In this document: positions 1 through 64,000 of the stretch, piece after piece | How the letters are laid out: each line of letters opens with the position of its first letter | Numbering within the stretch: position 1 is the first letter of the stretch | Assembly (NCBI GenBank): GCA_963758295.1 | Contig: CAVWUU010000001.1 | Coordinates: forward strand, 32,001 to 96,000 | Direction: 5' to 3' | DNA length: 64,000 nucleotides | Source: Candidatus Eremiobacteria bacterium | GTDB taxonomy: Bacteria > Vulcanimicrobiota > Vulcanimicrobiia > Vulcanimicrobiales > Vulcanimicrobiaceae | Translations under genes and position numbers: made by a program | The notes under the pieces: model-generated | What the model was told of the DNA's origin: nothing | Database searches by the model: none | The model's input: the letters and a program-made list of their open reading frames with translations, nothing else

Positions 1-31
1 CGCAAAGGAGAAAACCCATCATGTGATTACG

Positions 32-862
32 TCAAAAATATGAAGCGGCTGCGGGCGGAAATTGCAACGCGCGAGTTTTATCGAACGCCGGCCGTTGGTG
101 GCTAAGGACGAACTGCGCAACGTCGTAAGCGTCTCGCATCGAGAGCGATCCCGGCGCGTTCTGCGGCATGTTGTAGCGGATGAATCCGGCCATGCGGTCG
201 ATGTGCGCCATCCCCGCGCCCTTATTGAAAGACGTAGCGCCCCACAGCGGCGGAAAGGGTCCGTTTCCCGCACCGCCGGCGCCATGACAGGACGCGCACT
301 TTTGGCCGTACAGTGCTGCGCCGTCCTTCGCGTCAGGCGTGGTGGACGGAAGGGGGACGAGAAAACGATCGTCCTTCGCCTGAGCTTTCCCAACCGGGAC
401 GTCGCGCGATAAATACGAGATGTAAGCGACGAGCGCTACCATTTCCTTACTGGAGTAGGCCGGCGGCGTACCATTCATACTGTACAGAAAGCACTCGGCA
501 AGGCGGTCTTGCAATGCAATAACGCGATGCGCGCGCTTGTTCCATTGCGGAAAGCGTCCGTAGACGCCGACGAAGCTTCCGCCGCGCGCAACGGTACCCG
601 CGCCAAGATGACAAGCTTCGCACGACATGCGCGCGGTGACGTTCTTCGGCAAGCGCTTCTGCGTGTCGACGATGATGTCGTGGCCAAGACGGATGGAATC
701 GCCAAGGCCGCCCGTCGGCAACGCCTGCGGATCGTAAGCCGCTTGTGAAGCCGCAGAACTCGCCGTCTCACCCGCGTTCGTCTGCGTTCCGGAACCGCCG
801 CCGCACGCCGCTAAAACCGCGACGCATGCGAGCGCGGCGATGCTAGAACGTAAGCGCAGCAT
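32..862 (-). CDS. tsdA: Diheme c-type cytochrome, thiosulfate dehydrogenase TsdA family, lipoprotein
   Basis: Two CxxCH motifs (CEACH, CASCH), the TsdA-type RLAECFLYSMNG active-site Cys segment, PPLWG..SFN.GAGM and FIRYNMP motifs, and lipobox LAAC. Start reassigned to ATG 862. Confidence 0.85.
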   Translation of the reverse strand: MLRLRSSIAALACVAVLAACGGGSGTQTNAGETASSAASQAAYDPQALPTGGLGDSIRLGHDIIVDTQKRLPKNVTARMSCEACHLGAGTVARGGSFVGVYGRFPQWNKRAHRVIALQDRLAECFLYSMNGTPPAYSSKEMVALVAYISYLSRDVPVGKAQAKDDRFLVPLPSTTPDAKDGAALYGQKCASCHGAGGAGNGPFPPLWGATSFNKGAGMAHIDRMAGFIRYNMPQNAPGSLSMRDAYDVAQFVLSHQRPAFDKTRALQFPPAAASYF

Positions 863-1556
863 ACGTGTAGTTGTACTTTGCTTGCAGCACGGCGACCGTT
901 GCGACCATCGACGGAACGACGATGGCACCCGGAATTAAATGCATTAGAATATCGTTTGCAACTTCGGTAGCCGTCATGCCCGACGGCGCCAATTCTTGTT
1001 TCACGAGTTTGCGCGCCTGTTCTTCGATCGCGGTGTGGCAGGTGAGCATCAATACGCCGCGCTTCTGGAGCGCTTCGATGGACGTATCTTGATAGAAGCC
1101 TTTGTCGTCGTTGGCGTCACCGGAGACGCTAAGGTTGCTCTTCGCTTTGAGAAACGTATTGCTCGTAAGCGTCGCGCCCGATGCGTCCTTAGCGTTGATG
1201 AAGTCGCCGATCTTGTATTTTTGCCAAACGTAGTCGCTAAAGCCGTACGCGGCCGACGCTCCGTGGCCGGCGATGGCCATAACGATACGATCCGCGGGAT
1301 AACCGAACCCGAACTGCAGTCCGTTTAGCGCGTTTTTGACGTTATTTAAAAGACCCGGTTGAAACGCGACCGCTTCGAAAACCTGACGGATGTCGGCCGT
1401 CTTTCCGACGAGACGCGCAAATTCGGCCTCGTCGAAATTGCCTTTCCGCTCGACGAATGCCGTGCCGCCGGGAACATTTTGGGCCAGCACCGGCGCTGCG
1501 GTTGCGCCGGCGGCCAATACGGTCGCGGACGCGGCTAGGAATCCGTTGCGGTTCAT
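843..1556 (-). CDS. Tat-type exported DsrE-like protein (possible Acidithiobacillus-type thiosulfate dehydrogenase homolog)
   Basis: Tat-like N-terminus MNRNGFL...AxA. C-terminal LQKRGVLMLTCHTA and LIPGAIVVPSMV segments look DsrE-like. It overlaps tsdA. Confidence 0.6.
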   Translation of the reverse strand: MNRNGFLAASATVLAAGATAAPVLAQNVPGGTAFVERKGNFDEAEFARLVGKTADIRQVFEAVAFQPGLLNNVKNALNGLQFGFGYPADRIVMAIAGHGASAAYGFSDYVWQKYKIGDFINAKDASGATLTSNTFLKAKSNLSVSGDANDDKGFYQDTSIEALQKRGVLMLTCHTAIEEQARKLVKQELAPSGMTATEVANDILMHLIPGAIVVPSMVATVAVLQAKYNYTYAALTF

Positions 1557-1557
1557 G

Positions 1558-2484
1558 TTACCCCTTCGTCTGCAGCGGCTCGGTGAAGCCATAGGAACGA
1601 TAGATCGCTTGTGCGGTGTCTGTTGTCAAAAAGTTCACGAACGCCTTCGCGGCGTCGGGATGCGGCGCGCGCAGCACGGCGGCGGCCTCATACGTCGCAA
1701 GCACGTTGTCTTTCTCGGGAATACGCACGGCTTCTATGCCGCTGTGAATTCGCTCCTGATACAGCGCTTCGGAAAGCCACACCGGGCCGGCGTCGGCTTT
1801 GCCCTCTTGAATCCAAATTGGCGTTTCCCGATGATGGATTCGCGTAAGCATCGTCGTGCCGTCGCGAAGCTTTACATCCATGATTTCATGAACGAGCGCT
1901 TTGCCGCCGGCATTCTGAAACGAAATCTCGATCTGCTTCGCCACGCCTTCCGTTTGCGGGTTCGGCATCGCCACGCGGACGTCGCTGCGACCCAAATCAC
2001 GCAGCGATTCGATGTGCTTGGGGTTTCCGCCGCGGACCATCAGCGCGAGGTCGTTCGTTGCATATGCGACCGGAGCACCTACGCTGCCGGCCTGGCGTTC
2101 TTTATCCATGCGGCCTTTGCCGGCGAGAAAAACGTCCGGCTCTACGTTGATGAGCAGCTCGCCGATGCGCAGCGACGCACCGTTATCCATCTGCTCCGCG
2201 AGAATACCCGGAGGCAGCGTTTGATAATAGACGTTGCGCACTTCGGGATGATCTCGCCTGAACGCCGCGATCAGATCCGGCAGAACCATCCACTGATTGC
2301 CCGCAGCAAAGATTACAAGGTCGGCAGTCATCGGGTTACCATGAAGGTCCATGTCGTCGTCGACGCCGCGAATCGTAAAGTTGACGGGAGGCGCCTGTGC
2401 CGCAGCGGCTGATGGAACTGCGGACGGCGCCGGCGTTGCGCCAAGCATTACGACGGCAAGCGTGAGAGCGGCGAGAAACTTCAT
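1558..2484 (-). CDS. ModA-like periplasmic oxyanion (molybdate/thiosulfate) binding protein
   Basis: Signal peptide plus YATNDLALMV..GNPK.I.SL.DL, VAMPNP and GKADAGPVW.SEA motifs typical of the ModA/SBP_bac_11 family. Confidence 0.75.
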   Translation of the reverse strand: MKFLAALTLAVVMLGATPAPSAVPSAAAAQAPPVNFTIRGVDDDMDLHGNPMTADLVIFAAGNQWMVLPDLIAAFRRDHPEVRNVYYQTLPPGILAEQMDNGASLRIGELLINVEPDVFLAGKGRMDKERQAGSVGAPVAYATNDLALMVRGGNPKHIESLRDLGRSDVRVAMPNPQTEGVAKQIEISFQNAGGKALVHEIMDVKLRDGTTMLTRIHHRETPIWIQEGKADAGPVWLSEALYQERIHSGIEAVRIPEKDNVLATYEAAAVLRAPHPDAAKAFVNFLTTDTAQAIYRSYGFTEPLQTKG

Positions 2485-2543
2485 AAGGTGTAGCCTAGGG
2501 CGGCTACTCGATTAAGTCAAATCACTTTCTTGGAGGGCTGAGC

Positions 2544-3386
2544 ATGCGCGAGCCGATCGATCCCACCAAAGCGACGAGCGTGCAAATGGATCGGAAGACC
2601 TTCACCGGATTGTCCCTTGGCGCCGCGGCGGCCGGTCTAACCAGCAATTTTGGTCGTCCTCACGCGCCGATCGTGAATGAAGACGATCCGGCGATCGTCG
2701 TAGAGCGCGTGCGCTTATCGCGTCCCGGCGGGACGATAGACGCGTACAAGGCCTCGCCGAAGAATGCGACTGCAAACGCGCCGGGGGTCGTGCTGACCAT
2801 GCACATTTGGGGCGTTGACGCGCAGATCCGCGACGTCGTGCGACGCTACGCAAAAGCCGGATATTGCGCGATTGCGCCAGATCTGTATTCTCGTTGGAGC
2901 CCGCCCAGCGGCGATGGTCTAACGGACATTTCGATATTCCGGCCGTTCGCTGCAAGGCTGGAGCGCTCGCAGTACTCGGGCGACCTTCTTGCGGCCGCCG
3001 AACACCTCAGCGAAAAGGCGCCGCAAGGCAAGCTGGCCGTCACAGGTTTCTGCATGGGCGGCCACCTTGCTCTGCAGCAAACCGTGGACAACGCGGGCAC
3101 CTTCACGGCGGTAGCGCCGTTCTACGGTGCGGTGAAAGATATCGATCCTGCCGCGGTTCACATGCCGGTGTGCGGCAGCTACGGCGAGCGCGACAGCAGT
3201 ATTCCGGCCGACGGCGTTCGCGCGTGGAGAAATGCTTTACGAGTGGCGAATGATATAAAGATCTATCCGTCCGCCGGCCATGCGTTCTTCGATGACACGC
3301 GCAATTCGTACGTCGCATCGGCTGCCGAAGACGCGTGGAGTCGTACTCTTACCTTCTTCAAGGGACAACTCGGGTTACAATCGTGA
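2544..3386 (+). CDS. Dienelactone hydrolase family protein
   Basis: GFCMGG nucleophile elbow, HIWG, AIAPDLY and YPSAGHAF motifs. GGAGG RBS upstream. Confidence 0.9.
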   Translation: MREPIDPTKATSVQMDRKTFTGLSLGAAAAGLTSNFGRPHAPIVNEDDPAIVVERVRLSRPGGTIDAYKASPKNATANAPGVVLTMHIWGVDAQIRDVVRRYAKAGYCAIAPDLYSRWSPPSGDGLTDISIFRPFAARLERSQYSGDLLAAAEHLSEKAPQGKLAVTGFCMGGHLALQQTVDNAGTFTAVAPFYGAVKDIDPAAVHMPVCGSYGERDSSIPADGVRAWRNALRVANDIKIYPSAGHAFFDDTRNSYVASAAEDAWSRTLTFFKGQLGLQS

Positions 3387-4633
3387 CGATCGCTGTGGAT
3401 TTCGTTCTACTCTTAGCCGGCGTGGCCGCCGGCGGTCTTATCGTTTTTTTCGCGCAACGCGCGAAGGTCGTTCAGTTGGAAGAGCGGCTCTCGGCCGAAC
3501 GTCTTCGTGCCGAGGATGCCAAGCACGGCCAGCAGCATGCGGTAGAAGCGCTGCTGGAACGGGCTAAGAACGAGTTACGCGAAGCAACGGCTTCGCGCGC
3601 GACCGAACGGGTCGGCGAAATCGTCGCACCGATCGCGGCGAAGCTTGGCGAGTTCGACCGGCTCGTGCGCGAAATCGAAAGCAAGCGCAACGAAGACACC
3701 GGGAACCTCAAAGCGCAGATCGAGAACTTGCTCACGCGAGCCGACAAAATCGAAACCGCAACGGTCGCGCTCACGAATCAAACGTCGACACTCGTGACGG
3801 CGCTTAAGAACCCCACGACGCGCGGCAAGTGGGGCGAGATTCAACTGCGCAACGTCGTCGAAAAAGCCGGCATGCTTTCGTACTGCGATTTTGCCGAGCA
3901 GCAAACGATTGCCGTCGAAGCCGGCCGCGCACGACCGGACATGACTGTCAATCTTCCCGGTCAGCGGCGCGTTTTCGTCGATGCGAAAGCGCCGACCGAT
4001 GCGTTGCAGGCTGCTTTTGAAGCGGTCGACGAAGCGGCGCGCAAAGACCTCGTGCGGCGGCACGCGCGGGCGTTGCAAGACCATGTCGATGCACTAGCGC
4101 GCCGCAGCTATCACACGACGGAAGGCTCGGCCGACTTCGTCATCATGTTCGTGCCGGGCGAAGCGTTCCTCAGTGCCGCGTGCAACGAGAATCCAATGCT
4201 CATCGAGTACGCGCTCGACAAAGGCGTATTGGTCACCGGACCGCTCGCGCTCATCAGCCTGCTTCGTTCCTTCGCAATGGGTTGGCAAGCGGTGAAGCAG
4301 GAAGAAAACTCCAAGCGTATCGCCGCTATCGGGCGCGAGCTCTACGAGCGCACTACCCGGTTCGCGGAAAAGCTTTCCAAGCTCGGCCTGAACCTCGAAC
4401 GTTCCGTCAGCGCGTTCAACGAAACGATTGGATCGTACGAATCGCGGCTGTTACCGCAGGGGCGAAAGCTCAAAGACGAAGCGGCGCTTCCCGCAGACGA
4501 TTTGCCGGAGATTTCGGTGATCGAGCTTGCGCCGCGCGCAATCACTTCACTGGAAACCGAACAACCGCGCGACAAGCGTTCCAAGCGTGCGCCCGCGGCT
4601 CCGAATCTCTTCCAAAACGACGAAGCGGGCTAG
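3383..4633 (+). CDS. rmuC: DNA recombination protein RmuC
   Basis: N-terminal TM helix and coiled coil, RGKWGEIQL, RPD..V.LP, VDAKAP and DFVIMFVPGE motifs. GTGA overlap with the upstream gene. Confidence 0.9.
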   Translation: MTIAVDFVLLLAGVAAGGLIVFFAQRAKVVQLEERLSAERLRAEDAKHGQQHAVEALLERAKNELREATASRATERVGEIVAPIAAKLGEFDRLVREIESKRNEDTGNLKAQIENLLTRADKIETATVALTNQTSTLVTALKNPTTRGKWGEIQLRNVVEKAGMLSYCDFAEQQTIAVEAGRARPDMTVNLPGQRRVFVDAKAPTDALQAAFEAVDEAARKDLVRRHARALQDHVDALARRSYHTTEGSADFVIMFVPGEAFLSAACNENPMLIEYALDKGVLVTGPLALISLLRSFAMGWQAVKQEENSKRIAAIGRELYERTTRFAEKLSKLGLNLERSVSAFNETIGSYESRLLPQGRKLKDEAALPADDLPEISVIELAPRAITSLETEQPRDKRSKRAPAAPNLFQNDEAG

Positions 4634-4653
4634 AGTTTAGAAGCCCCGGCTTC

Positions 4654-5280
4654 TTATCGCAATTGGGCACGTGCGAGGGGCAAAGAGCCGTCGCGCAGTT
4701 CCAAACTTTGCATCGGCGTAGCGCGCGTAACGAAAAGTTCGCTCGTTGCGCCGGATGACTTCGTCCGACCTATGAATTGGGCGGATCGGCCCGTTCCGGC
4801 GTACACGCCATACGAACGCGCACTTTTTACCAGCACGTAAAGCCACGAACGGTCGCGCGCGTAGATCACTTTCGCTGCCGGCGCATCGGCGCGTACGGCC
4901 GTAAATTGCGAATGATTGAAGTGGCTGTCGATCATTGCAACGATTGCGGGATTCCCGGGATTCGGCCGATGGAATAACGCGGCGAACAGGAACGACGTAA
5001 GCATCGCGCCGAGGACGAAGGCCGCCGCTAAGCGGGCCCAGTGCGCGAACGCGGACGACGGAGAGGAACGCGCGAAAAGCATCTTCCGATCGAGCGAAGC
5101 CGGCGTTGCGCGTTCGCTCCGCGCCCGCTCGAGCGATAGGACGGCTTCCTCCGCTTCACCGATGCGGAGGCGGCATTCGGCGCAGCCGGCAGCGTGTGCG
5201 TCGACGGCGCGGCGTTCGACTTCGCTCAACGCTCCAAGCGCATAGAGCTCGGCGGCATCGCCGACGTGCCGGTCATTCAT
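4654..5280 (-). CDS. Anti-sigma factor (zf-HC2 / RskA-like)
   Basis: ELYALGAL and HxxxCxxC zinc motif, a single TM helix, directly downstream of an ECF sigma. Confidence 0.8.
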   Translation of the reverse strand: MNDRHVGDAAELYALGALSEVERRAVDAHAAGCAECRLRIGEAEEAVLSLERARSERATPASLDRKMLFARSSPSSAFAHWARLAAAFVLGAMLTSFLFAALFHRPNPGNPAIVAMIDSHFNHSQFTAVRADAPAAKVIYARDRSWLYVLVKSARSYGVYAGTGRSAQFIGRTKSSGATSELFVTRATPMQSLELRDGSLPLARAQLR

Positions 5281-5803
5281 GTGGAGCGCCTTCCCTTGCG
5301 AGCGACGTCCGCAAGGCGCGTAATGCCGCCGAGAGATGACTTTTCACCGTGCCGAGCGGCTTTTGCATCTTCTCCGCCGTTTCGGCCAACGTCATGGAAC
5401 GAAAGTAAGCATAGTCAACGGTTTGCCTTTGCAATGGCGTGAGCGCTTCTATTGCCCGCGCAATACGCGCAGATTCGATGGGATCGGTTTCTTCCGGATC
5501 GGCCGCTTCATCGTGCGCTGGGTCGAGCGGCATTTCGCGAACCGTCTTCCGCAGCCGCCCGAGCGCCTCGTTTCGCACGCATACCACGAGAAACGCTTCG
5601 AGACTGCCGCGATCGACGGTATAAGCGCTTGCGCGTTGCCACATTCGCAGGAGCACGTCGTGCACGCAATCCTCCGCTAGTGACTCGCTCTTTAATAGGC
5701 GAAGCGCTACGGCATAAAGCCGTCCGCCGAAGCGGCGGTATGCCGCTTCGTACGCTGAACCTTCGCGTCTCGCAAACGCGCGCTCGAGCGCCTCGTCGCG
5801 CAC
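5273..5803 (-). CDS. ECF RNA polymerase sigma-70 factor (SigK-like)
   Basis: Region 2 AEDCVHDVLLRMW and region 4 LAETAEKMQKPLGTVKS. GTG start at 5803, next to the upstream stop. Confidence 0.88.
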   Translation of the reverse strand: MRDEALERAFARREGSAYEAAYRRFGGRLYAVALRLLKSESLAEDCVHDVLLRMWQRASAYTVDRGSLEAFLVVCVRNEALGRLRKTVREMPLDPAHDEAADPEETDPIESARIARAIEALTPLQRQTVDYAYFRSMTLAETAEKMQKPLGTVKSHLSAALRALRTSLAREGAPHE

Positions 5804-5804
5804 G

Positions 5805-6689
5805 TTACGAGAGCGAAGTGTCCTCGATCCGAGCGTCGCCGTCATCTACCTGAACCGTCCGGTAGCCGAGAACGCGCAGCAGATCGTCGTGCGGCAGGGT
5901 CACGGGTCCAGGCTTCGGCGCCGTCCCGGGTTTTGGCTGCGGATAAGCCGTAGCCGCCGCGCTGGCAAAACGGATATTTCCCTCCGAATGCGTGACGATT
6001 TGATGGATGTGCCCGTTTAGGACCGTTACGCGATCGAACTTCTGCAGCAAAGCGAGGGCTTTCGTGCCGTCTTCGGTGGTCCAGCCCCATTGCGGATAGA
6101 GCGCGTAGAGCGGCACGTGGGTGAAAACCACTACGGGCGTCGTCCGGGGAACGGCTGCCAGATCCGCGCGGAGCCAATCGAGCTGGTCTCCTCCGAGCAG
6201 CCCGAGCTTCTCGAAGTTGAAAACGTTCAGCAATGCGACGTAATGGATGCCGCCGTCGTTCCAAGATGCCCACCCGCCATCCCGCGATTGCGGAATCTTG
6301 AAGTTGTTCAAGTAGCCTTTGAAATCGTTGCTGACAACGTCGTGTTCGCCGGGCAACGCAATGAGCGGGGCTTTCAACTCCGATAAGATGGCACGCGCGT
6401 CGTCGAACTGTTGCGGCGTCGAAAGATGCGTGATATCCCCGGTGTGCACGACGAACTTCGGCGGCATCTTCATCGCGTTGATGCGATCTACCGCAGCTCT
6501 CAGCGTGCCGGCAACGTCCATGTTAGCCGCCTGATGAAATCCGATGTGACTGTCGCTAATTTGAACGAATTCAACCGACGGGGCATCGGCTGCGACCGCT
6601 CGGCCGAGGAGCAGGCCGCTTCCCGCGACCGTATATGCAATGCCCGCGCCGGTCCATGCAATGTGCTCGACGAATTCCGAACGTTTCAT
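5805..6689 (-). CDS. Metallophosphoesterase (CpdA/Icc-like)
   Basis: SDSH, HTGDITH, PGEHD, FTHVP and NGHIH calcineurin-like motifs. Confidence 0.9.
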   Translation of the reverse strand: MKRSEFVEHIAWTGAGIAYTVAGSGLLLGRAVAADAPSVEFVQISDSHIGFHQAANMDVAGTLRAAVDRINAMKMPPKFVVHTGDITHLSTPQQFDDARAILSELKAPLIALPGEHDVVSNDFKGYLNNFKIPQSRDGGWASWNDGGIHYVALLNVFNFEKLGLLGGDQLDWLRADLAAVPRTTPVVVFTHVPLYALYPQWGWTTEDGTKALALLQKFDRVTVLNGHIHQIVTHSEGNIRFASAAATAYPQPKPGTAPKPGPVTLPHDDLLRVLGYRTVQVDDGDARIEDTSLS

Positions 6690-6690
6690 T

Positions 6691-7017
6691 TTACTTGGCG
6701 CCTTTCACGATAACGACGCCCTTCATGAACGGATGCATCTCGCAGAAATACGCGTACGTCCCGGATTTACTGAAGGTGTATTGCCAGGACGCGCCCGTGT
6801 CCATGCCTTTCGAATCGAAACGATTGTCCGTCGCGGTGACCGTGTGGGCGTCATCGTCGTCGTTTACGAAAAGCACCGTATCCCCGGTGTGGACCGTTAC
6901 GCGTGCAGGCGTATACGCGTCGTCTTTGATATGAACCGTCGCCGCTGCCGGCGGCGCGGGCGTTTGAGCGGTGAGGCCGGCAACGAGCACGGCCAAGAGC
7001 ATCGACTTGAGTCTCAT
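6691..7017 (-). CDS. Cupredoxin / plastocyanin-azurin family copper protein
   Basis: Signal peptide, HTVTA and YFCEMHPFMKG type-1 copper ligands. Confidence 0.88.
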   Translation of the reverse strand: MRLKSMLLAVLVAGLTAQTPAPPAAATVHIKDDAYTPARVTVHTGDTVLFVNDDDDAHTVTATDNRFDSKGMDTGASWQYTFSKSGTYAYFCEMHPFMKGVVIVKGAK

Positions 7018-7054
7018 GCTCTCTCTATGCGTGAGGGCGCTTCCCGGTTCGGAT

Positions 7055-7858
7055 TTACTTGAACGGAGTGGGAGAGGCGGCTGCCGTCGCCGACCACGAG
7101 GTCCCGCCGGCATACTCCACATGAACGATACGATAGCTTGCGAGGCGCGCTTGCAGCAACGGTAAGGCCGGTTCAGTGAATTGGCGTTCGATGCAATTCT
7201 CGCCACGCAGTCGCGCGCCCGGGGCATTTTGCTGCCATTCGCTCAACGAAGCATACCCGGCAACGTCGGTACCCGGGGCGAATTCGCCTCGCCGGTCGAG
7301 CACGAGATCGCCCAAAGCCTGATCGGCGGCAGAAAGCAACGGGAAATCAACGACGACGCGCGTCGCCGGTAAAAGCGCCAGATTTTTGAACGAAACGCAG
7401 GCGATAAAGGCCGTACCGTCCCGCTTCGCCGCGGCAAACCCGTTTAAGATTTGCGTACGTCCTTGAACGCGGCCGTCGAGCGCTGAATTTACCAGCGGCA
7501 ATCCGCGCCAGGCGTTGAGCGTCGCGGCTTCGGCCGGAGAGACAAGCCGGTATTTCGGACCGATTTGTTCGTCGGTAACGCCTTGCGCATAGAGCGCGGT
7601 GCGGCCTTTTCCTTGCAGCCATGACATCACGGCACGCCGGTCGGCATCTTCAAGGGAAACAATATCCGTCTCGGCTTTATCGGGTTGAAACGACGACTCG
7701 ATAGGCGTGGGCGGCGTTTTGTTGCTCGCCCAGACGACAACGCGCTTGAAGTCGCTGTCGGATAGCGCGCGCATCTCCGTGAGGACGCTCACCAGGCCCG
7801 GCGAAGCGTCCGCGTGCGCGCGCGCCGCACCAAGCGCGGCCATCGCCGCGAACGCCAA
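7055..7858 (-). CDS. Hypothetical secreted protein
   Basis: 267-aa ORF with an Ala-rich signal-like N-terminus (AHA-D). The start is uncertain. Confidence 0.55.
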   Translation of the reverse strand: MAFAAMAALGAARAHADASPGLVSVLTEMRALSDSDFKRVVVWASNKTPPTPIESSFQPDKAETDIVSLEDADRRAVMSWLQGKGRTALYAQGVTDEQIGPKYRLVSPAEAATLNAWRGLPLVNSALDGRVQGRTQILNGFAAAKRDGTAFIACVSFKNLALLPATRVVVDFPLLSAADQALGDLVLDRRGEFAPGTDVAGYASLSEWQQNAPGARLRGENCIERQFTEPALPLLQARLASYRIVHVEYAGGTSWSATAAASPTPFK

Positions 7859-7884
7859 CGCTTGCAGCAGCGCGATGCGCTTCT

Positions 7885-8424
7885 TTATTGTTGTTTATCT
7901 TTCCAGGCTTTGAGCGCCGCGAGCGTGTTCTCCACATGTTTGTCGGGCTGCAAATTGGTGTAGCTGTAAATCACCGTACCGTCGGGGACGATTACGTAGG
8001 ACGTGCGGTTGGCGTATTCCGGATTCTGCGTCAACACCGCGTCGTAGGCTTTCTCGACCGTTTGATCCGTGTCTGCGGCGACGGCAAATTTGCTGCGGCA
8101 ATCGCTTACCGAAAACTTTTGCAACTTGTCGATTGGATCGTGGGACACGCCGATCACGGTTGCGCCCAGCGCCTTATACTGCTCGATCGCATCGGCGAAC
8201 TCGTGCGCCTCGATCGTGCAGCCCGGCGTAAACGCCGCCGGATAGAAATACAGGACGACCGGTCCTTTTTTTAGGGCATCGGCCAGCGAAAAACTGAAGA
8301 CTTTGCCGCCTTGAGAAGCTTGCAAAGTAAAGTCCGGCGCTTTCGCTCCGTTATCGAGCGCTGCGGCAGCGGGCGCAATGGCGAGAGCAGCGAGAGCGAG
8401 CACACCGAGAACACGACGTACCAT
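7885..8424 (-). CDS. Exported peroxiredoxin (BCP/PrxQ family)
   Basis: YFYPAAFTPGCT peroxidatic motif, signal peptide, GGAGG RBS before ATG 8424. Confidence 0.9.
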   Translation of the reverse strand: MVRRVLGVLALAALAIAPAAAALDNGAKAPDFTLQASQGGKVFSFSLADALKKGPVVLYFYPAAFTPGCTIEAHEFADAIEQYKALGATVIGVSHDPIDKLQKFSVSDCRSKFAVAADTDQTVEKAYDAVLTQNPEYANRTSYVIVPDGTVIYSYTNLQPDKHVENTLAALKAWKDKQQ

Positions 8425-8475
8425 GAATCTCCTCCAAAGCAAGCGTTTTCACTATAACACAGAGAACGTTGCGTC

Positions 8476-8865
8476 ATGGCTAGTTGGTTCACGTTCCTAC
8501 GCTCGGAAGAGAACGTCACCGCAACGGTAACGGTAAATTACGGCATCGATGCCGCGGCGGAGATTCCGCAGCGCCCGATGCTCTTTCTCGTCGTCCGGAA
8601 TCTGGATCAGCCGTCGGATCGCACCCCGGAAGAGCTGGAAGCGCTGATCTGCACCGATTTGGAAAACGGCGGCGCGCTGGTCGTCGGCGGCCTCACGATG
8701 GATCGAACGCGAACGATCGTCGCGTACGGGAGCGACGAAATGCAAGCTCGCCAGGCGCTCGGCGCTTATGACGGCGGCGTCGCTTTTCAAGCGAAGGCCG
8801 ACCCCGAGTGGCAAATCTACCGCACGCTTTTACCGACCGACCCGGAACTGACTTCTGCTCCTTAG
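8476..8865 (+). CDS. Hypothetical protein (DUF695-like)
   Basis: 129-aa ORF. The C-terminal DPEWQIY..LLP resembles DUF695. Confidence 0.5.
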   Translation: MASWFTFLRSEENVTATVTVNYGIDAAAEIPQRPMLFLVVRNLDQPSDRTPEELEALICTDLENGGALVVGGLTMDRTRTIVAYGSDEMQARQALGAYDGGVAFQAKADPEWQIYRTLLPTDPELTSAP

Positions 8866-8868
8866 GAC

Positions 8869-8920
8869 GCCCTTGTCATAGGGAAGCAACGCCGATATGC
8901 GCCTCTGCTTCGACAGGGGC
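8869..8920. terminator. Long imperfect hairpin between convergent genes
   Basis: GCCCTTGTC (8869-8877) pairs with GACAGGGGC (8912-8920), and the inner GAAGCA pairs with TGCTTC. Confidence 0.45.
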
Positions 8921-8935
8921 ACCCATACGTGAGAG

Positions 8936-10084
8936 CTACAATCCCATTAAGCGGGCGATCACCAGACGTTGAACTTCGTTGGTGCCTTCGCCGATTTCGT
9001 TGATCTTTTGATCGCGGTACATGCGCGAGACCGGATACTCGTCCATGAAGCCGTAGCCGCCGTGAATTTGCACGGCTTCGTTGACGACGCGGCGTGAAAC
9101 TTCGGCTGCGTAGAGCTTTGCAAGCGAAGCGGTTTGCACGTAATCGCGGCCATGGTCTTTCTCCCACGCGGCCTTCAGAATCATGAGCTTTGCGTGCTCG
9201 ATTTCGCACAGCATGTCGACGAGCTTGAATTGAATCGCTTGGAACTTGCTGATCGGGCTGCCGAACGCGCTGCGATCCTTAGAATACTGAAGGGCTTCGT
9301 CGTAGGCACCCATCGCGAGTCCAATCGAAAGCGCCGCGACCGAGATTCGGCCGCCGTCCAAGATGGTGAGGAATTGCTTGTAGCCCTCGCCTCGTGGTCC
9401 AAGCAAGTTTCCTTCGGGAACCGCCGCATCGTTGAAGCTCAGCTCGCGCGTGTCTGATGCGCGCCAGCCCATCTTCTTGTACTTCTTGCTACGCGAGAAA
9501 CCGGGCGTTTGCTGATCGACGATGATGTTCGAAATCTCGGTTCGGCCGTCCGGGCGCGTGCCGGTGGCCGCCGTGATCGTCGTGCCGCCGCTCATGTCGG
9601 TGCCTGAGTTGGTGATGAAAGCTTTCGTGCCGTTGATTACCCACTTGCCGTCTTTGAGCTGGGCCTTCGTTTGAACGTTGCCCGCGTCGCTGCCCGCATT
9701 GGGTTCGGTGAGGCCGAATCCCCACAGCATTTTTCCCTGCGCCAGAGGCACGAGGTACTTTTGCTTTTGCTCTTCCGTGCCGAAAAGATAAAAAGGCGTA
9801 GCCCCAAGCGACACGTGCGCAGCCATCGTAATAGCGGTGGACGCATCGGCTCGTGCGATTTCCATGACCGCCAGTGCATAGCTCACCGTATCGCCGCCGG
9901 CACCGCCATACTCTTCGGGGAACGGCAATCCCATAAAACCGAGCTCGGCCATCTTGGTCACGAGTTCGTAGGGGAATCGCTCCTCGCGGTCCATCTCCTC
10001 GGCACGCGGCTTCACTTCTTGTTGAGCGAACTCGCGAGCAAGGCTTTGAATCGCTTTCTGCTCGTCGGTCAAATCGAAATTCAT
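8936..10084 (-). CDS. Acyl-CoA dehydrogenase
   Basis: FGLTEPNAGSDA, NGTKAFITN, QIHGGYG and IGEGTNEVQR motifs. Confidence 0.95.
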   Translation of the reverse strand: MNFDLTDEQKAIQSLAREFAQQEVKPRAEEMDREERFPYELVTKMAELGFMGLPFPEEYGGAGGDTVSYALAVMEIARADASTAITMAAHVSLGATPFYLFGTEEQKQKYLVPLAQGKMLWGFGLTEPNAGSDAGNVQTKAQLKDGKWVINGTKAFITNSGTDMSGGTTITAATGTRPDGRTEISNIIVDQQTPGFSRSKKYKKMGWRASDTRELSFNDAAVPEGNLLGPRGEGYKQFLTILDGGRISVAALSIGLAMGAYDEALQYSKDRSAFGSPISKFQAIQFKLVDMLCEIEHAKLMILKAAWEKDHGRDYVQTASLAKLYAAEVSRRVVNEAVQIHGGYGFMDEYPVSRMYRDQKINEIGEGTNEVQRLVIARLMGL

Positions 10085-10131
10085 AGCCCGGAGGTATAGC
10101 TCGTGCCCCTAAGAAAAACCCTTTTGCAGCG

Positions 10132-10842
10132 ATGATCTCTTTGCGTGGCGTCTCACTCGTGTATCCCAACGGTGTGCGCGCTCTCGACAATGTAAGTCTG
10201 GAGATCGGCAAGGGAGACTTTGTCTTCCTCGTGGGCCACTCCGGCACCGGGAAATCCAGCCTCCTCCGCCTCCTCTACCGCGAAACGATCCCGACGACGG
10301 GTGATATTACGGTAGACGGCATTCGCGTTGACAAGTTGAAGCGCGGGCGTGTCCCTGCGCTCCGCCGTCACCTCGGCGTCATCTATCAAGACTTCAAGCT
10401 CTTGAGCGAAAAGACGGTCTGGGAGAACGTTGCCTTCGCGATGCAAGTCACCGGCGCGCATACGAAGGACATTATGCGGCAAGTGCCGCGCGCGCTAGAT
10501 CTCGTCGGGCTCTCTCATAAGAGCCGCATGTTCCCGGGCGAACTCTCGGGCGGCGAACAACAGCGGACCGCCATTGCACGCGCGCTCGTTAACAATCCGA
10601 AGATTCTTCTCTGCGACGAGCCGACCGGCAACCTCGATCCGTCCAACACGACGGAAATCATGGAGCTTCTGCTCCGCATCAACTTAAAGGGCACGACCGT
10701 GATCGTTGCCACGCACAACCAAGCCGTCGTCGATCGCATGCGGCGTCGCGTCATTCGCATGGAAGACGGCAAGATCGTTACAGACGAAGAACGGGGCTAT
10801 TACTATCTTGGACTGGGGCAAGGTCAAGTTCTTTCTGGGTGA
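10132..10842 (+). CDS. ftsE: Cell division ATP-binding protein FtsE
   Basis: GHSGTGKS, YQDFKLL, LSGGEQQR and DEPTGNLD motifs. Followed by ftsX. Confidence 0.93.
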   Translation: MISLRGVSLVYPNGVRALDNVSLEIGKGDFVFLVGHSGTGKSSLLRLLYRETIPTTGDITVDGIRVDKLKRGRVPALRRHLGVIYQDFKLLSEKTVWENVAFAMQVTGAHTKDIMRQVPRALDLVGLSHKSRMFPGELSGGEQQRTAIARALVNNPKILLCDEPTGNLDPSNTTEIMELLLRINLKGTTVIVATHNQAVVDRMRRRVIRMEDGKIVTDEERGYYYLGLGQGQVLSG

Positions 10843-11689
10843 GGTGTTGCGCAATTTCACGCGCAACGCCGGGATGCAAGCGACGGCCATCGGAACCGTC
10901 GCCATCACCATCATCCTCCTCGGTGCCTTTCTCTTCATCCGCGCAACGCTCGCGGGATTAGGCAACGAAGTCCTCAATCAAATCGAAATCTCGGTCTATA
11001 TGGACACGAGTGCTTCAACGCAAGCTCTCGATTCCGCGCGGGCGACGATTTTGCACGATCCGCGCGTGATGTCGGTAGACTACGTTTCCAAGAAGCAGGG
11101 CCTCGTAGAGCTGCGCGATCGCACCCGCGGCATCATCGACACGTCGCTGCTTACGGAAAACCCGCTTCCAGATAAGCTTCGCGTGCGGGTAAAAGATCCC
11201 GCAAGCGTCACGAACGTCGCCGCGCAGATTCGCAAGATCAAAGGCGTCGGCAACGTCGTCTATCCGCAAACGATCGTCGAACGGCTGCTCCAGCTCGGCA
11301 ACGTGCTACGCCGCATCGGCCTCATCGTTATCGGCGTGTTCCTGCTCGTCGCGGGAATCATCATTTCGAATACAATCCGCTTGACCGTGTTCGCGCGCCG
11401 TCGCGAAATCTCGATCATGCAACTGGTCGGCGCGACCAACATGTACATCCGCGCGCCGTTCATCTGCGAAGGCTTCCTCGACGGACTGCTCGGTTCGCTG
11501 GCAGCCGTCATAGTGCTTGGAGTCGCCCGCACCGTTTTGTGGCCGAAACTGCTGATCGCTATTCCGTGGGTACAGCTCAACGCAACGACGGTCGACCTGC
11601 CCATCCTGATCGCGGAACTCTTCGTCGCAGGCGGCGCCATCGGCGTCATAGCGTCGTGGATTTCGGTCGGGCGGCACCTGCGGACGTAG
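10808..11689 (+). CDS. ftsX: Cell division permease FtsX
   Basis: Four-TM layout with ENPLP and ISNTIRLTVFARRREI.IMQLVGAT..YIRAPF motifs. TTG start at 10808. Confidence 0.93.
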   Translation: MDWGKVKFFLGEVLRNFTRNAGMQATAIGTVAITIILLGAFLFIRATLAGLGNEVLNQIEISVYMDTSASTQALDSARATILHDPRVMSVDYVSKKQGLVELRDRTRGIIDTSLLTENPLPDKLRVRVKDPASVTNVAAQIRKIKGVGNVVYPQTIVERLLQLGNVLRRIGLIVIGVFLLVAGIIISNTIRLTVFARRREISIMQLVGATNMYIRAPFICEGFLDGLLGSLAAVIVLGVARTVLWPKLLIAIPWVQLNATTVDLPILIAELFVAGGAIGVIASWISVGRHLRT

Positions 11690-12688
11690 ATGAGCTTTTT
11701 GCGGGTCGATATCGGCTTTGATGCGCTCGCTCACCTCATCTCGGACGGCATCGTCTTTGTCGGGCTAGATGAGCGCGTCGTCGCGTGGAGCGACGCCGCG
11801 GCGAGCATCACGGGAATCGGCGCCATTCAAGCAATCGGAAGAACTCTCGACGAGCTATTCGCGCATCTCGAGCCCGCATTGCAGTTCGCGGCCGTGCCTC
11901 AACCGGCGAAGCTGTGGACGCGCGACGAAAACCGCCGCGGCCTGCACGCGACGATTCTCTCCGTCGAAGACGGGTGGGTGCTCTCGTTCGGGCGGCAGCA
12001 ACAGTACGCGCAAATCGAAACGCTGCGAGCGGAAATCGTCGCCGCGGTTTCCCACGAGTTGAAAACACCCATCGCGACGATCAAAGCCTTTGCAACGACG
12101 ATGCGCGCGAACGCCGAGGCCGTCTGGACCGATCGCGACGAGTATCTCGGAACGATCGAAAAGGAAGCCGATCGTTTAGCGCACGCGGTCGACGACCTTC
12201 TGAGTGCCGGTCGCGTCGAGGTGGAACATCTGCCCGAGCACCGCGGCCGTTGTGAGGTCAACAGCGTCGTGGATGCCGCACTGGAACGCTTGGACTACTC
12301 GGCGCGTCCCCGCCTGATTCGCAAGGTGGACGGCGTGAGCATTACCGCAGATCCCGGCCAAATCAGTACCGCTTTGGCTCATGTAATCGAGAACGCGCTG
12401 AAGTTTTCTCCCGACACGTCCGAAGTAGTGGTCGAGGCCACGGGTGACGAGCGAAGCACGAAAGTGCGGGTCGTCGACCGCGGAATCGGCATTGCCGAGG
12501 AGCACATGCCCTATGTTTTCGATCGTTTCTACCGCGTCGATTCGCGGCTAACGGCAACCGCCGGCGGAAGCGGCCTCGGCCTCTACGTCGCGCGCTCCAT
12601 TGTGAAAGCGCACGGCGGCACAATCTCTATTGAAAGCAAACCCGGCGCCGGATGTGCCGTCACCCTCACCCTTCCGGTGCGCGAATGA
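11690..12688 (+). CDS. Cytoplasmic PAS-domain sensor histidine kinase
   Basis: PAS-like N-terminus, H-box VSHELKTP, ENALKFS, DRGIGI and GSGLGL motifs. No TM helix. Confidence 0.9.
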   Translation: MSFLRVDIGFDALAHLISDGIVFVGLDERVVAWSDAAASITGIGAIQAIGRTLDELFAHLEPALQFAAVPQPAKLWTRDENRRGLHATILSVEDGWVLSFGRQQQYAQIETLRAEIVAAVSHELKTPIATIKAFATTMRANAEAVWTDRDEYLGTIEKEADRLAHAVDDLLSAGRVEVEHLPEHRGRCEVNSVVDAALERLDYSARPRLIRKVDGVSITADPGQISTALAHVIENALKFSPDTSEVVVEATGDERSTKVRVVDRGIGIAEEHMPYVFDRFYRVDSRLTATAGGSGLGLYVARSIVKAHGGTISIESKPGAGCAVTLTLPVRE

Positions 12689-13641
12689 AGCAATTGAACG
12701 ACCAGGCTCAACACCGCGTCGTCGTCGTAGACGACGATCGCAACCTGCGGAAAATTATCGCGACGAACTTGGAACTCGCGGGGTTCTTCGTGGAAACCGC
12801 GGCCGACGGACACGAAGCACTCGAAAAAATCGAAGCGGTGATGCCGGACATCGTGCTGCTCGACTTGATGATGCCGTTCATGGACGGCTATGAAGTCGCG
12901 CGCCACATTCGCGGACATCAGAATCCGACGATCGCCAACGTTCCGATAATCATTCTCACCGCAAAAGGGGAGACGGAAGACAAACTTCGCGGATTTGAAG
13001 CCGGCGCGGACGACTACATCACCAAGCCGTTCGGTCCGCAAGAACTGCTTGCGCGCGTGCGCGCGAAAATCCGCCGGGTGGAAGTCGACTCGTCGCTCTC
13101 TCCGCTGACGCGCCTGCCGGGCAACCTCGCGATTGAAATGGAGCTGCGCCGCCGGCTCGATGCCGGGGATCCGTTCGCGGTGCTCTATCTCGACTTGGAC
13201 AACTTCAAAGCGTTCAACGACGTCTACGGCTTCACGCACGGTGACGAAGCCATTCAGATGCTCGCTCGCATCAGCGTCGATGCGGTGCGCCGTCGCGGAA
13301 CGATCAATGACTTCGTCGGCCACATCGGCGGTGACGACTTCATTATCGTTACAGAGAACGGCCGCGCCGAAGAGATGGCTCGCGAAATCATCGTTGAATT
13401 CGACCGTGACATTCGCTCCCTCTATTCGCCGAAAGATCTGCGCGCCGGCTACATCGAAACGCGCGATCGCCGGGGCGCTCTTAACCGCTATCCGATTATG
13501 ACGCTCTCAATCGCGATCGTGTCGAACGACAAGCGCCAGTTGACCAATTACGCGCGAGTCGGCGAAGCCGCCGCCGAACTGAAGCGCTTTGCGAAATCGA
13601 TCTCCGGTTCCGTATTCGTAAAGGACAAACGCCGCTCATGA
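12685..13641 (+). CDS. Response regulator with GGDEF (diguanylate cyclase) output
   Basis: REC domain (VDDD, LDLMMP, KPF) plus DLDNFKAFNDVYG..GD and GGDDF. ATGA overlaps at both ends. Confidence 0.9.
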   Translation: MKQLNDQAQHRVVVVDDDRNLRKIIATNLELAGFFVETAADGHEALEKIEAVMPDIVLLDLMMPFMDGYEVARHIRGHQNPTIANVPIIILTAKGETEDKLRGFEAGADDYITKPFGPQELLARVRAKIRRVEVDSSLSPLTRLPGNLAIEMELRRRLDAGDPFAVLYLDLDNFKAFNDVYGFTHGDEAIQMLARISVDAVRRRGTINDFVGHIGGDDFIIVTENGRAEEMAREIIVEFDRDIRSLYSPKDLRAGYIETRDRRGALNRYPIMTLSIAIVSNDKRQLTNYARVGEAAAELKRFAKSISGSVFVKDKRRS

Positions 13642-14851
13642 TTCTGCGCCGGACGCTTGCCGTCGTTCTAATTCTGCTGCGTCGCGCCAACGATGACGAT
13701 GGCGAAGACGCACAAGCCGACGTTGCAACAGCGCATCGAACTCGAGCGCGAGAAAAGCGAGGCGCTGCAGGCGCGCCTGCACGCGAAGCGGCAAGATCTC
13801 AACGCGGCAACGCTGCACGTCAACGATCTTCAATCGCAGCTGCACGAAACCAACGCTGCAATCGGGCAAGTGAACGCGCATCTCGACGATCTGTCGGTGC
13901 AGACGCGCTCCACGCAACGAAAGCTCGACTGGAACACGATTCAGCTCGACGCGGCGCCGGCGCAGCTTGAATCTGCACGATACGCTGTTGAAGAAACGCC
14001 TCGTAGACATTTACGAAAACGGCGACATGGGCTATGCGGCCGTGCTGCTTTCGGCGCGCTCGTTCAGCGAGTTTGTCGAACGCTGGGAAGACTTACGGCT
14101 GCTCATCGCTTCCAACGAAAAGGCTGTGCGCACTCGCAAGGCCGCCGAAGCGAAGGTCGCGTCCGTGCAGACCGCATTGCAGAGCGCGCAAGTGGAACTG
14201 GACCACGAACAGCAAGAGCAGCAACAAGCGCGCAGCCAGCTCGACGGTCTTGCAAAAGAGCGCGCTAACTTGGTCGCCATTGCAGACAACCAAAGGCAGC
14301 ACGTCGCGAGCGAAGTCAACGAAATCGAGAATCTGTCGGCCGCCGAAGAGTCGCAGCTCGAGGCGCTGATCCAAGAACGCCAGCGCGAGCTCGAGGCCGA
14401 AAGAGAGCAGGCACGCCGGGCGGCAGGCATCGCGGGCAATCCGATCCCCAAGAGCGAGGGAGCAAGCGGCGGGTTCAGCTGGCCTGTCTCCGGGACGATT
14501 ACATCGCCGTACGGCTATCGCGCGAATCCGTTCGGCGGCGCACCGGACTTCCACCCCGGCTTGGACATCGCGGCTCCGATGGGAACCACCGTCACGGCGG
14601 CCGCCTCGGGCACCGTCATCCTGGCACAGTGGTACGGCGGCTATGGCAATTTCGTGATGATCGATCACGGGGGCAGCATCTCCACCGGCTACGGCCACCT
14701 CTCGGCGATCTACGTCTCGGTCGGCCAGCAAGTTCAGCGCGGGCAGGCGATCGGCGCCGTGGGCAGTACCGGTCACTCGACCGGGCCGCATGTCCATTTT
14801 GAGATCCGCGTCAACGGCAAGCCCGTCGACCCGACTCCCCGGTTACATTAA
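13638..14851 (+). CDS. Coiled-coil M23 peptidase / murein hydrolase activator (EnvC-like), two apparent frameshifts
   Basis: Signal peptide from 13638, coiled coil in the 13693 and 13967 frames, M23 domain with HPGLD, YGHLS and STGPHVHFE. Frame switches at ~13680 and ~13957. Confidence 0.85.
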
Positions 14852-14915
14852 GAAATAGCAAGTATCTTATCGAGGGTAGAAACCTCGAGGGTACTTCGCC
14901 GGGTAGAGAGGATCA

Positions 14916-16328
14916 ATGACCGCTACATTCCGCGCGCTGCTTGCAGCGCTAATCGTCGTCGTTGTCGCCAGCGCCGGTGCGCTATACGTTGGATATCGCA
15001 ACGGCGTGCAAAGCGCGCGCGCGCACGACCTAGCCTTCAACGTTGCCACTACGGGCGACGTCAGTTCGTTATTTAACGGTCCGCAGGGGGAAGCGCAGCT
15101 TCTCGGCGTTGCGTTGCAGAAACTGGAAACGAACTACTATAAGCCGGTCGATCCTCAAGACACTATTCGCGGAGAAGAGAAAGCCCTCACCGATTTTCTT
15201 CACTCGAAGAAGATCGCGCATCCGACGCTTCCGAACGAAACCGCCGACGGCAATCCGCAAGAAGACAGCACGCGACTTGCAAGCGTTCTGACATACGCGC
15301 AATCGCACTACGCTTCGCAGTTGGGGCTTAACGCCGGAACGGATCTAACCGAAACGGCGCTGCGCGGCGTGATGGATTCCGTCAAAGATCCGTACACCGT
15401 TTATCTTTCCCCCCGCGAAATGCAGGGGCTTTCGGAATCGCTTTCCGGCGGAAACTTCGGCGGAATCGGCGTTTACATCTATCAGTTGAAGACGGGCGAA
15501 ATCGTGCTGCAGCCGATCGATGGCCTTCCGGCATCGCGTGCCGGCATGAAGCCCGGTGAAGTCGTAGACACCGTTGACGGCAAGTCGCTCAAAGGCGTGC
15601 CGATCGATTCCGTCGAGCGTTTGATTCGCGGCGAAGCCGGGTCCGCGGTCCGGATGACGACGCACATGTATAAGAAGAGCAACGAACGCCGCTATACCAT
15701 CGAGCGGGAAATCATTCACGTGCCCACCGTGCGCGCCAAGATCGAGAATGGTTACGACTACATCCGCCTTTCCGACTTCGGCGAAACGTCGGCGTCTGAA
15801 ATGAAGAAAGCGCTGCTCGACGGCAAAGCCAAGGGCGCCAAAGGCTACATCCTCGATCTCCGCGACAATGGCGGCGGCCTGGTAGATGCAGCGGTAAAAA
15901 TCTCGAGCTACTTCATTCCGCAAGGCGTCATCGTCTCCACGATCGACCGCATGGGCAACAAAGAATCGCAAGAAGCCGACGGCGACGCGATCGGCGGCTT
16001 GCAACCGCTCGTTATCTTGGTGAACAAATACACGGCCAGCGCCTCCGAGATCACCTCCGGCGCGCTCCAAGATTACCATTTGGCTAAACTGATCGGAACC
16101 AAGACCTTCGGAAAAGGTGTTGTCCAGAGCATCTACCCAATGCCCGACGACGGCGCCTTGAAGATCACGACGGCGAAATACGTAACGCCGCTCGGCCGCG
16201 ACATTCAGCACAAAGGCATCATGCCCGACGTCCTGGTCAACCAGAGCGTCGACCCGGCGTTGATCGATACGCCGGCCGACAAACAGCTTGCCGCCGCAAA
16301 GGCACAACTAAGCAAACTTCTACGTTAA
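14916..16328 (+). CDS. ctpA: S41 C-terminal processing peptidase with PDZ domain
   Basis: DPYTVY, GIGV, DLRDNGGG, TASASEI and TFGKGVVQ motifs. Confidence 0.92.
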   Translation: MTATFRALLAALIVVVVASAGALYVGYRNGVQSARAHDLAFNVATTGDVSSLFNGPQGEAQLLGVALQKLETNYYKPVDPQDTIRGEEKALTDFLHSKKIAHPTLPNETADGNPQEDSTRLASVLTYAQSHYASQLGLNAGTDLTETALRGVMDSVKDPYTVYLSPREMQGLSESLSGGNFGGIGVYIYQLKTGEIVLQPIDGLPASRAGMKPGEVVDTVDGKSLKGVPIDSVERLIRGEAGSAVRMTTHMYKKSNERRYTIEREIIHVPTVRAKIENGYDYIRLSDFGETSASEMKKALLDGKAKGAKGYILDLRDNGGGLVDAAVKISSYFIPQGVIVSTIDRMGNKESQEADGDAIGGLQPLVILVNKYTASASEITSGALQDYHLAKLIGTKTFGKGVVQSIYPMPDDGALKITTAKYVTPLGRDIQHKGIMPDVLVNQSVDPALIDTPADKQLAAAKAQLSKLLR

Positions 16329-16336
16329 CAAGGCAG

Positions 16337-17698
16337 ATGAATAAAGCGCATTCGCTTCTCCTCGCGGCCCTTTTCGCCGTGACGCTGACTCAGATTCCTA
16401 CGGCTACTCCCGCCGCATCGCCCGATACGCTTCCCGCACTGGAAGCGAGCGAAATTCAGACGAGCTATCAAAATCTGACAACGGAGTTTTACAAGAAGGT
16501 CGACCCGCAAACGGTCCTGGACTCCGTTCACGATCAGCTCGCGGCGAAGCTAAAGCAAGCCGGCGTCGCGCGGGGCGTCGCACCACTTCACGCAACCGGC
16601 GCGCCCTCGACGAACGTTCGCACCATCGACGTCGCCGTTACGAACGCGCAACATGCGGCGGGATCGAAACTTTCCACGCGCGATCTCAGCTACGCCGCGA
16701 TCGCCGGCATAATGGATTCGGTGCACGACCGGTACACGGTTTTCTTAAACCCGAAAGACTTCGCCGACCTGAATCAAGGGTTGGACGGATCGGATTTCGG
16801 CGGAACCGGCATCGTGATTCAGGTCGACGACGCCACGAAGTACATCGATGTAAGCAACGTCGTCCCCGACGGTCCGGCCGATAAAGCGGGCATCCAGCAA
16901 GACGACGTCATCACCGCGATCGACGGCGTCAGCACCAAGGGCATGGCGATGGATAAAGCCAGCGCGCATCTCCGCGGCAAAGAAGGCACCGTTGTTTCGA
17001 TCCAGATTCAGCGCGACGGCAAAACGCTTTCGCCGATCAGCATCACCCGTGAGAAGATTCACCAGCTCAGTGTCTTCGAGAAGATGCTGCCGAACAAAAT
17101 CGGCTACGTCGCGTTGACGGTGTTCGGCCGCGACACCGGAAACGAGCTCGCGATCGCGCTCGATCGTCTGCAGCGGGACGGCGCGCGCGCCATCATTATG
17201 GATCTTCGCGAAAACGGTGGCGGCTATTTGGACGCAGCCGTAGCGGTGAGCTCCAAATTCATCTCTTCGGGCCCAATCGTCTCGATCGAATCGCGCGGCT
17301 CCAGCATCACGACGCGTGAAGCCGACGATACGGCAATCACGCCCGTGCCGCTAGCCGTGCTCGTGAACGGCCACACCGCTTCCGCGTCGGAAATCACCGC
17401 CGGAGCTATTCAGGATACCGGCGTTGGCACGATCATCGGCACGAAGACGTTCGGCAAAGGCGTCGTGCAGTCGATCTTCCCGCTGCCGGATAAATCCGCC
17501 GTGAAGATTACGACTGCCCGTTACCTCACGCCGCACAACCGCGACATCAATCACCTAGGCATCTTGCCGGACATCGTCATCACCGAAAACAAAGGCGCTC
17601 GTTTCGGCGACCCTTCCAAAGACGCGCAACTCAAACGCGCCGTCGACTACATCGACGACCGCGTCGCACACCTCGATGCCGACAACGGCAAAACGTAA
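16337..17698 (+). CDS. ctpA: Second S41 C-terminal processing peptidase
   Basis: DLRENGGG, TASASEI and TFGKGVVQ motifs plus a signal peptide. Tandem paralog of the preceding gene. Confidence 0.92.
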   Translation: MNKAHSLLLAALFAVTLTQIPTATPAASPDTLPALEASEIQTSYQNLTTEFYKKVDPQTVLDSVHDQLAAKLKQAGVARGVAPLHATGAPSTNVRTIDVAVTNAQHAAGSKLSTRDLSYAAIAGIMDSVHDRYTVFLNPKDFADLNQGLDGSDFGGTGIVIQVDDATKYIDVSNVVPDGPADKAGIQQDDVITAIDGVSTKGMAMDKASAHLRGKEGTVVSIQIQRDGKTLSPISITREKIHQLSVFEKMLPNKIGYVALTVFGRDTGNELAIALDRLQRDGARAIIMDLRENGGGYLDAAVAVSSKFISSGPIVSIESRGSSITTREADDTAITPVPLAVLVNGHTASASEITAGAIQDTGVGTIIGTKTFGKGVVQSIFPLPDKSAVKITTARYLTPHNRDINHLGILPDIVITENKGARFGDPSKDAQLKRAVDYIDDRVAHLDADNGKT

Positions 17699-17737
17699 AC
17701 ACACACGCGCGCACCTGGAAAGCGCCCGTAACCTACG

Positions 17738-17767
17738 CAAAAACGCCCGCCTCTTACGGCGGGCGTT
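17738..17767 (-). terminator. Intrinsic terminator (U-tract on the minus strand; may act in both directions)
   Basis: AACGCCCGCC-TCTTAC-GGCGGGCGTT 10-bp stem with a T-run on the minus strand, between convergent operons. Confidence 0.75.
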
Positions 17768-17801
17768 CGTCATGCTGAGCTGTTCGAAGCGTAACGAGCG
17801 G

Positions 17802-18431
17802 CTAATCGAATAAAGCGTGTTCGATTTCGGCGAAAGAAGTGAAGGCATCGTGAGGCACCCCGCGTTGCGTGAGGTACGCTTCGAGCGCGCGTCCGGCTTT
17901 GGCGAAACGGCGGCCGGCGGCAAGCGACGCTTCGTAATCGGAAGGGCCGTCGCCGACGAAGACGGTTTGCGATCCACGCGCTTTTGCGGCGCAAACGTCG
18001 GCGGCTTTGTCATGGCCGTTGTCGGAGTCATCGCGGAATTCGAAGCGCCATCCCTCCGGCGACGCGTCGATGCCGTTTGCGAGAATAGCTACGCGTGAGA
18101 GGTTGTTCCGTTCGAAAGCGCGCTCGATGAGCGGCTGAACGCCGGACGACAACACGGTGAGCTTCGCGCCTTCGCGTTCGCAGCGCTCGACGAACGAAGC
18201 GAACGCCGGATCGAAGGCGGTTCTTTCGCGCAAGAGCGCGTCGGCTTCATCGAGCGAAGCGCGAACGCCCAAAGCTTGCGCGGAAAGCACTTCGCGTAAC
18301 GTCATGCTCCCCGCGTGCAGTTTCTCTTCGAGCTCGTCCCATCGGTGCGCGCCAACAAAGGCGCGTACCAGCACGTCAAACGTATCGAGATCCGTTATCG
18401 TCCCGTCGTAGTCGACGAAGACCTCGAGCAT
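17802..18431 (-). CDS. HAD-IB phosphatase, MtnX-like
   Basis: VDYDGTIT, VLSSG and VGDGPSD motifs. Confidence 0.8.
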   Translation of the reverse strand: MLEVFVDYDGTITDLDTFDVLVRAFVGAHRWDELEEKLHAGSMTLREVLSAQALGVRASLDEADALLRERTAFDPAFASFVERCEREGAKLTVLSSGVQPLIERAFERNNLSRVAILANGIDASPEGWRFEFRDDSDNGHDKAADVCAAKARGSQTVFVGDGPSDYEASLAAGRRFAKAGRALEAYLTQRGVPHDAFTSFAEIEHALFD

Positions 18432-21268
18432 TTATTTCTTTTTGCGCGTGGTCGTCGTCGACTTCTTGCGAGTCGAAGTCTTTTTCACGGCCGGTGCGGC
18501 CGCGGACTTCGGCTCTTTCTTAGCGCGCGTCGTGCGCTTTGGCTTCTCCGCGACCGGTTTGGCGGCGGCTGTGGCGGTTGCGGTTTTCTTGGCGCGGGTC
18601 GTGCGCTTCGGTTTTACTTCCGCAGCGGCAGCCGCGGCCGGTTCGGCCTTCTTGCGGCCACGCTTTGGCTTCTGGGGCGCCGATTCGGTGGTGCCGCCGG
18701 AAAGTGCCGGGATGCGCTTTGCAGGCAGTTCTCCGCCCACGGCCGCTGCCGCCGTACGACGGCGACGAGCCGGTTTGGTGGGACGTGGCTCTTCCTCGCG
18801 CACGGTGAGGTGCGGCGGCGGAGCCTCGATGGCCGGCGGATGCGTGCGACGGGCCGGCGCAATGGCTCGCGACGGTTCCGGCGGTGCGGTCGTTCCGGTT
18901 GGATGCGCGGCGCCGTCGGCGCCTACGCGAAACACGTGGCGATCGGGAACCGGCGTCTGCGGTAGCGATCCCGTAAGGGGCTCGACCGGAGCGCCCGCGG
19001 GTGCCGCCGGTTGGCCGTTGGGAGCAAAGCCTTGTCCCGCACCACTGCGTCCGCGGCGACGGCGACGGCGGCGGCGGCGGCGATGACCATCGCCCTGTTG
19101 CTGCTCGTCGGGGCCGGCGAAGCGTTGTTCACCCTGAGCTTGCGGCTGTTGCGCGCCGCTCTCGAGCTCTTCGTCCTCGTCTTCATCCTCGTCGAACTCG
19201 GCGCTCTGCGCGGCGGCGCTCTGCGGCGGAATGCCGACCTGCGCTGCGGCTTCGAAGCCGTTGCCGCGGCCACGACCGCGTCCGCGACGCCGGCGGCGGC
19301 GTTTGCGGCCTTCGCGCGCTTCGTTTTCACCGATGATGATCGCGTCTTCTTGTTGCTCGCCTTTGACCTCGGCAACGAGCGGCGCGGTCTTCGGCTTCTT
19401 CTTCCTCGGTGACCGTCGTAATGCCGATCGGGGGACGCGCCTGGTGTTGAGACGCTGCCTCTTCGGCCAGTTCGCGAAGCTGCTGCGCTTCTTCGGTCGG
19501 CGAAAGTGCGCCCTTGTGCTTACCGCCGCGACGACGCTTCTTCTTCGCCGCCGCTACGCCGGCCGACACGAGTTCGGCAAGCACATAATCTTCGTTATCG
19601 TCGACGTCGAGAATGCGAATGCGCGCCGAGTTGCCCGCGTTGTTCGCGGCATTTTCAACTTCAACGAGATGTCCGCTAACGACCGCTGCGGCCGACGTCG
19701 GATTCGGAAGTCGGTCCCGACAGCAGCTCGACTTCGTGCTCGTCGCCGACACGAATGACGTGCGCCGAGTCGCTTGCGAAGCTCGAGAGCGGCTCGATGC
19801 GGCTGCGTTCGGGATGCAGCATCGGATCGACGCGAACGTGGATTTCGGTGCCGAGACGCTTCGAAAGCGCCACGCACTCGTCGTCGTACCAAAATTCCAT
19901 CTGCGCGCCGACCGACGGCGCGACTTTTACGACGACCGGTTCGTGACCCGATGACGACGCCGTTGCGCGAGAACTCGTCGCGTACGTTGCGGAACGTTTC
20001 GAATGGCGACGGATTGCGAAGACATGACCGTTCCCATGCCGTTGCACGTCGGACACGACCCGCGCAGTTGCGCACCCAGATCTTTGCCGATGCGCTTGCG
20101 CGTAAATTCAAGCAATCCCAAATTCGAAAACGATTGGATCGTCGCGCGCGTGCGATCGCGGCGCAGCCCGTCTTCCAGCGCTTTGATCACGCTGCTGCGA
20201 GACGATTCCGTCGCCATGTCGATGAAGTCGACGACGATGATGCCGCCGATGTCGCGCAAGCGGACCTGTCGCGCGATTTCGCCCGCAGCTTCGAGATTCG
20301 TTTTGAGAATCGTATCTTCGAGATTGCGGCCGCCGGTGAATTTTCCGGAGTTCACGTCGATGACGGTCAAGGCTTCGGTGGATTCGATGACGATGGAGCC
20401 GCCGGAAGGCAGATTTACTTTCGGCTTCATCAATTTCTGCAACTCTTCGGTGATCTTGTAATCGTCGAAGAGATTGCGGCCGGAATTGTAATGCTCGACG
20501 CGGTCGAGATATTGCGGGCCGAGCAACTGCAAAAACTCGCGGACCTTGCGGTACTCTTCTTCGTTGTCGATCGAGCACGCTTATCGACGTCTGCGGTAAC
20601 GAAATCGCGCGCCGCCTTGTACACGAGGTTCATGTCGCGATGCAGCAGCGACGGCGACGGCGCGCGCTTGAACGTTTCCAGAATGCCGTGCCACATGCGA
20701 ATCAGCACGCCAAGGTCGGCGATCAGTTCCGCTTCGCTCACGCCGGCCGCAGCCGTGCGAACGACCGTCGCCATGCCTTCCGGACGAATGCGCTTCATGA
20801 TCGCCTTGAGGCGATTGCGCTCATCGGCGGACTCGATCTTGCGCGAGACGCCGGAGTACTTGCCCGTCGGCATCAGAATCAAGATAGCGGCCGGGCAGCG
20901 AAATGTTGGTCGAAATCCGCGCGCCTTTGAGGCCGCGCGGCTCTTTGACGATCTGCACGAGAACGTCGTCGCCCTTTTTGACCTTCTCGCTGATCGTGAA
21001 GCCGGAATGCCCGTGCGTGACTTCGACGTCGCCGATGTTCAGCGGCTGCTTGTTGATATCGTCGACGTACAAGAAACGCGTTTCGTCCCAACCCGATGTC
21101 GACGAACGCCGCACCCATCCCGGGCAGAACGTTCTGTACTTTTCCTTTGTAGATCGAGCCGATGACTTTCTCTTCGCGCTCGATGTAGAGTTCGGCAAGC
21201 TCGCCGTTCTCCATGATGGCGACCCGGTTTTCCCATGGGTCGCTCGAGATTAAAATCTCGCTCGACAA
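18432..21268 (-). CDS. rne: Ribonuclease E/G family with TRAM-like domain and long disordered C-terminus; at least 7 apparent frameshifts
   Basis: IYKGKVQNVLPGMGAAFVDIG, VQIVKEPRGLKGARIST, TEALTVIDVNSGKF, RLRDIGGIIVVDFIDM and CPTCNG are spread over successive frames. Arg-rich, acidic and Lys-Ala tail. Confidence 0.88.
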
Positions 21269-21545
21269 ATTTTCCTCAAACCTCTAAAGGGGCGCCTTAT
21301 AGCAGACACCGGCCTTTAACTTTCGCGGCGACGACCCAGCGGTGATCCGGGATCGCTGCAGCCGCTAAAAAAATCCAAACTCCGTAGCCGGTGGATCTCG
21401 CAAGCTGCGAAACCGCCTCCCCGACGCTCCCGACCTTCACGGCGCATGGCAACCGGACCTTTAACGCAAACCAGGCAGAAGGTCTCTCGACAGATAGGCG
21501 TCGGAGCCTCAAAATTTAAACGAAGCAACCAAGGAGGGCTCCCGG

Positions 21546-22352
21546 ATGGCTGGTCCGGCGCCGGCGACCAATCGCCGGCTGTATTTTCGACAACCGATGT
21601 ACCTGCGGATTAATTTGCGGGTTGCCGGCGCACGCGTTGCCATTCCCGCCACCCTCGTGGATATCTCCGGCGGCGGCGCCCAGATCCATGCGCGAACGTT
21701 GCTCAAACCGCAAGCGTGGGTGGAATTCGAGCTGGCGCGCCCGGACGGCACGCCGCTTCAGCTTAAGGGGAGCATCCGAAAGGTCACTTACACCCCCGCA
21801 GACCGGACGTTCCGATATGCGGTGCATTTCGAATCGCTGGAGCCGGGTGTCCGCGAAACGCTGCTTCGCTTCGTCCTGGAAGAACAGCGCCGCGGGATCT
21901 CCGGTTCCAAAGCCGCGCTTGAGCTCTCGCCGTTGAAGAAAGCCTCAACGCGCCTTCGCGAGCTGCGCAAAGCGCACAGGGTCGAGGTCAACGTGCCGGT
22001 TCGGTACTCCATCGGCGATTCACCGAACGCCCAAGATGCGACGGCCATCGACGTGGGCACAGGCGGAATGCGGCTGATTCTCGATCAGGTCTTGCGCCAA
22101 GAGTGGCACGTTACGATTCGCTTCACCTTGCCGAACGACACCTTGAAAGCGCTCGCCCAATCACGCGGTGCGAGCGGCTCGGCGATGCGCCCGTTCTGCG
22201 AAGTCAAGTTCCTTGCGCGCCCTTTGCCCGGCGTAAAACAGTTGCGCGGACGGTTCGTGCAAAGCTTGGCATTCGTCAATCCCGATGCACGATACGCGGC
22301 CGAGATCGAGCGCTTCGTTCAAGCCACCCGGCTCACGTCACTCGCGCCTTAA
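21546..22352 (+). CDS. Tandem PilZ-domain protein (c-di-GMP receptor)
   Basis: Two RxxxR plus D/NxS/GxxG pairs: RRLYFR...DISGGG and RKAHR...DVGTGG. GGAGG RBS. Confidence 0.8.
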   Translation: MAGPAPATNRRLYFRQPMYLRINLRVAGARVAIPATLVDISGGGAQIHARTLLKPQAWVEFELARPDGTPLQLKGSIRKVTYTPADRTFRYAVHFESLEPGVRETLLRFVLEEQRRGISGSKAALELSPLKKASTRLRELRKAHRVEVNVPVRYSIGDSPNAQDATAIDVGTGGMRLILDQVLRQEWHVTIRFTLPNDTLKALAQSRGASGSAMRPFCEVKFLARPLPGVKQLRGRFVQSLAFVNPDARYAAEIERFVQATRLTSLAP

Positions 22353-22675
22353 TACGCGGCCGGCGCATAGACGTTGAACGTCAGCGCCTGTTGCGTTGAT
22401 TCATTGCGAAAACGATGCGGAACGTTGGGCGGGACGACGACGCAGTCGCCGGCGTTCATTACGAATTTTCGGTCGCCGATTTCCGCCGTCACCTCGCCTT
22501 CAACAACGTAAAGCACTTGCTCGCTTTGAGCGTGTTCGTTGCCCATCGGACCGCTAGCGGCGCCGGGCTCGAGCAGCATCGTGGCCGTTTGCAATTCGCT
22601 TCCCGTCTGCAAAACGGAGAACCACTCGGAGGAGTCGCGCACGTTGCGCGCTTCGATTTCGTCCTTACTCTGCAT
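22349..22675 (-). CDS. Cupin domain protein
   Basis: EH.QSEQVLYVVEG and GDCVVVPPNVPHRF cupin motifs. Confidence 0.88.
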   Translation of the reverse strand: MQSKDEIEARNVRDSSEWFSVLQTGSELQTATMLLEPGAASGPMGNEHAQSEQVLYVVEGEVTAEIGDRKFVMNAGDCVVVPPNVPHRFRNESTQQALTFNVYAPAAY

Positions 22676-23735
22676 GCATGAAGCTCTTCCCGTTTCGGGC
22701 GGCTTCCATCACGGACTCGAACGGCCAAGGATAAGCCCAGCGAGCACGCTTGTAGAGTTCGACGTTTTTACGGCGGCCGCCGATATCGACTTTGGCACGA
22801 ACGAGCGCCGGCATCGCGAGCAACGGCTCGACGTCGGGAACGTCGAACTGCCAAAGGCCGTCGAGCTCTAGCTGCTCGAGCTTCTGCAGCCGCACGATCG
22901 GCGCCGGCGACGCAACGGTTAAATGTTCGAGCGATAAAGCCCGCAACGAACGAGGAAGCAGCGTTAAATTGGGCGCGACGCCTGTGTGCGCAAGACGCAG
23001 GGCCAATAAGTCCGGGGCACCGCCCAGGGCGACGGAACGAGCATGACTGCAATCCAAAGCTTGAAGCGTCTGCGGCAAGATCGCCGCGTCAACGTGAATA
23101 TTTCGCGCAGCTATACGAAGAGAACGCACGTTGGGAAATCGCTTCAGTATTGGGACGAGGTCCATCGGCGCCTCAAGCGACAACTGCAAAACCGAAGGCA
23201 ACGGCTCGCCGGCATACGATGCAGAGATTGCCACGCACCGCACCGGCAGGTCTCGTAAGGACGAGAGCTGCGCTACGGCTTCACCGGCAACACGTACGGC
23301 GAGGCTTTCCTGAGTCCGGACGTGTTCGCGAACGCGCTGCAACGTCGAACGGTCGAGTGGCACGTCCCACGAAAGCGTGGACCCGGCCACGTTGTCACCA
23401 TTGCGAATGGACAATACGCGAACCGGTTCTTGCGCGAACGGCAGCCGTTGCAAGCGCGCAGCAACGAGCCGTTCCGCGAGTGAAGCAGGGATCCAGTCAT
23501 GATTCTCTGGGGCGATATCCGGGACGGCGCGCCCTTGCTGCCGCTGCTTCCAGCGGTGGAAGACCAGGGCGCGATCGCTGACGCGCAACGCAGCAACGGG
23601 AGTCGAAGCATCTGCGTCTTCGAACGCGGCAATGTCTACGACGTGATGGCGCACACGTACCAAACAAATCGGCGCAACGGATCGATCTCCGAGCGGCAAA
23701 TCGAACCACTCGCCTTCGCGATACGGCAATTTCAC
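22665..23735 (-). CDS. Hypothetical protein: Imm26-like N-terminus plus leucine-rich repeats
   Basis: N-terminal KLPYREGEWFDLPL and repeated LxxLxL units (LQALDC, LLALRL, LRALSL, LEQLEL). GTG start at 23735 is inferred. Confidence 0.5.
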   Translation of the reverse strand: MKLPYREGEWFDLPLGDRSVAPICLVRVRHHVVDIAAFEDADASTPVAALRVSDRALVFHRWKQRQQGRAVPDIAPENHDWIPASLAERLVAARLQRLPFAQEPVRVLSIRNGDNVAGSTLSWDVPLDRSTLQRVREHVRTQESLAVRVAGEAVAQLSSLRDLPVRCVAISASYAGEPLPSVLQLSLEAPMDLVPILKRFPNVRSLRIAARNIHVDAAILPQTLQALDCSHARSVALGGAPDLLALRLAHTGVAPNLTLLPRSLRALSLEHLTVASPAPIVRLQKLEQLELDGLWQFDVPDVEPLLAMPALVRAKVDIGGRRKNVELYKRARWAYPWPFESVMEAARNGKSFMHAE

Positions 23736-23778
23736 GGCGTCAAGTGATTGCGGCCATGCCGCGGCGAACCCTGGGGAG

Positions 23779-24381
23779 GTGGGCACGCAGCGCAGCGCAG
23801 GCCGCCGGTTCGATCACGATTACGGCGTCACCACGCAGGCCATTCTGTTTTTGACCGATCTGGATCCCGACGCAGTGGGCGACGCCGGATCGCATGCAAC
23901 CCATTACGAGCCCGTGCCCGTCGGCGATTTCCGCTCGCTCATTTCGCTTGTGCCAAAAGACGTGATCGCGCACTCCACATTCGTCGACGTAGGCGCCGGA
24001 ATGGGGCGCGCGGTGCTCTTGGCATGCGAGTACTCCTTCGCGCGGGTTACCGGCATCGAAGTTTCGCCGGGTCTCTTCGAGGTCGCTCGGGAGAACATTG
24101 CGCGCGCCTCCCGCCGTCGCCGCCGATGCAACGATTTGCGGATCGTGCGCGCCGATGGGCGGATCTGGAATTATCCGCCGGGCGATCTGGTCGTCTTTAT
24201 GTATAACCCGTTCGATTCCGAAGCCATGCGCGCGACGCTCGGCGCGGTTGCGCACCGGCGCAGCCCCGGGGCCACATGGCTGCTGTACCACACGCCGGTT
24301 GAGCGTAAAATAATCGATGATGATCCACATTGGGTCGAAATCGGTGCGACGGCGGCAGGGATCGTCTATCGGCACGACTAG
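23779..24381 (+). CDS. Class I SAM-dependent methyltransferase
   Basis: FVDVGAGMGR, GIEVSP and FMYNPF motifs. Confidence 0.85.
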   Translation: MGTQRSAGRRFDHDYGVTTQAILFLTDLDPDAVGDAGSHATHYEPVPVGDFRSLISLVPKDVIAHSTFVDVGAGMGRAVLLACEYSFARVTGIEVSPGLFEVARENIARASRRRRRCNDLRIVRADGRIWNYPPGDLVVFMYNPFDSEAMRATLGAVAHRRSPGATWLLYHTPVERKIIDDDPHWVEIGATAAGIVYRHD

Positions 24382-27065
24382 CGGGCGCACGCTTCCTACC
24401 GGAACCGTCACGTTCTTGTTTTCGGACATCGAAGGCAGCACCGCGCGGTGGGAGGCGAATCACGAGGCGATGCAACGGGCGTTGCGCCGTCACGATGAAA
24501 TCGTGCACGACATCGTCCGCCGCTCCAACGGTTACGTCTTTAAAACCGTCGGTGACGAGTTTTGCACCGCGTTCCAACATGCGGCCGATGCGGTGGCGGC
24601 CGCTCTCGCGATTCAGCAACAACTGGCGGCGGAAGATTTCGACGACGTAAGCGGCTTGCGCGTTCGCATTGCGTTGCACCGCGGAAAGACCGATGAGCGC
24701 GGCGGCGATTACTACGGGCCGCCCGTTAATCGCGTTGCGCGGCTACTCGCCACCGGGCACGGCGGTCAAATACTGCTTTCCGGTGCGGTTGAGGACGCCG
24801 TGTCCCGTGCGCTTCCCGCACAAGCGCATCTGATCGACCTTGGCTGGCACCGTCTCAAAGATTTAGAAGAGCCGGAGCACGTTTTTCAGCTTGGCACGCC
24901 GGAGCTAGAAGAATCGTTCGCCCCGCTCAAATCACTGAATACCGGCGCGCATAATCTGCCGCAGCAGACGACGACGTTCGTGGGACGCGAGACCGACGTA
25001 GCGGAGCTCGAAGGACTGTTAGGGCAAGTGCCGCTTGTGTCGGTCGTAGGCGCCGGCGGCGTTGGAAAAACCAGGCTCGCCTTGCAAGTTGCCGCGGACG
25101 TGTTGCACGATTTTCGCGACGGCGTTTGGTTCGTCGATCTGGCGCCGATCTCGGATCCCGATCTCGTGGAAAGCACTATCCTTACGAGCCTCGGCGTCGG
25201 ACAGAGCGGCAATCGTTCGGCGCGCGACGCGCTCGTGCAGCACGTTGCTTCCCGTCATCTCTTGATCGTTCTCGACAATTGCGAGCATCTGATCCACGCC
25301 GTTGCCGCCGTGGTCGCAGCGGTGCTCGCGGCATCACATTCGCTCCGATTGCTGGCGACAACGCGCGAACCGCTGAATATCTCGGGAGAAACGGTCTACC
25401 GTCTGCAAACCCTCGGCCTCGCGGAAGCGACGCAGTTGTTCGTCGATCGCGCGCGTTCTGCAGCGGCCGACTTTACCGTATCGGAAAGCACGATCCCGGT
25501 CATCGAGGAAATCTGCCGGCGTGTCGACGGGCTTGCGTTAGCGATCGAACTGGCCGCAACGCGCGTACGCGCCCTCTCGCTTCAGGAGATCGATAAACGG
25601 CTGGATGCCCGCTTTAGAATCCTGCGCGGCGGAGACCGAACGGCCTTGCCAAGGCAGCAAACGTTGCACGCTCTCATCGACTGGAGCCACGAACTCCTCA
25701 ACGACGTCGAAAAAATTCTCTTCCGGCGCCTCGCCGTGTTCTCCGGAAGTTTCACGCTCACCGCCGTGACGGAAGTTTGCACGAACGACGATCTCGATGA
25801 ATACGACACTACCGACGTGTTGCTTGCGCTCGTTGAAAAGTCGCTCGTGGTCGTGGATGCATCGAATGCGCGAACAAGATACCGGCTACTGCAGTCGATT
25901 CAAGATTACGCTCACGAACGAATCGACGAGGCGCGGGAATGCGACGCGGTCTCCCGATGTCACGCTATGTACTTCGCCGGCTTCACGGAAGATGCATACG
26001 AAGAGTGGGATACGAATCCGGCCCCCGATTGGCTTGCCCGCACCGGTGCCGAGCTCGATAATATTCGCGGCGCGCTCTCGTGGGCCATTACCGAGAACCA
26101 CGATCGCCCTACCGGCGAGCGGATCGTTGCAAGTGCCTTGCCGATCTTTTTACGTCTTGCATTGCTCGATGAAGCGATCCAATGGGCGCAACGGGCCCTT
26201 TCAAGCAGTGCCGCGATTCCGCTTAACGTCGAGGGCCGTTTACAGCTCGCGCTCTCGATGCTCTACAATAACGAGCTCGACGAAACACAGGCGTTGGCAG
26301 CGGCGGAACGAGCCGCATTGTTACTCTCGCAAACTCCGGACGTCAGTCAAACCGTCCGCGCATACGGGCAGCTCGCGCAAGCCTATGCGAGGCAACAACG
26401 CTGGGAAGATGCGCAACATTATGGATCGGATGCCCTATTCCGCGCAAGGTCGCTGGGAGACCCTGAGACTTCTTGCGATCACGCTGCAACGCGCAGCAAT
26501 AACCTACCGGCCAGACGAAATCTCCGACGCGCGGACACACTTTGCCGAGGCAGTAGCGCTTTTCGAATCCATCGGTAGAAACGACGATACGGGAAAATGC
26601 CTTATGTGGTGGGCCGCAGCCGAAGCCGAAGTACGGAATATGGAACGCGCAATGCAGCTCCTGCAGCGCGCGCTTCCTTTAGTAAGCGGAGACGTGCGTC
26701 TTTTTGCGCTGCTGAATATTGGTGAATACGCCCTGCTTCAAAACGAATATCCGGCAGCTCTTGCGTGGGCGAAGGATGCGTTCAAACTCGCTATGGAACA
26801 CCGGCACACCGGAGCAGAAGCGCTCGCTGCTGCCTTTGCTGCGGCGGCAACCGGCGACGAGACGCTAAAGGCCGTTAGGCTGTACAGCTTTGCGCGCACG
26901 CATTTTCCTGGAAATCAATGGCCGCCGCCGCAATACGGAAGCGCGCCGTTCGAGCGCCTCGAACAATCAATAGCATTGCTGCCTTCTGACGAAAGGGCCG
27001 CAGCGGAGCAGGAGGGACGCGGCTGGAGCGCCGACCGCGCTTTCGCCGAAGTTCTAGACGGCTAA
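24317..27065 (+). CDS. Class III nucleotide cyclase + STAND-type ATPase + TPR-like region; one apparent frameshift at ~26466
   Basis: FLFSDIEGST and KTVGDEF cyclase motifs, GAGGVGKT, VLDNCEH and DGLALAIELAA. The C-terminus continues in the 25797..27065 frame. The start is uncertain. Confidence 0.85.
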
Positions 27066-27565
27066 CACGGCAGAATCCCGTGACCGCCTTCCGGTCGCCG
27101 TCGATGCAACGCGCCCGGAATCGAGGGGTCGCTGCATTGCTGCGTCATCGTAAAGCTGCCGGTTTCTCCGGAGCAGCCGCTATACGACGTGTAGGCCCCG
27201 TTGAAATCTCCAGTGCTGTTGTCATACGTTCCGTTGACTTTGAAGCCGCAGGTATTTGCGTTCGACGGCACGGTGGCGATGGCGCTCCCCGTAATGTTTC
27301 CGCTGAGATCGATCGTGATCGCAAGCGAATTCGAAATCGTCGTTGCGCCGAACGTTTCGGTGAGCGTTCCGCCGATCGAGGAAGCGGTCTGCGAGAGCGT
27401 GACGGCCGCACTGCCGCTGCCGAAAACGGAATCCGTTGCGGTTCCGGTATATTCGCCGGCGATCTGCGAAACGGTAGGCGGATTACTCGGCGGGTTGCTG
27501 TTGCCGTTACACGCGGATAGCGTAAGTACGAGAACGAGCAACGCGGCAAGGGACGGGACGCGCAT
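27062..27565 (-). CDS. Hypothetical lipoprotein
   Basis: Lipobox LSAC, Thr/Gly/Ser-rich beta-type sequence, AAGGAG RBS. Confidence 0.7.
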   Translation of the reverse strand: MRVPSLAALLVLVLTLSACNGNSNPPSNPPTVSQIAGEYTGTATDSVFGSGSAAVTLSQTASSIGGTLTETFGATTISNSLAITIDLSGNITGSAIATVPSNANTCGFKVNGTYDNSTGDFNGAYTSYSGCSGETGSFTMTQQCSDPSIPGALHRRRPEGGHGILPC

Positions 27566-27652
27566 GGTGTAGCTCCTTGTTTCTACGACGAACGCGTTTG
27601 CGTGCGCGGCAGCGTGCCTCCTTGAGACCTAAGGCCTTACTTGCTACGCGGG

Positions 27653-28786
27653 TTAGGCGTTTCCGAGAACGTCGCGATCTTTTTGCGAGTAAATATTGAG
27701 CAGCACGCCGACTGCCGCGAAATTGGTCAGGATCGCCGACCCGCCATAAGACATGAAGGGCAAGGGAATGCCCGTGATCGGCATGATCCCGATCGTCATG
27801 CCGACGTTTACCATCACATGGAAAAAGAACATCGCGACGATGCCGGCGGCCAGCAAGAAGCCGAAGCGATCGCGCGCCGCAATCATCGTTCGCACGCCGC
27901 CATAGAGAACCAACCCGTACAACGCGATGAGCATCACGGCCCCGAGAAAGCCAAGCTCTTCGGCGAGCACCGTGAAGATGAAATCGCGGGAATGCTCCGG
28001 CACGAAGTTGAGCTGGGTCTGCGTTCCATGATGCAAGCCGCGCCCGAGCCAACCGCCGTTTCCAACAGCGATTTTCGATTGATTCAAGTTGTAGCCGGCG
28101 CCTTGCGGATCGGCCTTCGGGTTCAAGAACACGAATAATCGCGCTTTTTGGAACGGCTTCAGCACCGCGTTCGTCCCAACGGCTGCAGCGGCTGCGGTCA
28201 CGACGCCCATCAAATAAATCGCGAAATCACCGAGCTTCGGTAAGCCGAAAAACAATTCGGAGCTCAGAATCGCCAGCACGACAAGCGAAGTTCCCAAGTC
28301 CGGCTGCTTCAGGATCAACAGGGCCGGAATGGCGACAGTCACGAGCGGCTTCCACAGATCCTGGATGCGGTCGTAGGTCGATCGGCACAACACCGCCGCG
28401 ATGCAAATCGCGAGAATCAGCTTCGCCGGTTCGGAAGGCTGGAACGTACCGAGCGGTCCAAGGGAAATCCAGCGCTGCGCACCGAGCGCCGAATGCCCTC
28501 CGCGCAAAATGAACAGCAGCAGCAGCAAGTTCACGACGTAGAGTCCCGGAGCCCATCGCTGCCAGTTCTTGTAGTCGATGAAGGAGAAGCCGACCATGAG
28601 GGGCACGCCCAGGAACAGGTAGATGATCTGCTTCTTGTATTCGCCGGCGGCGTCGGTATTGTGCAGATCCGCCGACTGGATGCACACGATTCCGAGCAGC
28701 GTCAACACGACGCAGCCGATGGCCAGCGACCAATTGAAGTTTCGCACGTACCGCCGTGCGCCGATATTGAGAGTCAGGCTAGCCAA
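27653..28786 (-). CDS. rodA: Rod shape-determining protein RodA (SEDS family)
   Basis: GAQRWI, FQPSEPAK, QPDLGT, GYNLNQS.IAVG.GG, PE..DFIF and PITGIPLPFMSYGGS motifs. Confidence 0.93.
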   Translation of the reverse strand: MASLTLNIGARRYVRNFNWSLAIGCVVLTLLGIVCIQSADLHNTDAAGEYKKQIIYLFLGVPLMVGFSFIDYKNWQRWAPGLYVVNLLLLLFILRGGHSALGAQRWISLGPLGTFQPSEPAKLILAICIAAVLCRSTYDRIQDLWKPLVTVAIPALLILKQPDLGTSLVVLAILSSELFFGLPKLGDFAIYLMGVVTAAAAAVGTNAVLKPFQKARLFVFLNPKADPQGAGYNLNQSKIAVGNGGWLGRGLHHGTQTQLNFVPEHSRDFIFTVLAEELGFLGAVMLIALYGLVLYGGVRTMIAARDRFGFLLAAGIVAMFFFHVMVNVGMTIGIMPITGIPLPFMSYGGSAILTNFAAVGVLLNIYSQKDRDVLGNA

Positions 28787-29379
28787 TCTACGTCACCGTG
28801 CGCGACGATGCTGCGGAACGTCAAATTGATCCGCGGCATCTGGACCGTCCGCTGCTTCGGGACGGAATGCTTCCAACACTCCTGTGTCGCGCCGCGCATG
28901 ACGAGCAAGCTGCCGCTTTCGAGGACGATCTCCACCCGATCGCCGGTTTTGCGGTGGCGGAGGAGAAAGCGGCGCGGTGCGCCGAGCGATAGCGAAGCAA
29001 TGACCGGCTGCTCGCCGAGCTCCGGCTCATCGTCGGCATGCCACCCATTGGAGTCGGAGCCGTCGCGATACAGGTTCGCCAGCACGCTGTTGAACGAAAC
29101 TCGCGCCGTCCTCTCGACGCGTTTGCGAAGCGCCTGTAACTCGGGCGTCCAGGGCAGCGGTTCGTGCGCGAGGCCGGAGTAGCTGTAGGCTGCCCCCGTA
29201 TCTCCATACCACGCTTCAAGCCGCGGGGCGTTCACGATGCGCCCGAAGATCCGCAATTGCGGCTGCTGCCACGCCAGCGTCTCATGCAATGCACGGAACG
29301 CGGCTTCCGATTCGCCCTCGGAAAGAAACCGCGCGACGTAGAGTGCTTCTCCGTCGCGCGATAAGAGGCTCGAGCTAAT
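28774..29379 (-). CDS. AlkB-family 2OG-Fe(II) dioxygenase
   Basis: PRLEAWYG, FNSVLANLYRDGSDSNGWHADDE, ASLSLG, WKHSVPK and RINLTFR motifs. The start codon is unclear. Confidence 0.88.
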   Translation of the reverse strand: MSSSLLSRDGEALYVARFLSEGESEAAFRALHETLAWQQPQLRIFGRIVNAPRLEAWYGDTGAAYSYSGLAHEPLPWTPELQALRKRVERTARVSFNSVLANLYRDGSDSNGWHADDEPELGEQPVIASLSLGAPRRFLLRHRKTGDRVEIVLESGSLLVMRGATQECWKHSVPKQRTVQMPRINLTFRSIVAHGDVDWLA

Positions 29380-29842
29380 GTGCGGTCGCCGGTTTCGGCT
29401 GCCCGCCGCCCTTCTTGCGGCGTTTTCGCGGTCTCGCGGGCGGCGCGCCGGAGGCAATCGTCGATTCGCCGGCATCATCGGGCTCTTCGTCCGCGAATTC
29501 AGCCGCGGCCTCAACCGCGACCGGTTCAGCCGGCGCTTCCGCCTTTGGATCCTGGGGCTTGGCTTCGCCGCTACCGCCGCCGCCGCTCGGACGATTGACG
29601 GCGCGAATCGGAATGTTCGCCAGCATCGCGAGCGCCTTGTCCTCGCGCTCGAAGTTCACTTCGACCTTCTCTTGGTCGACCTCGACGTAGCGCGAAATCA
29701 CTTCGACGAGATCGCGCTTCATCTGGTCGATCAACTCCGGCGCTAGCGCCAGATGATCGGTCATCAGCACGAGCCGCAGACGTTCTTTTGCGGTCGCTCC
29801 GGAATTCGATTGCCCGAAAAGCTTTCTAACCCAGTCGATCAT
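29375..29842 (-). CDS. minE: Cell division topological specificity factor MinE with C-terminal extension
   Basis: AKERLRLVL..D, VISRYVE and LANIPI motifs. Confidence 0.92.
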   Translation of the reverse strand: MIDWVRKLFGQSNSGATAKERLRLVLMTDHLALAPELIDQMKRDLVEVISRYVEVDQEKVEVNFEREDKALAMLANIPIRAVNRPSGGGGSGEAKPQDPKAEAPAEPVAVEAAAEFADEEPDDAGESTIASGAPPARPRKRRKKGGGQPKPATAH

Positions 29843-30684
29843 GAGCGGCGTCCTCCAAAGAGCGCGCTCAACTTGCCGAAGAACGACTGCTTGATCTCGA
29901 CCGTTGGAGCGGGAACGTCTTCACCCGCAACGCGCGCGGCAATTGCATGATACGCAGCGCCGGTTGCGTGCTCTTGATGCAATGCGAGCGGCTCGCCTTT
30001 GTTCGTCGTGACGATAATCTCGGGTTCGTCGGCGATGACGCCCAACAAGGGCAGTCGCAGAATCGCGTTCACGTCCTCAACGGAGAGCATCTTGCCCTTT
30101 TTGACGAGTTCCGGACGCAGGCGGTTGATGATGAGCTGCGGTTTGAACTTGTTACCTAGTAATCCAACGACGCGATCGACGTCGCGAACCGCTGAAACTT
30201 CCGGCGTGCAGACCACGATTGCTTCGTCGGCGCCCGCGACGGCGTTCTTAAAGCCCAATTCGATGCCGGCCGGGCAGTCGATGAGCACGTAGTCGAAACG
30301 CTCCCGCAGCCGCGCAACGAGCGCGCGCATCTTGTCGGTATCGACTTCTTCCTTTTCGCGCGTTTGAGCGGCTGCCAAGAGCATCAGTTTGCCGGTGTGC
30401 TTGTCGGGAACGAGCGCTTCGTCCAGCGTCGCCTTCTCTTCGAGCACGTCGAGAACATGATATTTCACACGGCTTTCGAGCCCGAGCACGATGTCGAGAT
30501 TGCGCAAGCCGACGTCGGCGTCGATCAACGCGACCGTCGCTCCGCGCTTTGCCAATGCGGTACCGAGGTTTGCCGTCGTCGTGGTTTTCCCGACGCCGCC
30601 TTTCCCCGACGTAACTACGATTGCGCGCCCCAGTTTCACCGGTTCGGCAGCCGGAGCATCGGCTTGAATGGGTTGATGCATCAT
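29839..30684 (-). CDS. minD: Septum site-determining protein MinD (copy 2)
   Basis: TSGKGGVGKTT, DADVGLRNLD, DCPAGIE, PEVSAVRD and a C-terminal amphipathic SFFGKLSALF. TAATG coupling. Confidence 0.92.
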   Translation of the reverse strand: MMHQPIQADAPAAEPVKLGRAIVVTSGKGGVGKTTTTANLGTALAKRGATVALIDADVGLRNLDIVLGLESRVKYHVLDVLEEKATLDEALVPDKHTGKLMLLAAAQTREKEEVDTDKMRALVARLRERFDYVLIDCPAGIELGFKNAVAGADEAIVVCTPEVSAVRDVDRVVGLLGNKFKPQLIINRLRPELVKKGKMLSVEDVNAILRLPLLGVIADEPEIIVTTNKGEPLALHQEHATGAAYHAIAARVAGEDVPAPTVEIKQSFFGKLSALFGGRRS

Positions 30685-31475
30685 TACCCCGCTTTCAGAG
30701 CGCCGAAGAGACGCCCGAAGAAGCCTTGTGAATCGAAGTTGGTAAACGGCACCAGCTCGCCGTCTAGGCGACGCGCGATTTTTTCGTAAATTGCCGCAAG
30801 CTTTGCCGTTTCGTCGAGCACGATGGGCTCGCCGCGATTGGTCGTATCGATGACTTCTTCGTCGTCCGGAACGATGCCCAGTAATTCGACGGAGAGAATT
30901 TCGCAAACGTCTTCAACGGATAGCATGTCGCCGGTGCGCACCATTTCAGGGCGCAGGCGGTTCACGATCAGACGAATAGGAATGTGCTTGTCGTTCAGCT
31001 TCCCAACGACCCGGTCGGCGTCACGAATCGCGCTTACTTCGGGCGTCGTTACGATGATCGCTTCTTTCGCGCCCGCAATCGCGTTACGAAATCCGGCTTC
31101 AATACCCGCCGGGCAATCGATCAGCACGAAGTCGGCGATCTCCGCTGCTTGGTCTACGATTGAAGCGAACTGCGCTTCCGTGATCGCGTCTTTGTCGCGC
31201 GTTTGCGCGGCCGGCAGAATCGAGAGCGATTCGAAGCGCTTGTCTTTGATCAGCGCTTGCCGCAACTGGCAGCGTCCCTCGGCAACTTCCACCACGTCGA
31301 ACACGATTCGCTTTTCGAGCCCGAGCACCAGATCGAGATTGCGCAGCCCGATATCCGCGTCCATTAGAATGACGCGTTTACCGCGCTTCGCGAGCGCGGC
31401 GCCCAAGTTAGCGGTCGTCGTGGTCTTCCCGACGCCGCCCTTTCCCGAGGTAAGAACGATTCTACGAGCGCTCAT
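30684..31475 (-). CDS. minD: Septum site-determining protein MinD (copy 1)
   Basis: TSGKGGVGKTT, DADIGLRNLD, PEVSAIRDADR and a C-terminal GFFGRLFG. Confidence 0.93.
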   Translation of the reverse strand: MSARRIVLTSGKGGVGKTTTTANLGAALAKRGKRVILMDADIGLRNLDLVLGLEKRIVFDVVEVAEGRCQLRQALIKDKRFESLSILPAAQTRDKDAITEAQFASIVDQAAEIADFVLIDCPAGIEAGFRNAIAGAKEAIIVTTPEVSAIRDADRVVGKLNDKHIPIRLIVNRLRPEMVRTGDMLSVEDVCEILSVELLGIVPDDEEVIDTTNRGEPIVLDETAKLAAIYEKIARRLDGELVPFTNFDSQGFFGRLFGALKAG

Positions 31476-31476
31476 A

Positions 31477-32337
31477 TCAGCGAGCACCTTTCCTTGAGTC
31501 GTTTGCTTTATCGTGTGGCACGATCGTGATTCTGCCATCGCTCACGAATGCCACCTCCGGTTCAGCCGGAGCTTTGCGCGAGCCTTCATTGGCCGCGATG
31601 CAGGTAGCGATTCTTAACTGCGTAGCGTCGAGATGTACGGCGTAAACGCGAGCGTTCGCATCGCCTTGCGCGCCGGCGTGAGCAACGCCGAGCAAGCGCC
31701 CGAATACGACGACGTCGCCGGTCGCAACGAGTTCCGTGCCGGGATTCACGTCGCCCACGACAACGATGTTTCCGTCGTGATGCAGCGCCTGTCCGCCGCG
31801 CAGCGTTCCGACGTGATACAGCGTTCCGGGCGACGCCACCGGCGGGAGCGCGGGTTGCGCACTTTCGGCGTCCGCTTGAGACTGAGCCGCCGACCCTACT
31901 GAACGGCGCACGCTCGTTTCGCCCCGCTTGCGACGTTCCGCGATGTCCGCCCGCGCGCCGGCGAAGTCGGCAACGAGGGAACGGGCTGCGTCTGAAAGCT
32001 TGAGATCTCGCTTCGTGCGCATAGCGCGGCGCCGGGCGAGTTCTTCGCCGCCCGCAACCCGTTCGACAAAGTCGAGCCCCTGGTCGGTTGCCACCACACG
32101 AACGGCTTCGTCGCCCGAAATTGCGCTTAGTTCGATGCCGCCCGACGCGAGCACCGACCGGAGGGCCGCCACTTGAACGCCGCTCGGCGCGTCTCCGAAG
32201 GTGGCTGTGGCGCGTGTCCCGTGATAGAAGCCGGGGCGCTCGGCAATACGAGCTTCCAACTCGGCTAAAGCCGCGTCGAAATCCCGCCCAGCTAACATGA
32301 CCTCGAGGCCGATGCCTCGTCCACGCAACAGCGTCAT
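31477..32337 (-). CDS. minC: Septum site-determining protein MinC
   Basis: TLRGGQ, GDVNPG.E..A.G and G.L.GVAHAG MinC C-terminal motifs. Confidence 0.9.
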   Translation of the reverse strand: MTLLRGRGIGLEVMLAGRDFDAALAELEARIAERPGFYHGTRATATFGDAPSGVQVAALRSVLASGGIELSAISGDEAVRVVATDQGLDFVERVAGGEELARRRAMRTKRDLKLSDAARSLVADFAGARADIAERRKRGETSVRRSVGSAAQSQADAESAQPALPPVASPGTLYHVGTLRGGQALHHDGNIVVVGDVNPGTELVATGDVVVFGRLLGVAHAGAQGDANARVYAVHLDATQLRIATCIAANEGSRKAPAEPEVAFVSDGRITIVPHDKANDSRKGAR

Positions 32338-32551
32338 CCGCCACGGGCTTCAGAAACCGCCCGCTTTATCCCCTCGGGCATCCACAGAGATTCGCAAGTT
32401 CTTGAGATTATCCACACGGCATACACAGGGCCGTAACGCCCGGGCCGTTTGACGCGTTCCTATCTAGCGAAGGGATCGTCTCTCACGATACCCTCAGGAT
32501 TGTATACGGTAGAATAAGAGCATCATCGTGCACGTAAAGTTGGGTAGGCCT

Positions 32552-34573
32552 ATGTTTCGCCGCATCGTTCCCATCGCAGCGATCGTCTCGCTGCTCAGCG
32601 CAAGCGTTCCGCTTCCAACGCAAGCGCTTTCGACGCAGACCGAGATTCAGCTCGGCCGCCAGAACGACGAGCAAATCGTTTCGAGCAGCGTCATCGAGAA
32701 CGATCCGCTCCTGAACGCCTACGTCCAGTCGATTTCCGACAAAATTTGGAAGCAAGTCGCGCGTAAAGACGTTCCGTACAACATCAAGATCATCAAGGAC
32801 AATCAAGTCAACGCGTTCTCGACGCTTGGCGGTTACGTGTACGTGTACGAAGGCCTAATCGACTTCGTGCAATCCGACGATGAACTTGCGGGCGTAATCG
32901 GCCACGAAACGGGCCACATCGAACGCCGCCATACGGTGACGATGCAATCGAAGGCGCAGGCGATGAACATCCTCTTCGGCATTGCCTCGATCATGTCGCC
33001 CTTGATTTACAACTTCGGCAACTTGCTTGAAGCGGGCGCCATGGCGAAGATGCAGCGCGCCGACGAAATTCAAGCCGATCGCACGGGCCTACAGTTGATG
33101 TCGCGCGCCGGCTTCGATCCCGACAGCATGGAAACGATGACCGCGCATTTGGGCGTGCTCGAATCCGAGCATAGCGATTTGCTCACGAAATATCTTCAGG
33201 ACCACCCCGGGCCGAAAGCTCGCGTTTCGCACCTCGTGGGCTATCCCGAATTGGATCCGAAAGTCGTCACGGAACAAGAACGCGTCGTTCAAGCGGCAAG
33301 CGACGAAGAACGCGCCCGGTACAGCTTTGCGGACAGCAAGCTGACCGATATCCTCAAGGCCGACCCGGATAACGCGGAAGCACTTCTGCAACTTGGACAA
33401 GCGCAAATGGCGCTTGGCTTTACCAGCAAAAGCCAGCAGACGTTAGCGGAAGCGGCGCAAAAGGGCTCGCCGGAAACGCGCGCGGTTGCGAACCAACGCA
33501 TTGCGGCGTTGCGTCAAATGCAAGCGCAGCGTATCACCCTGGTGAAACCGAACCGGAACCGCCTGCGCGATTTGCTCGCAAACGCGCAATCGGCGCAGAA
33601 CGCGGCTTCGCAGCAGATCGTGGCCCGGCACGACGAAGGGCGCGACCAGCTCAAACAGATCAACGCGCGACTCGATGCGTTGCAATACGAGGTTCCGAAC
33701 TTCTACAACGTGAACGTTCAACGCGGCTCGCGGCTCGAGTCGGTCTTCAAAAACTTGAACTCGATGGCGCGCTCGATCAACAGCGCGATGGGCGATGCCG
33801 GCGATACGATCGGCGGCGTCGGGTCGCTCGAAAAGAACAAAGAATCGGGCTTATTGCGCGAGAGCCGTGACATTTTGAACGAGATGCAGGCACCGCTGGA
33901 CCTGCCCACGATTCCGGCCGACTCGCTCGCGATTCTGCCTTCGTATCCGTCGATGTTCGCCCAACTGCAAGAAGCCGACAGCGATATGGTTCGCAGCGTC
34001 GACGGCGCGCGCGCATCGATGACGACGCTCGATCAGTCGCTCGGCGATTTGGACGCGTTTTTCAAACAGCTCAACCGGGCGCCGCTGAACTTTCAGCACA
34101 ACGACATCACGGAAGACGCGTACAACGACCTCCTGCCGGTGATGCAAAAGGCCACCAACGGCTTCAACGAAGCCGCAACGGAAGCGTCGCAATCGGCGCA
34201 GCTCTTTAATATGGCGCGGACGCGGCAAATCTCGGCTCGAATCACAATGCTCGGGTTAGGAACATCGCCGCAGCGCTACGCGACGCTTCAATACGCCCTC
34301 AATCACCGGTACGGCGTCGAAGGCATCGATTACGAGACCATGCTTCGCGACAACCTGACGCCCGGCGACGTAACGGTCGCGGCGATCTTGGCGGCGGACA
34401 TCAAGAGTACGCCCAGCCTGATCGTGCAAGAGATGGTGAAGTCGAAGAAATCGGCAGTCGACGTCGCCGACGAACATGGCATGCACGCATGGCCGTTGGA
34501 GATTCTCACCGGCCTGATCTACCTCGACTACACGGACGACCCGCATAAGGAGATGGCTCCGAGCGCAACTTAA
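32552..34573 (+). CDS. M48 family zinc metalloprotease with TPR and helical extension
   Basis: VNAFS, DELAGVIGHETGH, E..AD and HP motifs plus a signal peptide. Confidence 0.85.
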   Translation: MFRRIVPIAAIVSLLSASVPLPTQALSTQTEIQLGRQNDEQIVSSSVIENDPLLNAYVQSISDKIWKQVARKDVPYNIKIIKDNQVNAFSTLGGYVYVYEGLIDFVQSDDELAGVIGHETGHIERRHTVTMQSKAQAMNILFGIASIMSPLIYNFGNLLEAGAMAKMQRADEIQADRTGLQLMSRAGFDPDSMETMTAHLGVLESEHSDLLTKYLQDHPGPKARVSHLVGYPELDPKVVTEQERVVQAASDEERARYSFADSKLTDILKADPDNAEALLQLGQAQMALGFTSKSQQTLAEAAQKGSPETRAVANQRIAALRQMQAQRITLVKPNRNRLRDLLANAQSAQNAASQQIVARHDEGRDQLKQINARLDALQYEVPNFYNVNVQRGSRLESVFKNLNSMARSINSAMGDAGDTIGGVGSLEKNKESGLLRESRDILNEMQAPLDLPTIPADSLAILPSYPSMFAQLQEADSDMVRSVDGARASMTTLDQSLGDLDAFFKQLNRAPLNFQHNDITEDAYNDLLPVMQKATNGFNEAATEASQSAQLFNMARTRQISARITMLGLGTSPQRYATLQYALNHRYGVEGIDYETMLRDNLTPGDVTVAAILAADIKSTPSLIVQEMVKSKKSAVDVADEHGMHAWPLEILTGLIYLDYTDDPHKEMAPSAT

Positions 34574-34598
34574 CTCCGGCTGCGGGGTATAGGAAGGC

Positions 34599-35591
34599 AT
34601 GTCAACCGCGATCGGAGCCCGCGACCTCTTCCGCTTGGTGCGAAACGGCATCGACGTCAAAGCCGTGCACGCGCATGTACGCAAGCCGTTTCGTTTCCTG
34701 TTAAGCGGCGATCCGGCGTTGATTGCGGAGTTTCGCGCGCTGCTGCTCTCCGGACACGACGACGGCACGACCCCGTTAGACGCCGCAGCTTGCTTGGAAA
34801 CCGTTCCGGCCAGTGGGCCGCTTTTAACGGAGCCTTCCGAAGTTCGCGTCGTTATTTTTCTGGGCCGGCCGGGCGATCTTAACGGCGCGGACTTTCGCGC
34901 ATTCGCGACGCTCAAGGTTCCGGTTCTCGCCGTCACCGTCGACGCCGAGGCGCCGCAATCCGGACCGGCGGCGTTGCCCGCGCCCGGAACGCACGGTGAG
35001 TACGTCGTGCCGGGCATTGCGAAGGAAACACTGCGCGGGCGCGTTTTCCCACACATCGTCGAGGCCTCGAAAGGCGTAGAAATTGCGGTCGGCCGCCGGC
35101 TGCCGCCGTTGCGCGAGAGCGTTGCCGCGAAGCTCACGCGAGACGCCGCAAACAACGCGCTGAAGGTCGCGCTTGCCAGCGCCGTCGTCGATCATATTCC
35201 GGTCGTCGGCATCGTTCTCGGAGCGTTCGCCTCGGCCGGCGACATGGTCGCAATCACCGGAATCCAGATGATGCTGCTGCTGCACATTCAAGCGGCGTAC
35301 GGCAAAGATCCCGACGTCCAGCGCATGTGGCAGCTATTACCGGTCATAGGCGGCGGCTTCGGATGGCGTACGCTCGCCCGAGAACTGGTGGGCTTCGTTC
35401 CGGTAGCGGGGATCGCGATAAAGGGTGCAATCGCCTACGCCGGCACGATCGTCGTCGGCGAAGGCGTGACGTTCTTCTTAGAACACGGCCGCCACATGAG
35501 TAAGGGCCAGGCCTCGCAAATTTACGACCGCACGAAAGAAGACGCGATGCGTTTTGCGCGCGAGTTCGTTACGAAGTTCAAAAGTAGCTAG
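34599..35591 (+). CDS. DUF697 (YcjF-like) domain protein
   Basis: C-terminal IP..G....D...IT.IQ.MLL.I..AYG and RELVGFVPVAG..IKGAIAYAGT. Confidence 0.7.
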   Translation: MSTAIGARDLFRLVRNGIDVKAVHAHVRKPFRFLLSGDPALIAEFRALLLSGHDDGTTPLDAAACLETVPASGPLLTEPSEVRVVIFLGRPGDLNGADFRAFATLKVPVLAVTVDAEAPQSGPAALPAPGTHGEYVVPGIAKETLRGRVFPHIVEASKGVEIAVGRRLPPLRESVAAKLTRDAANNALKVALASAVVDHIPVVGIVLGAFASAGDMVAITGIQMMLLLHIQAAYGKDPDVQRMWQLLPVIGGGFGWRTLARELVGFVPVAGIAIKGAIAYAGTIVVGEGVTFFLEHGRHMSKGQASQIYDRTKEDAMRFAREFVTKFKSS

Positions 35592-36337
35592 AGCCGTTCC
35601 AAGAGCGATTCGTCGTCGAGCCGCTGCAAGTCGGCCGGCAGCCGCTCGCGCACACGCCGGGCAATTTGCGACGCCAGCGCCGCACGGCGGTTCGCGTCCA
35701 AAACGTCTCGGCGATCGAGGAAACGCTTCACGAGTGCGCGTTCTTCACCGCTCAAATACGCCGTAGCGGAGTACTGCGGCTCGCTCACGATAGTTCGAAG
35801 GAACTCTTCGGGCCGTTGCATTCGTGCATCGCGCACGACGATGGTGCCCGCCGCAACGTCGCCGACGCGTTTGTTTTCAGGCGAGAGAATGGCAACGAGC
35901 GCGGAGATCGCATAGAACCCCAAGGCCAGCTCGCCGACACGAATCAAATTGCGCACCAGCGACGCCGTAAAGTCGATAGGATACCCGCCGTCACGAACGA
36001 CGCGCAATCCGAGCGCGCGTTTTCCCGGCGTCTGACCGTTCCACAGCGCCTCGAAGACGATGAAATACCCGAAAAACACTACGAACACGATGGTGACGAC
36101 GATCGCGATAACGAGATTTCTCACCAGCCTCGTTTCAGCCGCTGCGCTCTTCACTAGATGATCGTGCCCCGCCGACTGATGCGTGCCGATGAGATAAAAC
36201 CCCCAGAAAAGTAAGACAACGATGCCGGCTTGAATGGCGAGGTCGATGGCTACGGCCAAGAACCGGCTCCCGATCCCCGCAAGCTCGAAAGAGAAGGCGA
36301 TGCTTTCCGGGGTGCGGACGTCGAGGGTTCGATCCAT
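35588..36337 (-). CDS. RDD family protein
   Basis: TPE.I...LAGIGSRFLA..ID, GQTPGK..LGLRVV and KRVGDVAAGTIVV motifs. Confidence 0.9.
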   Translation of the reverse strand: MDRTLDVRTPESIAFSFELAGIGSRFLAVAIDLAIQAGIVVLLFWGFYLIGTHQSAGHDHLVKSAAAETRLVRNLVIAIVVTIVFVVFFGYFIVFEALWNGQTPGKRALGLRVVRDGGYPIDFTASLVRNLIRVGELALGFYAISALVAILSPENKRVGDVAAGTIVVRDARMQRPEEFLRTIVSEPQYSATAYLSGEERALVKRFLDRRDVLDANRRAALASQIARRVRERLPADLQRLDDESLLERL

Positions 36338-36358
36338 GCGCGAGAGTACTTGGAACGC

Positions 36359-37339
36359 GTGACGCAAGCCACCTTCGTGAGAGTTCGCGGCGCGACGTGG
36401 GAGCAATTGGAAACGCTCCTGCGCCGGGCAAGGCGCGGTCTTAACCGGCTCTCACCCGAGGAAGTGGAGTCTTTCGGTCGTTTGTACCGCGCCATAACGA
36501 GCGACCTCGCCTACGCGCGGGGACGAAACTATGATTCGCGCCTGCTCGCGTACCTGAATCGATTGACCGCGCGCGCGCATGCCTATGTGTATGCGGGGGA
36601 CACCGTGACCGGGGCGGCACGTATCGTCCGGTTCTATACGCAAACGTTTCCGCGCGAATTCCGGCGGTCTTTTCTTCCGGTTGCGCTCTGCACGTTGCTC
36701 ACGGTGGCGTGCGCGGTCGTAGGATACGTCGTCATAAGCGTCCATCCGCAAGATGCGTACGCACTTTTGCCGGATCAGATCGTCCCGCCGCACATCCGCA
36801 AGAGCTTGCACGACTCGAACTTTGCGTTTGACCCGCTGCAGTCGCCGCTGATGTCTTCGGAAATTATTACCAACAACATCAAGGTTGCCGTGTTCGCATT
36901 CGCCGGTTGCGTTACGCTCGGCATCGGGACGCTGTGGATTCTCATATCGAACGGCGTGATGCTCGGCGGTGAAGGAGCGCTGTTCGCCAACGCCGGCTTT
37001 GGAAGCGACTTCTGGGCGACGGTCGCGCCGCACGGCGTGATCGAGTTGACCGCCATTCAGATCGCCGGTGCGGCGGGACTGCTTATTGCCGCCGGAATCG
37101 TTGCTCCCGGGCGCCTGCGACGTTCCGATGCCATCAAGGCTTACGCGCAGCGCGCCGGCACCCTCATCGCCGGCGTTGCTTCAATGCTCGTCGTGGCCGG
37201 AACCATCGAAGGGTTCTTTTCACCGCTGCGCCTGCCGCCCGCGCCGCGAATTGCCTTCGGCGCCGTTACCGCGGTTCTGCTGATTCTGTACTTCACGCTC
37301 GCCGGACGCGAACGAATTACAATAGACCGCGCTGCTTGA
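36359..37339 (+). CDS. Stage II sporulation protein M (DUF95) family membrane protein
   Basis: LYRA.TSDLAYAR, IITNNIKV, NG.MLG, PHGVIEL and IEGFFSP motifs. Confidence 0.88.
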   Translation: MTQATFVRVRGATWEQLETLLRRARRGLNRLSPEEVESFGRLYRAITSDLAYARGRNYDSRLLAYLNRLTARAHAYVYAGDTVTGAARIVRFYTQTFPREFRRSFLPVALCTLLTVACAVVGYVVISVHPQDAYALLPDQIVPPHIRKSLHDSNFAFDPLQSPLMSSEIITNNIKVAVFAFAGCVTLGIGTLWILISNGVMLGGEGALFANAGFGSDFWATVAPHGVIELTAIQIAGAAGLLIAAGIVAPGRLRRSDAIKAYAQRAGTLIAGVASMLVVAGTIEGFFSPLRLPPAPRIAFGAVTAVLLILYFTLAGRERITIDRAA

Positions 37340-38648
37340 TTCGCAGATACTCGTCGATCGTTGCGACGGCGAGTTGCGAGGCCGGGACGTCCAACACCGT
37401 GATGCCGGTCCGCGTCAACACTGACGAAGCCTGCGCGCGTTCTTGCGCGAGTCCGATCGCCACGTCCAGTTCATAAGCTTGCTCGATGCGTTCGGGAGTC
37501 GAGGACAGCGCCCGTGCAACGGCACGATCGTTCATGAATACACAAAGCACAACGTGGCGCTTTGCAAGCGAAGCGAGTTCGGCCAGGACGGTGCTTTGCG
37601 CGACGGGATCGATCACGTCGGTGAAAAGCACGATCAAGCTGCGGCGGTGCAGGTGCGAGCGAAGGTACGATGCGGCGCGGGCGTAGTCCGATTCCTCGAA
37701 CCGCGGTTCAAGATCGCAAACCGCATTGGTAAGCGCGTTGATCGAGGCGGCGGTGGAGCGGGGAGCGCGTGCCACCAGCATATCTGCTGCAAACGCCGTA
37801 ATTCCGACGCGGTCGTGCGCAAGCGAGGCGATCGATGCAAGTGAAAGCGCCGCCGTTACTGCATAATCCAGCTTGCGGCGATCTCCTAAGCGGGCCGTCA
37901 TCAGCCGTCCGCAATCGATGGCGAGCATCAAATCTTGGCTGCGCTCGATTTCGTGTTGCGCAACCATCAGTTTCCCGCGTCGAGCCGTAGCTTTCCAATC
38001 GACGGCGCGAAACGCATCGCCGGCTGCGAATTCTCGCAAGCTTTCGAATTCCGTTCCGCCGCCGCGCAGGCGTAAACGCCGCAATCCGGCTTCCAGCAGA
38101 CGGTTGCGCACGTGCAGGGCGCCGTATCGTTCCACGGCTGAAAGATCTGGATAGACGCGAAACTCTTGCGCCGACGAAATCCTCACGCGCCGGCGAATCA
38201 ACCCCAAGGCATTGTCGTACCAAAGGATGAGCGCCGTAAACGCGCCTGTGCCTCGCGCCACGGGCGTCGCCGCCGTTTCGATGCGAGCGACGGTCCGAGG
38301 CGGAACGCGGAGAAACGGCGTACGTTCGGCAGGTTGTAAGGTTCGCGTGGGTAGTTCGACGACGGCGCAACGCAGGGCAACCGCCGATGCATTCTCCAGC
38401 TCATAAGCGATCGTTGCGGGAATCGCTAAGGCGAAGTGCGGCGGAACGACTCGTTTCACGGTGACGGTGTTGCGGCGCGGGCCAAGAAACGCATCGAGCA
38501 CGGTTGCCGTTGCGAGCGCGGATGCCGCGACGCCGGCGACCCAGACAAAAGCGGGCACGCCGGGTGAACAGGCCAGGAGAAACGCTATCGTGCCGAGCGC
38601 CCAGTAAAAGCGCGGCGCGAACCAAAGCCGCGGAATGAATTTAGTCAC
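37317..38648 (-). CDS. DUF58 / vWA domain protein
   Basis: GTEFESLREF..GD..R.VDWKATAR, DCGRLM and VLFTD motifs. Confidence 0.88.
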   Translation of the reverse strand: MTKFIPRLWFAPRFYWALGTIAFLLACSPGVPAFVWVAGVAASALATATVLDAFLGPRRNTVTVKRVVPPHFALAIPATIAYELENASAVALRCAVVELPTRTLQPAERTPFLRVPPRTVARIETAATPVARGTGAFTALILWYDNALGLIRRRVRISSAQEFRVYPDLSAVERYGALHVRNRLLEAGLRRLRLRGGGTEFESLREFAAGDAFRAVDWKATARRGKLMVAQHEIERSQDLMLAIDCGRLMTARLGDRRKLDYAVTAALSLASIASLAHDRVGITAFAADMLVARAPRSTAASINALTNAVCDLEPRFEESDYARAASYLRSHLHRRSLIVLFTDVIDPVAQSTVLAELASLAKRHVVLCVFMNDRAVARALSSTPERIEQAYELDVAIGLAQERAQASSVLTRTGITVLDVPASQLAVATIDEYLRIKQRGLL

Positions 38649-39606
38649 GGGGAACCGGCACAGCGCGCAGCACTTCCGCCAAAACGGCAGCGGCGTCTAC
38701 GCCTTCGATCTCCGCTTCGGGCTGCACGATCAGTCGATGCGGAATGACGAGCGGTGCTACGTCCTTCACGTCGTCCGGGGTGACGAAGTCGCGGCCCTCC
38801 ATAGCCGCCGCCGCCTGCGACGCATGCAGCAACGCCACGCTCGCGCGCGGCGAAGCTCCGAGTGCAAGACGCGGAGTCGCACGCGTCGCAGCGACGATCT
38901 GGTAGAGATACTTTTGGAGTTCCCGAGCTACGTGCACGTTGCGAACTGCCGCCTGCGCTTGGACAATGTCAGCCGCGGACGCTACCGCGGCGATGCCGGA
39001 GAGGTCCAGCGCACGAGCATCAAAGCCGCCGGCCACGCGCCCAAGTAAGTCCAGCTCTTCCTCTTCGGCGGGATACGACGAACGAAACTTGATCGTAAAC
39101 CGGTCGAGCTGAGCTTCCGGCAGCGGATAAGTTCCTTCGTATTCGATCGGGTTTTGCGTTGCGCAAACCATGAAGGGTGACGGCAGTGCCATGGGATCGC
39201 CGTCGATCGTCACCTGGGCTTCTTCCATCGCTTCGAGCAACGCGGCCTGCGTTTTGGGGGGAGTCCGATTGATCTCGTCCGCCAGCACGATATTCGCGTC
39301 GATTGGACCGCGCCGCACGCTGAATTCCCCGGTGTGCGGATTGAAGACCGTCGTGCCGAGCACGTCGGCCGGCATCAGGTCCGGCGTGAACTGAATGCGC
39401 CGGAAGTCCAGCCCAAGCGCCGCCGCGAACGCTCGCACGGCGAGCGTTTTCCCCGTTCCCGGGACGCCTTCGATAAGCACGTGGCCTTTCGTCAGCAAAA
39501 CCGCGAGCAACGCGAAAGACGCCTTCTCGCCGCCGACAAGCGCGCGCCCAACTTCGGTGCGAACCCGCTCCGCCAGCATCTGAACGCCCGCGATTTGTGT
39601 GTCCAC
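38641..39606 (-). CDS. MoxR family AAA+ ATPase
   Basis: GVPGTGKT, RIQFTPDLMPAD, DEINR, ATQNPIEYEGTYPLPEAQLDRF and GASPR motifs. Confidence 0.95.
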   Translation of the reverse strand: MDTQIAGVQMLAERVRTEVGRALVGGEKASFALLAVLLTKGHVLIEGVPGTGKTLAVRAFAAALGLDFRRIQFTPDLMPADVLGTTVFNPHTGEFSVRRGPIDANIVLADEINRTPPKTQAALLEAMEEAQVTIDGDPMALPSPFMVCATQNPIEYEGTYPLPEAQLDRFTIKFRSSYPAEEEELDLLGRVAGGFDARALDLSGIAAVASAADIVQAQAAVRNVHVARELQKYLYQIVAATRATPRLALGASPRASVALLHASQAAAAMEGRDFVTPDDVKDVAPLVIPHRLIVQPEAEIEGVDAAAVLAEVLRAVPVPRD

Positions 39607-40490
39607 TAGCCTTCCTTTCGGATCCATGCGTAGAGGCGCGCCGCGTGCAGAACCGCGGCGTCACCGGGATTGCGTCGCTGCGCAAGCTGTTGCAAGTCCT
39701 GAAGTTTCGATTGCGTTTCGGCGTGGTGCGTGCGCGGGTGCGCGCGCGCAGCATCTTCCGCAAACCGCGCGATAGCGGCTCGCCCGGCGCGCCCGCGCCT
39801 CAGCATCGTCGCCATCGAGCGAATGTACGACGAAGAGTCTCGTTCTTGCGGCAGCTCCAGCGTATCCGGCGGTAAGATTCGCACGTTAGCGTCGATGAGC
39901 ATCAAAACCAGGATAGCCGCCGCTATCCAAACCGCGGCGTGCACGGTTTGGGGAAGCGCTGCCCAAAAGCTTCGGTCCTGAACGTAGCCATGAAGCCGCT
40001 CATCAAAGAGCACGGTCCCGCGTCCCGCCACGGCGCCATACACGGCAAGCGCGGCGGCGGGATTGCGCGCAAGGGCCGCGTTCGTATACCGCGCGGGATC
40101 GAAGCGGATCGCCATTTTCCCAAGCGTTCTTGCGAGCGTTGAACCGCGCTCGGCGAACACCAGCACGCGCCCGTGTTTAGCGAAATCCTTCAACTGCTCC
40201 ACGTCACTCGAATCCAACGAACCGTATGGAGCGCCGGCCAAACGTTCGCGGCTCGTTTCGGTAATCGCGACGACGCCCGCCTGCGACACAAGCGCCAGCT
40301 GCGTTTCCAATCGCGCAACGGGGATCCGTTCGCGCGTCAAGACACCGTATAACGCTCGATATCCGTCCGGTCCGCCATCGTACGTGGAATAGACGGAAAC
40401 GTTTCCTCGAGGATGTTGCAAGACCGCAACCGCGATGAGAATCGCAAAAGCGGCGAAAAGCGCGATCGTTTCCCCAAATCGAAATTTCAC
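39606..40490 (-). CDS. DUF4350-like membrane protein
   Basis: S.YSTY..GP.GY.ALY and VLFDERLHGY motifs with TM helices, in a MoxR cluster. Confidence 0.65.
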   Translation of the reverse strand: MKFRFGETIALFAAFAILIAVAVLQHPRGNVSVYSTYDGGPDGYRALYGVLTRERIPVARLETQLALVSQAGVVAITETSRERLAGAPYGSLDSSDVEQLKDFAKHGRVLVFAERGSTLARTLGKMAIRFDPARYTNAALARNPAAALAVYGAVAGRGTVLFDERLHGYVQDRSFWAALPQTVHAAVWIAAAILVLMLIDANVRILPPDTLELPQERDSSSYIRSMATMLRRGRAGRAAIARFAEDAARAHPRTHHAETQSKLQDLQQLAQRRNPGDAAVLHAARLYAWIRKEG

Positions 40491-41092
40491 GCGCGCACTC
40501 GCTCGGCGAGCCGTTGATAGGCCAGTTCGGTCCGTTGCCAAAGGGTGATGTCGACGGGTTTCTCTGCATATGCAGCGTCGGTATACGCGCGTGCAAGATC
40601 TACAAACGAGTCTTCCGCTCCGGGAACCCGTCCGCGCAACACCCGGCGAACGTCTTTGATGGTTGCGCTTGCGTCGTCGGCGACCACTCCGCGGACGTCC
40701 AGCAACGCGATTGCCGCTGCGAATAAAAACCGTACCGCCTCCGCATATTTTTCCGCCTCCGCAGCCGTGCGCGCTTGCGCCAGTAGCGCGTAGGCGCTCT
40801 GCGAGGGAGTGCCGAGGGCGTACACGGCGACTCGACGTTCGCGCGAGAGTTGAAGCGCCGCCAATAGCCGCGAAACGGCAAGCGCGATTACCACGACACA
40901 GAACAATACGACTACGTCGCCGGCAATTGACGCCGAATGCGCGTTCACGCGCAAGTGCGGAAGAAAGCGGTGCGCAAACTGCGTCCATCGATCTCCCAGC
41001 CACATCGCAAAAAGCTGCCACCACGTTGGGTGCGCTTGCGGGCCCGCTACGCGCAAGTGGTAACGGCCGGGGACGGCAAGTTCGGCCCGCAC
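40487..41092 (-). CDS. DUF4129 domain protein
   Basis: YAEAVR.LF...I..L and F..L...Y..A.YA motifs, in a MoxR cluster. The start is uncertain. Confidence 0.65.
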   Translation of the reverse strand: MRAELAVPGRYHLRVAGPQAHPTWWQLFAMWLGDRWTQFAHRFLPHLRVNAHSASIAGDVVVLFCVVVIALAVSRLLAALQLSRERRVAVYALGTPSQSAYALLAQARTAAEAEKYAEAVRFLFAAAIALLDVRGVVADDASATIKDVRRVLRGRVPGAEDSFVDLARAYTDAAYAEKPVDITLWQRTELAYQRLAERVRA

Positions 41093-41118
41093 CGCCGAAA
41101 CGATGTCTTGCGGAGGAG

Positions 41119-42054
41119 CTAAGGCGTGCTTAGACGTTGGAGCGCGACCTCGAGATCGAGGCCTTCCGCGCGGGTGCGCACGTCGAAGTAATACACGGCG
41201 ATGACGATGGTCAGAAACGCGGTCAGCGCACTGGACACCAGCGCGTTCACGATCAGCTCGATCGCCAGTTGATGGACGGTTGCCATCAGTAATAGACTCA
41301 CGGTCGTACTGATCATCAGCACGCCAAACTCGAGCGCAACGTATGAAAGCGCGATGAGGAGCGATTTGCCGATCTCGCGCCGGTTGAAGATTCGGCGAAA
41401 CGCCGTGCCGACAGCGGAGGCTGCTCCCATTCCTTCAAGTGCCGCCGAGTACGTTGCAAAAGCGTACGAAAGAAACAGCAACAGAAAGAGCGCCGACACG
41501 GCAAGCACGGCGATGGCTAGAAGCACGAACAACAAAACCGCAAGAGGCAGCGCGGGCTTGATCGCCAGAACAGCCACTACGCCGATGAGGATGAGTGCTG
41601 TAAGCGATGCGACGTAAACGCCGACGATTATGCACAATTCCAAAAGAGCGGCGCCCAAAATCTGCGGCCATCTCGGCAGCACCGCAAGAAAGCTTTCACG
41701 GTAATTGGGACGCTGCTCATTATACGCGGCTGCGACGCCCGCGGCGCCGGCGGCCGCCACAATCGGCGAAAGCAGCACTAACGCTACCATCGCGGCTCCG
41801 AATATCGCCAGCGACTTTCCCGAAAACGCTGCGTCTTTTGTGTGTTTTTCCGGATGCTCGATTTGATCGATCGTTTGCGCCAGGCCGGCGTTCTTAGCCG
41901 GCGACACGGCGTACTGCACCAGGCTGTATGGCGCCAAGATCGTGAGCACCATCAAGGTGAAGACCGCGAAATTACGGACATAGATCGTTACGGCCCGGTC
42001 GAAGATCTCTCCGATGCCGAGCGCGCGCAAGGGATAATTCGGCGCCGATTCCAT
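41119..42054 (-). CDS. Membrane protein (MoxR-cluster, GDPD-membrane-domain-like)
   Basis: LRALGIGEIFDRAV.IY and YFDVRTRAEGLDL termini with multiple TM helices. Confidence 0.7.
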   Translation of the reverse strand: MESAPNYPLRALGIGEIFDRAVTIYVRNFAVFTLMVLTILAPYSLVQYAVSPAKNAGLAQTIDQIEHPEKHTKDAAFSGKSLAIFGAAMVALVLLSPIVAAAGAAGVAAAYNEQRPNYRESFLAVLPRWPQILGAALLELCIIVGVYVASLTALILIGVVAVLAIKPALPLAVLLFVLLAIAVLAVSALFLLLFLSYAFATYSAALEGMGAASAVGTAFRRIFNRREIGKSLLIALSYVALEFGVLMISTTVSLLLMATVHQLAIELIVNALVSSALTAFLTIVIAVYYFDVRTRAEGLDLEVALQRLSTP

Positions 42055-42107
42055 CTTGCCGCGCGGTTCTTGAGGAATTAGAAGCCTTCCTATGGTATGG
42101 ATGGCCT

Positions 42108-42743
42108 ATGGAAATCGGCTCCGTCGCCAACATCTGGCGATACCCGGTGAAAAGCTTACGCGGCGATTCGCTGGAAAGCACCGTCGTCCAAAACGACGGA
42201 ATTCCGGGCGATCGGGCTCGCGCACTGGTCGTGCGCGACGGGCACGTCCGCGCCGGAAAAACGTATCGCGGCAAAGAGAACAACGTCTTGCACCTCCAAA
42301 ACGCGGTGGACGCGGCCGTGTCTGCCGCGCAGGAGCGCGGCGTAGAGGTGAGCGTGGAAGACACGGAATTGCATTACTTCGACGATGCGCCCGTATCGAT
42401 TCTCGTGGACCGGTGGCTGCGCGGACTTTCCGCGCACGTCGGCTTCGAGGTAGAGCCGGAACGATTCCGGCCAAACTTTTTCGTTCGGGGGGCCGCGTCT
42501 TTCACCACTGACGAAGCGGCGCTCACCGGGCGCGAGTTGTGTGTGGGTGACGTGTGGCTGCGCGTTCGTTATCCAATCGAACGATGCGTCGTAACCACCT
42601 ACGACCAGCGCACGGGCGAAAGCAATTCCGAGATCTTGCGGTACGTTGCGCAAAATCGCTCGACGTGGATGGGAATCTATTGCGACGTGCTGCGCGCCGG
42701 CACCGTGCGAATCGGCGATTCGCTGGCGCTCGCCGAGCGGTGA
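42108..42743 (+). CDS. MOSC domain protein
   Basis: IWRYPVKS, RFRPN, RCVVTT and G.VRIGD motifs. Confidence 0.9.
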   Translation: MEIGSVANIWRYPVKSLRGDSLESTVVQNDGIPGDRARALVVRDGHVRAGKTYRGKENNVLHLQNAVDAAVSAAQERGVEVSVEDTELHYFDDAPVSILVDRWLRGLSAHVGFEVEPERFRPNFFVRGAASFTTDEAALTGRELCVGDVWLRVRYPIERCVVTTYDQRTGESNSEILRYVAQNRSTWMGIYCDVLRAGTVRIGDSLALAER

Positions 42744-43033
42744 ACGTCACGCACGATCTTTTCCAGCGCGTCGATATAGGATAAAAACCGTTCCCGTCCG
42801 GCGGAGGTGATGCGGACGATCGTTTGCGGGCGGCCCCGCCCGGTCAACCGTTCGGTGGCGACGATATGCTCTTCGGCCAACGCGTGCAGATGGCGATTCA
42901 AATTTCCGTCGGTAAGTTCGCACACTTCTTGCAGTTGCGTGAAAGAGACGCCACCGGCATTGGCGACGAGCGTGGAACAAATCGCGAGACGGCCGCGCTC
43001 GTGGAAAACGCGATCGAGATTCGTCGCGCTCAT
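42677..43033 (-). CDS. Winged-helix transcriptional regulator (MarR/ArsR-like)
   Basis: LDRVFHERGRLAI, SFTQL...LTDGNLNRHL and T.AGRERF motifs. ATGA overlap with the upstream gene. Confidence 0.85.
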   Translation of the reverse strand: MSATNLDRVFHERGRLAICSTLVANAGGVSFTQLQEVCELTDGNLNRHLHALAEEHIVATERLTGRGRPQTIVRITSAGRERFLSYIDALEKIVRDVHRSASASESPIRTVPARSTSQ

Positions 43034-43635
43034 GGGTTCACGACCCGTTCGCGCAAAAGCATCACGCCGATCGCCATTTGACCGGCGCCGAATCCGAGCG
43101 GCAACACCCACCACGACAGTGCAAACGAAGCGGGAGCGAACAATAGCCCCATTCCCGCAAACATGAACAAGGCCGCAACGGCAATTGCGCCTCGCGGAAT
43201 CATCGTCCGCGAAGCAAAAAGCCCAACGCCGTAACAGCCGAACCAGATGCCGGGCAGATACGAGATGTGTCCGCCTTGCAGTAAGGCAAATGAAATGGCG
43301 GCGCCAAGAACGAGCGCCGGAAGAATTGCCAGACCGACCGTGCGCGTTTGCCAGCGATCCCGCGCGCTCGCATCGCTTACGAACCAATGCGCGATCGCGC
43401 CGTAGTTCACGATCGCCGCGCCTGCGCAGCAAACCAGCCAAATGGCAAAGTACTGCCGGCCTTGCATCGCCGTTTGCGGCAACGGCACCATCAACGCTTG
43501 AACGGCCCCTGCGACGAGCGCGAAGACGCCCGATGCGGCCGCAGCGACCCCGGAGTATCCCTTGAAGCGCTGCGTCATTGCCAGGCGCTCCCGCACCTCG
43601 GCAATATCGATCAGAGCGCGCTCGATCTCGGTCAT
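43030..43635 (-). CDS. Hypothetical membrane protein
   Basis: AL.DIAEVRE N-terminus and about 6 TM helices, coupled to the regulator. Confidence 0.7.
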   Translation of the reverse strand: MTEIERALIDIAEVRERLAMTQRFKGYSGVAAAASGVFALVAGAVQALMVPLPQTAMQGRQYFAIWLVCCAGAAIVNYGAIAHWFVSDASARDRWQTRTVGLAILPALVLGAAISFALLQGGHISYLPGIWFGCYGVGLFASRTMIPRGAIAVAALFMFAGMGLLFAPASFALSWWVLPLGFGAGQMAIGVMLLRERVVNP

Positions 43636-43711
43636 GTCAGTACTTTGTACCACAAAGCCGCCGCCCGCTCAACGGCGCCGGGCGCCCGCTTCCGGGCACT
43701 TTATCTTTTGC

Positions 43712-44392
43712 ATGAATCGTTCGCAGCGCGGGTTTGCCACGATCGAACTGCTGGTCTCCGCGGCAATAGCGTTCTTCCTGATCTGGGGCCTAATCGCAGT
43801 CGCCAATCGCTGCGCGGCATGGGCAGCGTCCGAAAATGCAACGCTTGCCGGGCAGAGCGCTGCGGCTACGCTCGCGGAGCGGCTCGGAAGCGAGGCGGAC
43901 AGCTCCTGGGCCGTCTTCGTTCCCACGAACGACGTCCTCGGCGCATCGAACGGGGACGGACATGAAGTAGATTTTTTCACCGAGGACGGCGCACATCGAC
44001 CTTTCGCATGGGCATACCGCTACGATGCTGCCTCCAGGCTCGTCACGCGTTACAGCTATGCCCCTGGCATTGGTGCGCAGGCTGGTGAATCCGCCGGTCC
44101 GTTTGATTCGTTTGCAGCCGTTGCGGTCGCCGCGCCGAGCATCACAGCGGACCGGCTCTTTGCCGGCGCATCGGTTCCCGGCGTGCAATACCACTTCGAC
44201 ACCATGCCCGAAGCGATCGGCGGAAACGGCTTAGTGCACGTGGCGATTCGCGCGCGCGGTATCGTGGAGAACGAAATGCTGGCGAGTGCGACGGCGCCGA
44301 CCTCTTTTACCGTCGTTCTGAATTACACGCCGGCTCCGCCGCCCGCAACGCCCACGCCTGGGGCGATTCCGACGTTGACGCCTACGCCGTAA
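43712..44392 (+). CDS. Type IV pilin-like / pseudopilin protein
   Basis: Class III signal QRG|FATIELLV followed by a hydrophobic helix, with a Pro/Thr-rich C-terminal tail. Confidence 0.7.
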   Translation: MNRSQRGFATIELLVSAAIAFFLIWGLIAVANRCAAWAASENATLAGQSAAATLAERLGSEADSSWAVFVPTNDVLGASNGDGHEVDFFTEDGAHRPFAWAYRYDAASRLVTRYSYAPGIGAQAGESAGPFDSFAAVAVAAPSITADRLFAGASVPGVQYHFDTMPEAIGGNGLVHVAIRARGIVENEMLASATAPTSFTVVLNYTPAPPPATPTPGAIPTLTPTP

Positions 44393-45005
44393 CCGAAGCG
44401 CGCTCCATGAGTTCGGCGAGGGCCGCGTCATTTTCGCGATTTGTCGACCGCAGGCCGGCGATTGCGCCGTCACGATCTTCGGCCGCACGATTTTGACTCA
44501 GTTTAAACTTCACGTCCAATGCATCGACCGTGAAATGTACACCGACGATGCCCTTCAGCTGCGATTCGATGTACTTCGGATTCGCGGAGTCGATCGACCA
44601 CGCGTCCTCACCGTCGCCTTCGTTGATTTCCGTGAGCAACTGAAGAATCTGAAGCGTTTCTTCATCGCCGGTGACGCGCGCCGATGCGCTTACATGGACG
44701 ACGGCATAGTTCCACGTAGGAACGTTGTCCGGTGGTTCGACGTACCAACGCGGCGAAATATAGCCATGCGGCCCGTGAAACAGTAGCGTTGCGCCGCACG
44801 CTTCAACGTCTTTCCAATGTCGGTTCGCGCGCGCAAAGTGCGCACCAACGATCAATTGCGGCGTTTGGGCGACAATGACGCACGGCAGATAAGAAATGCG
44901 CGGATTGCCCTCAACGATGCTTACGATCGTTGCGAAGGGATACTCGCGCATGAGGCGCACCGCGTCGTCTTGCCCCGTTATGCGAAAAGGCACCGGTACG
45001 TACAT
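44382..45005 (-). CDS. PaiB-like FMN-binding negative transcriptional regulator family
   Basis: MYVP..F, HFARAN, GPHGYISPRWY, VPTWNY and KFKLSQNR motifs. Confidence 0.9.
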   Translation of the reverse strand: MYVPVPFRITGQDDAVRLMREYPFATIVSIVEGNPRISYLPCVIVAQTPQLIVGAHFARANRHWKDVEACGATLLFHGPHGYISPRWYVEPPDNVPTWNYAVVHVSASARVTGDEETLQILQLLTEINEGDGEDAWSIDSANPKYIESQLKGIVGVHFTVDALDVKFKLSQNRAAEDRDGAIAGLRSTNRENDAALAELMERASVTA

Positions 45006-45053
45006 GAAAGTGAATTTGCGGAGGCCCGGTGCCCACTCCTTGAACGCACCCTG

Positions 45054-46304
45054 CTAGAAGGCCGTGATGCCGTTCGGCGTTCCGACGCCTGTTGGACCGT
45101 CGTAGCCTTTGCCGGAATGGCAGATATACGTAATCGTGCATGTGCCGTTGCTGCCGCTAACGACGTCGTTCAACGAAGCCGTACCTAGATGTTTCCAAAG
45201 GCTTTGCGCCGCGATCAGCGTTTTTGCATTTCCCGCAAGGGCGTAGACGGACGCGACGATCGGACTCGACGTGCTCGTTCCTCCGAATACGAGCCAGCCG
45301 GAATAGCCGTTGACCGGGATGCTGTCGTAGACGGCGACGCCCGTATTGGGATCGGCAACGGCCGCAATGTCGGCTTCGGAACGTTTATGACACGTGAGAT
45401 CCGTCTGCCATGCCGGCTTGGTCACGTACGCGCTGCAGCCGCTGCCGCTTCCGCTCCATGCCGTTTCGCTCCAGCCGCGTGTCGTGGAAGAACGTCTGAG
45501 AGTCGTTCCGCCGACGCACACCACGGTTGCATACGAACACGGTTGATGCGCGCCATAGCCGCTGTCGCCCGATGATGCGGTGATAATGACGCCCGCGTGC
45601 GAATACGATGCGTTGGCCGAGACGTATTCGCTGCCGTCGTAGCTATTGCTCACTTCCGTCGCGCCGAGTTTGACCGCTTCGTTTACCGCTGCAGCCAGGT
45701 TCGTTGATGCAGCGGTGGACGCTTCGACGAGAAGAATGTGACAGTTCGGACACGTCGCCGAAACCATATCCAAATCGAGCGAAATCTCTTGCGCCCACCC
45801 TGGATTTGCAGCCGGAAGTGCGGTTGCGCTACCGGTTTGGCCAACTTTGCGGAAACAGCCATTGGCGATCGTGCAGGCCGGCAGTGCGAAGCGCGTGCGA
45901 TATACGGCTAAATCTTTGGCCGCATTCGGATCGTCGTACGCATCGACGATTGCGACAGTTTGGCCGTGGCCGCCGGTCGACGACGGAAGTTTGTATGCGC
46001 TTTGAATCGAGGATGGCCCGTAGCCAGGAGGTGCGCTTATGGCTTCGGCGCTTTCGCGGCCCGGCGGCGCGAGATCGGTGCGAAATTCTGCATCGCATCG
46101 CATGTCGTCGCCCGGTAATAACGCAGCGCACGACTGCATGACGTTCGCCGCAAGCGTTGCCGGCGCACTATCGAGCGACGGAACGACACCTAACGGAGAA
46201 GATGAGTTTGCGCCGCTACAAGCGGCCAACAGCAGAGCAACGGCCGCTCCAAAAAAGAAGCGTGGAAAATGAAGGCGGGACAAGTGGGGAACCTCCTGGG
46301 ACAC
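45054..46304 (-). CDS. S53/S8 (sedolisin-like) serine peptidase, lipoprotein
   Basis: EISLD, SSGDSG, VGGT and GGTSTSSP motifs, Ca-binding GYDGPTGVGTPNG, lipobox LAAC. Confidence 0.88.
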   Translation of the reverse strand: MSQEVPHLSRLHFPRFFFGAAVALLLAACSGANSSSPLGVVPSLDSAPATLAANVMQSCAALLPGDDMRCDAEFRTDLAPPGRESAEAISAPPGYGPSSIQSAYKLPSSTGGHGQTVAIVDAYDDPNAAKDLAVYRTRFALPACTIANGCFRKVGQTGSATALPAANPGWAQEISLDLDMVSATCPNCHILLVEASTAASTNLAAAVNEAVKLGATEVSNSYDGSEYVSANASYSHAGVIITASSGDSGYGAHQPCSYATVVCVGGTTLRRSSTTRGWSETAWSGSGSGCSAYVTKPAWQTDLTCHKRSEADIAAVADPNTGVAVYDSIPVNGYSGWLVFGGTSTSSPIVASVYALAGNAKTLIAAQSLWKHLGTASLNDVVSGSNGTCTITYICHSGKGYDGPTGVGTPNGITAF

Positions 46305-46343
46305 CCATTGAACCCGCTGCTCCGTGGTTGCGTCAAGAGTTTG

Positions 46344-47150
46344 TTACATTTTTCCCTGTTTTACGCAACTGTACAGAGCTAAATAGCAATCAGGCGCAAT
46401 GTCGAGCGTCGCTTGAATGGGCGTAACTTCGCACGAGCCCAGTTTCTCGTGAAAGATCAAAAACGGCGGCGTCTTTGCGGGAATGATAATCTGCCACCGG
46501 TCCCATGCCGCGCGAAATTCGGGGCTTTCTCGCATGACGCTTAAGAGTTCTTCGAAATGCGTGTCGCCGCGATACTTGCAATAAAGCGCGCGGAAACTTG
46601 CTACCGCGTTGATCGAAACTTTCTCCCAATTTACGTACAGCTTGCGCCGCGCCGGATCGAAGAACATGCGCCACAGCAAATTGCGTTCGAGCGGTGAGCT
46701 GCCCGCGTGATAATCAAAGATCTCCTCGGTGAAAGCGTTCCACACCAGCAGGTCCAAGCGCGGCGTCGCAATGTACGCCGGTGCATGCACGTGCGACTCA
46801 ACGAGCGTACGCAACACGTTCGGAACTCCCGGGTTGAGCGTGCAGCGTTGCGGCTCCTCACGCAACAGCGTGTGCATGAAGTCGATTTCGGAATCACTGA
46901 ACCGCAGTGCAGTGCCGATCTTATCCAACACTTCCGGCGAAATGTTGATAGGGCGCGCTTGCTCGATCCAGGTGTACCACGTGGTAGAAATTCCCGCGAG
47001 CGACGCGACTTCTTCGCGGCGCAATCCCGGAACGTGGCGGCGCGTCGTTTGCGTCAGGCCGACGTCCAGAGGCCGCACGGACGAACGCCGCGCGCGCAAA
47101 AAGGCCGCCAGATCTTGACGCCGCGCGTCCGCGACAAGGGTATCGAGCAT
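46344..47150 (-). CDS. XRE-family HTH regulator with MmyB-like ligand-binding domain
   Basis: LAAFLRARR, PGLRREEVA.LAGISTTWYTWIEQ.R and RNLLW.MF.DP motifs. Confidence 0.9.
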   Translation of the reverse strand: MLDTLVADARRQDLAAFLRARRSSVRPLDVGLTQTTRRHVPGLRREEVASLAGISTTWYTWIEQARPINISPEVLDKIGTALRFSDSEIDFMHTLLREEPQRCTLNPGVPNVLRTLVESHVHAPAYIATPRLDLLVWNAFTEEIFDYHAGSSPLERNLLWRMFFDPARRKLYVNWEKVSINAVASFRALYCKYRGDTHFEELLSVMRESPEFRAAWDRWQIIIPAKTPPFLIFHEKLGSCEVTPIQATLDIAPDCYLALYSCVKQGKM

Positions 47151-47233
47151 CGAACTCGGTCTCCGTGGGTAGCTGCGGTACTAGTATTGCTGAGGGCCTT
47201 GTTTACCAGGCGGGCCTGACGTAGCCTGCTAAC

Positions 47234-47566
47234 ATGAGCGCTTCGCTGCGCGCGACCGTAGTTGGACTTCGTCACGTAGAAGACGAGGTGAGTCTGGCGC
47301 GTTCCAAACCGAGCAAGCAGGCCTTGGACACGATCTCGCAAGTTCTGGTTAACGTCAGCGGAGCACGCGAGCAATTGCGCGAGGTCCACCAGAGTGCGGC
47401 ACCCGAGCGCCGGAAGCAGCTCTCACGCGCCTTGCAGCATCTCGAAAGCGCCCTGGAAGCGGCGAATACCGCTCTCCGGCCCGGCGGCGAAGACCGGCTT
47501 CAAGGCTGCCTCAACGAGATCGTCGAGCACCTCGTCATCGCGACGACCTGCGCCTCGGACGAGTAG
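47234..47566 (+). CDS. Hypothetical helical protein
   Basis: 110-aa ORF divergent from the regulator, preceded by a TAGCCT -10-like hexamer. Confidence 0.5.
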   Translation: MSASLRATVVGLRHVEDEVSLARSKPSKQALDTISQVLVNVSGAREQLREVHQSAAPERRKQLSRALQHLESALEAANTALRPGGEDRLQGCLNEIVEHLVIATTCASDE

Positions 47567-47605
47567 CAGCAGCCGCTCCGCCCGCACCGCGGGTATGCAA
47601 AGAGC

Positions 47606-48493
47606 GTGATCTACGAGCTCTGCGGCCATCGCATCGACGTTCCGCACGCGACCAAGGTTCTCTGGGCCGGACCCCGCTATACGGTTGACGATCTAATTCG
47701 TTACTACACGGCCGTCTGGCCCTGGATGGAACCCTACCTAGCCGATCGTCCGGTTGTCTACGAAACGTTTCCCGGTACGATCGACGGCCCGCACGACTTC
47801 CAACAGGATCCGCCGCCGCACACTCCGCGGTGGATAAAGCGAGTAAAGATCGCCGGCCGGGAACGCACCGTCACGTACGTCGTCATCGATACGCCGGCCG
47901 CAATCGTGTATTTGGCCGGTCTTTACGCGGTTACGCTCCATGTTTGGATGTCAACGACGCGCGCGATTGAGCGTCCCGACTTTCTGCTGCTCGACCTCGA
48001 TCCCGGAATCGACTGCACGCTGGCACGCCTTGCGCGCGTTTCGTTGATGGCGCGCGATATCTTCAAAACAAACGGCTTCCGCGACGTCAGGGTAAAAAGT
48101 TCGGGCGCCAGCGGTTTGCACGTTTCGGCAGCGCTTGAATCGAAAGAAGCGTATCCGGCAGCTCGAGCTGCCGCGCGCGGGCTTGCGGCACAGCTCTTTG
48201 AAATGCTGCCGCGCGACGTAACACTGGAACGCGCAATTAGCGTTCGTCCGTCCAATGCGGTTTACGTGGACTTCAATCAAATGGGACGTGGAATGACGAT
48301 CGTTCCACCGTTTTCTGCGCGCGCGTCCAACAACGCGTCGGTCGCCATGCCCCTCACTTGGGATGAAATCGACGAACACGCTCGGAGCAAAAGCCGCCGG
48401 CCGCCGGCGGGCGCGCTTGCCCGCTATACGATTAAGAGCGCCGTTCCGTTCCTGCAACGGCACGGCGATCCGTGGATGCGCGACGTTCGCTAA
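47606..48493 (+). CDS. Standalone LigD polymerase (primase-like) domain
   Basis: YY..V...M.PYL.DRP, RPD..LLDLDP, KSSGASGLHV, VYVDFNQ and PFSARA...VAMPL.W.E motifs. Confidence 0.88.
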   Translation: MIYELCGHRIDVPHATKVLWAGPRYTVDDLIRYYTAVWPWMEPYLADRPVVYETFPGTIDGPHDFQQDPPPHTPRWIKRVKIAGRERTVTYVVIDTPAAIVYLAGLYAVTLHVWMSTTRAIERPDFLLLDLDPGIDCTLARLARVSLMARDIFKTNGFRDVRVKSSGASGLHVSAALESKEAYPAARAAARGLAAQLFEMLPRDVTLERAISVRPSNAVYVDFNQMGRGMTIVPPFSARASNNASVAMPLTWDEIDEHARSKSRRPPAGALARYTIKSAVPFLQRHGDPWMRDVR

Positions 48494-48544
48494 AACTCTT
48501 CCAAGCAAGTTCAGCGCTTTGCATCGCCTTCCGATGCACAACTT

Positions 48545-49801
48545 ATGGCCCGCGGTGTTTTGCAACTGCGCGATTTTCGCATGCTCTTAGGCGGACAATT
48601 CGTTTCGGATTACGGGCGGCAGCTTTCGATTTTTGCGCTGCCGACAATCGCCATTTTGAGTCTCCATGCACCCGCGTTGACCGTTACCGCGATCAACGGG
48701 CTTGAGTGGGCCGTAATTCCGCTCTTCGCTTTGATTGCGGGGGTGCTGATCGACCGTTGGCAGCGACGACGAACGATGATTGCCGCGAACATCATCCGGA
48801 CGATCGCCCTTGCGACCATTCCCGTAGCCGTCTTCTTTCACGCGCTTTCGGTAGCGCAACTGTTCGCCACGGCGCTCGTCGTGAGTCTCGCGTCGCTGTT
48901 TTTCGACACGGCATATCAACCGTTTCTCGCGTTCCTCGTCGGAAGGCAAGCCTACGCTGAAGGCAACGCGCGGATGACTATGAGCTATTGCGTGGCAAGC
49001 GCCCTAGGCAACGGCACAGGCGGTCCGATAGTTCAAGCGCTAGGCGCTCCGCTTGCCGTTCTCACGAATATCACGACGTACATTACCGGCACGATCGCTC
49101 TTCTCTCGATTCGAAAGCCGGAGATGCGCATTCAAGCGTCCGAGGATCGTTCTTTCCGGCGCGAGTTCCGTGAAGGAGCGCGCATCGTGTGGGGAGATCC
49201 GCTTCTTCGCCGGCTCGCCTTTACGTCGGCGACCTTTTATTTTGGCGGATCGATCGTGGACGCGGTGCTTCCGCTCTACGTCTACCGCTCGCTGCATCAG
49301 ACGCCGCTGTTCTTCGGCGCGATTCTCGCGGTGGCGAGTTGCGGGCTGTTCGGCGGCGCGCTTGCCGCGCGTCTGGCGAAGCGCGCAGGCGCGCTGTCGT
49401 TGTTGCCGTTCGCCATCGTGCTCGTTGCGATCGGGCACGCGATCACGACGGCTGCGGTGCTGCCGGTCGCGGCGATTCTCATCGGCCGCACGCTAATCGC
49501 TTGTGCCGCGCCCACGTACGACGTCATGGTGCAAACGATTGCCACGGAACGCGCTCACGATCATCAACTCGGCCGACTGAACGCGGCCATGCGGACGATT
49601 ACGAATGCCCCGATTCCGCTCGGCTGTATGCTCGGTGGCTTTCTGAGCGGCTTCATCGGATTTCACGGCGCAATGCTTTTCGGTGCGTCCGCGTGCCTAG
49701 TGAGTCTCGTCGTCTTCCTCGCTCTGCAAGCACAAACGGGTAGAAACGATTCGTGCTTGCCCTCGACGACGCCGATCTCCGCAATGCAGTCCGCCGCCTA
49801 G
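48545..49801 (+). CDS. MFS transporter
   Basis: About 12 TM helices with motif A GVLIDRWQRR and FFDTAYQ. Confidence 0.9.
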   Translation: MARGVLQLRDFRMLLGGQFVSDYGRQLSIFALPTIAILSLHAPALTVTAINGLEWAVIPLFALIAGVLIDRWQRRRTMIAANIIRTIALATIPVAVFFHALSVAQLFATALVVSLASLFFDTAYQPFLAFLVGRQAYAEGNARMTMSYCVASALGNGTGGPIVQALGAPLAVLTNITTYITGTIALLSIRKPEMRIQASEDRSFRREFREGARIVWGDPLLRRLAFTSATFYFGGSIVDAVLPLYVYRSLHQTPLFFGAILAVASCGLFGGALAARLAKRAGALSLLPFAIVLVAIGHAITTAAVLPVAAILIGRTLIACAAPTYDVMVQTIATERAHDHQLGRLNAAMRTITNAPIPLGCMLGGFLSGFIGFHGAMLFGASACLVSLVVFLALQAQTGRNDSCLPSTTPISAMQSAA

Positions 49802-50862
49802 CGGTCGATCCCGCGATTGCGGGACGTTACCGCTTAGACCAGGTAATCGAACGCAATTTCGCGGCGCTCGCAAAAATGGCCGAAATGCGGCCGCCCTTGC
49901 AATTTGGTTACAGCGTCAAGACGAACCCCGATCGCGCATTCGTCGCTGCCGCACGTAGCGCCGGGCTCTTTGCAGAAGTAATCAGCCCGCAAGAATTAGC
50001 GCTCGCTTTGGAATTCGGCTTCGGGACGCGGACGATTTATAACGGTCCGTGGCCTGCGTGGCGAGCCGGCGCTTCTCCCGGGATTGTCTTCGCTGACAGC
50101 CTGCAAGCTTTCAACGAAAACGCGCGCCGTTTACCGGACGCTTTGTGCGGCCTTCGTGTGCGACCGGCGAGGATCGAATCGCGCTTCGGCGTTACGCGGG
50201 AACAACTTGGTGAAGTAATTCAGGCGGTTCGTGCGGCCCAGCGCAGTCGCATCGCCGTTTCGTTTCACGTGCGTCCCGAAGATTACGGCGATCGCAGCTG
50301 GCGCGACATCGTTCAAGAAGTCGCAGCTTTCGGCAGGGAGCTAGAACGGAACGCGAGCGCGCGAATTGTCGCCTTCGACGCAGGCGGCGGCCGCACGCCG
50401 GGAGATTTTGACCAAGGTATCGCGGCAGGCGACCTCGCTTGGTTAGCGCAGACCATCACGACGGAGTTGTCCGCCGTCGAAGCAATCTATATGGAGCCGG
50501 GACAAGCGGTCGCGACGCCATGTGCCGTCTATGTCGCTCCGGTGTTGGAACGTCGCCCCGGTGAAGCGATCGTAGCAGCCGGTTATCCGGAGGTCTCGCA
50601 GATTCACGCCTTTCCGCACCGGGTGCTTGCTATCCATGCCGATGGGGAAGTCGAGATGCTGCAAACCGGTGCGGATCGTATATTAGGCAGAACGTGTCTC
50701 GAGTATGACGTCATTCGCAACGACGTTCACCTGCCGTCATCAATGGAGTCTGTAGTAGCAATCGTCGTAGCCGATGCGGGCGCATACGACTCCAGTATGG
50801 CTTTTAGTTTTTCCCTTGGTGGGAATAAGAAGCGCGATGACCTCGGAGCTCCCGGACGCTAG
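49753..50862 (+). CDS. PLP-dependent fold-type III decarboxylase (Orn/DAP/Arg family)
   Basis: YSVKTNP (PLP Lys), AEVISPQE, IYNGP, SRFG, DAGGG, EPG, GRTCLEYD and DAGAY motifs. Confidence 0.85.
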   Translation: MLALDDADLRNAVRRLAVDPAIAGRYRLDQVIERNFAALAKMAEMRPPLQFGYSVKTNPDRAFVAAARSAGLFAEVISPQELALALEFGFGTRTIYNGPWPAWRAGASPGIVFADSLQAFNENARRLPDALCGLRVRPARIESRFGVTREQLGEVIQAVRAAQRSRIAVSFHVRPEDYGDRSWRDIVQEVAAFGRELERNASARIVAFDAGGGRTPGDFDQGIAAGDLAWLAQTITTELSAVEAIYMEPGQAVATPCAVYVAPVLERRPGEAIVAAGYPEVSQIHAFPHRVLAIHADGEVEMLQTGADRILGRTCLEYDVIRNDVHLPSSMESVVAIVVADAGAYDSSMAFSFSLGGNKKRDDLGAPGR

Positions 50863-51802
50863 TTACATCCTTCCGATACGCGCCGCGACAACCAAGCACG
50901 TATCGGAACTCGCCGCTTACTTAGAAACTCTTCAGAATGTCCAAATCGTCGTCGTCGACGCGTCGGAAGACTCGGTCTTTACTACGCATCAAGCCGCTTT
51001 TGGACCGTCGATCGTGCACGTCCGTCCCGACGGCGATATCGTCGGTGCGAACGGAAAAGTTCGCGGCGTTCTAACGGCGCTTCGCTATGTGGCGTGCGAA
51101 AAGATCGTTATTGCCGACGACGACGTTCGTTACGACCGGTGGTCGCTTCGCGCCGTACTTATAGCCTTAGACGATTTCGACATCGTGCGACCGCAGAATT
51201 ACTTCTCGCCGGTGCCGTGGCACGCCGTCCTCGATACGTCGCGCACGCTAATCAATCGTGCACTCGACGGCGACTGGCCCGGAACGCTTGCGTTCAATCG
51301 TTCTTTCGCGCCGCGCGGATACAACCCCGACGCACTATTTGAAAATCTCGAACTCGTTCGGACGGTGAAGGCACGCGGCGGCCGCGAAGCGGTGCGGCGC
51401 GACATTTACGTGCGCCGGCTTCCGCCTGCAACGGATCATTACTTCAGCCAACGCGTCCGGCAAGCGTATGACGAATTCGCGCGCCCCACGCGCCTCGCAA
51501 TCGCGCTCGCCATTCTGCCGGCGTGTATTGCAGGATTTGCGACCGGCCGCGCATGGATTGCGGGCGCCATCGCGCTTGGAGCCATAGCGATGGCGGCCGT
51601 TGGACTAATGACCGGGAACGGATACCGCTATTTTCCATGGATATCGGCGCTCGCGGCACCGCTTTGGGTGGCGGAACGCGCCGGATGCGCGTGGCTTGCG
51701 CTCTATGAACGTATTAGGTTCGGCGGCGTGCGCTATGCGGGCCGCATTGTGAAACATGCCGCGTCGTCGGAACGGGAGCTGCGTCAAAAATGGGCGGTCT
51801 GA
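50837..51802 (+). CDS. GT-A (family 2-like) glycosyltransferase with C-terminal TM helices
   Basis: YILP, VVVDAS, NGKV.GV, IADDDVRY and a QRVRQ (QxxRW-like) motif. Confidence 0.8.
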   Translation: MTSELPDASYILPIRAATTKHVSELAAYLETLQNVQIVVVDASEDSVFTTHQAAFGPSIVHVRPDGDIVGANGKVRGVLTALRYVACEKIVIADDDVRYDRWSLRAVLIALDDFDIVRPQNYFSPVPWHAVLDTSRTLINRALDGDWPGTLAFNRSFAPRGYNPDALFENLELVRTVKARGGREAVRRDIYVRRLPPATDHYFSQRVRQAYDEFARPTRLAIALAILPACIAGFATGRAWIAGAIALGAIAMAAVGLMTGNGYRYFPWISALAAPLWVAERAGCAWLALYERIRFGGVRYAGRIVKHAASSERELRQKWAV

Positions 51803-52581
51803 GCCCGCAACAGTCGCTCTCGCTTTACGCGAGCAAAAATCCCTTCGCAACCGAGTCGGCGCATCGCTGGAGCAATTACTCGGCCTATCTGGACGGCACG
51901 CTCGTACGGCTGCTCGATTGGCGTGAGCCGTCGGGACAGGCCAAGATGGCGCACCACGCGTTGCGTTCCTTCGTTCTTCACGAGCGCTTCTCGTGCGTCG
52001 GCGCAAAGGGCGCTTTCAGCAGCGGCGGGTACCGTTATGGCTTTTACGACGATTTCCCAACGCCAGGCGTCGAAGGGTTGGCTCGCGATTTAGCCGCGTT
52101 CGTTGCGGAGCTTCCGCACATGACCGAGAAGTACAAGTCGTTCGTAGCGGTTTTCAACGCACAGTCGTACGACGAAACGCACTTTGAACGGCAGCTCTGG
52201 CAGCAACTCCAAACGCTGCATGAAGTGGATCGTCGCTATTTTGATTGGAACGAGGAAGTTTCAAGCGATCCCGCGGATTCGCGATTTGCGTTCAGCGTAG
52301 CGGGACACCCGTTTTTCGTCGTCGGTATGCATCCGGGCGCATCGCGCCTGTCGCGGCGGTTCGCCTTTCCTACCCTGGTCTTCAACTCACACCAAATGTT
52401 TGAAGGCCTAAAGCAATCGGGCCATTTTCAGCGCATTCAAGAACACGTGCGGGCGCGCGAAATCGAATTGCAAGGGTCACTTAATCCGAACTTGGCCGAC
52501 TATGGTATCGCAAGCGAGGCGCGCCAATACTCCGGCCGCGCGGTTGAGGAAAGCTGGAAGTGTCCGTTTCACCGGTCTTGA
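51790..52581 (+). CDS. YqcI/YcgG family heme-dependent guanidino N-hydroxylase (GntA/DcsA-like)
   Basis: FSCVGAK, FERQLWQQLQ.LH, SSDP....FAFS..G.PFFVVGMHP..SRLSRRF.FPTLVFN.H and SEARQYSGR motifs. Confidence 0.85.
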   Translation: MGGLSPQQSLSLYASKNPFATESAHRWSNYSAYLDGTLVRLLDWREPSGQAKMAHHALRSFVLHERFSCVGAKGAFSSGGYRYGFYDDFPTPGVEGLARDLAAFVAELPHMTEKYKSFVAVFNAQSYDETHFERQLWQQLQTLHEVDRRYFDWNEEVSSDPADSRFAFSVAGHPFFVVGMHPGASRLSRRFAFPTLVFNSHQMFEGLKQSGHFQRIQEHVRAREIELQGSLNPNLADYGIASEARQYSGRAVEESWKCPFHRS

Positions 52582-53144
52582 CGCGCCTGGAGCCGCAAAC
52601 CGGGACGGCGGTCGTTCTCCGCGCCGGTGAGACATTGCGCATTGTAGATCCATGCGGCGAGCAGGTTGCCGACGTGGCGATTTTCTCGCTTGCCGACCCG
52701 CGCGACTCATTTTCGCCGGGCCGCACGATGGACTATAACGAGCGGCTGGTCCCGCAAATCGGCGATATGCTGTATTCGCACCGCAGCACGCCGCTGATGC
52801 GCGTCACCGCCGATACTGTCGGCGTGCACGATCTTCTGTTAGCGCCATGCAGCGGAACGATGTTCGCACGACGAGGCGAGCTCGATCATCGAAGCTGTCA
52901 CGAGAACCTTTATAGCGCGCTCGAACCCTTCGGACTCGATTCCGACGATGTCGCGGCAACGCTGAACGTCTTCATGGACGTGCGCGTGGAACAAAACGCG
53001 ATTCGCCTCTATCCGCCGCCCAGTAAAGCCGGCGATTCGTTCGAGCTCACCGCCGAAATCGATTGCATCGTCGGAGTTGCGGCGTGCTCGTCCGAATTGA
53101 CGAACAACGGCCGGTGCAAACCGATCTGTTTTAGCGTGATCTAG
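52560..53144 (+). CDS. DUF1989 urea-carboxylase-associated family protein
   Basis: L.IVD..GEQVAD, DTVGVHDLLLAPCS, CHENL, LNVFM and ACSSELTNNG motifs. Confidence 0.88.
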   Translation: MSVSPVLTRLEPQTGTAVVLRAGETLRIVDPCGEQVADVAIFSLADPRDSFSPGRTMDYNERLVPQIGDMLYSHRSTPLMRVTADTVGVHDLLLAPCSGTMFARRGELDHRSCHENLYSALEPFGLDSDDVAATLNVFMDVRVEQNAIRLYPPPSKAGDSFELTAEIDCIVGVAACSSELTNNGRCKPICFSVI

Positions 53145-54490
53145 TTTTCGGACGTGGGGAAGCGCATCGTGACGCGCGTTCCCTGGTGCGGGCCGCTTTC
53201 GAGCGAGATGGATCCGCCGACGCGCTCAACGGCGCGCTTCGCAATGGCAAGACCAAGTCCGGAGCCGTCGACTTGCGTGCGTGACGTGCCGCGGTAAAAC
53301 CGATCGAAGGCGTGCTCCACATCGACCGACTGCATGCCGGGACCGTTATCGGAGACGACGATTTGGGTGCCCGGTCCGGCGTCTTCAACCCTCACTTGAA
53401 TCGGCGACTCGGGCGCGTAGCGTACCGCATTTTCGACGACGTTCTTGATCGCTTCATAAAGTTCGGTATCGTCGGCAACGACCGATGCCGTGCCGTCGCC
53501 TTGAAATTCAATGCGATCGCCGGCGAGCGGACGCAGCGCGTCGACCGCGCGGGCAGCGACGGAACTCAGATCCACTCGCTCGAGCGACCGTTCCGGTTCG
53601 CGTTCCATCCGGGCCAGCAAGATTAGTTTTTCGATGATGGTCCGCATTTTGCGCGTTTCATCGAGCATCGTCTCGTGTACGCGGCCCACCGCGTCAGAAT
53701 CTTTAACGACACCCTGGCGCAGCGCATCTAAATACCCCATGAAAATCGTCAACGGAGTGCGCAACTCGTGCCCGGCATCCGCGATAAACTGTCGCATTTC
53801 CGCCGACTGGCGCTGTTGTTCGGCGGTGGCTGCGTTCAGCCGGTAGGCGACATCGTTATATGCCGCCGTAAGATCGTAAAGACCGGAGCCGTGCTCCAGG
53901 AGCAGCTTCGGCGTGAAATCGCCGCCCGCAATGCCGCGAAGCGCGCCCGTTACATCGGAGAGCGGTGAAATGGCGCGCCGCGTAATCGCGCGGCCGACAA
54001 TCCAGGCGATCAACACGCAAATTGCGCCGATCGGCGCCATGATCGACCAATAATGCGCAATCGAACGGCCAAACGCGTCGAAGTCCGGCTGCATCACGAC
54101 GAAACCGCCGCTAACGCGCAGGATCCGGCGATGGACGTTCATCAGTTCGGCGAGACTGCGGCCGACGGAGTCGGGATGATCGACGTAGTTGCCCGCTAAA
54201 CGGGTTCGCTTCGCGTCGTAAACCCCAATGTGAATGCGTGAGTGTGCTTCGTCGTTCGCAAGGCTTTTCGCATATTGTTGGAGCGTTTTATGCTGCGCCT
54301 GATAATACACGACGCGCTGCGTTACGCGTGCCGTCGCGCTATCTACGCTGTCATTCAAGGAGCCGGCGTAGCTAATGAACGCTAGAATCGAGGAAGCGCC
54401 GACGACGACCGCAATCAGCACGACTGCCAGAACGACGTACCCTGCCGTTAGGCGCCGCGCGAAGGGCCGAAATCGCGGTTCACTCGGCAC
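53141..54490 (-). CDS. HAMP sensor histidine kinase
   Basis: Two TM helices, HAMP, AGHELRTPL, NAVRY, DNGPG and GSGLGL motifs. Confidence 0.92.
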   Translation of the reverse strand: MPSEPRFRPFARRLTAGYVVLAVVLIAVVVGASSILAFISYAGSLNDSVDSATARVTQRVVYYQAQHKTLQQYAKSLANDEAHSRIHIGVYDAKRTRLAGNYVDHPDSVGRSLAELMNVHRRILRVSGGFVVMQPDFDAFGRSIAHYWSIMAPIGAICVLIAWIVGRAITRRAISPLSDVTGALRGIAGGDFTPKLLLEHGSGLYDLTAAYNDVAYRLNAATAEQQRQSAEMRQFIADAGHELRTPLTIFMGYLDALRQGVVKDSDAVGRVHETMLDETRKMRTIIEKLILLARMEREPERSLERVDLSSVAARAVDALRPLAGDRIEFQGDGTASVVADDTELYEAIKNVVENAVRYAPESPIQVRVEDAGPGTQIVVSDNGPGMQSVDVEHAFDRFYRGTSRTQVDGSGLGLAIAKRAVERVGGSISLESGPHQGTRVTMRFPTSEN

Positions 54491-55163
54491 GAATCGTATA
54501 CCCGGCTCCGCGAACGGTTTGGATCAGCGGCCGGCGGAAGCCGTCGTCGATCTTTCCGCGCAAATAGGATATGTAACGCTCGACCGCATTCGTTCCAACT
54601 TCCTTATCGTTACCCCAGACCAGATCCAACAATTCGTCGCGCGTGAAGACGCGGCGCGGACGGCGAATAAGCGTGGTAAGCAAATCAAATTCGAGCGGTG
54701 AAAGGTCGACACGCTTTCCGGCTCTGGTTACCGTGTGTTCGTCGAGATTCACGAGCACGTCGTCGTAGCTAAGAATGTTGCGCTGTTCCAGCCGCGGGCG
54801 GCGCAGCTTCGCCTCCAAGTGTGCGAGCAGCTCGGACATTTCAAACGGTTTGGACAAGTAATCGTCCGCGCCGTGGCTCAATCCCTCGACTTTGCTTTCC
54901 ACTTCACCGCGGGCCGAAAGCATGATTACCGGCGCTTCGGTCACGCGTCGAAGCATGGGCAGCAGCTCGATGCCGCTGATCATTGGCATCATGACGTCGA
55001 GCACGATCAAATCCGGTTCCCAATCGCGAACGAGTTCAAGGCCGGCAGGCCCATCGGGCGCGGTGCGCACGGCGTAGCCATGGTGCCCGAGAGTCAGTTC
55101 AAGTAACTCGCGGATCCTCGGTTCGTCGTCTATTACGGCGACGCGCGGTTGGAGGTCGGTCAT
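54480..55163 (-). CDS. OmpR/PhoB-family response regulator (MprA-like)
   Basis: REC domain plus winged helix (LSPLEFDLL, YISYLRGKID, IQTVRGAGY). ATG at 55163. Confidence 0.93.
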   Translation of the reverse strand: MTDLQPRVAVIDDEPRIRELLELTLGHHGYAVRTAPDGPAGLELVRDWEPDLIVLDVMMPMISGIELLPMLRRVTEAPVIMLSARGEVESKVEGLSHGADDYLSKPFEMSELLAHLEAKLRRPRLEQRNILSYDDVLVNLDEHTVTRAGKRVDLSPLEFDLLTTLIRRPRRVFTRDELLDLVWGNDKEVGTNAVERYISYLRGKIDDGFRRPLIQTVRGAGYTIRAE

Positions 55164-55189
55164 TCTGCTCCAAAATCTATCGCGTGAGC

Positions 55190-55207
55190 TTGAAAGCGGC
55201 TTGAGAG
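55190..55207 (-). promoter_or_regulatory. Putative OmpR-family tandem direct-repeat box upstream of the response regulator
   Basis: TTGAAAG (55190) and TTGAGAG (55201) are 11 bp apart, with a TAGATT -10-like hexamer downstream on the minus strand. Confidence 0.4.
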
Positions 55208-55357
55208 GCGCGCTTGGCTTTCTTGCAAACGCGGTTTCCGGCAAGGCGCTGCGGTGGTCCTTACCGCGATCGTTTCCCTTCCACACCCCTTCGACCATTT
55301 GCTTCACATACGCGCACTTCACACGCTGCGCGAAGTTTCGGTCGGATATCGGCGGTG

Positions 55358-55723
55358 ATGCGCAATATCGTTCCTTCGCGACCGACGTCGCCGGCCCGGC
55401 TCTCGGAGCGCGCGAATGCCGCTATACAAGGCGGACTGCTGCGCTTTCACGTGGACACGCGGCGGTTTCAACCGTATACAACATCGAGTATTATTTGTTC
55501 TTACGCCCGCTCGAAAAGCTCGACGTCCCACACGTACGCAGAAGCGCGGCAATCGTTGGCGGCCGCATTATTCGCGCGCTTGGAGATTCACAAAGCGGAC
55601 ATTTTTCGGCGTGGCATCAACGATGATCCAGACGTGCTCGACTGCGTCGCGGGGCGCTTATTGCGACGCTTGACGTCACGACCATTCGACTATTTTCGCG
55701 GCAAGGCGCACACGTGGGCGTAA
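55358..55723 (+). CDS. Possible small hypothetical protein
   Basis: Open frame filling the intergenic gap, with no recognisable motif. Confidence 0.3.
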   Translation: MRNIVPSRPTSPARLSERANAAIQGGLLRFHVDTRRFQPYTTSSIICSYARSKSSTSHTYAEARQSLAAALFARLEIHKADIFRRGINDDPDVLDCVAGRLLRRLTSRPFDYFRGKAHTWA

Positions 55724-55844
55724 TACGGCGTCCTTTCACAACGACTAGGTGCGAAATGCATCTAAGCCACCGCTTTCCTAAGAACTAGGGTTCCAAGCAA
55801 GCAGCGTGCAATTTCGATGGACCTTGCTATGGAGGGGTGTCCAC

Positions 55845-56765
55845 ATGCATTTGGGTCGATCGCGCACTTTCAATTCCACGTCCGTCGCCTTGTTTTGTTC
55901 GCTTCTCGCCGCGTGCGGGGGCGGTGGAGGATCGAGCGGCGGTGGTTCGTTGCCGGGGCCCACGCCTTGTCCATCGGGCTTTACCGGTAGTCCGCCGAAT
56001 TGCACCGCACGTCCGACGACGACGACGGCAAAAGGCACGTTGGTCGACGACGTTTCCGGCGCACCGCTTTCCGGCGTGAAAGTCGAAGTGCAGCCGTGGA
56101 CTACCTATCCTACGCCCGGCCCGAGCCCAACGCCGATCGCCGTTTCCACGACAGCAGCGGATGGTTCGTTCACCGTCTCGCAACCGAACGGCACGTACAT
56201 GCTAGTGATTGGCTCCGATAGTTCGAGCGACACCGTTCGCCCGACCATCCACGACAAAATCACGCTCAACGGCCAAACCACTCTCATCGCTCCCACGCCG
56301 GCGCCTTTTCCGTTGGTGACGCCTTCTGCGATTCAACTAAGCGGCCACTATCGTCTGGCAACGCTTGACCCAACCGCAGAATTGCCTTGCGTTACGAGCT
56401 TCCAGGGGCAGCGCGTTTCTCGCTCGCTTTCAAACCGGTTGTTGACCAGTGGTTAGCTCGAGAATAACCGGCTCGACTTTGCGATAGTATCCAATGTCGC
56501 GTTTTCCGGAGGAATGGCTTCAGCGAGTAATCCGTACGCGTTTTAACTCTCGTACCTATCACGTCTCGGAGCAGGGTATTTCGAGCTGTGCTTCGATCGC
56601 TGCGGATGCCCTGGCACTAAACTTTCGACGCATCTCAAGCGGGCGTTATATGGATATGGTGGCCTTTACCGAGCTTATCAAAACGGCGGTGAAGGTTTGG
56701 GCGTTCTTCAGTATCCAGAGGATCCTCGAATAGTCGTCGATCCGAACGCGATAAGTTGGTATTAG
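55845..56765 (+). CDS. Lipoprotein with carboxypeptidase-regulatory-like domain and possible CAP-like C-terminus; frameshifted after ~56435
   Basis: GGAGGG RBS, lipobox LAAC, GTLVD..SGAPLSGVKV...TTAADGSF. Protein-like continuation in shifted frames ends ...DPRIVVDPNAISWY at TAG 56765. Confidence 0.55.
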
Positions 56766-56808
56766 ACAAAGAATGATTGTACGCCGGTCGTTGCTCGTAT
56801 CGACTTCG

Positions 56809-58935
56809 TTACGGCGCGGGGGGCGTATTGCAACCAGCTTCCGTGGGCGGCAAACCCGGCGGAATACTGGGTTGCCAGACTCCTGAAAGCGGCCCTGCTT
56901 CTGCGCTTCCAAAGTCCACAGAATACTCGGGAGTGCCATTAATGCTTTGTTGGCCCCACCCGAGCGGGCAAACAATACGGGCGTTGCTGTTGGGATCATC
57001 ATCGTTGGAGAAGGATGCGCCCGTCGGGATCCATGCACGACCACCATCAAGTGATTTGTAGTAGAACGTCTCATGGTAAGCCGCTGAGTCGATGCAGGTC
57101 CGATCCGTTCGAGTACCTGCCCAGGAATAGCACTGGAAGAAAGAGTGTCCCACTATGGCACACGAATCGCCATTTGCAGGGTTGCAGAAGCTCGATGATA
57201 CAGCTGCAGCCACCGCAGCTTTCTGTATGGTGACGTTCTGATCAAGCACTGTGATCTCACAGGCGCTTACCGCGCTCGAGCCTCCCATAACAACGTATCC
57301 AGCCGTCGGCGCGAGAGCACTGGGGTACCATCCTCGAGACTGCAAAGCGGCGCCGCAATCCTGTGATATCTTGAATCCACCGGCGTAGTTAGCCTCATGC
57401 ACAGCAACAACGGCGCCGCTAGGTCCGGATAAGCAGCCGTTAGAGTCGGTTTTGATGCCAAGTCCCCAAGGGTCGGAAGTGTTGGTGAGTGGCGTTGAGT
57501 CGGCGGTCATAGAGGCGGCGCTGGGAAATGCGCGAGGTTGATTTATCGCGCAGGGCGTTACAGAAGCGTCGGCCGTAGAGCCGCCGAGCAAATAATTTAA
57601 AGCCATCGCGACATTCAAACGATCGCGGTTGGTATTCGCCAGTTGGGAACCAGCCACGGGAAATTCGATCGCGGGCGGCCACACCGCAAGAACGGAGTTG
57701 GTGACCGTAATGTGGACGTCAACGGGCGGTTCGCCATATTGGTCGCCGGCACGAATGTCGCACTGACCGGCGGCGCTCGGCGTTACTTTCAAAACCGCTA
57801 GCGCGGGCGTAGTCGAAGGGGAGGACGGCGTCGACGAAGCGGTTACGGCATACGTAGCTATTCCGGCGCAATTGTCGGTGGTTTTCAGCGATAAGTTTTC
57901 GCTGTCGAATGTTTTCCCGAAAGCAACATCTTGCGCCGCACCGAGCGGCGAGTTGAACGTGAGCGACGCCGGAGCCGGCGTTAGATCGCCCATAACTTGA
58001 ACGGCCGCGCCCGCGTGCTGTCCGTAATCGTCGACGATGTCGACCGCACAAAGACCTGGGCTGCCCGCAATTGGCGACATGGAGAATGACGCGGGCGCGT
58101 CGTTCATGCTCGAAGCGTTGGGCCAAGAATACGGCGCATTCGGCGGGTTTGGAGCGAGGCGCGGTTCGTTCGGATCGGGCGCCGTTGAATACGGCCAACC
58201 GAAATCGTAGCGCGCGACCGCGCCGCACGCGGTTCCGGCTGCAGACGCAAACCAATGCGTGTAGCCGAATTCCGCGGCGGCGAAATGTAAGGCCGTGTTG
58301 TCGGTCGTCCAATGCGCGACGAGCTGTGACGGCGTGACGACGGGCAAGTTCGGCGTCGGCGACGGATTTGGAGCCTGAACGCCGCTAACAGAATCGGCGC
58401 ATTGCAGCGTGCGCGTTTGCGTAGCGCCTTGCGGGCTCGTGAATGTCAAGACAATCCCGCCTACGGGGCAGGGCGGCTGCGATGCAATCGCATTGAACGA
58501 CGGCTCGCCTTTTGTATCGACCGCCGGATAAGACGCCAAGCCCGACGGATGGCCGGCGCTGCTGAGGAAAATCGAAAACGGCGGTTTACCGAAAGTCCGT
58601 TCCACCACTGTGGCGCTGCTTTCGATCGGCATGGCGGTCGTCGGCTGGACGGCGCCCGCCGCATTGGGCCGGCCGCGATAAACGCGAAGGATAAAGCCGG
58701 AATGGGCGCCGCTCGCATCAACGCGAGGTAACACCGCAATCGTCGCGCCGTTCCCGCTCGACGCGGCCGTTGCGCGCGCGACCGCAAGATCGGCGTCGAA
58801 GTCGTCCACCGCATTCGCCAGTGCGCCGGGGTGCATGCTCCCAAGCCAAAGTCCGCCGGCTGCAAGCAACACGGCGGTAATGGCAACGGCGATAACCATT
58901 TCAACGAGGCTGAACCCGCGTTCGCTGCTCCGCAC
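56809..58935 (-). CDS. Large prepilin-type (FimT/GspH-like) protein with Cys-rich adhesin-like extension
   Basis: ERG|FSLVEMVIAV class III signal and D...ARATA pilin helix, followed by about 500 aa of beta-type, Cys-containing sequence. Confidence 0.75.
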   Translation of the reverse strand: MRSSERGFSLVEMVIAVAITAVLLAAGGLWLGSMHPGALANAVDDFDADLAVARATAASSGNGATIAVLPRVDASGAHSGFILRVYRGRPNAAGAVQPTTAMPIESSATVVERTFGKPPFSIFLSSAGHPSGLASYPAVDTKGEPSFNAIASQPPCPVGGIVLTFTSPQGATQTRTLQCADSVSGVQAPNPSPTPNLPVVTPSQLVAHWTTDNTALHFAAAEFGYTHWFASAAGTACGAVARYDFGWPYSTAPDPNEPRLAPNPPNAPYSWPNASSMNDAPASFSMSPIAGSPGLCAVDIVDDYGQHAGAAVQVMGDLTPAPASLTFNSPLGAAQDVAFGKTFDSENLSLKTTDNCAGIATYAVTASSTPSSPSTTPALAVLKVTPSAAGQCDIRAGDQYGEPPVDVHITVTNSVLAVWPPAIEFPVAGSQLANTNRDRLNVAMALNYLLGGSTADASVTPCAINQPRAFPSAASMTADSTPLTNTSDPWGLGIKTDSNGCLSGPSGAVVAVHEANYAGGFKISQDCGAALQSRGWYPSALAPTAGYVVMGGSSAVSACEITVLDQNVTIQKAAVAAAVSSSFCNPANGDSCAIVGHSFFQCYSWAGTRTDRTCIDSAAYHETFYYKSLDGGRAWIPTGASFSNDDDPNSNARIVCPLGWGQQSINGTPEYSVDFGSAEAGPLSGVWQPSIPPGLPPTEAGCNTPPAP

Positions 58936-58961
58936 GAGGCGGTAAGTGCCACGGAATACCG

Positions 58962-59438
58962 CTACGGTGACAGCCGGTCGACGCGGGCAGCATAACAGCC
59001 TCGCCCGGCATAGTGCACGTGCAAATAGGCGATGTCGGCATTCGCGAAGAGTTGCGCAATTGTCGTACGAACGTTAGACCCTTCGGCGATATCGGCATCG
59101 ACGATGTTGCCTGCAGCGTCGAATCCGCGAACCGATAGATAGGTACGCGAGCTGAGCACAGCGGGAACTTCGTCGACGAAGGTCGCGCGCTCGGTCGCAC
59201 TTTCGTTCACGAAGATCGCGTGCGATGCACGATACGGCGTTTCAGCCGGCTGATGCTCGTAGTTGAGCAATATAAGCGTATCGCCGGGTTTCGCGTCGGC
59301 GAGCGAAACGCGGCACGGGAATCCGGTCGGCGCATCAGCCGTAACGCGCACAGCGTTACGCTCGGCCAGCTCGGCATCGCTCAAGGCTTTCAGAGTTGTG
59401 AACTGTTCGGGATCGAGGCCGCAAATGACAAAGCTCAT
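58962..59438 (-). CDS. DUF1203 domain protein
   Basis: GFPCRVSL.DA..G, PYRASHAIFV and YLHVHYAGRGCYAARV motifs. Confidence 0.88.
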   Translation of the reverse strand: MSFVICGLDPEQFTTLKALSDAELAERNAVRVTADAPTGFPCRVSLADAKPGDTLILLNYEHQPAETPYRASHAIFVNESATERATFVDEVPAVLSSRTYLSVRGFDAAGNIVDADIAEGSNVRTTIAQLFANADIAYLHVHYAGRGCYAARVDRLSP

Positions 59439-59460
59439 GCCTCAATTGTGAGGCATGAGC
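59433..59460 (-). terminator. Perfect 12-bp inverted repeat overlapping the DUF1203 start (terminator and/or operator)
   Basis: GCTCATGCCTCA-ATTG-TGAGGCATGAGC, followed on the minus strand by TTTGTCATTT. Confidence 0.55.
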
Positions 59461-59492
59461 CTTGCCGGGGCGACCCGATTCTTGCGCGAGCG

Positions 59493-60704
59493 CTATTCGA
59501 AGCGCAGGGCCTCGATCGGGTGGAGGTTCGCCGCTTTTTGCGCCGGATAGTATCCGAAGAAGACGCCGACGAAGGCGCTGAACGCCACCGACGCCAGGAC
59601 CCATCCGAGCGGAATTTGCGTTGGCCATTTCGCAAGCGCGGCCACCAGGCCGGTGCTTGCGAAGCCGAGGATTACACCGATCAATCCGCCGATCGTAGCG
59701 AGCACGATCGATTCGGTCAGGAACTGGCGCAGAATGATCTTTCCACGCGCGCCAACGGCCATGCGTAAGCCGATCTCACGCGTGCGCTCGGTGACCGACA
59801 CCATCATGATGTTCATGATGCCGATGCCGCCGACTATAAGCGACACGGCAGCAACACCGGCGAGCAAGAATTCCATCACGGCACCGGTCGAAGATGCGGC
59901 CGCCGCAATCGATTGCAGGTTGCGCACCTGGAAGTCGTCGTTTTGGGACGAGGTGATGTGATGGCGTTGTTCAAGCGTCGACGTTACAAGCTGCTGCACA
60001 GCATCGATGTTGTCGCCGTCCTTTGCCGAAACCATGAGCTGATTGACGGTCGTGAGTCCGGTGATGCGCTGCATTGCCGATGTGTAGGGAATGAGAATCG
60101 TGTCGTCTTGGTCTTGCCCAAGGCCGCTCTGACCGAGCGGGCTGAGCGTTCCAACGATCGTAAACGGCACGCCCTTCAGGATGATCGTTTGACCGACCGG
60201 ATTCACGCCGCCGGGGAAGAGTTGCTGCACGACGGTTTGTCCGAGCACCGCGACCTTCGCGGACGACGTTACGTCGTTTTGCGAAAAGAACGCACCGTTT
60301 GCAATTGGCCACGACCGGATGAACGTGTACGTCGGCGCGACGCCGCTGACAGTGGTTTGCCAGTTGTTGCCGCCGGCAACGGCCTGCGTGCGAATCGTGA
60401 CAAGCGGCGAGACCGCCGCGACGCCGGGCACTTGCGCGAGCGACATGCCGTCTTCGGGCGTCAACGTCGATGCCGTGCCGAATCCGCCGCGCGCGCCGCT
60501 CGTGGTAACCGATCCCGGTTGAACCACGATTAGATTCGATCCCAAGCTATTGATGCTCGCCTGCACGGAAGCCCGCGCACCCGACCCGATCGCGACCGTC
60601 ACGATGACGGCGGCGACGCCGATCACGATGCCGAGCATCGTCAGGATCGACCGCGCTTTATTGCGGATCAGCGCTTGCAGCGCGAGTTTGAGAGTGTTTT
60701 TCAT
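59493..60704 (-). CDS. MacB/FtsX-like ABC transporter permease
   Basis: RS.LTMLGIVIGVAAV, VGGIGIMNIM.VSVTERTREIG.R.AVGA and PIEALR motifs. Confidence 0.93.
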   Translation of the reverse strand: MKNTLKLALQALIRNKARSILTMLGIVIGVAAVIVTVAIGSGARASVQASINSLGSNLIVVQPGSVTTSGARGGFGTASTLTPEDGMSLAQVPGVAAVSPLVTIRTQAVAGGNNWQTTVSGVAPTYTFIRSWPIANGAFFSQNDVTSSAKVAVLGQTVVQQLFPGGVNPVGQTIILKGVPFTIVGTLSPLGQSGLGQDQDDTILIPYTSAMQRITGLTTVNQLMVSAKDGDNIDAVQQLVTSTLEQRHHITSSQNDDFQVRNLQSIAAAASSTGAVMEFLLAGVAAVSLIVGGIGIMNIMMVSVTERTREIGLRMAVGARGKIILRQFLTESIVLATIGGLIGVILGFASTGLVAALAKWPTQIPLGWVLASVAFSAFVGVFFGYYPAQKAANLHPIEALRFE

Positions 60705-61402
60705 GCGGCCCGGCTTTCGTTGCGTTTGTCACTGACAATGTGACCGTCGCGGAACGTCACGATGCGTTTTGCATGCATTGCGATGTCCGCCTCGTGCGTC
60801 ACGAGCATGATGGTGATGCCTTGCTCGCGATTGAGCCCTTGGAAGATGCGCATCACGTCTTCCGAGGTTTTCGTGTCGAGCGCGCCCGTCGGTTCGTCGG
60901 CGAGAATAAGCCCCGGATTATTGACGAGCGATCGTGCGATGGCGACGCGTTGCTGCTGGCCGCCCGACATCTGGTTCGGATGGTGGCCGGCGAGATGATC
61001 GACGCCCACGATCTTCATTTTTTCAAGCGCAATGCGCTTGCGTTCCGCATCCGGAACCCCGGCGTAGACCATTGGTAACTCGACGTTTTCGAGTGCGCTC
61101 GTGCGCGGTAGCAAGTTATACGACTGGAACACGAACCCGAGGCGGCGGCTGCGGATGTCGGCCCGCGCGTCGGCATCGAGATTCGATGCATCGGTGCCTT
61201 CAAAGTAGTACGTTCCGCTGGTCGGATTGTCGAGCAATCCCGTGATTTGCATGAACGTCGACTTGCCGGAACCCGACGGTCCCATGACGGCGACGAATTC
61301 ACCGCGATCGATTTGGAGATCGACCCCGCCGAGGGCGACGACTTGCGCGTCGCCCAACGTGTACACCTTGCGAAGGTTTTGAACGCGTACGACCGGTTCC
61401 AT
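60701..61402 (-). CDS. ABC transporter ATP-binding protein (MacB/LolD-like)
   Basis: GPSGSGKS, GFVFQSYNL, SGGQQQR and DEPTGALD motifs. Own ATG at 61402 in a TAATG context. Confidence 0.88.
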   Translation of the reverse strand: MEPVVRVQNLRKVYTLGDAQVVALGGVDLQIDRGEFVAVMGPSGSGKSTFMQITGLLDNPTSGTYYFEGTDASNLDADARADIRSRRLGFVFQSYNLLPRTSALENVELPMVYAGVPDAERKRIALEKMKIVGVDHLAGHHPNQMSGGQQQRVAIARSLVNNPGLILADEPTGALDTKTSEDVMRIFQGLNREQGITIMLVTHEADIAMHAKRIVTFRDGHIVSDKRNESRAA

Positions 61403-62998
61403 TACGGAATCCCCCGCATGCCGCGAGCCACTTGAGCCACCACCGGTGAGCGGCGAGCCGCCGCTTTGCGTACGCTGTCCTTGGCCGCTGCGGGCGCTCC
61501 GTGTGCCGGAGAAGGCGGTGACGACGTTATCGGTTTCGCTCAGCGTCGACCCGTCGACCGGCGTCACGGCGGCCTGTGCAGCGGTGACGAGATTTACGTG
61601 GACTTTCACGCGTTGGATCTTGCCGCTGCGCTGCACCATCAGCGATGCATCCGATCCGGCGGCGACGCTTCCGCCCGCATTTCCGCTCGACGTTTGTCCC
61701 CACGGCGACTGCGCGCCGGCCGAAGCCGCTGTACTGCTTGGTGCGGTTGCCGTCGATGCGCTGCGCGCGCCGGTGTTGCTGCCGCCCTGGTGCAGCGCCG
61801 TGAGCGGCACCACCAGCGAGTTGTTGGCACTGGCAACATTGATGGTTGCGTTGGCCGTCATACCGGGGAGCAACTTTCCATCAGTGTTGTTGACGTCGAC
61901 GATCACTTGATACGTCACGACGTTGTTCACGGTTTGCGGGTTGATGCGCACTTCACCGACCGTTCCTTGGAACGTTTGGTTCGGGTAGGCAAGGACGCTG
62001 AAGTTCACGGTATCGCCGGGCTTGACGTTGCCGATGTCCGGCTCGCCGACGTTGATGTCGACTTCCATCTTGCGCAGGTCTTGCGCGATCGTGAAGAGCG
62101 TTGGCGTCTGCAGCGAAGCGGCAACCGTCTGTCCTACCGAAACCGCGCGTGAGACCACCGTGCCGTCAACCGGCGAGGTGATCACCGTGCGATCGAGGTT
62201 AAGCTGATCTTGTTTCAGCGTAGCCTGCGCGGCAGAGATCGATGCGCGAGCGGCTTCTGCGGTAGCAGCTTGGCCTTGCGCTTGCGAGGCGTTTTGGTTG
62301 ATCGTCGCTGCGCTGGCCGCCGCTTGCGCGCGAGCTTGTGCGACCGCAGCCTGGGCTGCGGCTACCGCTGCTTGGGCTTGCGTTAGGTTCGAACGGTCGG
62401 TATCGACCGTCGATTGCGGCATGTAGCCCTGCTTCAGCAGCGTGGTGTCGCGATTGAACTGTTGCTGCGCGAGCGTAAGCGCGTCTTGCGATTTGGCAAC
62501 GTTGGCTTGCGCGGTTTGAATCGCCGCATCTTGCGCTGCTGCATTCGCGTTCGCTACGTTAACCGTTGCGCCGGCACCCGATGCGTTCGCGCTGGCTGCA
62601 TTGGCTTGCGCCTGCGCTTGGGCAACGGCGGCATTTGCCTGATCGACCTGCGCTTGGAGCGTGCTGGGATCGATTTTCGCCAGCACTTGGCCTTTTCGGA
62701 CCTTGGAATTGAAGTCGACGTCGAGTTCGGAGATCGTTCCCGAAACCTGCGTGCCGACGGTGATCGTGTTCTGTGCGTTAACCGTGCCCGATGCCGTCAC
62801 GCTCTGAACTAACGTCTGACGAACGACGGGTTGGGTGGTAACTTGAACTTGACTATGCGCGCGAGAGACGGCCGTGGCAGCCACGATTCCCGCAACGAGC
62901 AGAACGGCGATTCCGATATAAAGCCATTTAGGGATGCCTCGGAGCGACCTCCCTATGTTTCCGAATCCCGGTGATAGCGGCAACGATTGAGCTGACAT
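61402..62998 (-). CDS. Efflux RND/MacA-type periplasmic adaptor subunit
   Basis: ASGTV, VGTQVSG.I, ITSPVDGTVV, GQTVAASLQTPTLF and LLPGMTA motifs with a GGAGG RBS. As assembled it reads in frame into the ATPase, probably because of an indel. Confidence 0.88.
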
Positions 62999-63140
62999 GC
63001 GAATTCCTCCGCTGCCAGAATAGGTCGCCGACTTGAGGCTTCGTGGTGAATTTCATGAAGCTGGCGTGAGAAGCAGTGAAGGGACGCGTTAGCCGGGTAT
63101 TCTGATAAAAAGCAGAGATCGTGATTTCGGGGAGACTCGC

Positions 63141-63695
63141 ATGCTTTACGCAATGCTGTTAGCCGCAACGGTAGCCGCAACCTCAATGTCGCCGGGCGCG
63201 GCGGGAGAATCGCACGGGAAATATCTTGGCAAACCGGACCTGGCGCTCACGGTGCAAATGATCGAAGCCGGCGGTGGTCCCGCGCAGTTCTCGTCTCAAA
63301 AACTCTTCGCGTATTTGGCGGGCTCTAAAACCTCCGCCGAAGCGAAGTCTCTAACGCAGCGCTACGGCGCGTCGAATATCTCGCAATTCTTCAAAACATT
63401 CGATCGCTTTGTTCATCTTGCGGTCGCGCAAGTGCAAACTCAGCATATCGCGTTGCCGCCGGCTAAGCCGGCCCCGCCGGCCGTGCTTGCAAACAGCCTG
63501 TATCGCGCCGGCGTGATGCCCGACGGGCGGTATGACGTCGGATACATGCTCGAACGCCTACTCTCGCGACCGATGCACGTAACGCTGATGCGGAACGTAA
63601 ACGACGACCCGGCTTTCGGCGCGCAAAAGAATGCACAATTCCACGTGATCCTCACTGCGGCAATGAAAGATCTGCACAAAGCGTACGGAGAATAG
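63141..63695 (+). CDS. Hypothetical secreted protein
   Basis: Signal peptide and GGGAG RBS, helical body with H...M and FH motifs. Confidence 0.65.
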   Translation: MLYAMLLAATVAATSMSPGAAGESHGKYLGKPDLALTVQMIEAGGGPAQFSSQKLFAYLAGSKTSAEAKSLTQRYGASNISQFFKTFDRFVHLAVAQVQTQHIALPPAKPAPPAVLANSLYRAGVMPDGRYDVGYMLERLLSRPMHVTLMRNVNDDPAFGAQKNAQFHVILTAAMKDLHKAYGE

Positions 63696-63697
63696 CG

Positions 63698-64000
63698 ATG
63701 CGCTTACCGGGTGCTTTGCTGATTCTTGTTCTCGCGGGATGCGCGAACGGAACCTCGCACTCCGCCTCAGCGTCCCCGATTGCGCTCTCGACGGCGCCGG
63801 GAAACGTTGTCATCGGCATTTCTGCGCTTCAACGCGGCGCGCAAATACAGCGCCTTTCCTACACGGGCCACTGGGAGTTCGTCTCGAATCGAAAAGACGG
63901 GCGGTTCGAAGGTGCAAGTGCGCGTTCGTTTCATGTGGGCGACGCTTTGACCCTCGTGTTTCGTGGAAACCGGATACGCCTCTACGGTGTTACCGGCCCG
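63698..64000 (+). CDS. Lipoprotein, truncated by the window end
   Basis: MRLPGALLILVLAGC lipobox, open frame to the window end (YTGHWE...FRGNRIRLYGVTGP). Confidence 0.65.
   Translation, partial: MRLPGALLILVLAGCANGTSHSASASPIALSTAPGNVVIGISALQRGAQIQRLSYTGHWEFVSNRKDGRFEGASARSFHVGDALTLVFRGNRIRLYGVTGP

Follow-up and report, generated by a model that had tools for sequence, protein, structure and literature searches.

The window (the whole 64,000-nt stretch of DNA that was analyzed) contains, at 48545-53144, five open reading frames on the same strand, each overlapping the next. They are predicted to encode an MFS protein (48545-49801, + strand, 418 aa), a fold-type III PLP decarboxylase (49753-50862, +, 369 aa), a membrane GT2 glycosyltransferase (50837-51802, +, 321 aa, or 342 aa from an alternative start at 50774), a YqcI/YcgG heme protein (51790-52581, +, 263 aa) and a single DUF1989 protein (52560-53144, +, 194 aa). 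The overlaps described in an earlier note on this DNA were confirmed and measure 49, 26, 13 and 22 nt with the start codons proposed there. Comparison with orthologs supports those starts: the alignment of the decarboxylase to its nearest ortholog begins at residue 2, glycosyltransferase homologs of 317-321 aa span 98-100% of the 321-aa form, and orthologs of the YqcI and DUF1989 proteins start at identical residues. The nearest relative, locus L004, has the identical five genes with equally small overlaps. We conclude that the five genes are real and conserved, and that a chance pattern of open reading frames is excluded.

A promoter scan returned no promoter-like site, and terminator-like sites occurred at chance level. 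Upstream lies a gene for an MmyB-like HTH protein (46344-47150, - strand; PF17765, 99 bits, and PF13560), homologs of which are found upstream of the cluster in five related loci, with two copies in one of them. Convergent with the operon are genes for a histidine kinase (53141-54490, -), the end of which has a 4-nt overlap with the DUF1989 stop, and for an OmpR/PhoB-type response regulator (54480-55322, -), both with Pfam and NCBIfam matches; orthologs of the pair (62-95% identity) occur 0-6 kb downstream in eight related loci. The MmyB-like protein is a possible regulator of the operon, as are the kinase and response regulator. Elsewhere, a pentapeptide-repeat gene follows the DUF1989 gene in the L006 group, a polysaccharide deacetylase gene lies downstream in L092, and a PLD/cardiolipin-synthase-like gene precedes the YqcI gene in operons of Gemmatimonadota.

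The MFS protein and the decarboxylase

The MFS protein matched PF07690 (MFS_1, 110 bits) and PF05977 (MFS_3, 85 bits) in Pfam and, in NCBIfam, TIGR00900 (155 bits, under its cut-off) together with weak matches to the Mef(A), Tap, EntS and Tet(V) models; it is probably a DHA3/EntS-like exporter. An ortholog (at least 40% identity) adjoins the cluster in 7 of the 80 loci that were retrieved through the glycosyltransferase, and we regard the gene as a lineage-specific accessory.

The decarboxylase scored 34.1 bits against PF02784 (Orn_Arg_deC_N; cut-off 23.4), and its residues K56, G211-G213, E248, C315 and Y345, which line up with the PLP-Lys, GGG, EPG, Cys and GAY motifs in DAP decarboxylase, are invariant in 15 orthologs. 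The best solved match of the ortholog profile was N-citrylornithine decarboxylase (7kh2, 97 bits), which acts on an N-delta-acylated ornithine, followed by DAP decarboxylases (82-84 bits) and BtrK (81 bits). Is this gene, as the earlier note considered, simply the only LysA of the genome? The answer is mixed: it is the sole match to the lysA model in the assembled genome, yet at 35.6 or 51.6 bits it falls far under the cut-off of 297.9, and four of five cluster-carrying relatives have a true LysA elsewhere (335-367 bits). On these grounds we rejected its identification as LysA; the protein can be assigned, from its motifs and profile scores, as a divergent fold-type III PLP enzyme. It lies beside the glycosyltransferase in 23/80 loci, and in 8 of the 13 genomes with the GT2, YqcI and DUF1989 genes (hereafter the trio) in a sample of 151 genomes of the phylum, and is an accessory of the Eremiobacterota-type cluster. 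Decarboxylation recurs by non-homologous enzymes, fold-III in type A loci and Pyridoxal_deC in type B loci, and the decarboxylase adjacent to the glycosyltransferase in Gemmatimonadota and Thermoanaerobaculia is nearest to aromatic-amino-acid decarboxylases (DOPA decarboxylase 7xin, E 1.8e-104). Because an enzyme of this kind replaces the fold-III decarboxylase in Gemmatimonadota, the case for arginine as the only precursor is weaker.

The YqcI and DUF1989 proteins

The YqcI protein scored 206 bits against PF08892 (YqcI_YcgG) and 277.6 bits against NF041366. In the alignment to AglA (9ub3), C69 corresponds to Cys44, R189 to Arg166, and F176/F177 and F204 to Phe152 and Phe182, which in AglA are the thiolate Cys, the propionate-binding Arg and a Phe pair (PMC12866846); C69, R189 and F204 do not vary across 28 orthologs. 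We assign the protein, by its family matches and predicted heme site, as a thiolate-heme protein of the guanidine N-hydroxylase family. It exceeds the cut-off of the NCBIfam GntA model, a label that we reject as over-annotation.

The DUF1989 protein (PF09347, 163 bits) reached 88 bits against the UAAP2 model (cut-off 285) and 71 bits against UAAP1 (cut-off 206), and its best solved relatives were 3oru (77.5 bits) and TMAO demethylase, Tdm (9q59, 51.8 bits). Residues D38, D91, C97, H110, C113 and C176 are invariant in 28 orthologs and, in a mapping taken from the alignment, correspond to conserved Asp, His and Cys residues of Tdm, where roles are described for D198, C263, H276, C279 and C343 (PMC12560246). 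It is predicted to be a single-subunit zinc enzyme. That it stands alone, with no carboxylase partner, as the earlier note had it, was borne out across the genome (82% complete), which has one DUF1989 match and no urea carboxylase over the cut-off.

Could the operon then encode an O2-dependent catabolic or detoxifying route, in which N-hydroxylation by YqcI replaces ATP-dependent carboxylation, DUF1989 hydrolyzes the product and nitrogen is released, with the glycosyltransferase, decarboxylase and MFS protein serving uptake, salvage or a side function? The only characterized DUF1989 enzymes, TMAO demethylase and, reportedly, carboxyguanidine deiminase, are catabolic, the YqcI-DUF1989 pair occurs without this glycosyltransferase family in two genomes (G018 and G320, at loci L086 and L084), and since our genome shows no guanidine or urea carboxylase over the cut-off, it could use such an alternative. 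We consider this route unlikely, though by no means far-fetched, because fusions of the glycosyltransferase with YqcI in both orders and its strict co-occurrence in the phylum sample (see below) are hard to explain by it, no urease, allophanate hydrolase or amidase gene lies beside the cluster, the MFS protein resembles drug and siderophore exporters rather than importers, and a search of the window for Rfam elements, guanidine riboswitches included, yielded none.

The membrane glycosyltransferase

Profile HMMs confirmed the families named in the earlier note for the other four proteins and missed the glycosyltransferase, for which neither Pfam nor NCBIfam gave a match at default thresholds (GT21 and GT2_3 appeared sub-threshold only); even so, that assignment too proved right. 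Its homologs carry PF13641, PF13506 or PF00535 and are named family 2 glycosyltransferases, and its AlphaFold2 model (mean pLDDT 91.8) had as top Foldseek matches PcManGT (6yv7, E 2.4e-10), BcsA, ArnC, RmlT, hyaluronan synthase, DPMS and GtrB. On the strength of these domains, names and fold matches we assign the gene, despite the silence of the HMMs, to the membrane GT2 enzymes, with a predicted GT-A domain, DDD motif and C-terminal helices. No variation occurs among 28 homologs at D94, D96 and Q205-R206-x-R208-Q209, and an invariant Q in place of the W of a QxxRW-like motif speaks against a polysaccharide acceptor.

Such an enzyme raises the question of envelope tailoring, in which the GT2 would, like HpnI, ArnC or DPMS, produce a glycoconjugate that is lipid-linked or resides in the membrane, and YqcI and DUF1989, joined by decarboxylase, methyltransferase or PLD-like partners, would alter a nitrogen-bearing substituent of the glycolipid or glycan. 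The fold matches PcManGT, BcsA, ArnC, DPMS and GtrB act on lipid or polymer acceptors, 24 of the 28 homologs match the HpnI model weakly, fusion of YqcI to a membrane glycosyltransferase puts the oxygenase at the membrane, and the PLD-like and deacetylase genes of other loci would fit. However, the trio has no conserved neighboring gene for a flippase, a GT-C enzyme or a lipid carrier, the exporter in the window is of the drug/siderophore type, and the six characterized YqcI enzymes, according to PMC12866846, all use soluble arginine derivatives; we therefore rate envelope tailoring as improbable.

The conserved unit

Both YqcI and DUF1989 are present in 72 of the 80 glycosyltransferase loci and at least one of them lies beside the glycosyltransferase in 76; of the other four, two are truncated by the contig end. 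These loci span at least six phyla (Eremiobacterota, Gemmatimonadota, Chloroflexota, Acidobacteriota, Dormibacterota and Actinomycetota), and adjacency is kept through several gene orders: GT>YqcI>DUF; GT> facing <DUF<YqcI; YqcI>DUF>GT; and DUF<YqcI<DC facing >GT. In the phylum sample the distribution is patchy (about 10%): YqcI occurs in 15/151 genomes, with DUF1989 immediately adjacent in 14 of them, and all 13 genomes with the glycosyltransferase (E <= 1e-30) carry YqcI directly beside it. Fusion proteins were also found, in the orders GT-YqcI (n=3, 70-77% mutual identity) and YqcI-GT (n=1) and as YqcI-DUF1989 (n=3, 48-52% mutual identity, with three more among the best 150 representative clusters). 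Because they are adjacent in 14/15 genomes and occur fused, YqcI and DUF1989 can be taken as a functional pair.

The conserved unit is the trio and not all five genes. Of the five-gene set proposed earlier, the trio stood, being near-universal in the glycosyltransferase loci, and the five-gene unit, given the counts for the decarboxylase and MFS genes, did not. In other lineages the trio is joined by an aromatic-amino-acid-decarboxylase-like enzyme and a PLD-like protein, or by a methyltransferase. That the five genes might be functionally unrelated neighbors, for which one can say just that compact genomes generally pack unrelated genes tightly, is contradicted for the trio by its cross-phylum conservation, co-occurrence and fusions and is barely credible to us.

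In some actinobacteria, glycosyltransferase loci without YqcI have a PF14518 diiron protein, adjacent (L062, L079) or fused (Microbispora P0132-P0134), whose sole solved relatives are the N-oxygenases SznF, HrmI and RohS. The replacement of the SznF HDO domain by YqcI has a published precedent (preprint 10.1101/2024.01.24.577118).

Might the product be reactive nitrogen itself (NO/HNO, hydroxylamine or hydroxyurea) generated from N-hydroxyarginine for stress signaling or growth control, with the glycosyltransferase as an effector such as an exopolysaccharide synthase? DcsA/DcsB reportedly offer a precedent for hydroxyurea, and in L086 the pair without the glycosyltransferase has genes for a GGDEF protein and a hemerythrin at its flanks, but an NO- or hydroxylamine-forming activity of DUF1989 has no support in our results, the invariant Q argues against a polysaccharide acceptor, and the decarboxylase and methyltransferase partners are left unexplained. 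We judge this very improbable, even though YqcI, as ChmN illustrates in that preprint, carries out the first half of NO synthase chemistry (Arg to N-hydroxy-Arg).

A candidate biosynthetic pathway

Each enzyme of the trio retains its catalytic residues. We favor, at about an even chance, a biosynthetic module anchored in the membrane, in which a guanidino compound is N-oxygenated, hydrolytically opened, glycosylated and exported; the operon would be a lineage-specific elaboration of a widely conserved three-enzyme module, with the exporter and the PLP decarboxylase as additions. The three enzymes would cooperate on the cytoplasmic side of the membrane, where YqcI, drawing on O2 and on electrons supplied by a housekeeping ferredoxin system, may N-hydroxylate a guanidino group, either that of arginine or that of a decarboxylated or side-chain-modified derivative, and so render an otherwise inert guanidine hydrolyzable. 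DUF1989, by analogy to the carboxyguanidine deiminases, could then open the N-hydroxylated guanidine to an N-hydroxyurea- or urea-type product, and the decarboxylase would strip the alpha-carboxylate from the precursor or from the DUF1989 product. The GT2 might glycosylate the N-oxygenated product or build its glycosyl or lipid-linked acceptor, and the MFS protein would export the outcome, presumably an N-oxygenated, guanidine-derived glycoconjugate from a small biosynthetic cluster. The order suggested earlier (decarboxylation, N-hydroxylation, hydrolysis and/or glycosylation, export) is plausible, and all chemistry in the favored scheme is inferred.

In favor of a biosynthetic module are the co-occurrence of the trio, its breadth across phyla, its retained adjacency and fusions, its conserved catalytic residues, the recurrence of decarboxylation by non-homologous enzymes, the N-oxygenase-type PF14518 partner where YqcI is absent and a set of traits typical of biosynthetic clusters, namely the DHA3/EntS-like exporter, the MmyB-like regulator, the patchy distribution and the pentapeptide-repeat gene of the L006 group. 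Against it are the aromatic-type decarboxylase of other lineages, which is at odds with a scheme from arginine alone, the catabolic roles of the characterized DUF1989 relatives (for carboxyguanidine deiminase, by repute), the pairs without this glycosyltransferase family, the usual preference of membrane GT2 enzymes of this fold for lipid or polymer acceptors over small polar molecules, the lack of a reductase or ferredoxin gene within the operon, the rarity of the MFS gene and the missing promoter-like site. The earlier note knew of no characterized pathway with this gene set; none was found in the literature searched, nor any paper linking these families. The trio, kept together and at times fused in many soil bacterial phyla, marks an uncharacterized pathway.

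Comparison with known systems

The CgdAB guanidine carboxylase pathway reportedly shares with the operon the DUF1989 fold and a guanidine that carries an electron-withdrawing N-substituent before hydrolysis, but CgdAB is said to have two paralogous subunits near a biotin carboxylase, whereas here there is one subunit and a heme oxygenase partner. In the D-cycloserine pathway, DcsA, a YqcI enzyme, is said to N-hydroxylate arginine, after which the hydrolase DcsB frees hydroxyurea for O-alkylation. The sequence of N-hydroxylating a guanidine and then hydrolyzing it would be the same; the differences, again by repute, are an arginase-family hydrolase, O-acetylserine rather than a nucleotide sugar as electrophile, and no glycosyltransferase.

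FslC (the N-citrylornithine decarboxylase of rhizoferrin), BtrK and DAP decarboxylase share the fold type and all catalytic motifs with the operon decarboxylase, which is shorter (369 aa against 420-448 aa), scores just 97 bits with its best profile match and lies far below the LysA cut-off. Tdm has a DUF1989 domain with the conserved Cys, His and Asp and a substrate that is an N-O compound, but is about 790 aa long with extra DUF1989-like and GCV_T domains, against 194 aa here (PMC12560246). AglA, GntA, DcsA, ChmN, AmbT and Mhr24 are of the same Pfam family as the operon YqcI, which keeps the AglA heme-site residues although direct similarity to AglA is only 31 bits; their pathways, listed in PMC12866846, are those of argolaphos, guanitoxin, D-cycloserine, chalkophomycin, ambocidin and miharamycin, and for none of them is a DUF1989 or membrane GT2 partner described. 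The SznF-type diiron (HDO) oxygenases resemble the PF14518 partner of the actinobacterial glycosyltransferase relatives, and exchange between YqcI and HDO has its published precedent in ChmN; in our case a cupin domain is absent, nothing points to N-nitrosation, and the partner is a glycosyltransferase. Finally, PcManGT, BcsA (its GT domain), ArnC, DPMS, GtrB and HpnI share the GT-A fold followed by membrane helices and the DxD motif, but sequence identity is 9-17%, the operon glycosyltransferase is over the cut-off of no named family (for its homologs, the best NCBIfam match is only E 1e-07) and, unlike these membrane GT2 systems, its family is fused or paired with N-oxygenases.

Results

Organization of the Operon and Its Surroundings

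The operon at 48545-53144 (forward strand) has as its core a conserved module of known enzyme families, and its five-gene form is a lineage-specific variant. Five overlapping same-strand genes had been described in the earlier note, and we find the same arrangement: an MFS transporter (gene 1, 48545-49801; open reading frame and PF07690), a fold-type III PLP decarboxylase (gene 2, 49753-50862; open reading frame and PF02784), a predicted membrane GT2 glycosyltransferase, GT (gene 3, 50774 or 50837-51802; open reading frame, homologues and predicted fold), a YqcI/YcgG protein (gene 4, 51790-52581; open reading frame and PF08892) and a DUF1989 protein (gene 5, 52560-53144; open reading frame and PF09347), all on the forward strand and overlapping by 49, 26, 13 and 22 nt with the start codons of that note. 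Alignments of orthologues support these starts for four of the genes: the decarboxylase fits its nearest orthologue and is alignable from residue 2, the 321-aa form of the GT is 98-100% covered by homologues of 317-321 aa, and the YqcI and DUF1989 orthologues share start residues with the window proteins. The nearest relative, locus L004, has the identical five-gene set with equally tight junctions, and GC content is even over the operon region, at about 0.60. The genome assembly itself amounts to 3.03 Mb in six contigs and is 82% complete; judged by the source names of homologues, it is that of a Baltobacteraceae-like member of Eremiobacterota (Vulcanimicrobiota).

The transporter matches PF07690 (MFS_1) at 110.4 bits against a cut-off of 33.4 and MFS_3 at 85 bits; below threshold, it also matches NCBIfam models for the DHA3 family and for the exporters Mef(A), Tap, EntS and Tet(V). 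An Rfam scan of the whole window returned no match, and therefore no guanidine riboswitch. A promoter scan of 46000-56000 found no promoter-like site, and terminator-like sites at chance level, which makes it uninformative on the operon boundaries.

Several neighboring genes deserve mention in their own right. A stand-alone LigD primase-polymerase domain gene (47606-48493, forward strand; PF21686, 210 bits) stops 52 bp short of the start of the MFS gene; since none of the 80 related loci described below, L004 included, gave a tblastn match to it, its place next to the operon appears to be genome-specific. A PaiB-family gene (44382-45005, reverse strand; FMN_bind_2, 149 bits), placed 3.5 kb upstream of the operon, was rejected as a cluster member because it is kept only in L004, as local synteny. 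The 416-aa protein encoded at 45054-46304 (reverse strand), which has no Pfam match, is a secreted sedolisin/kumamolisin-like peptidase. A homologue 45% identical to it occurs just downstream of DUF1989 in a Chloroflexia locus (L073:13197-14360), probably by coincidence, and with weak matches outside that locus the peptidase was not counted as part of the cluster. Farther away, a 708-aa protein (56809-58935, reverse strand) has a prepilin-type methylation motif at its N-terminus (PF07963; TIGR02532) and no further recognized domain, and in the stretch at 18001-20000 the GC content rises locally to 0.654, against about 0.60, and the AT skew is strongly negative (-0.219).

Conservation of the Trio Across Loci and Phyla

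Most close relatives of the window YqcI sit with DUF1989 and the membrane GT, paired or fused, over six phyla. This was seen after 28 GT homologues had been aligned and 80 loci fetched with them from species-representative genomes, in which relatives of the window proteins were located by tblastn; all locus counts rest on tblastn because clustering of open reading frames in these high-GC loci gave antisense shadow ORFs. YqcI and DUF1989 both lie beside the GT in 72 of the 80 loci and at least one partner does so in 76; the four single-partner loci end within 800 bp of the GT. Two of the four loci with neither partner (L063 and L074) end 78 and 82 bp past the GT, and the other two (L062 and L079) are intact. 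The 80 loci come from Eremiobacterota, Gemmatimonadota, Chloroflexota (Ktedonobacteria, Chloroflexia and Dehalococcoidia), Acidobacteriota, Dormibacterota, Rubrobacter and one MAG labeled as Gammaproteobacteria.

Four arrangements recur. In type A, of Eremiobacterota and some Acidobacteriota, the order is decarboxylase-GT-YqcI-DUF1989 with the MFS gene in front in some cases. Type B, of Gemmatimonadota and Thermoanaerobaculia, has a Pyridoxal_deC decarboxylase divergent from the GT and facing a convergent PLD-like-YqcI-DUF1989 operon. In type C, of Chloroflexota, Rubrobacter and Dormibacteria, a SAM methyltransferase precedes GT-YqcI-DUF1989. Type D, of Acidimicrobiia, has the GT adjoining a PF14518 "iron-containing redox enzyme," and YqcI is absent genome-wide. 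The order YqcI-DUF1989-GT was also seen, in genome G474. Of the synteny that a five-gene pathway implied, the part concerning the GT stands almost everywhere, but the rest does not: the fold-III decarboxylase occurs in 23 of the 80 loci (one more, in a divergent arrangement, in locus L038) and the MFS gene in seven. Two Chloroflexota loci (L092:7023-8324 and L054:11726-13147, both reverse strand) have YqcI and DUF1989 split, in one case by an IS transposase gene and in the other by an MFS sugar-transporter-type gene. A gene for a pentapeptide-repeat protein (PF00805, 199 bits) directly follows DUF1989 in an Eremiobacterota locus (L006:12344-13054) and holds the same position in four others. 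Such proteins can serve as immunity factors in known antibiotic clusters, and by that analogy the neighbor hints at a possibly toxic product.

The distribution was also followed in genome samples, in which related genomes are not mutually independent. In the sample of 151 genomes from the phylum of the window genome, with hits placed by coordinates and a GT threshold of E <= 1e-30, 15 genomes carry YqcI, 16 carry DUF1989 and 13 carry the GT; each count given here for this sample includes an unpublished genome (G128) and drops by one without it. In 14 of the 15 YqcI genomes DUF1989 directly adjoins YqcI; the exception (G092) is a 1000-contig assembly with the two genes on separate small contigs. 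All 13 GT-bearing genomes carry YqcI with the GT directly alongside. Genome G018 has the YqcI-DUF1989 pair without the GT, as its locus L086 confirms, and two genomes (G039 and G121) have tandem DUF1989 pairs without YqcI, presumably of the classical two-subunit type. Strong matches to the cluster decarboxylase occur only beside the GT, in eight of the 13 GT genomes, with two weak matches elsewhere.

Among 201 Chloroflexota genomes, eight have YqcI and six of these have the GT beside it; intact DUF1989 is nearby in five, fragments are present in one, one locus is cut by a contig end, and one distant YqcI has neither GT nor DUF1989. The 201 Actinomycetota genomes include three with YqcI over the cut-off: one with the trio (GT, YqcI and DUF1989) plus a methyltransferase, one with YqcI alone and one with YqcI-DUF1989 without this GT family, where a GT4 and a Glyco_transf_7C protein are encoded 1.5-5 kb upstream. 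The Pfam families of YqcI and DUF1989 both match in the control genomes of Bacillus subtilis and Deinococcus radiodurans. B. subtilis ycgG and ycgI may form the same YqcI-DUF1989 pair, a lead on which our literature search found nothing relevant.

Gene Fusions

The association extends to single polypeptides. Pairwise identity among the three GT-YqcI fusions that we examined is 70-77% across some 600 residues, and at least 11 proteins among the matches listed carry both domains, some of them on contigs of 3.7 and 4.8 Mb; one protein (P0142) has the reverse order, YqcI-GT. Three YqcI-DUF1989 fusions share only 48-52% identity, and these fusions suggest that the product of YqcI is the substrate of DUF1989 or vice versa. 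A search of 1.84 billion representative proteins yielded 894 YqcI relatives at E <= 0.001 and 235 at E <= 1e-30; 13 of the best 150 of the 894 were at least 330 aa long, and these 13 include three further YqcI-DUF1989 fusions and one GT-YqcI fusion. The fusions are not sequencing artefacts, since they diverge from one another, are seen in both orders and turn up again in independent samples. A putative GT-YqcI-DUF1989 triple fusion (P0147) was set aside, as it shows domain fragments only and is probably a frameshifted assembly. Four proteins (P0123, P0125, P0126 and P0127) have YqcI C-terminally fused to a B3_4 domain (PF03483), which is related to the editing domain of the PheRS beta subunit, in place of DUF1989; they suggest a different second step or an amino-acid-binding partner.

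The GT has other partners as well. In cultured Microbispora it is fused to a PF14518 diiron domain (P0132-P0134), and its further fusion partners are DUF2231 plus Rieske (P0138), an alpha/beta hydrolase (P0144) and a catalase domain (P0146), so that this GT family seems habitually to team with redox enzymes. For the PF14518 domains that adjoin the GT or are fused to it, all six solved relatives are N-oxygenases (three distinct SznF sequences, HrmI and two distinct RohS sequences). According to one preprint, the YqcI enzyme ChmN replaces the SznF diiron domain in guanidine N-oxygenation (10.1101/2024.01.24.577118), and the same exchange appears to have taken place beside this GT. Together, the PF14518 relatives and the ChmN/SznF exchange support N-oxygenation as the reaction that is conserved in the partners of the GT, the nitrogen probably being of the guanidine type.

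Identity of the Encoded Proteins

The active-site residues are intact in all three trio proteins. The YqcI protein matches PF08892 at 206.4 bits (cut-off 27), and its only solved relative is AglA (9ub3, 31 bits), with which it aligns so that AglA Cys44, Arg166, Phe152 and Phe182 correspond to C69, R189, F176-F177 and F204. The AglA report describes Cys44 as the proximal haem thiolate ligand and Arg166 as propionate-binding, with Phe152 and Phe182 sandwiching the arginine side chain (PMC12866846). All 28 orthologues aligned have C69, R189 and F204, and at least 90% of them have F176. The assignment to the YqcI/YcgG N-hydroxylase family that had been read from the sequence is thus borne out by PF08892 and the predicted counterparts of the AglA active-site residues.

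The more specific name GntA fares differently. The NCBIfam GntA equivalog NF041366 scores 277.6 bits on the window protein against a cut-off of 145 and matches 28 of 28 trio-type YqcI orthologues from six phyla; the 13 window proteins scanned gave no other match to a gnt-named NCBIfam model. The neighbors of YqcI are MFS, PLP decarboxylase, GT2, DUF1989 and a two-component system, and none of the loci from the six phyla is guanitoxin-like. A GntA identity was therefore rejected on genomic context, there being no guanitoxin cluster, and the name "GntA" on trio-type YqcI proteins is an over-annotation. NF041366 is likely a source of systematic misannotation, and its use will leave harmless soil bacteria annotated with an enzyme of a toxin pathway, that of guanitoxin.

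The DUF1989 protein scores 162.9 bits on PF09347; among solved structures it is closest to 3oru (77.5 bits) and to that same domain in the TMAO demethylase Tdm (9q59, 51.8 bits). Residues D38, D91, C97, H110, C113 and C176 are invariant in the orthologues and align with the Asp, His and Cys of the Tdm metal site, C97, C113 and C176 being conserved cysteine positions in both Tdm and 3oru. The zinc-site roles of these Cys, His and Asp residues in Tdm are described in the Tdm report (PMC12560246). With the domain and three predicted zinc cysteines present, gene 5 belongs to the DUF1989 family of zinc enzymes.

For the GT there is no family match in Pfam or NCBIfam at default thresholds: GT2-type Pfam models reach 16.6 and 16.1 bits, below their cut-offs of 21.7 and 27. 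PF13641, PF13506 or PF00535 is present in many close homologues, and in an AlphaFold2 model built with the 28 homologues (mean pLDDT 91.8) a GT-A domain leads into long helices that occupy residues 217-295. Foldseek matched this model, at 9-17% identity, to PcManGT, the BcsA GT domain, ArnC, RmlT, hyaluronan synthase, DPMS and GtrB, with probability 1.00 for PcManGT, BcsA, ArnC and DPMS. D94 and D96 of the DxD motif and a Q-R-x-R-Q motif are invariant in the alignment. The nearest named model is HpnI, which matches weakly (24 of 28 homologues, best E 1e-7), and the ESM Atlas gave generic GT2 clusters only. We conclude from the model that gene 3 is a predicted membrane GT2; the homologues' GT2 domains and the predicted fold bear out the earlier call of a glycosyltransferase.

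The decarboxylase matches PF02784 (Orn_Arg_deC_N) at 34.1 bits against a cut-off of 23.4, and when it is aligned with DAP decarboxylase and BtrK, the PLP lysine, GGG loop, EPG motif, catalytic Cys and GAY motif are all recognizable. K56, G211-213, E248, G250, C315 and Y345 are invariant in 15 orthologues and align with DAP decarboxylase motifs; the C-terminal PF00278 domain is sub-threshold in the window protein (13.8 bits) and scores 41 bits in the L038 orthologue. These motifs mark the product of gene 2 as a divergent member of the fold-type III PLP decarboxylases. LysA was rejected as its identity, TIGR01048 giving 51.6 and 35.6 bits against a cut-off of 297.9. The earlier concern that this might be the genome's only LysA has a basis in that the gene is the sole lysA-model match in the 82%-complete window genome, where no LysA was found, but its 35.6 bits fall far from the cut-off. 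Four of the five cluster-carrying relatives have a true LysA elsewhere, at 335-367 bits; in the fifth (G141, 97% complete) the only match to the lysA model is the cluster gene. Against solved structures, the orthologue profile scored N-citrylornithine decarboxylase (7kh2) highest at 97 bits, ahead of DAP decarboxylases (82-84) and BtrK (81). N-citrylornithine decarboxylase and BtrK act on amino acids with a modified side chain, and, given the small score margin, such a substrate for the window enzyme is a lead only.

Discussion

That the trio forms one functional unit we regard as very probable. What, then, might it do? YqcI probably N-hydroxylates a guanidino group, as its characterized members do. 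Since fusions attach it to either terminus of the GT, and the GT-A domain is necessarily cytoplasmic, YqcI would act beside the GT on the cytoplasmic side of the membrane. The guanidine carboxylase pathway uses an N-carboxy group on guanidine; an N-hydroxy substituent would, like it, expose the guanidine carbon to hydrolysis. By analogy with its relatives, the DUF1989 step may be hydrolytic, though at rather less than even chances in our estimate; a deiminase-type reaction would yield a product of the N-hydroxyurea or urea type. Either arginine or this N-delta-substituted, ornithine-like product could be the substrate of the fold-III decarboxylase, and the GT would glycosylate the product or supply its acceptor before export by the MFS transporter; that the GT glycosylates the small-molecule product is a tentative assignment, with perhaps one chance in favor for two against. 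The operon has no reductase gene; the fusion of the GT with a Rieske domain in P0138 is a hint of electron supply being organized at the GT.

We consider biosynthesis, as a whole, an evenly balanced proposition. Known DUF1989 relatives are catabolic and the YqcI-DUF1989 pair is found without the GT, both of which count against biosynthesis and leave room for a catabolic route, which we nevertheless think unlikely. Another point against biosynthesis is that GT2 enzymes of the fold matched by Foldseek usually use lipid or polymer acceptors, so that the trio might instead tailor the envelope, a role to which we give a low probability. In addition, the type B decarboxylase is nearest to aromatic-amino-acid decarboxylases (DOPA decarboxylase 7xin, E 1.8e-104), with NCBIfam matches all below cut-off; together with the three preceding observations it also keeps in consideration the generation of reactive nitrogen, which seems to us highly improbable.

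If the biosynthetic reading is taken to its furthest extent, the trio would be a membrane-anchored metabolon in which an N-oxygenase (haem YqcI, or a diiron HDO enzyme in some actinobacteria) is coupled to a minimal cellulose-synthase-like GT2, making DUF1989-opened or rearranged N-hydroxyguanidine, N-hydroxyurea or N-nitroso groups that are glycosylated and exported as they are formed. We put this forward as a speculative proposal that is more probably wrong than right by a wide margin. Were it true, many uncultured soil phyla would make an unrecognized class of small glycosylated N-O compounds, hydroxyurea- or streptozotocin-like in spirit. More broadly, the trio suggests an O2-dependent breaking or remodeling of the very stable guanidino group, and cultured actinomycetes, namely Microbispora with its GT-HDO fusions and Micromonospora coerulea, are available for working out the chemistry.

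How does the trio compare with known systems? The earlier note knew of no characterized pathway with this gene set, and a full-text literature search of main articles likewise found no paper linking the families; no paper among the full-text matches listed treats YqcI and DUF1989 together, and none was found in the full-text literature that links heme-oxygenase-like diiron enzymes with a glycosyltransferase. The note's observation of a single DUF1989 gene and no carboxylase also extends from the window to the genome (82% complete), which has one DUF1989 match and no urea/guanidine carboxylase over the cut-off, the best urea_carbox match reaching 482 bits against 1304 and covering the biotin-carboxylase part only. 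CgdAB and the urea-amidolyase-associated proteins consist of two paralogous DUF1989 subunits, whereas the window has one, which falls far below both cut-offs (88 bits against 284.7 for UAAP2 and 71 against 205.95 for UAAP1). Tdm, in turn, is DUF1989 fused to GCV_T in a protein of about 760-790 aa, whereas the window protein has 194 aa, and a Tdm identity was rejected (NF053776, 66.6 bits against 1100). The trio thus offers a testable physiological setting for two families whose described contexts are, to our knowledge, limited to six antibiotic or toxin pathways in the case of YqcI/YcgG enzymes and to guanidine and TMAO catabolism in the case of DUF1989.
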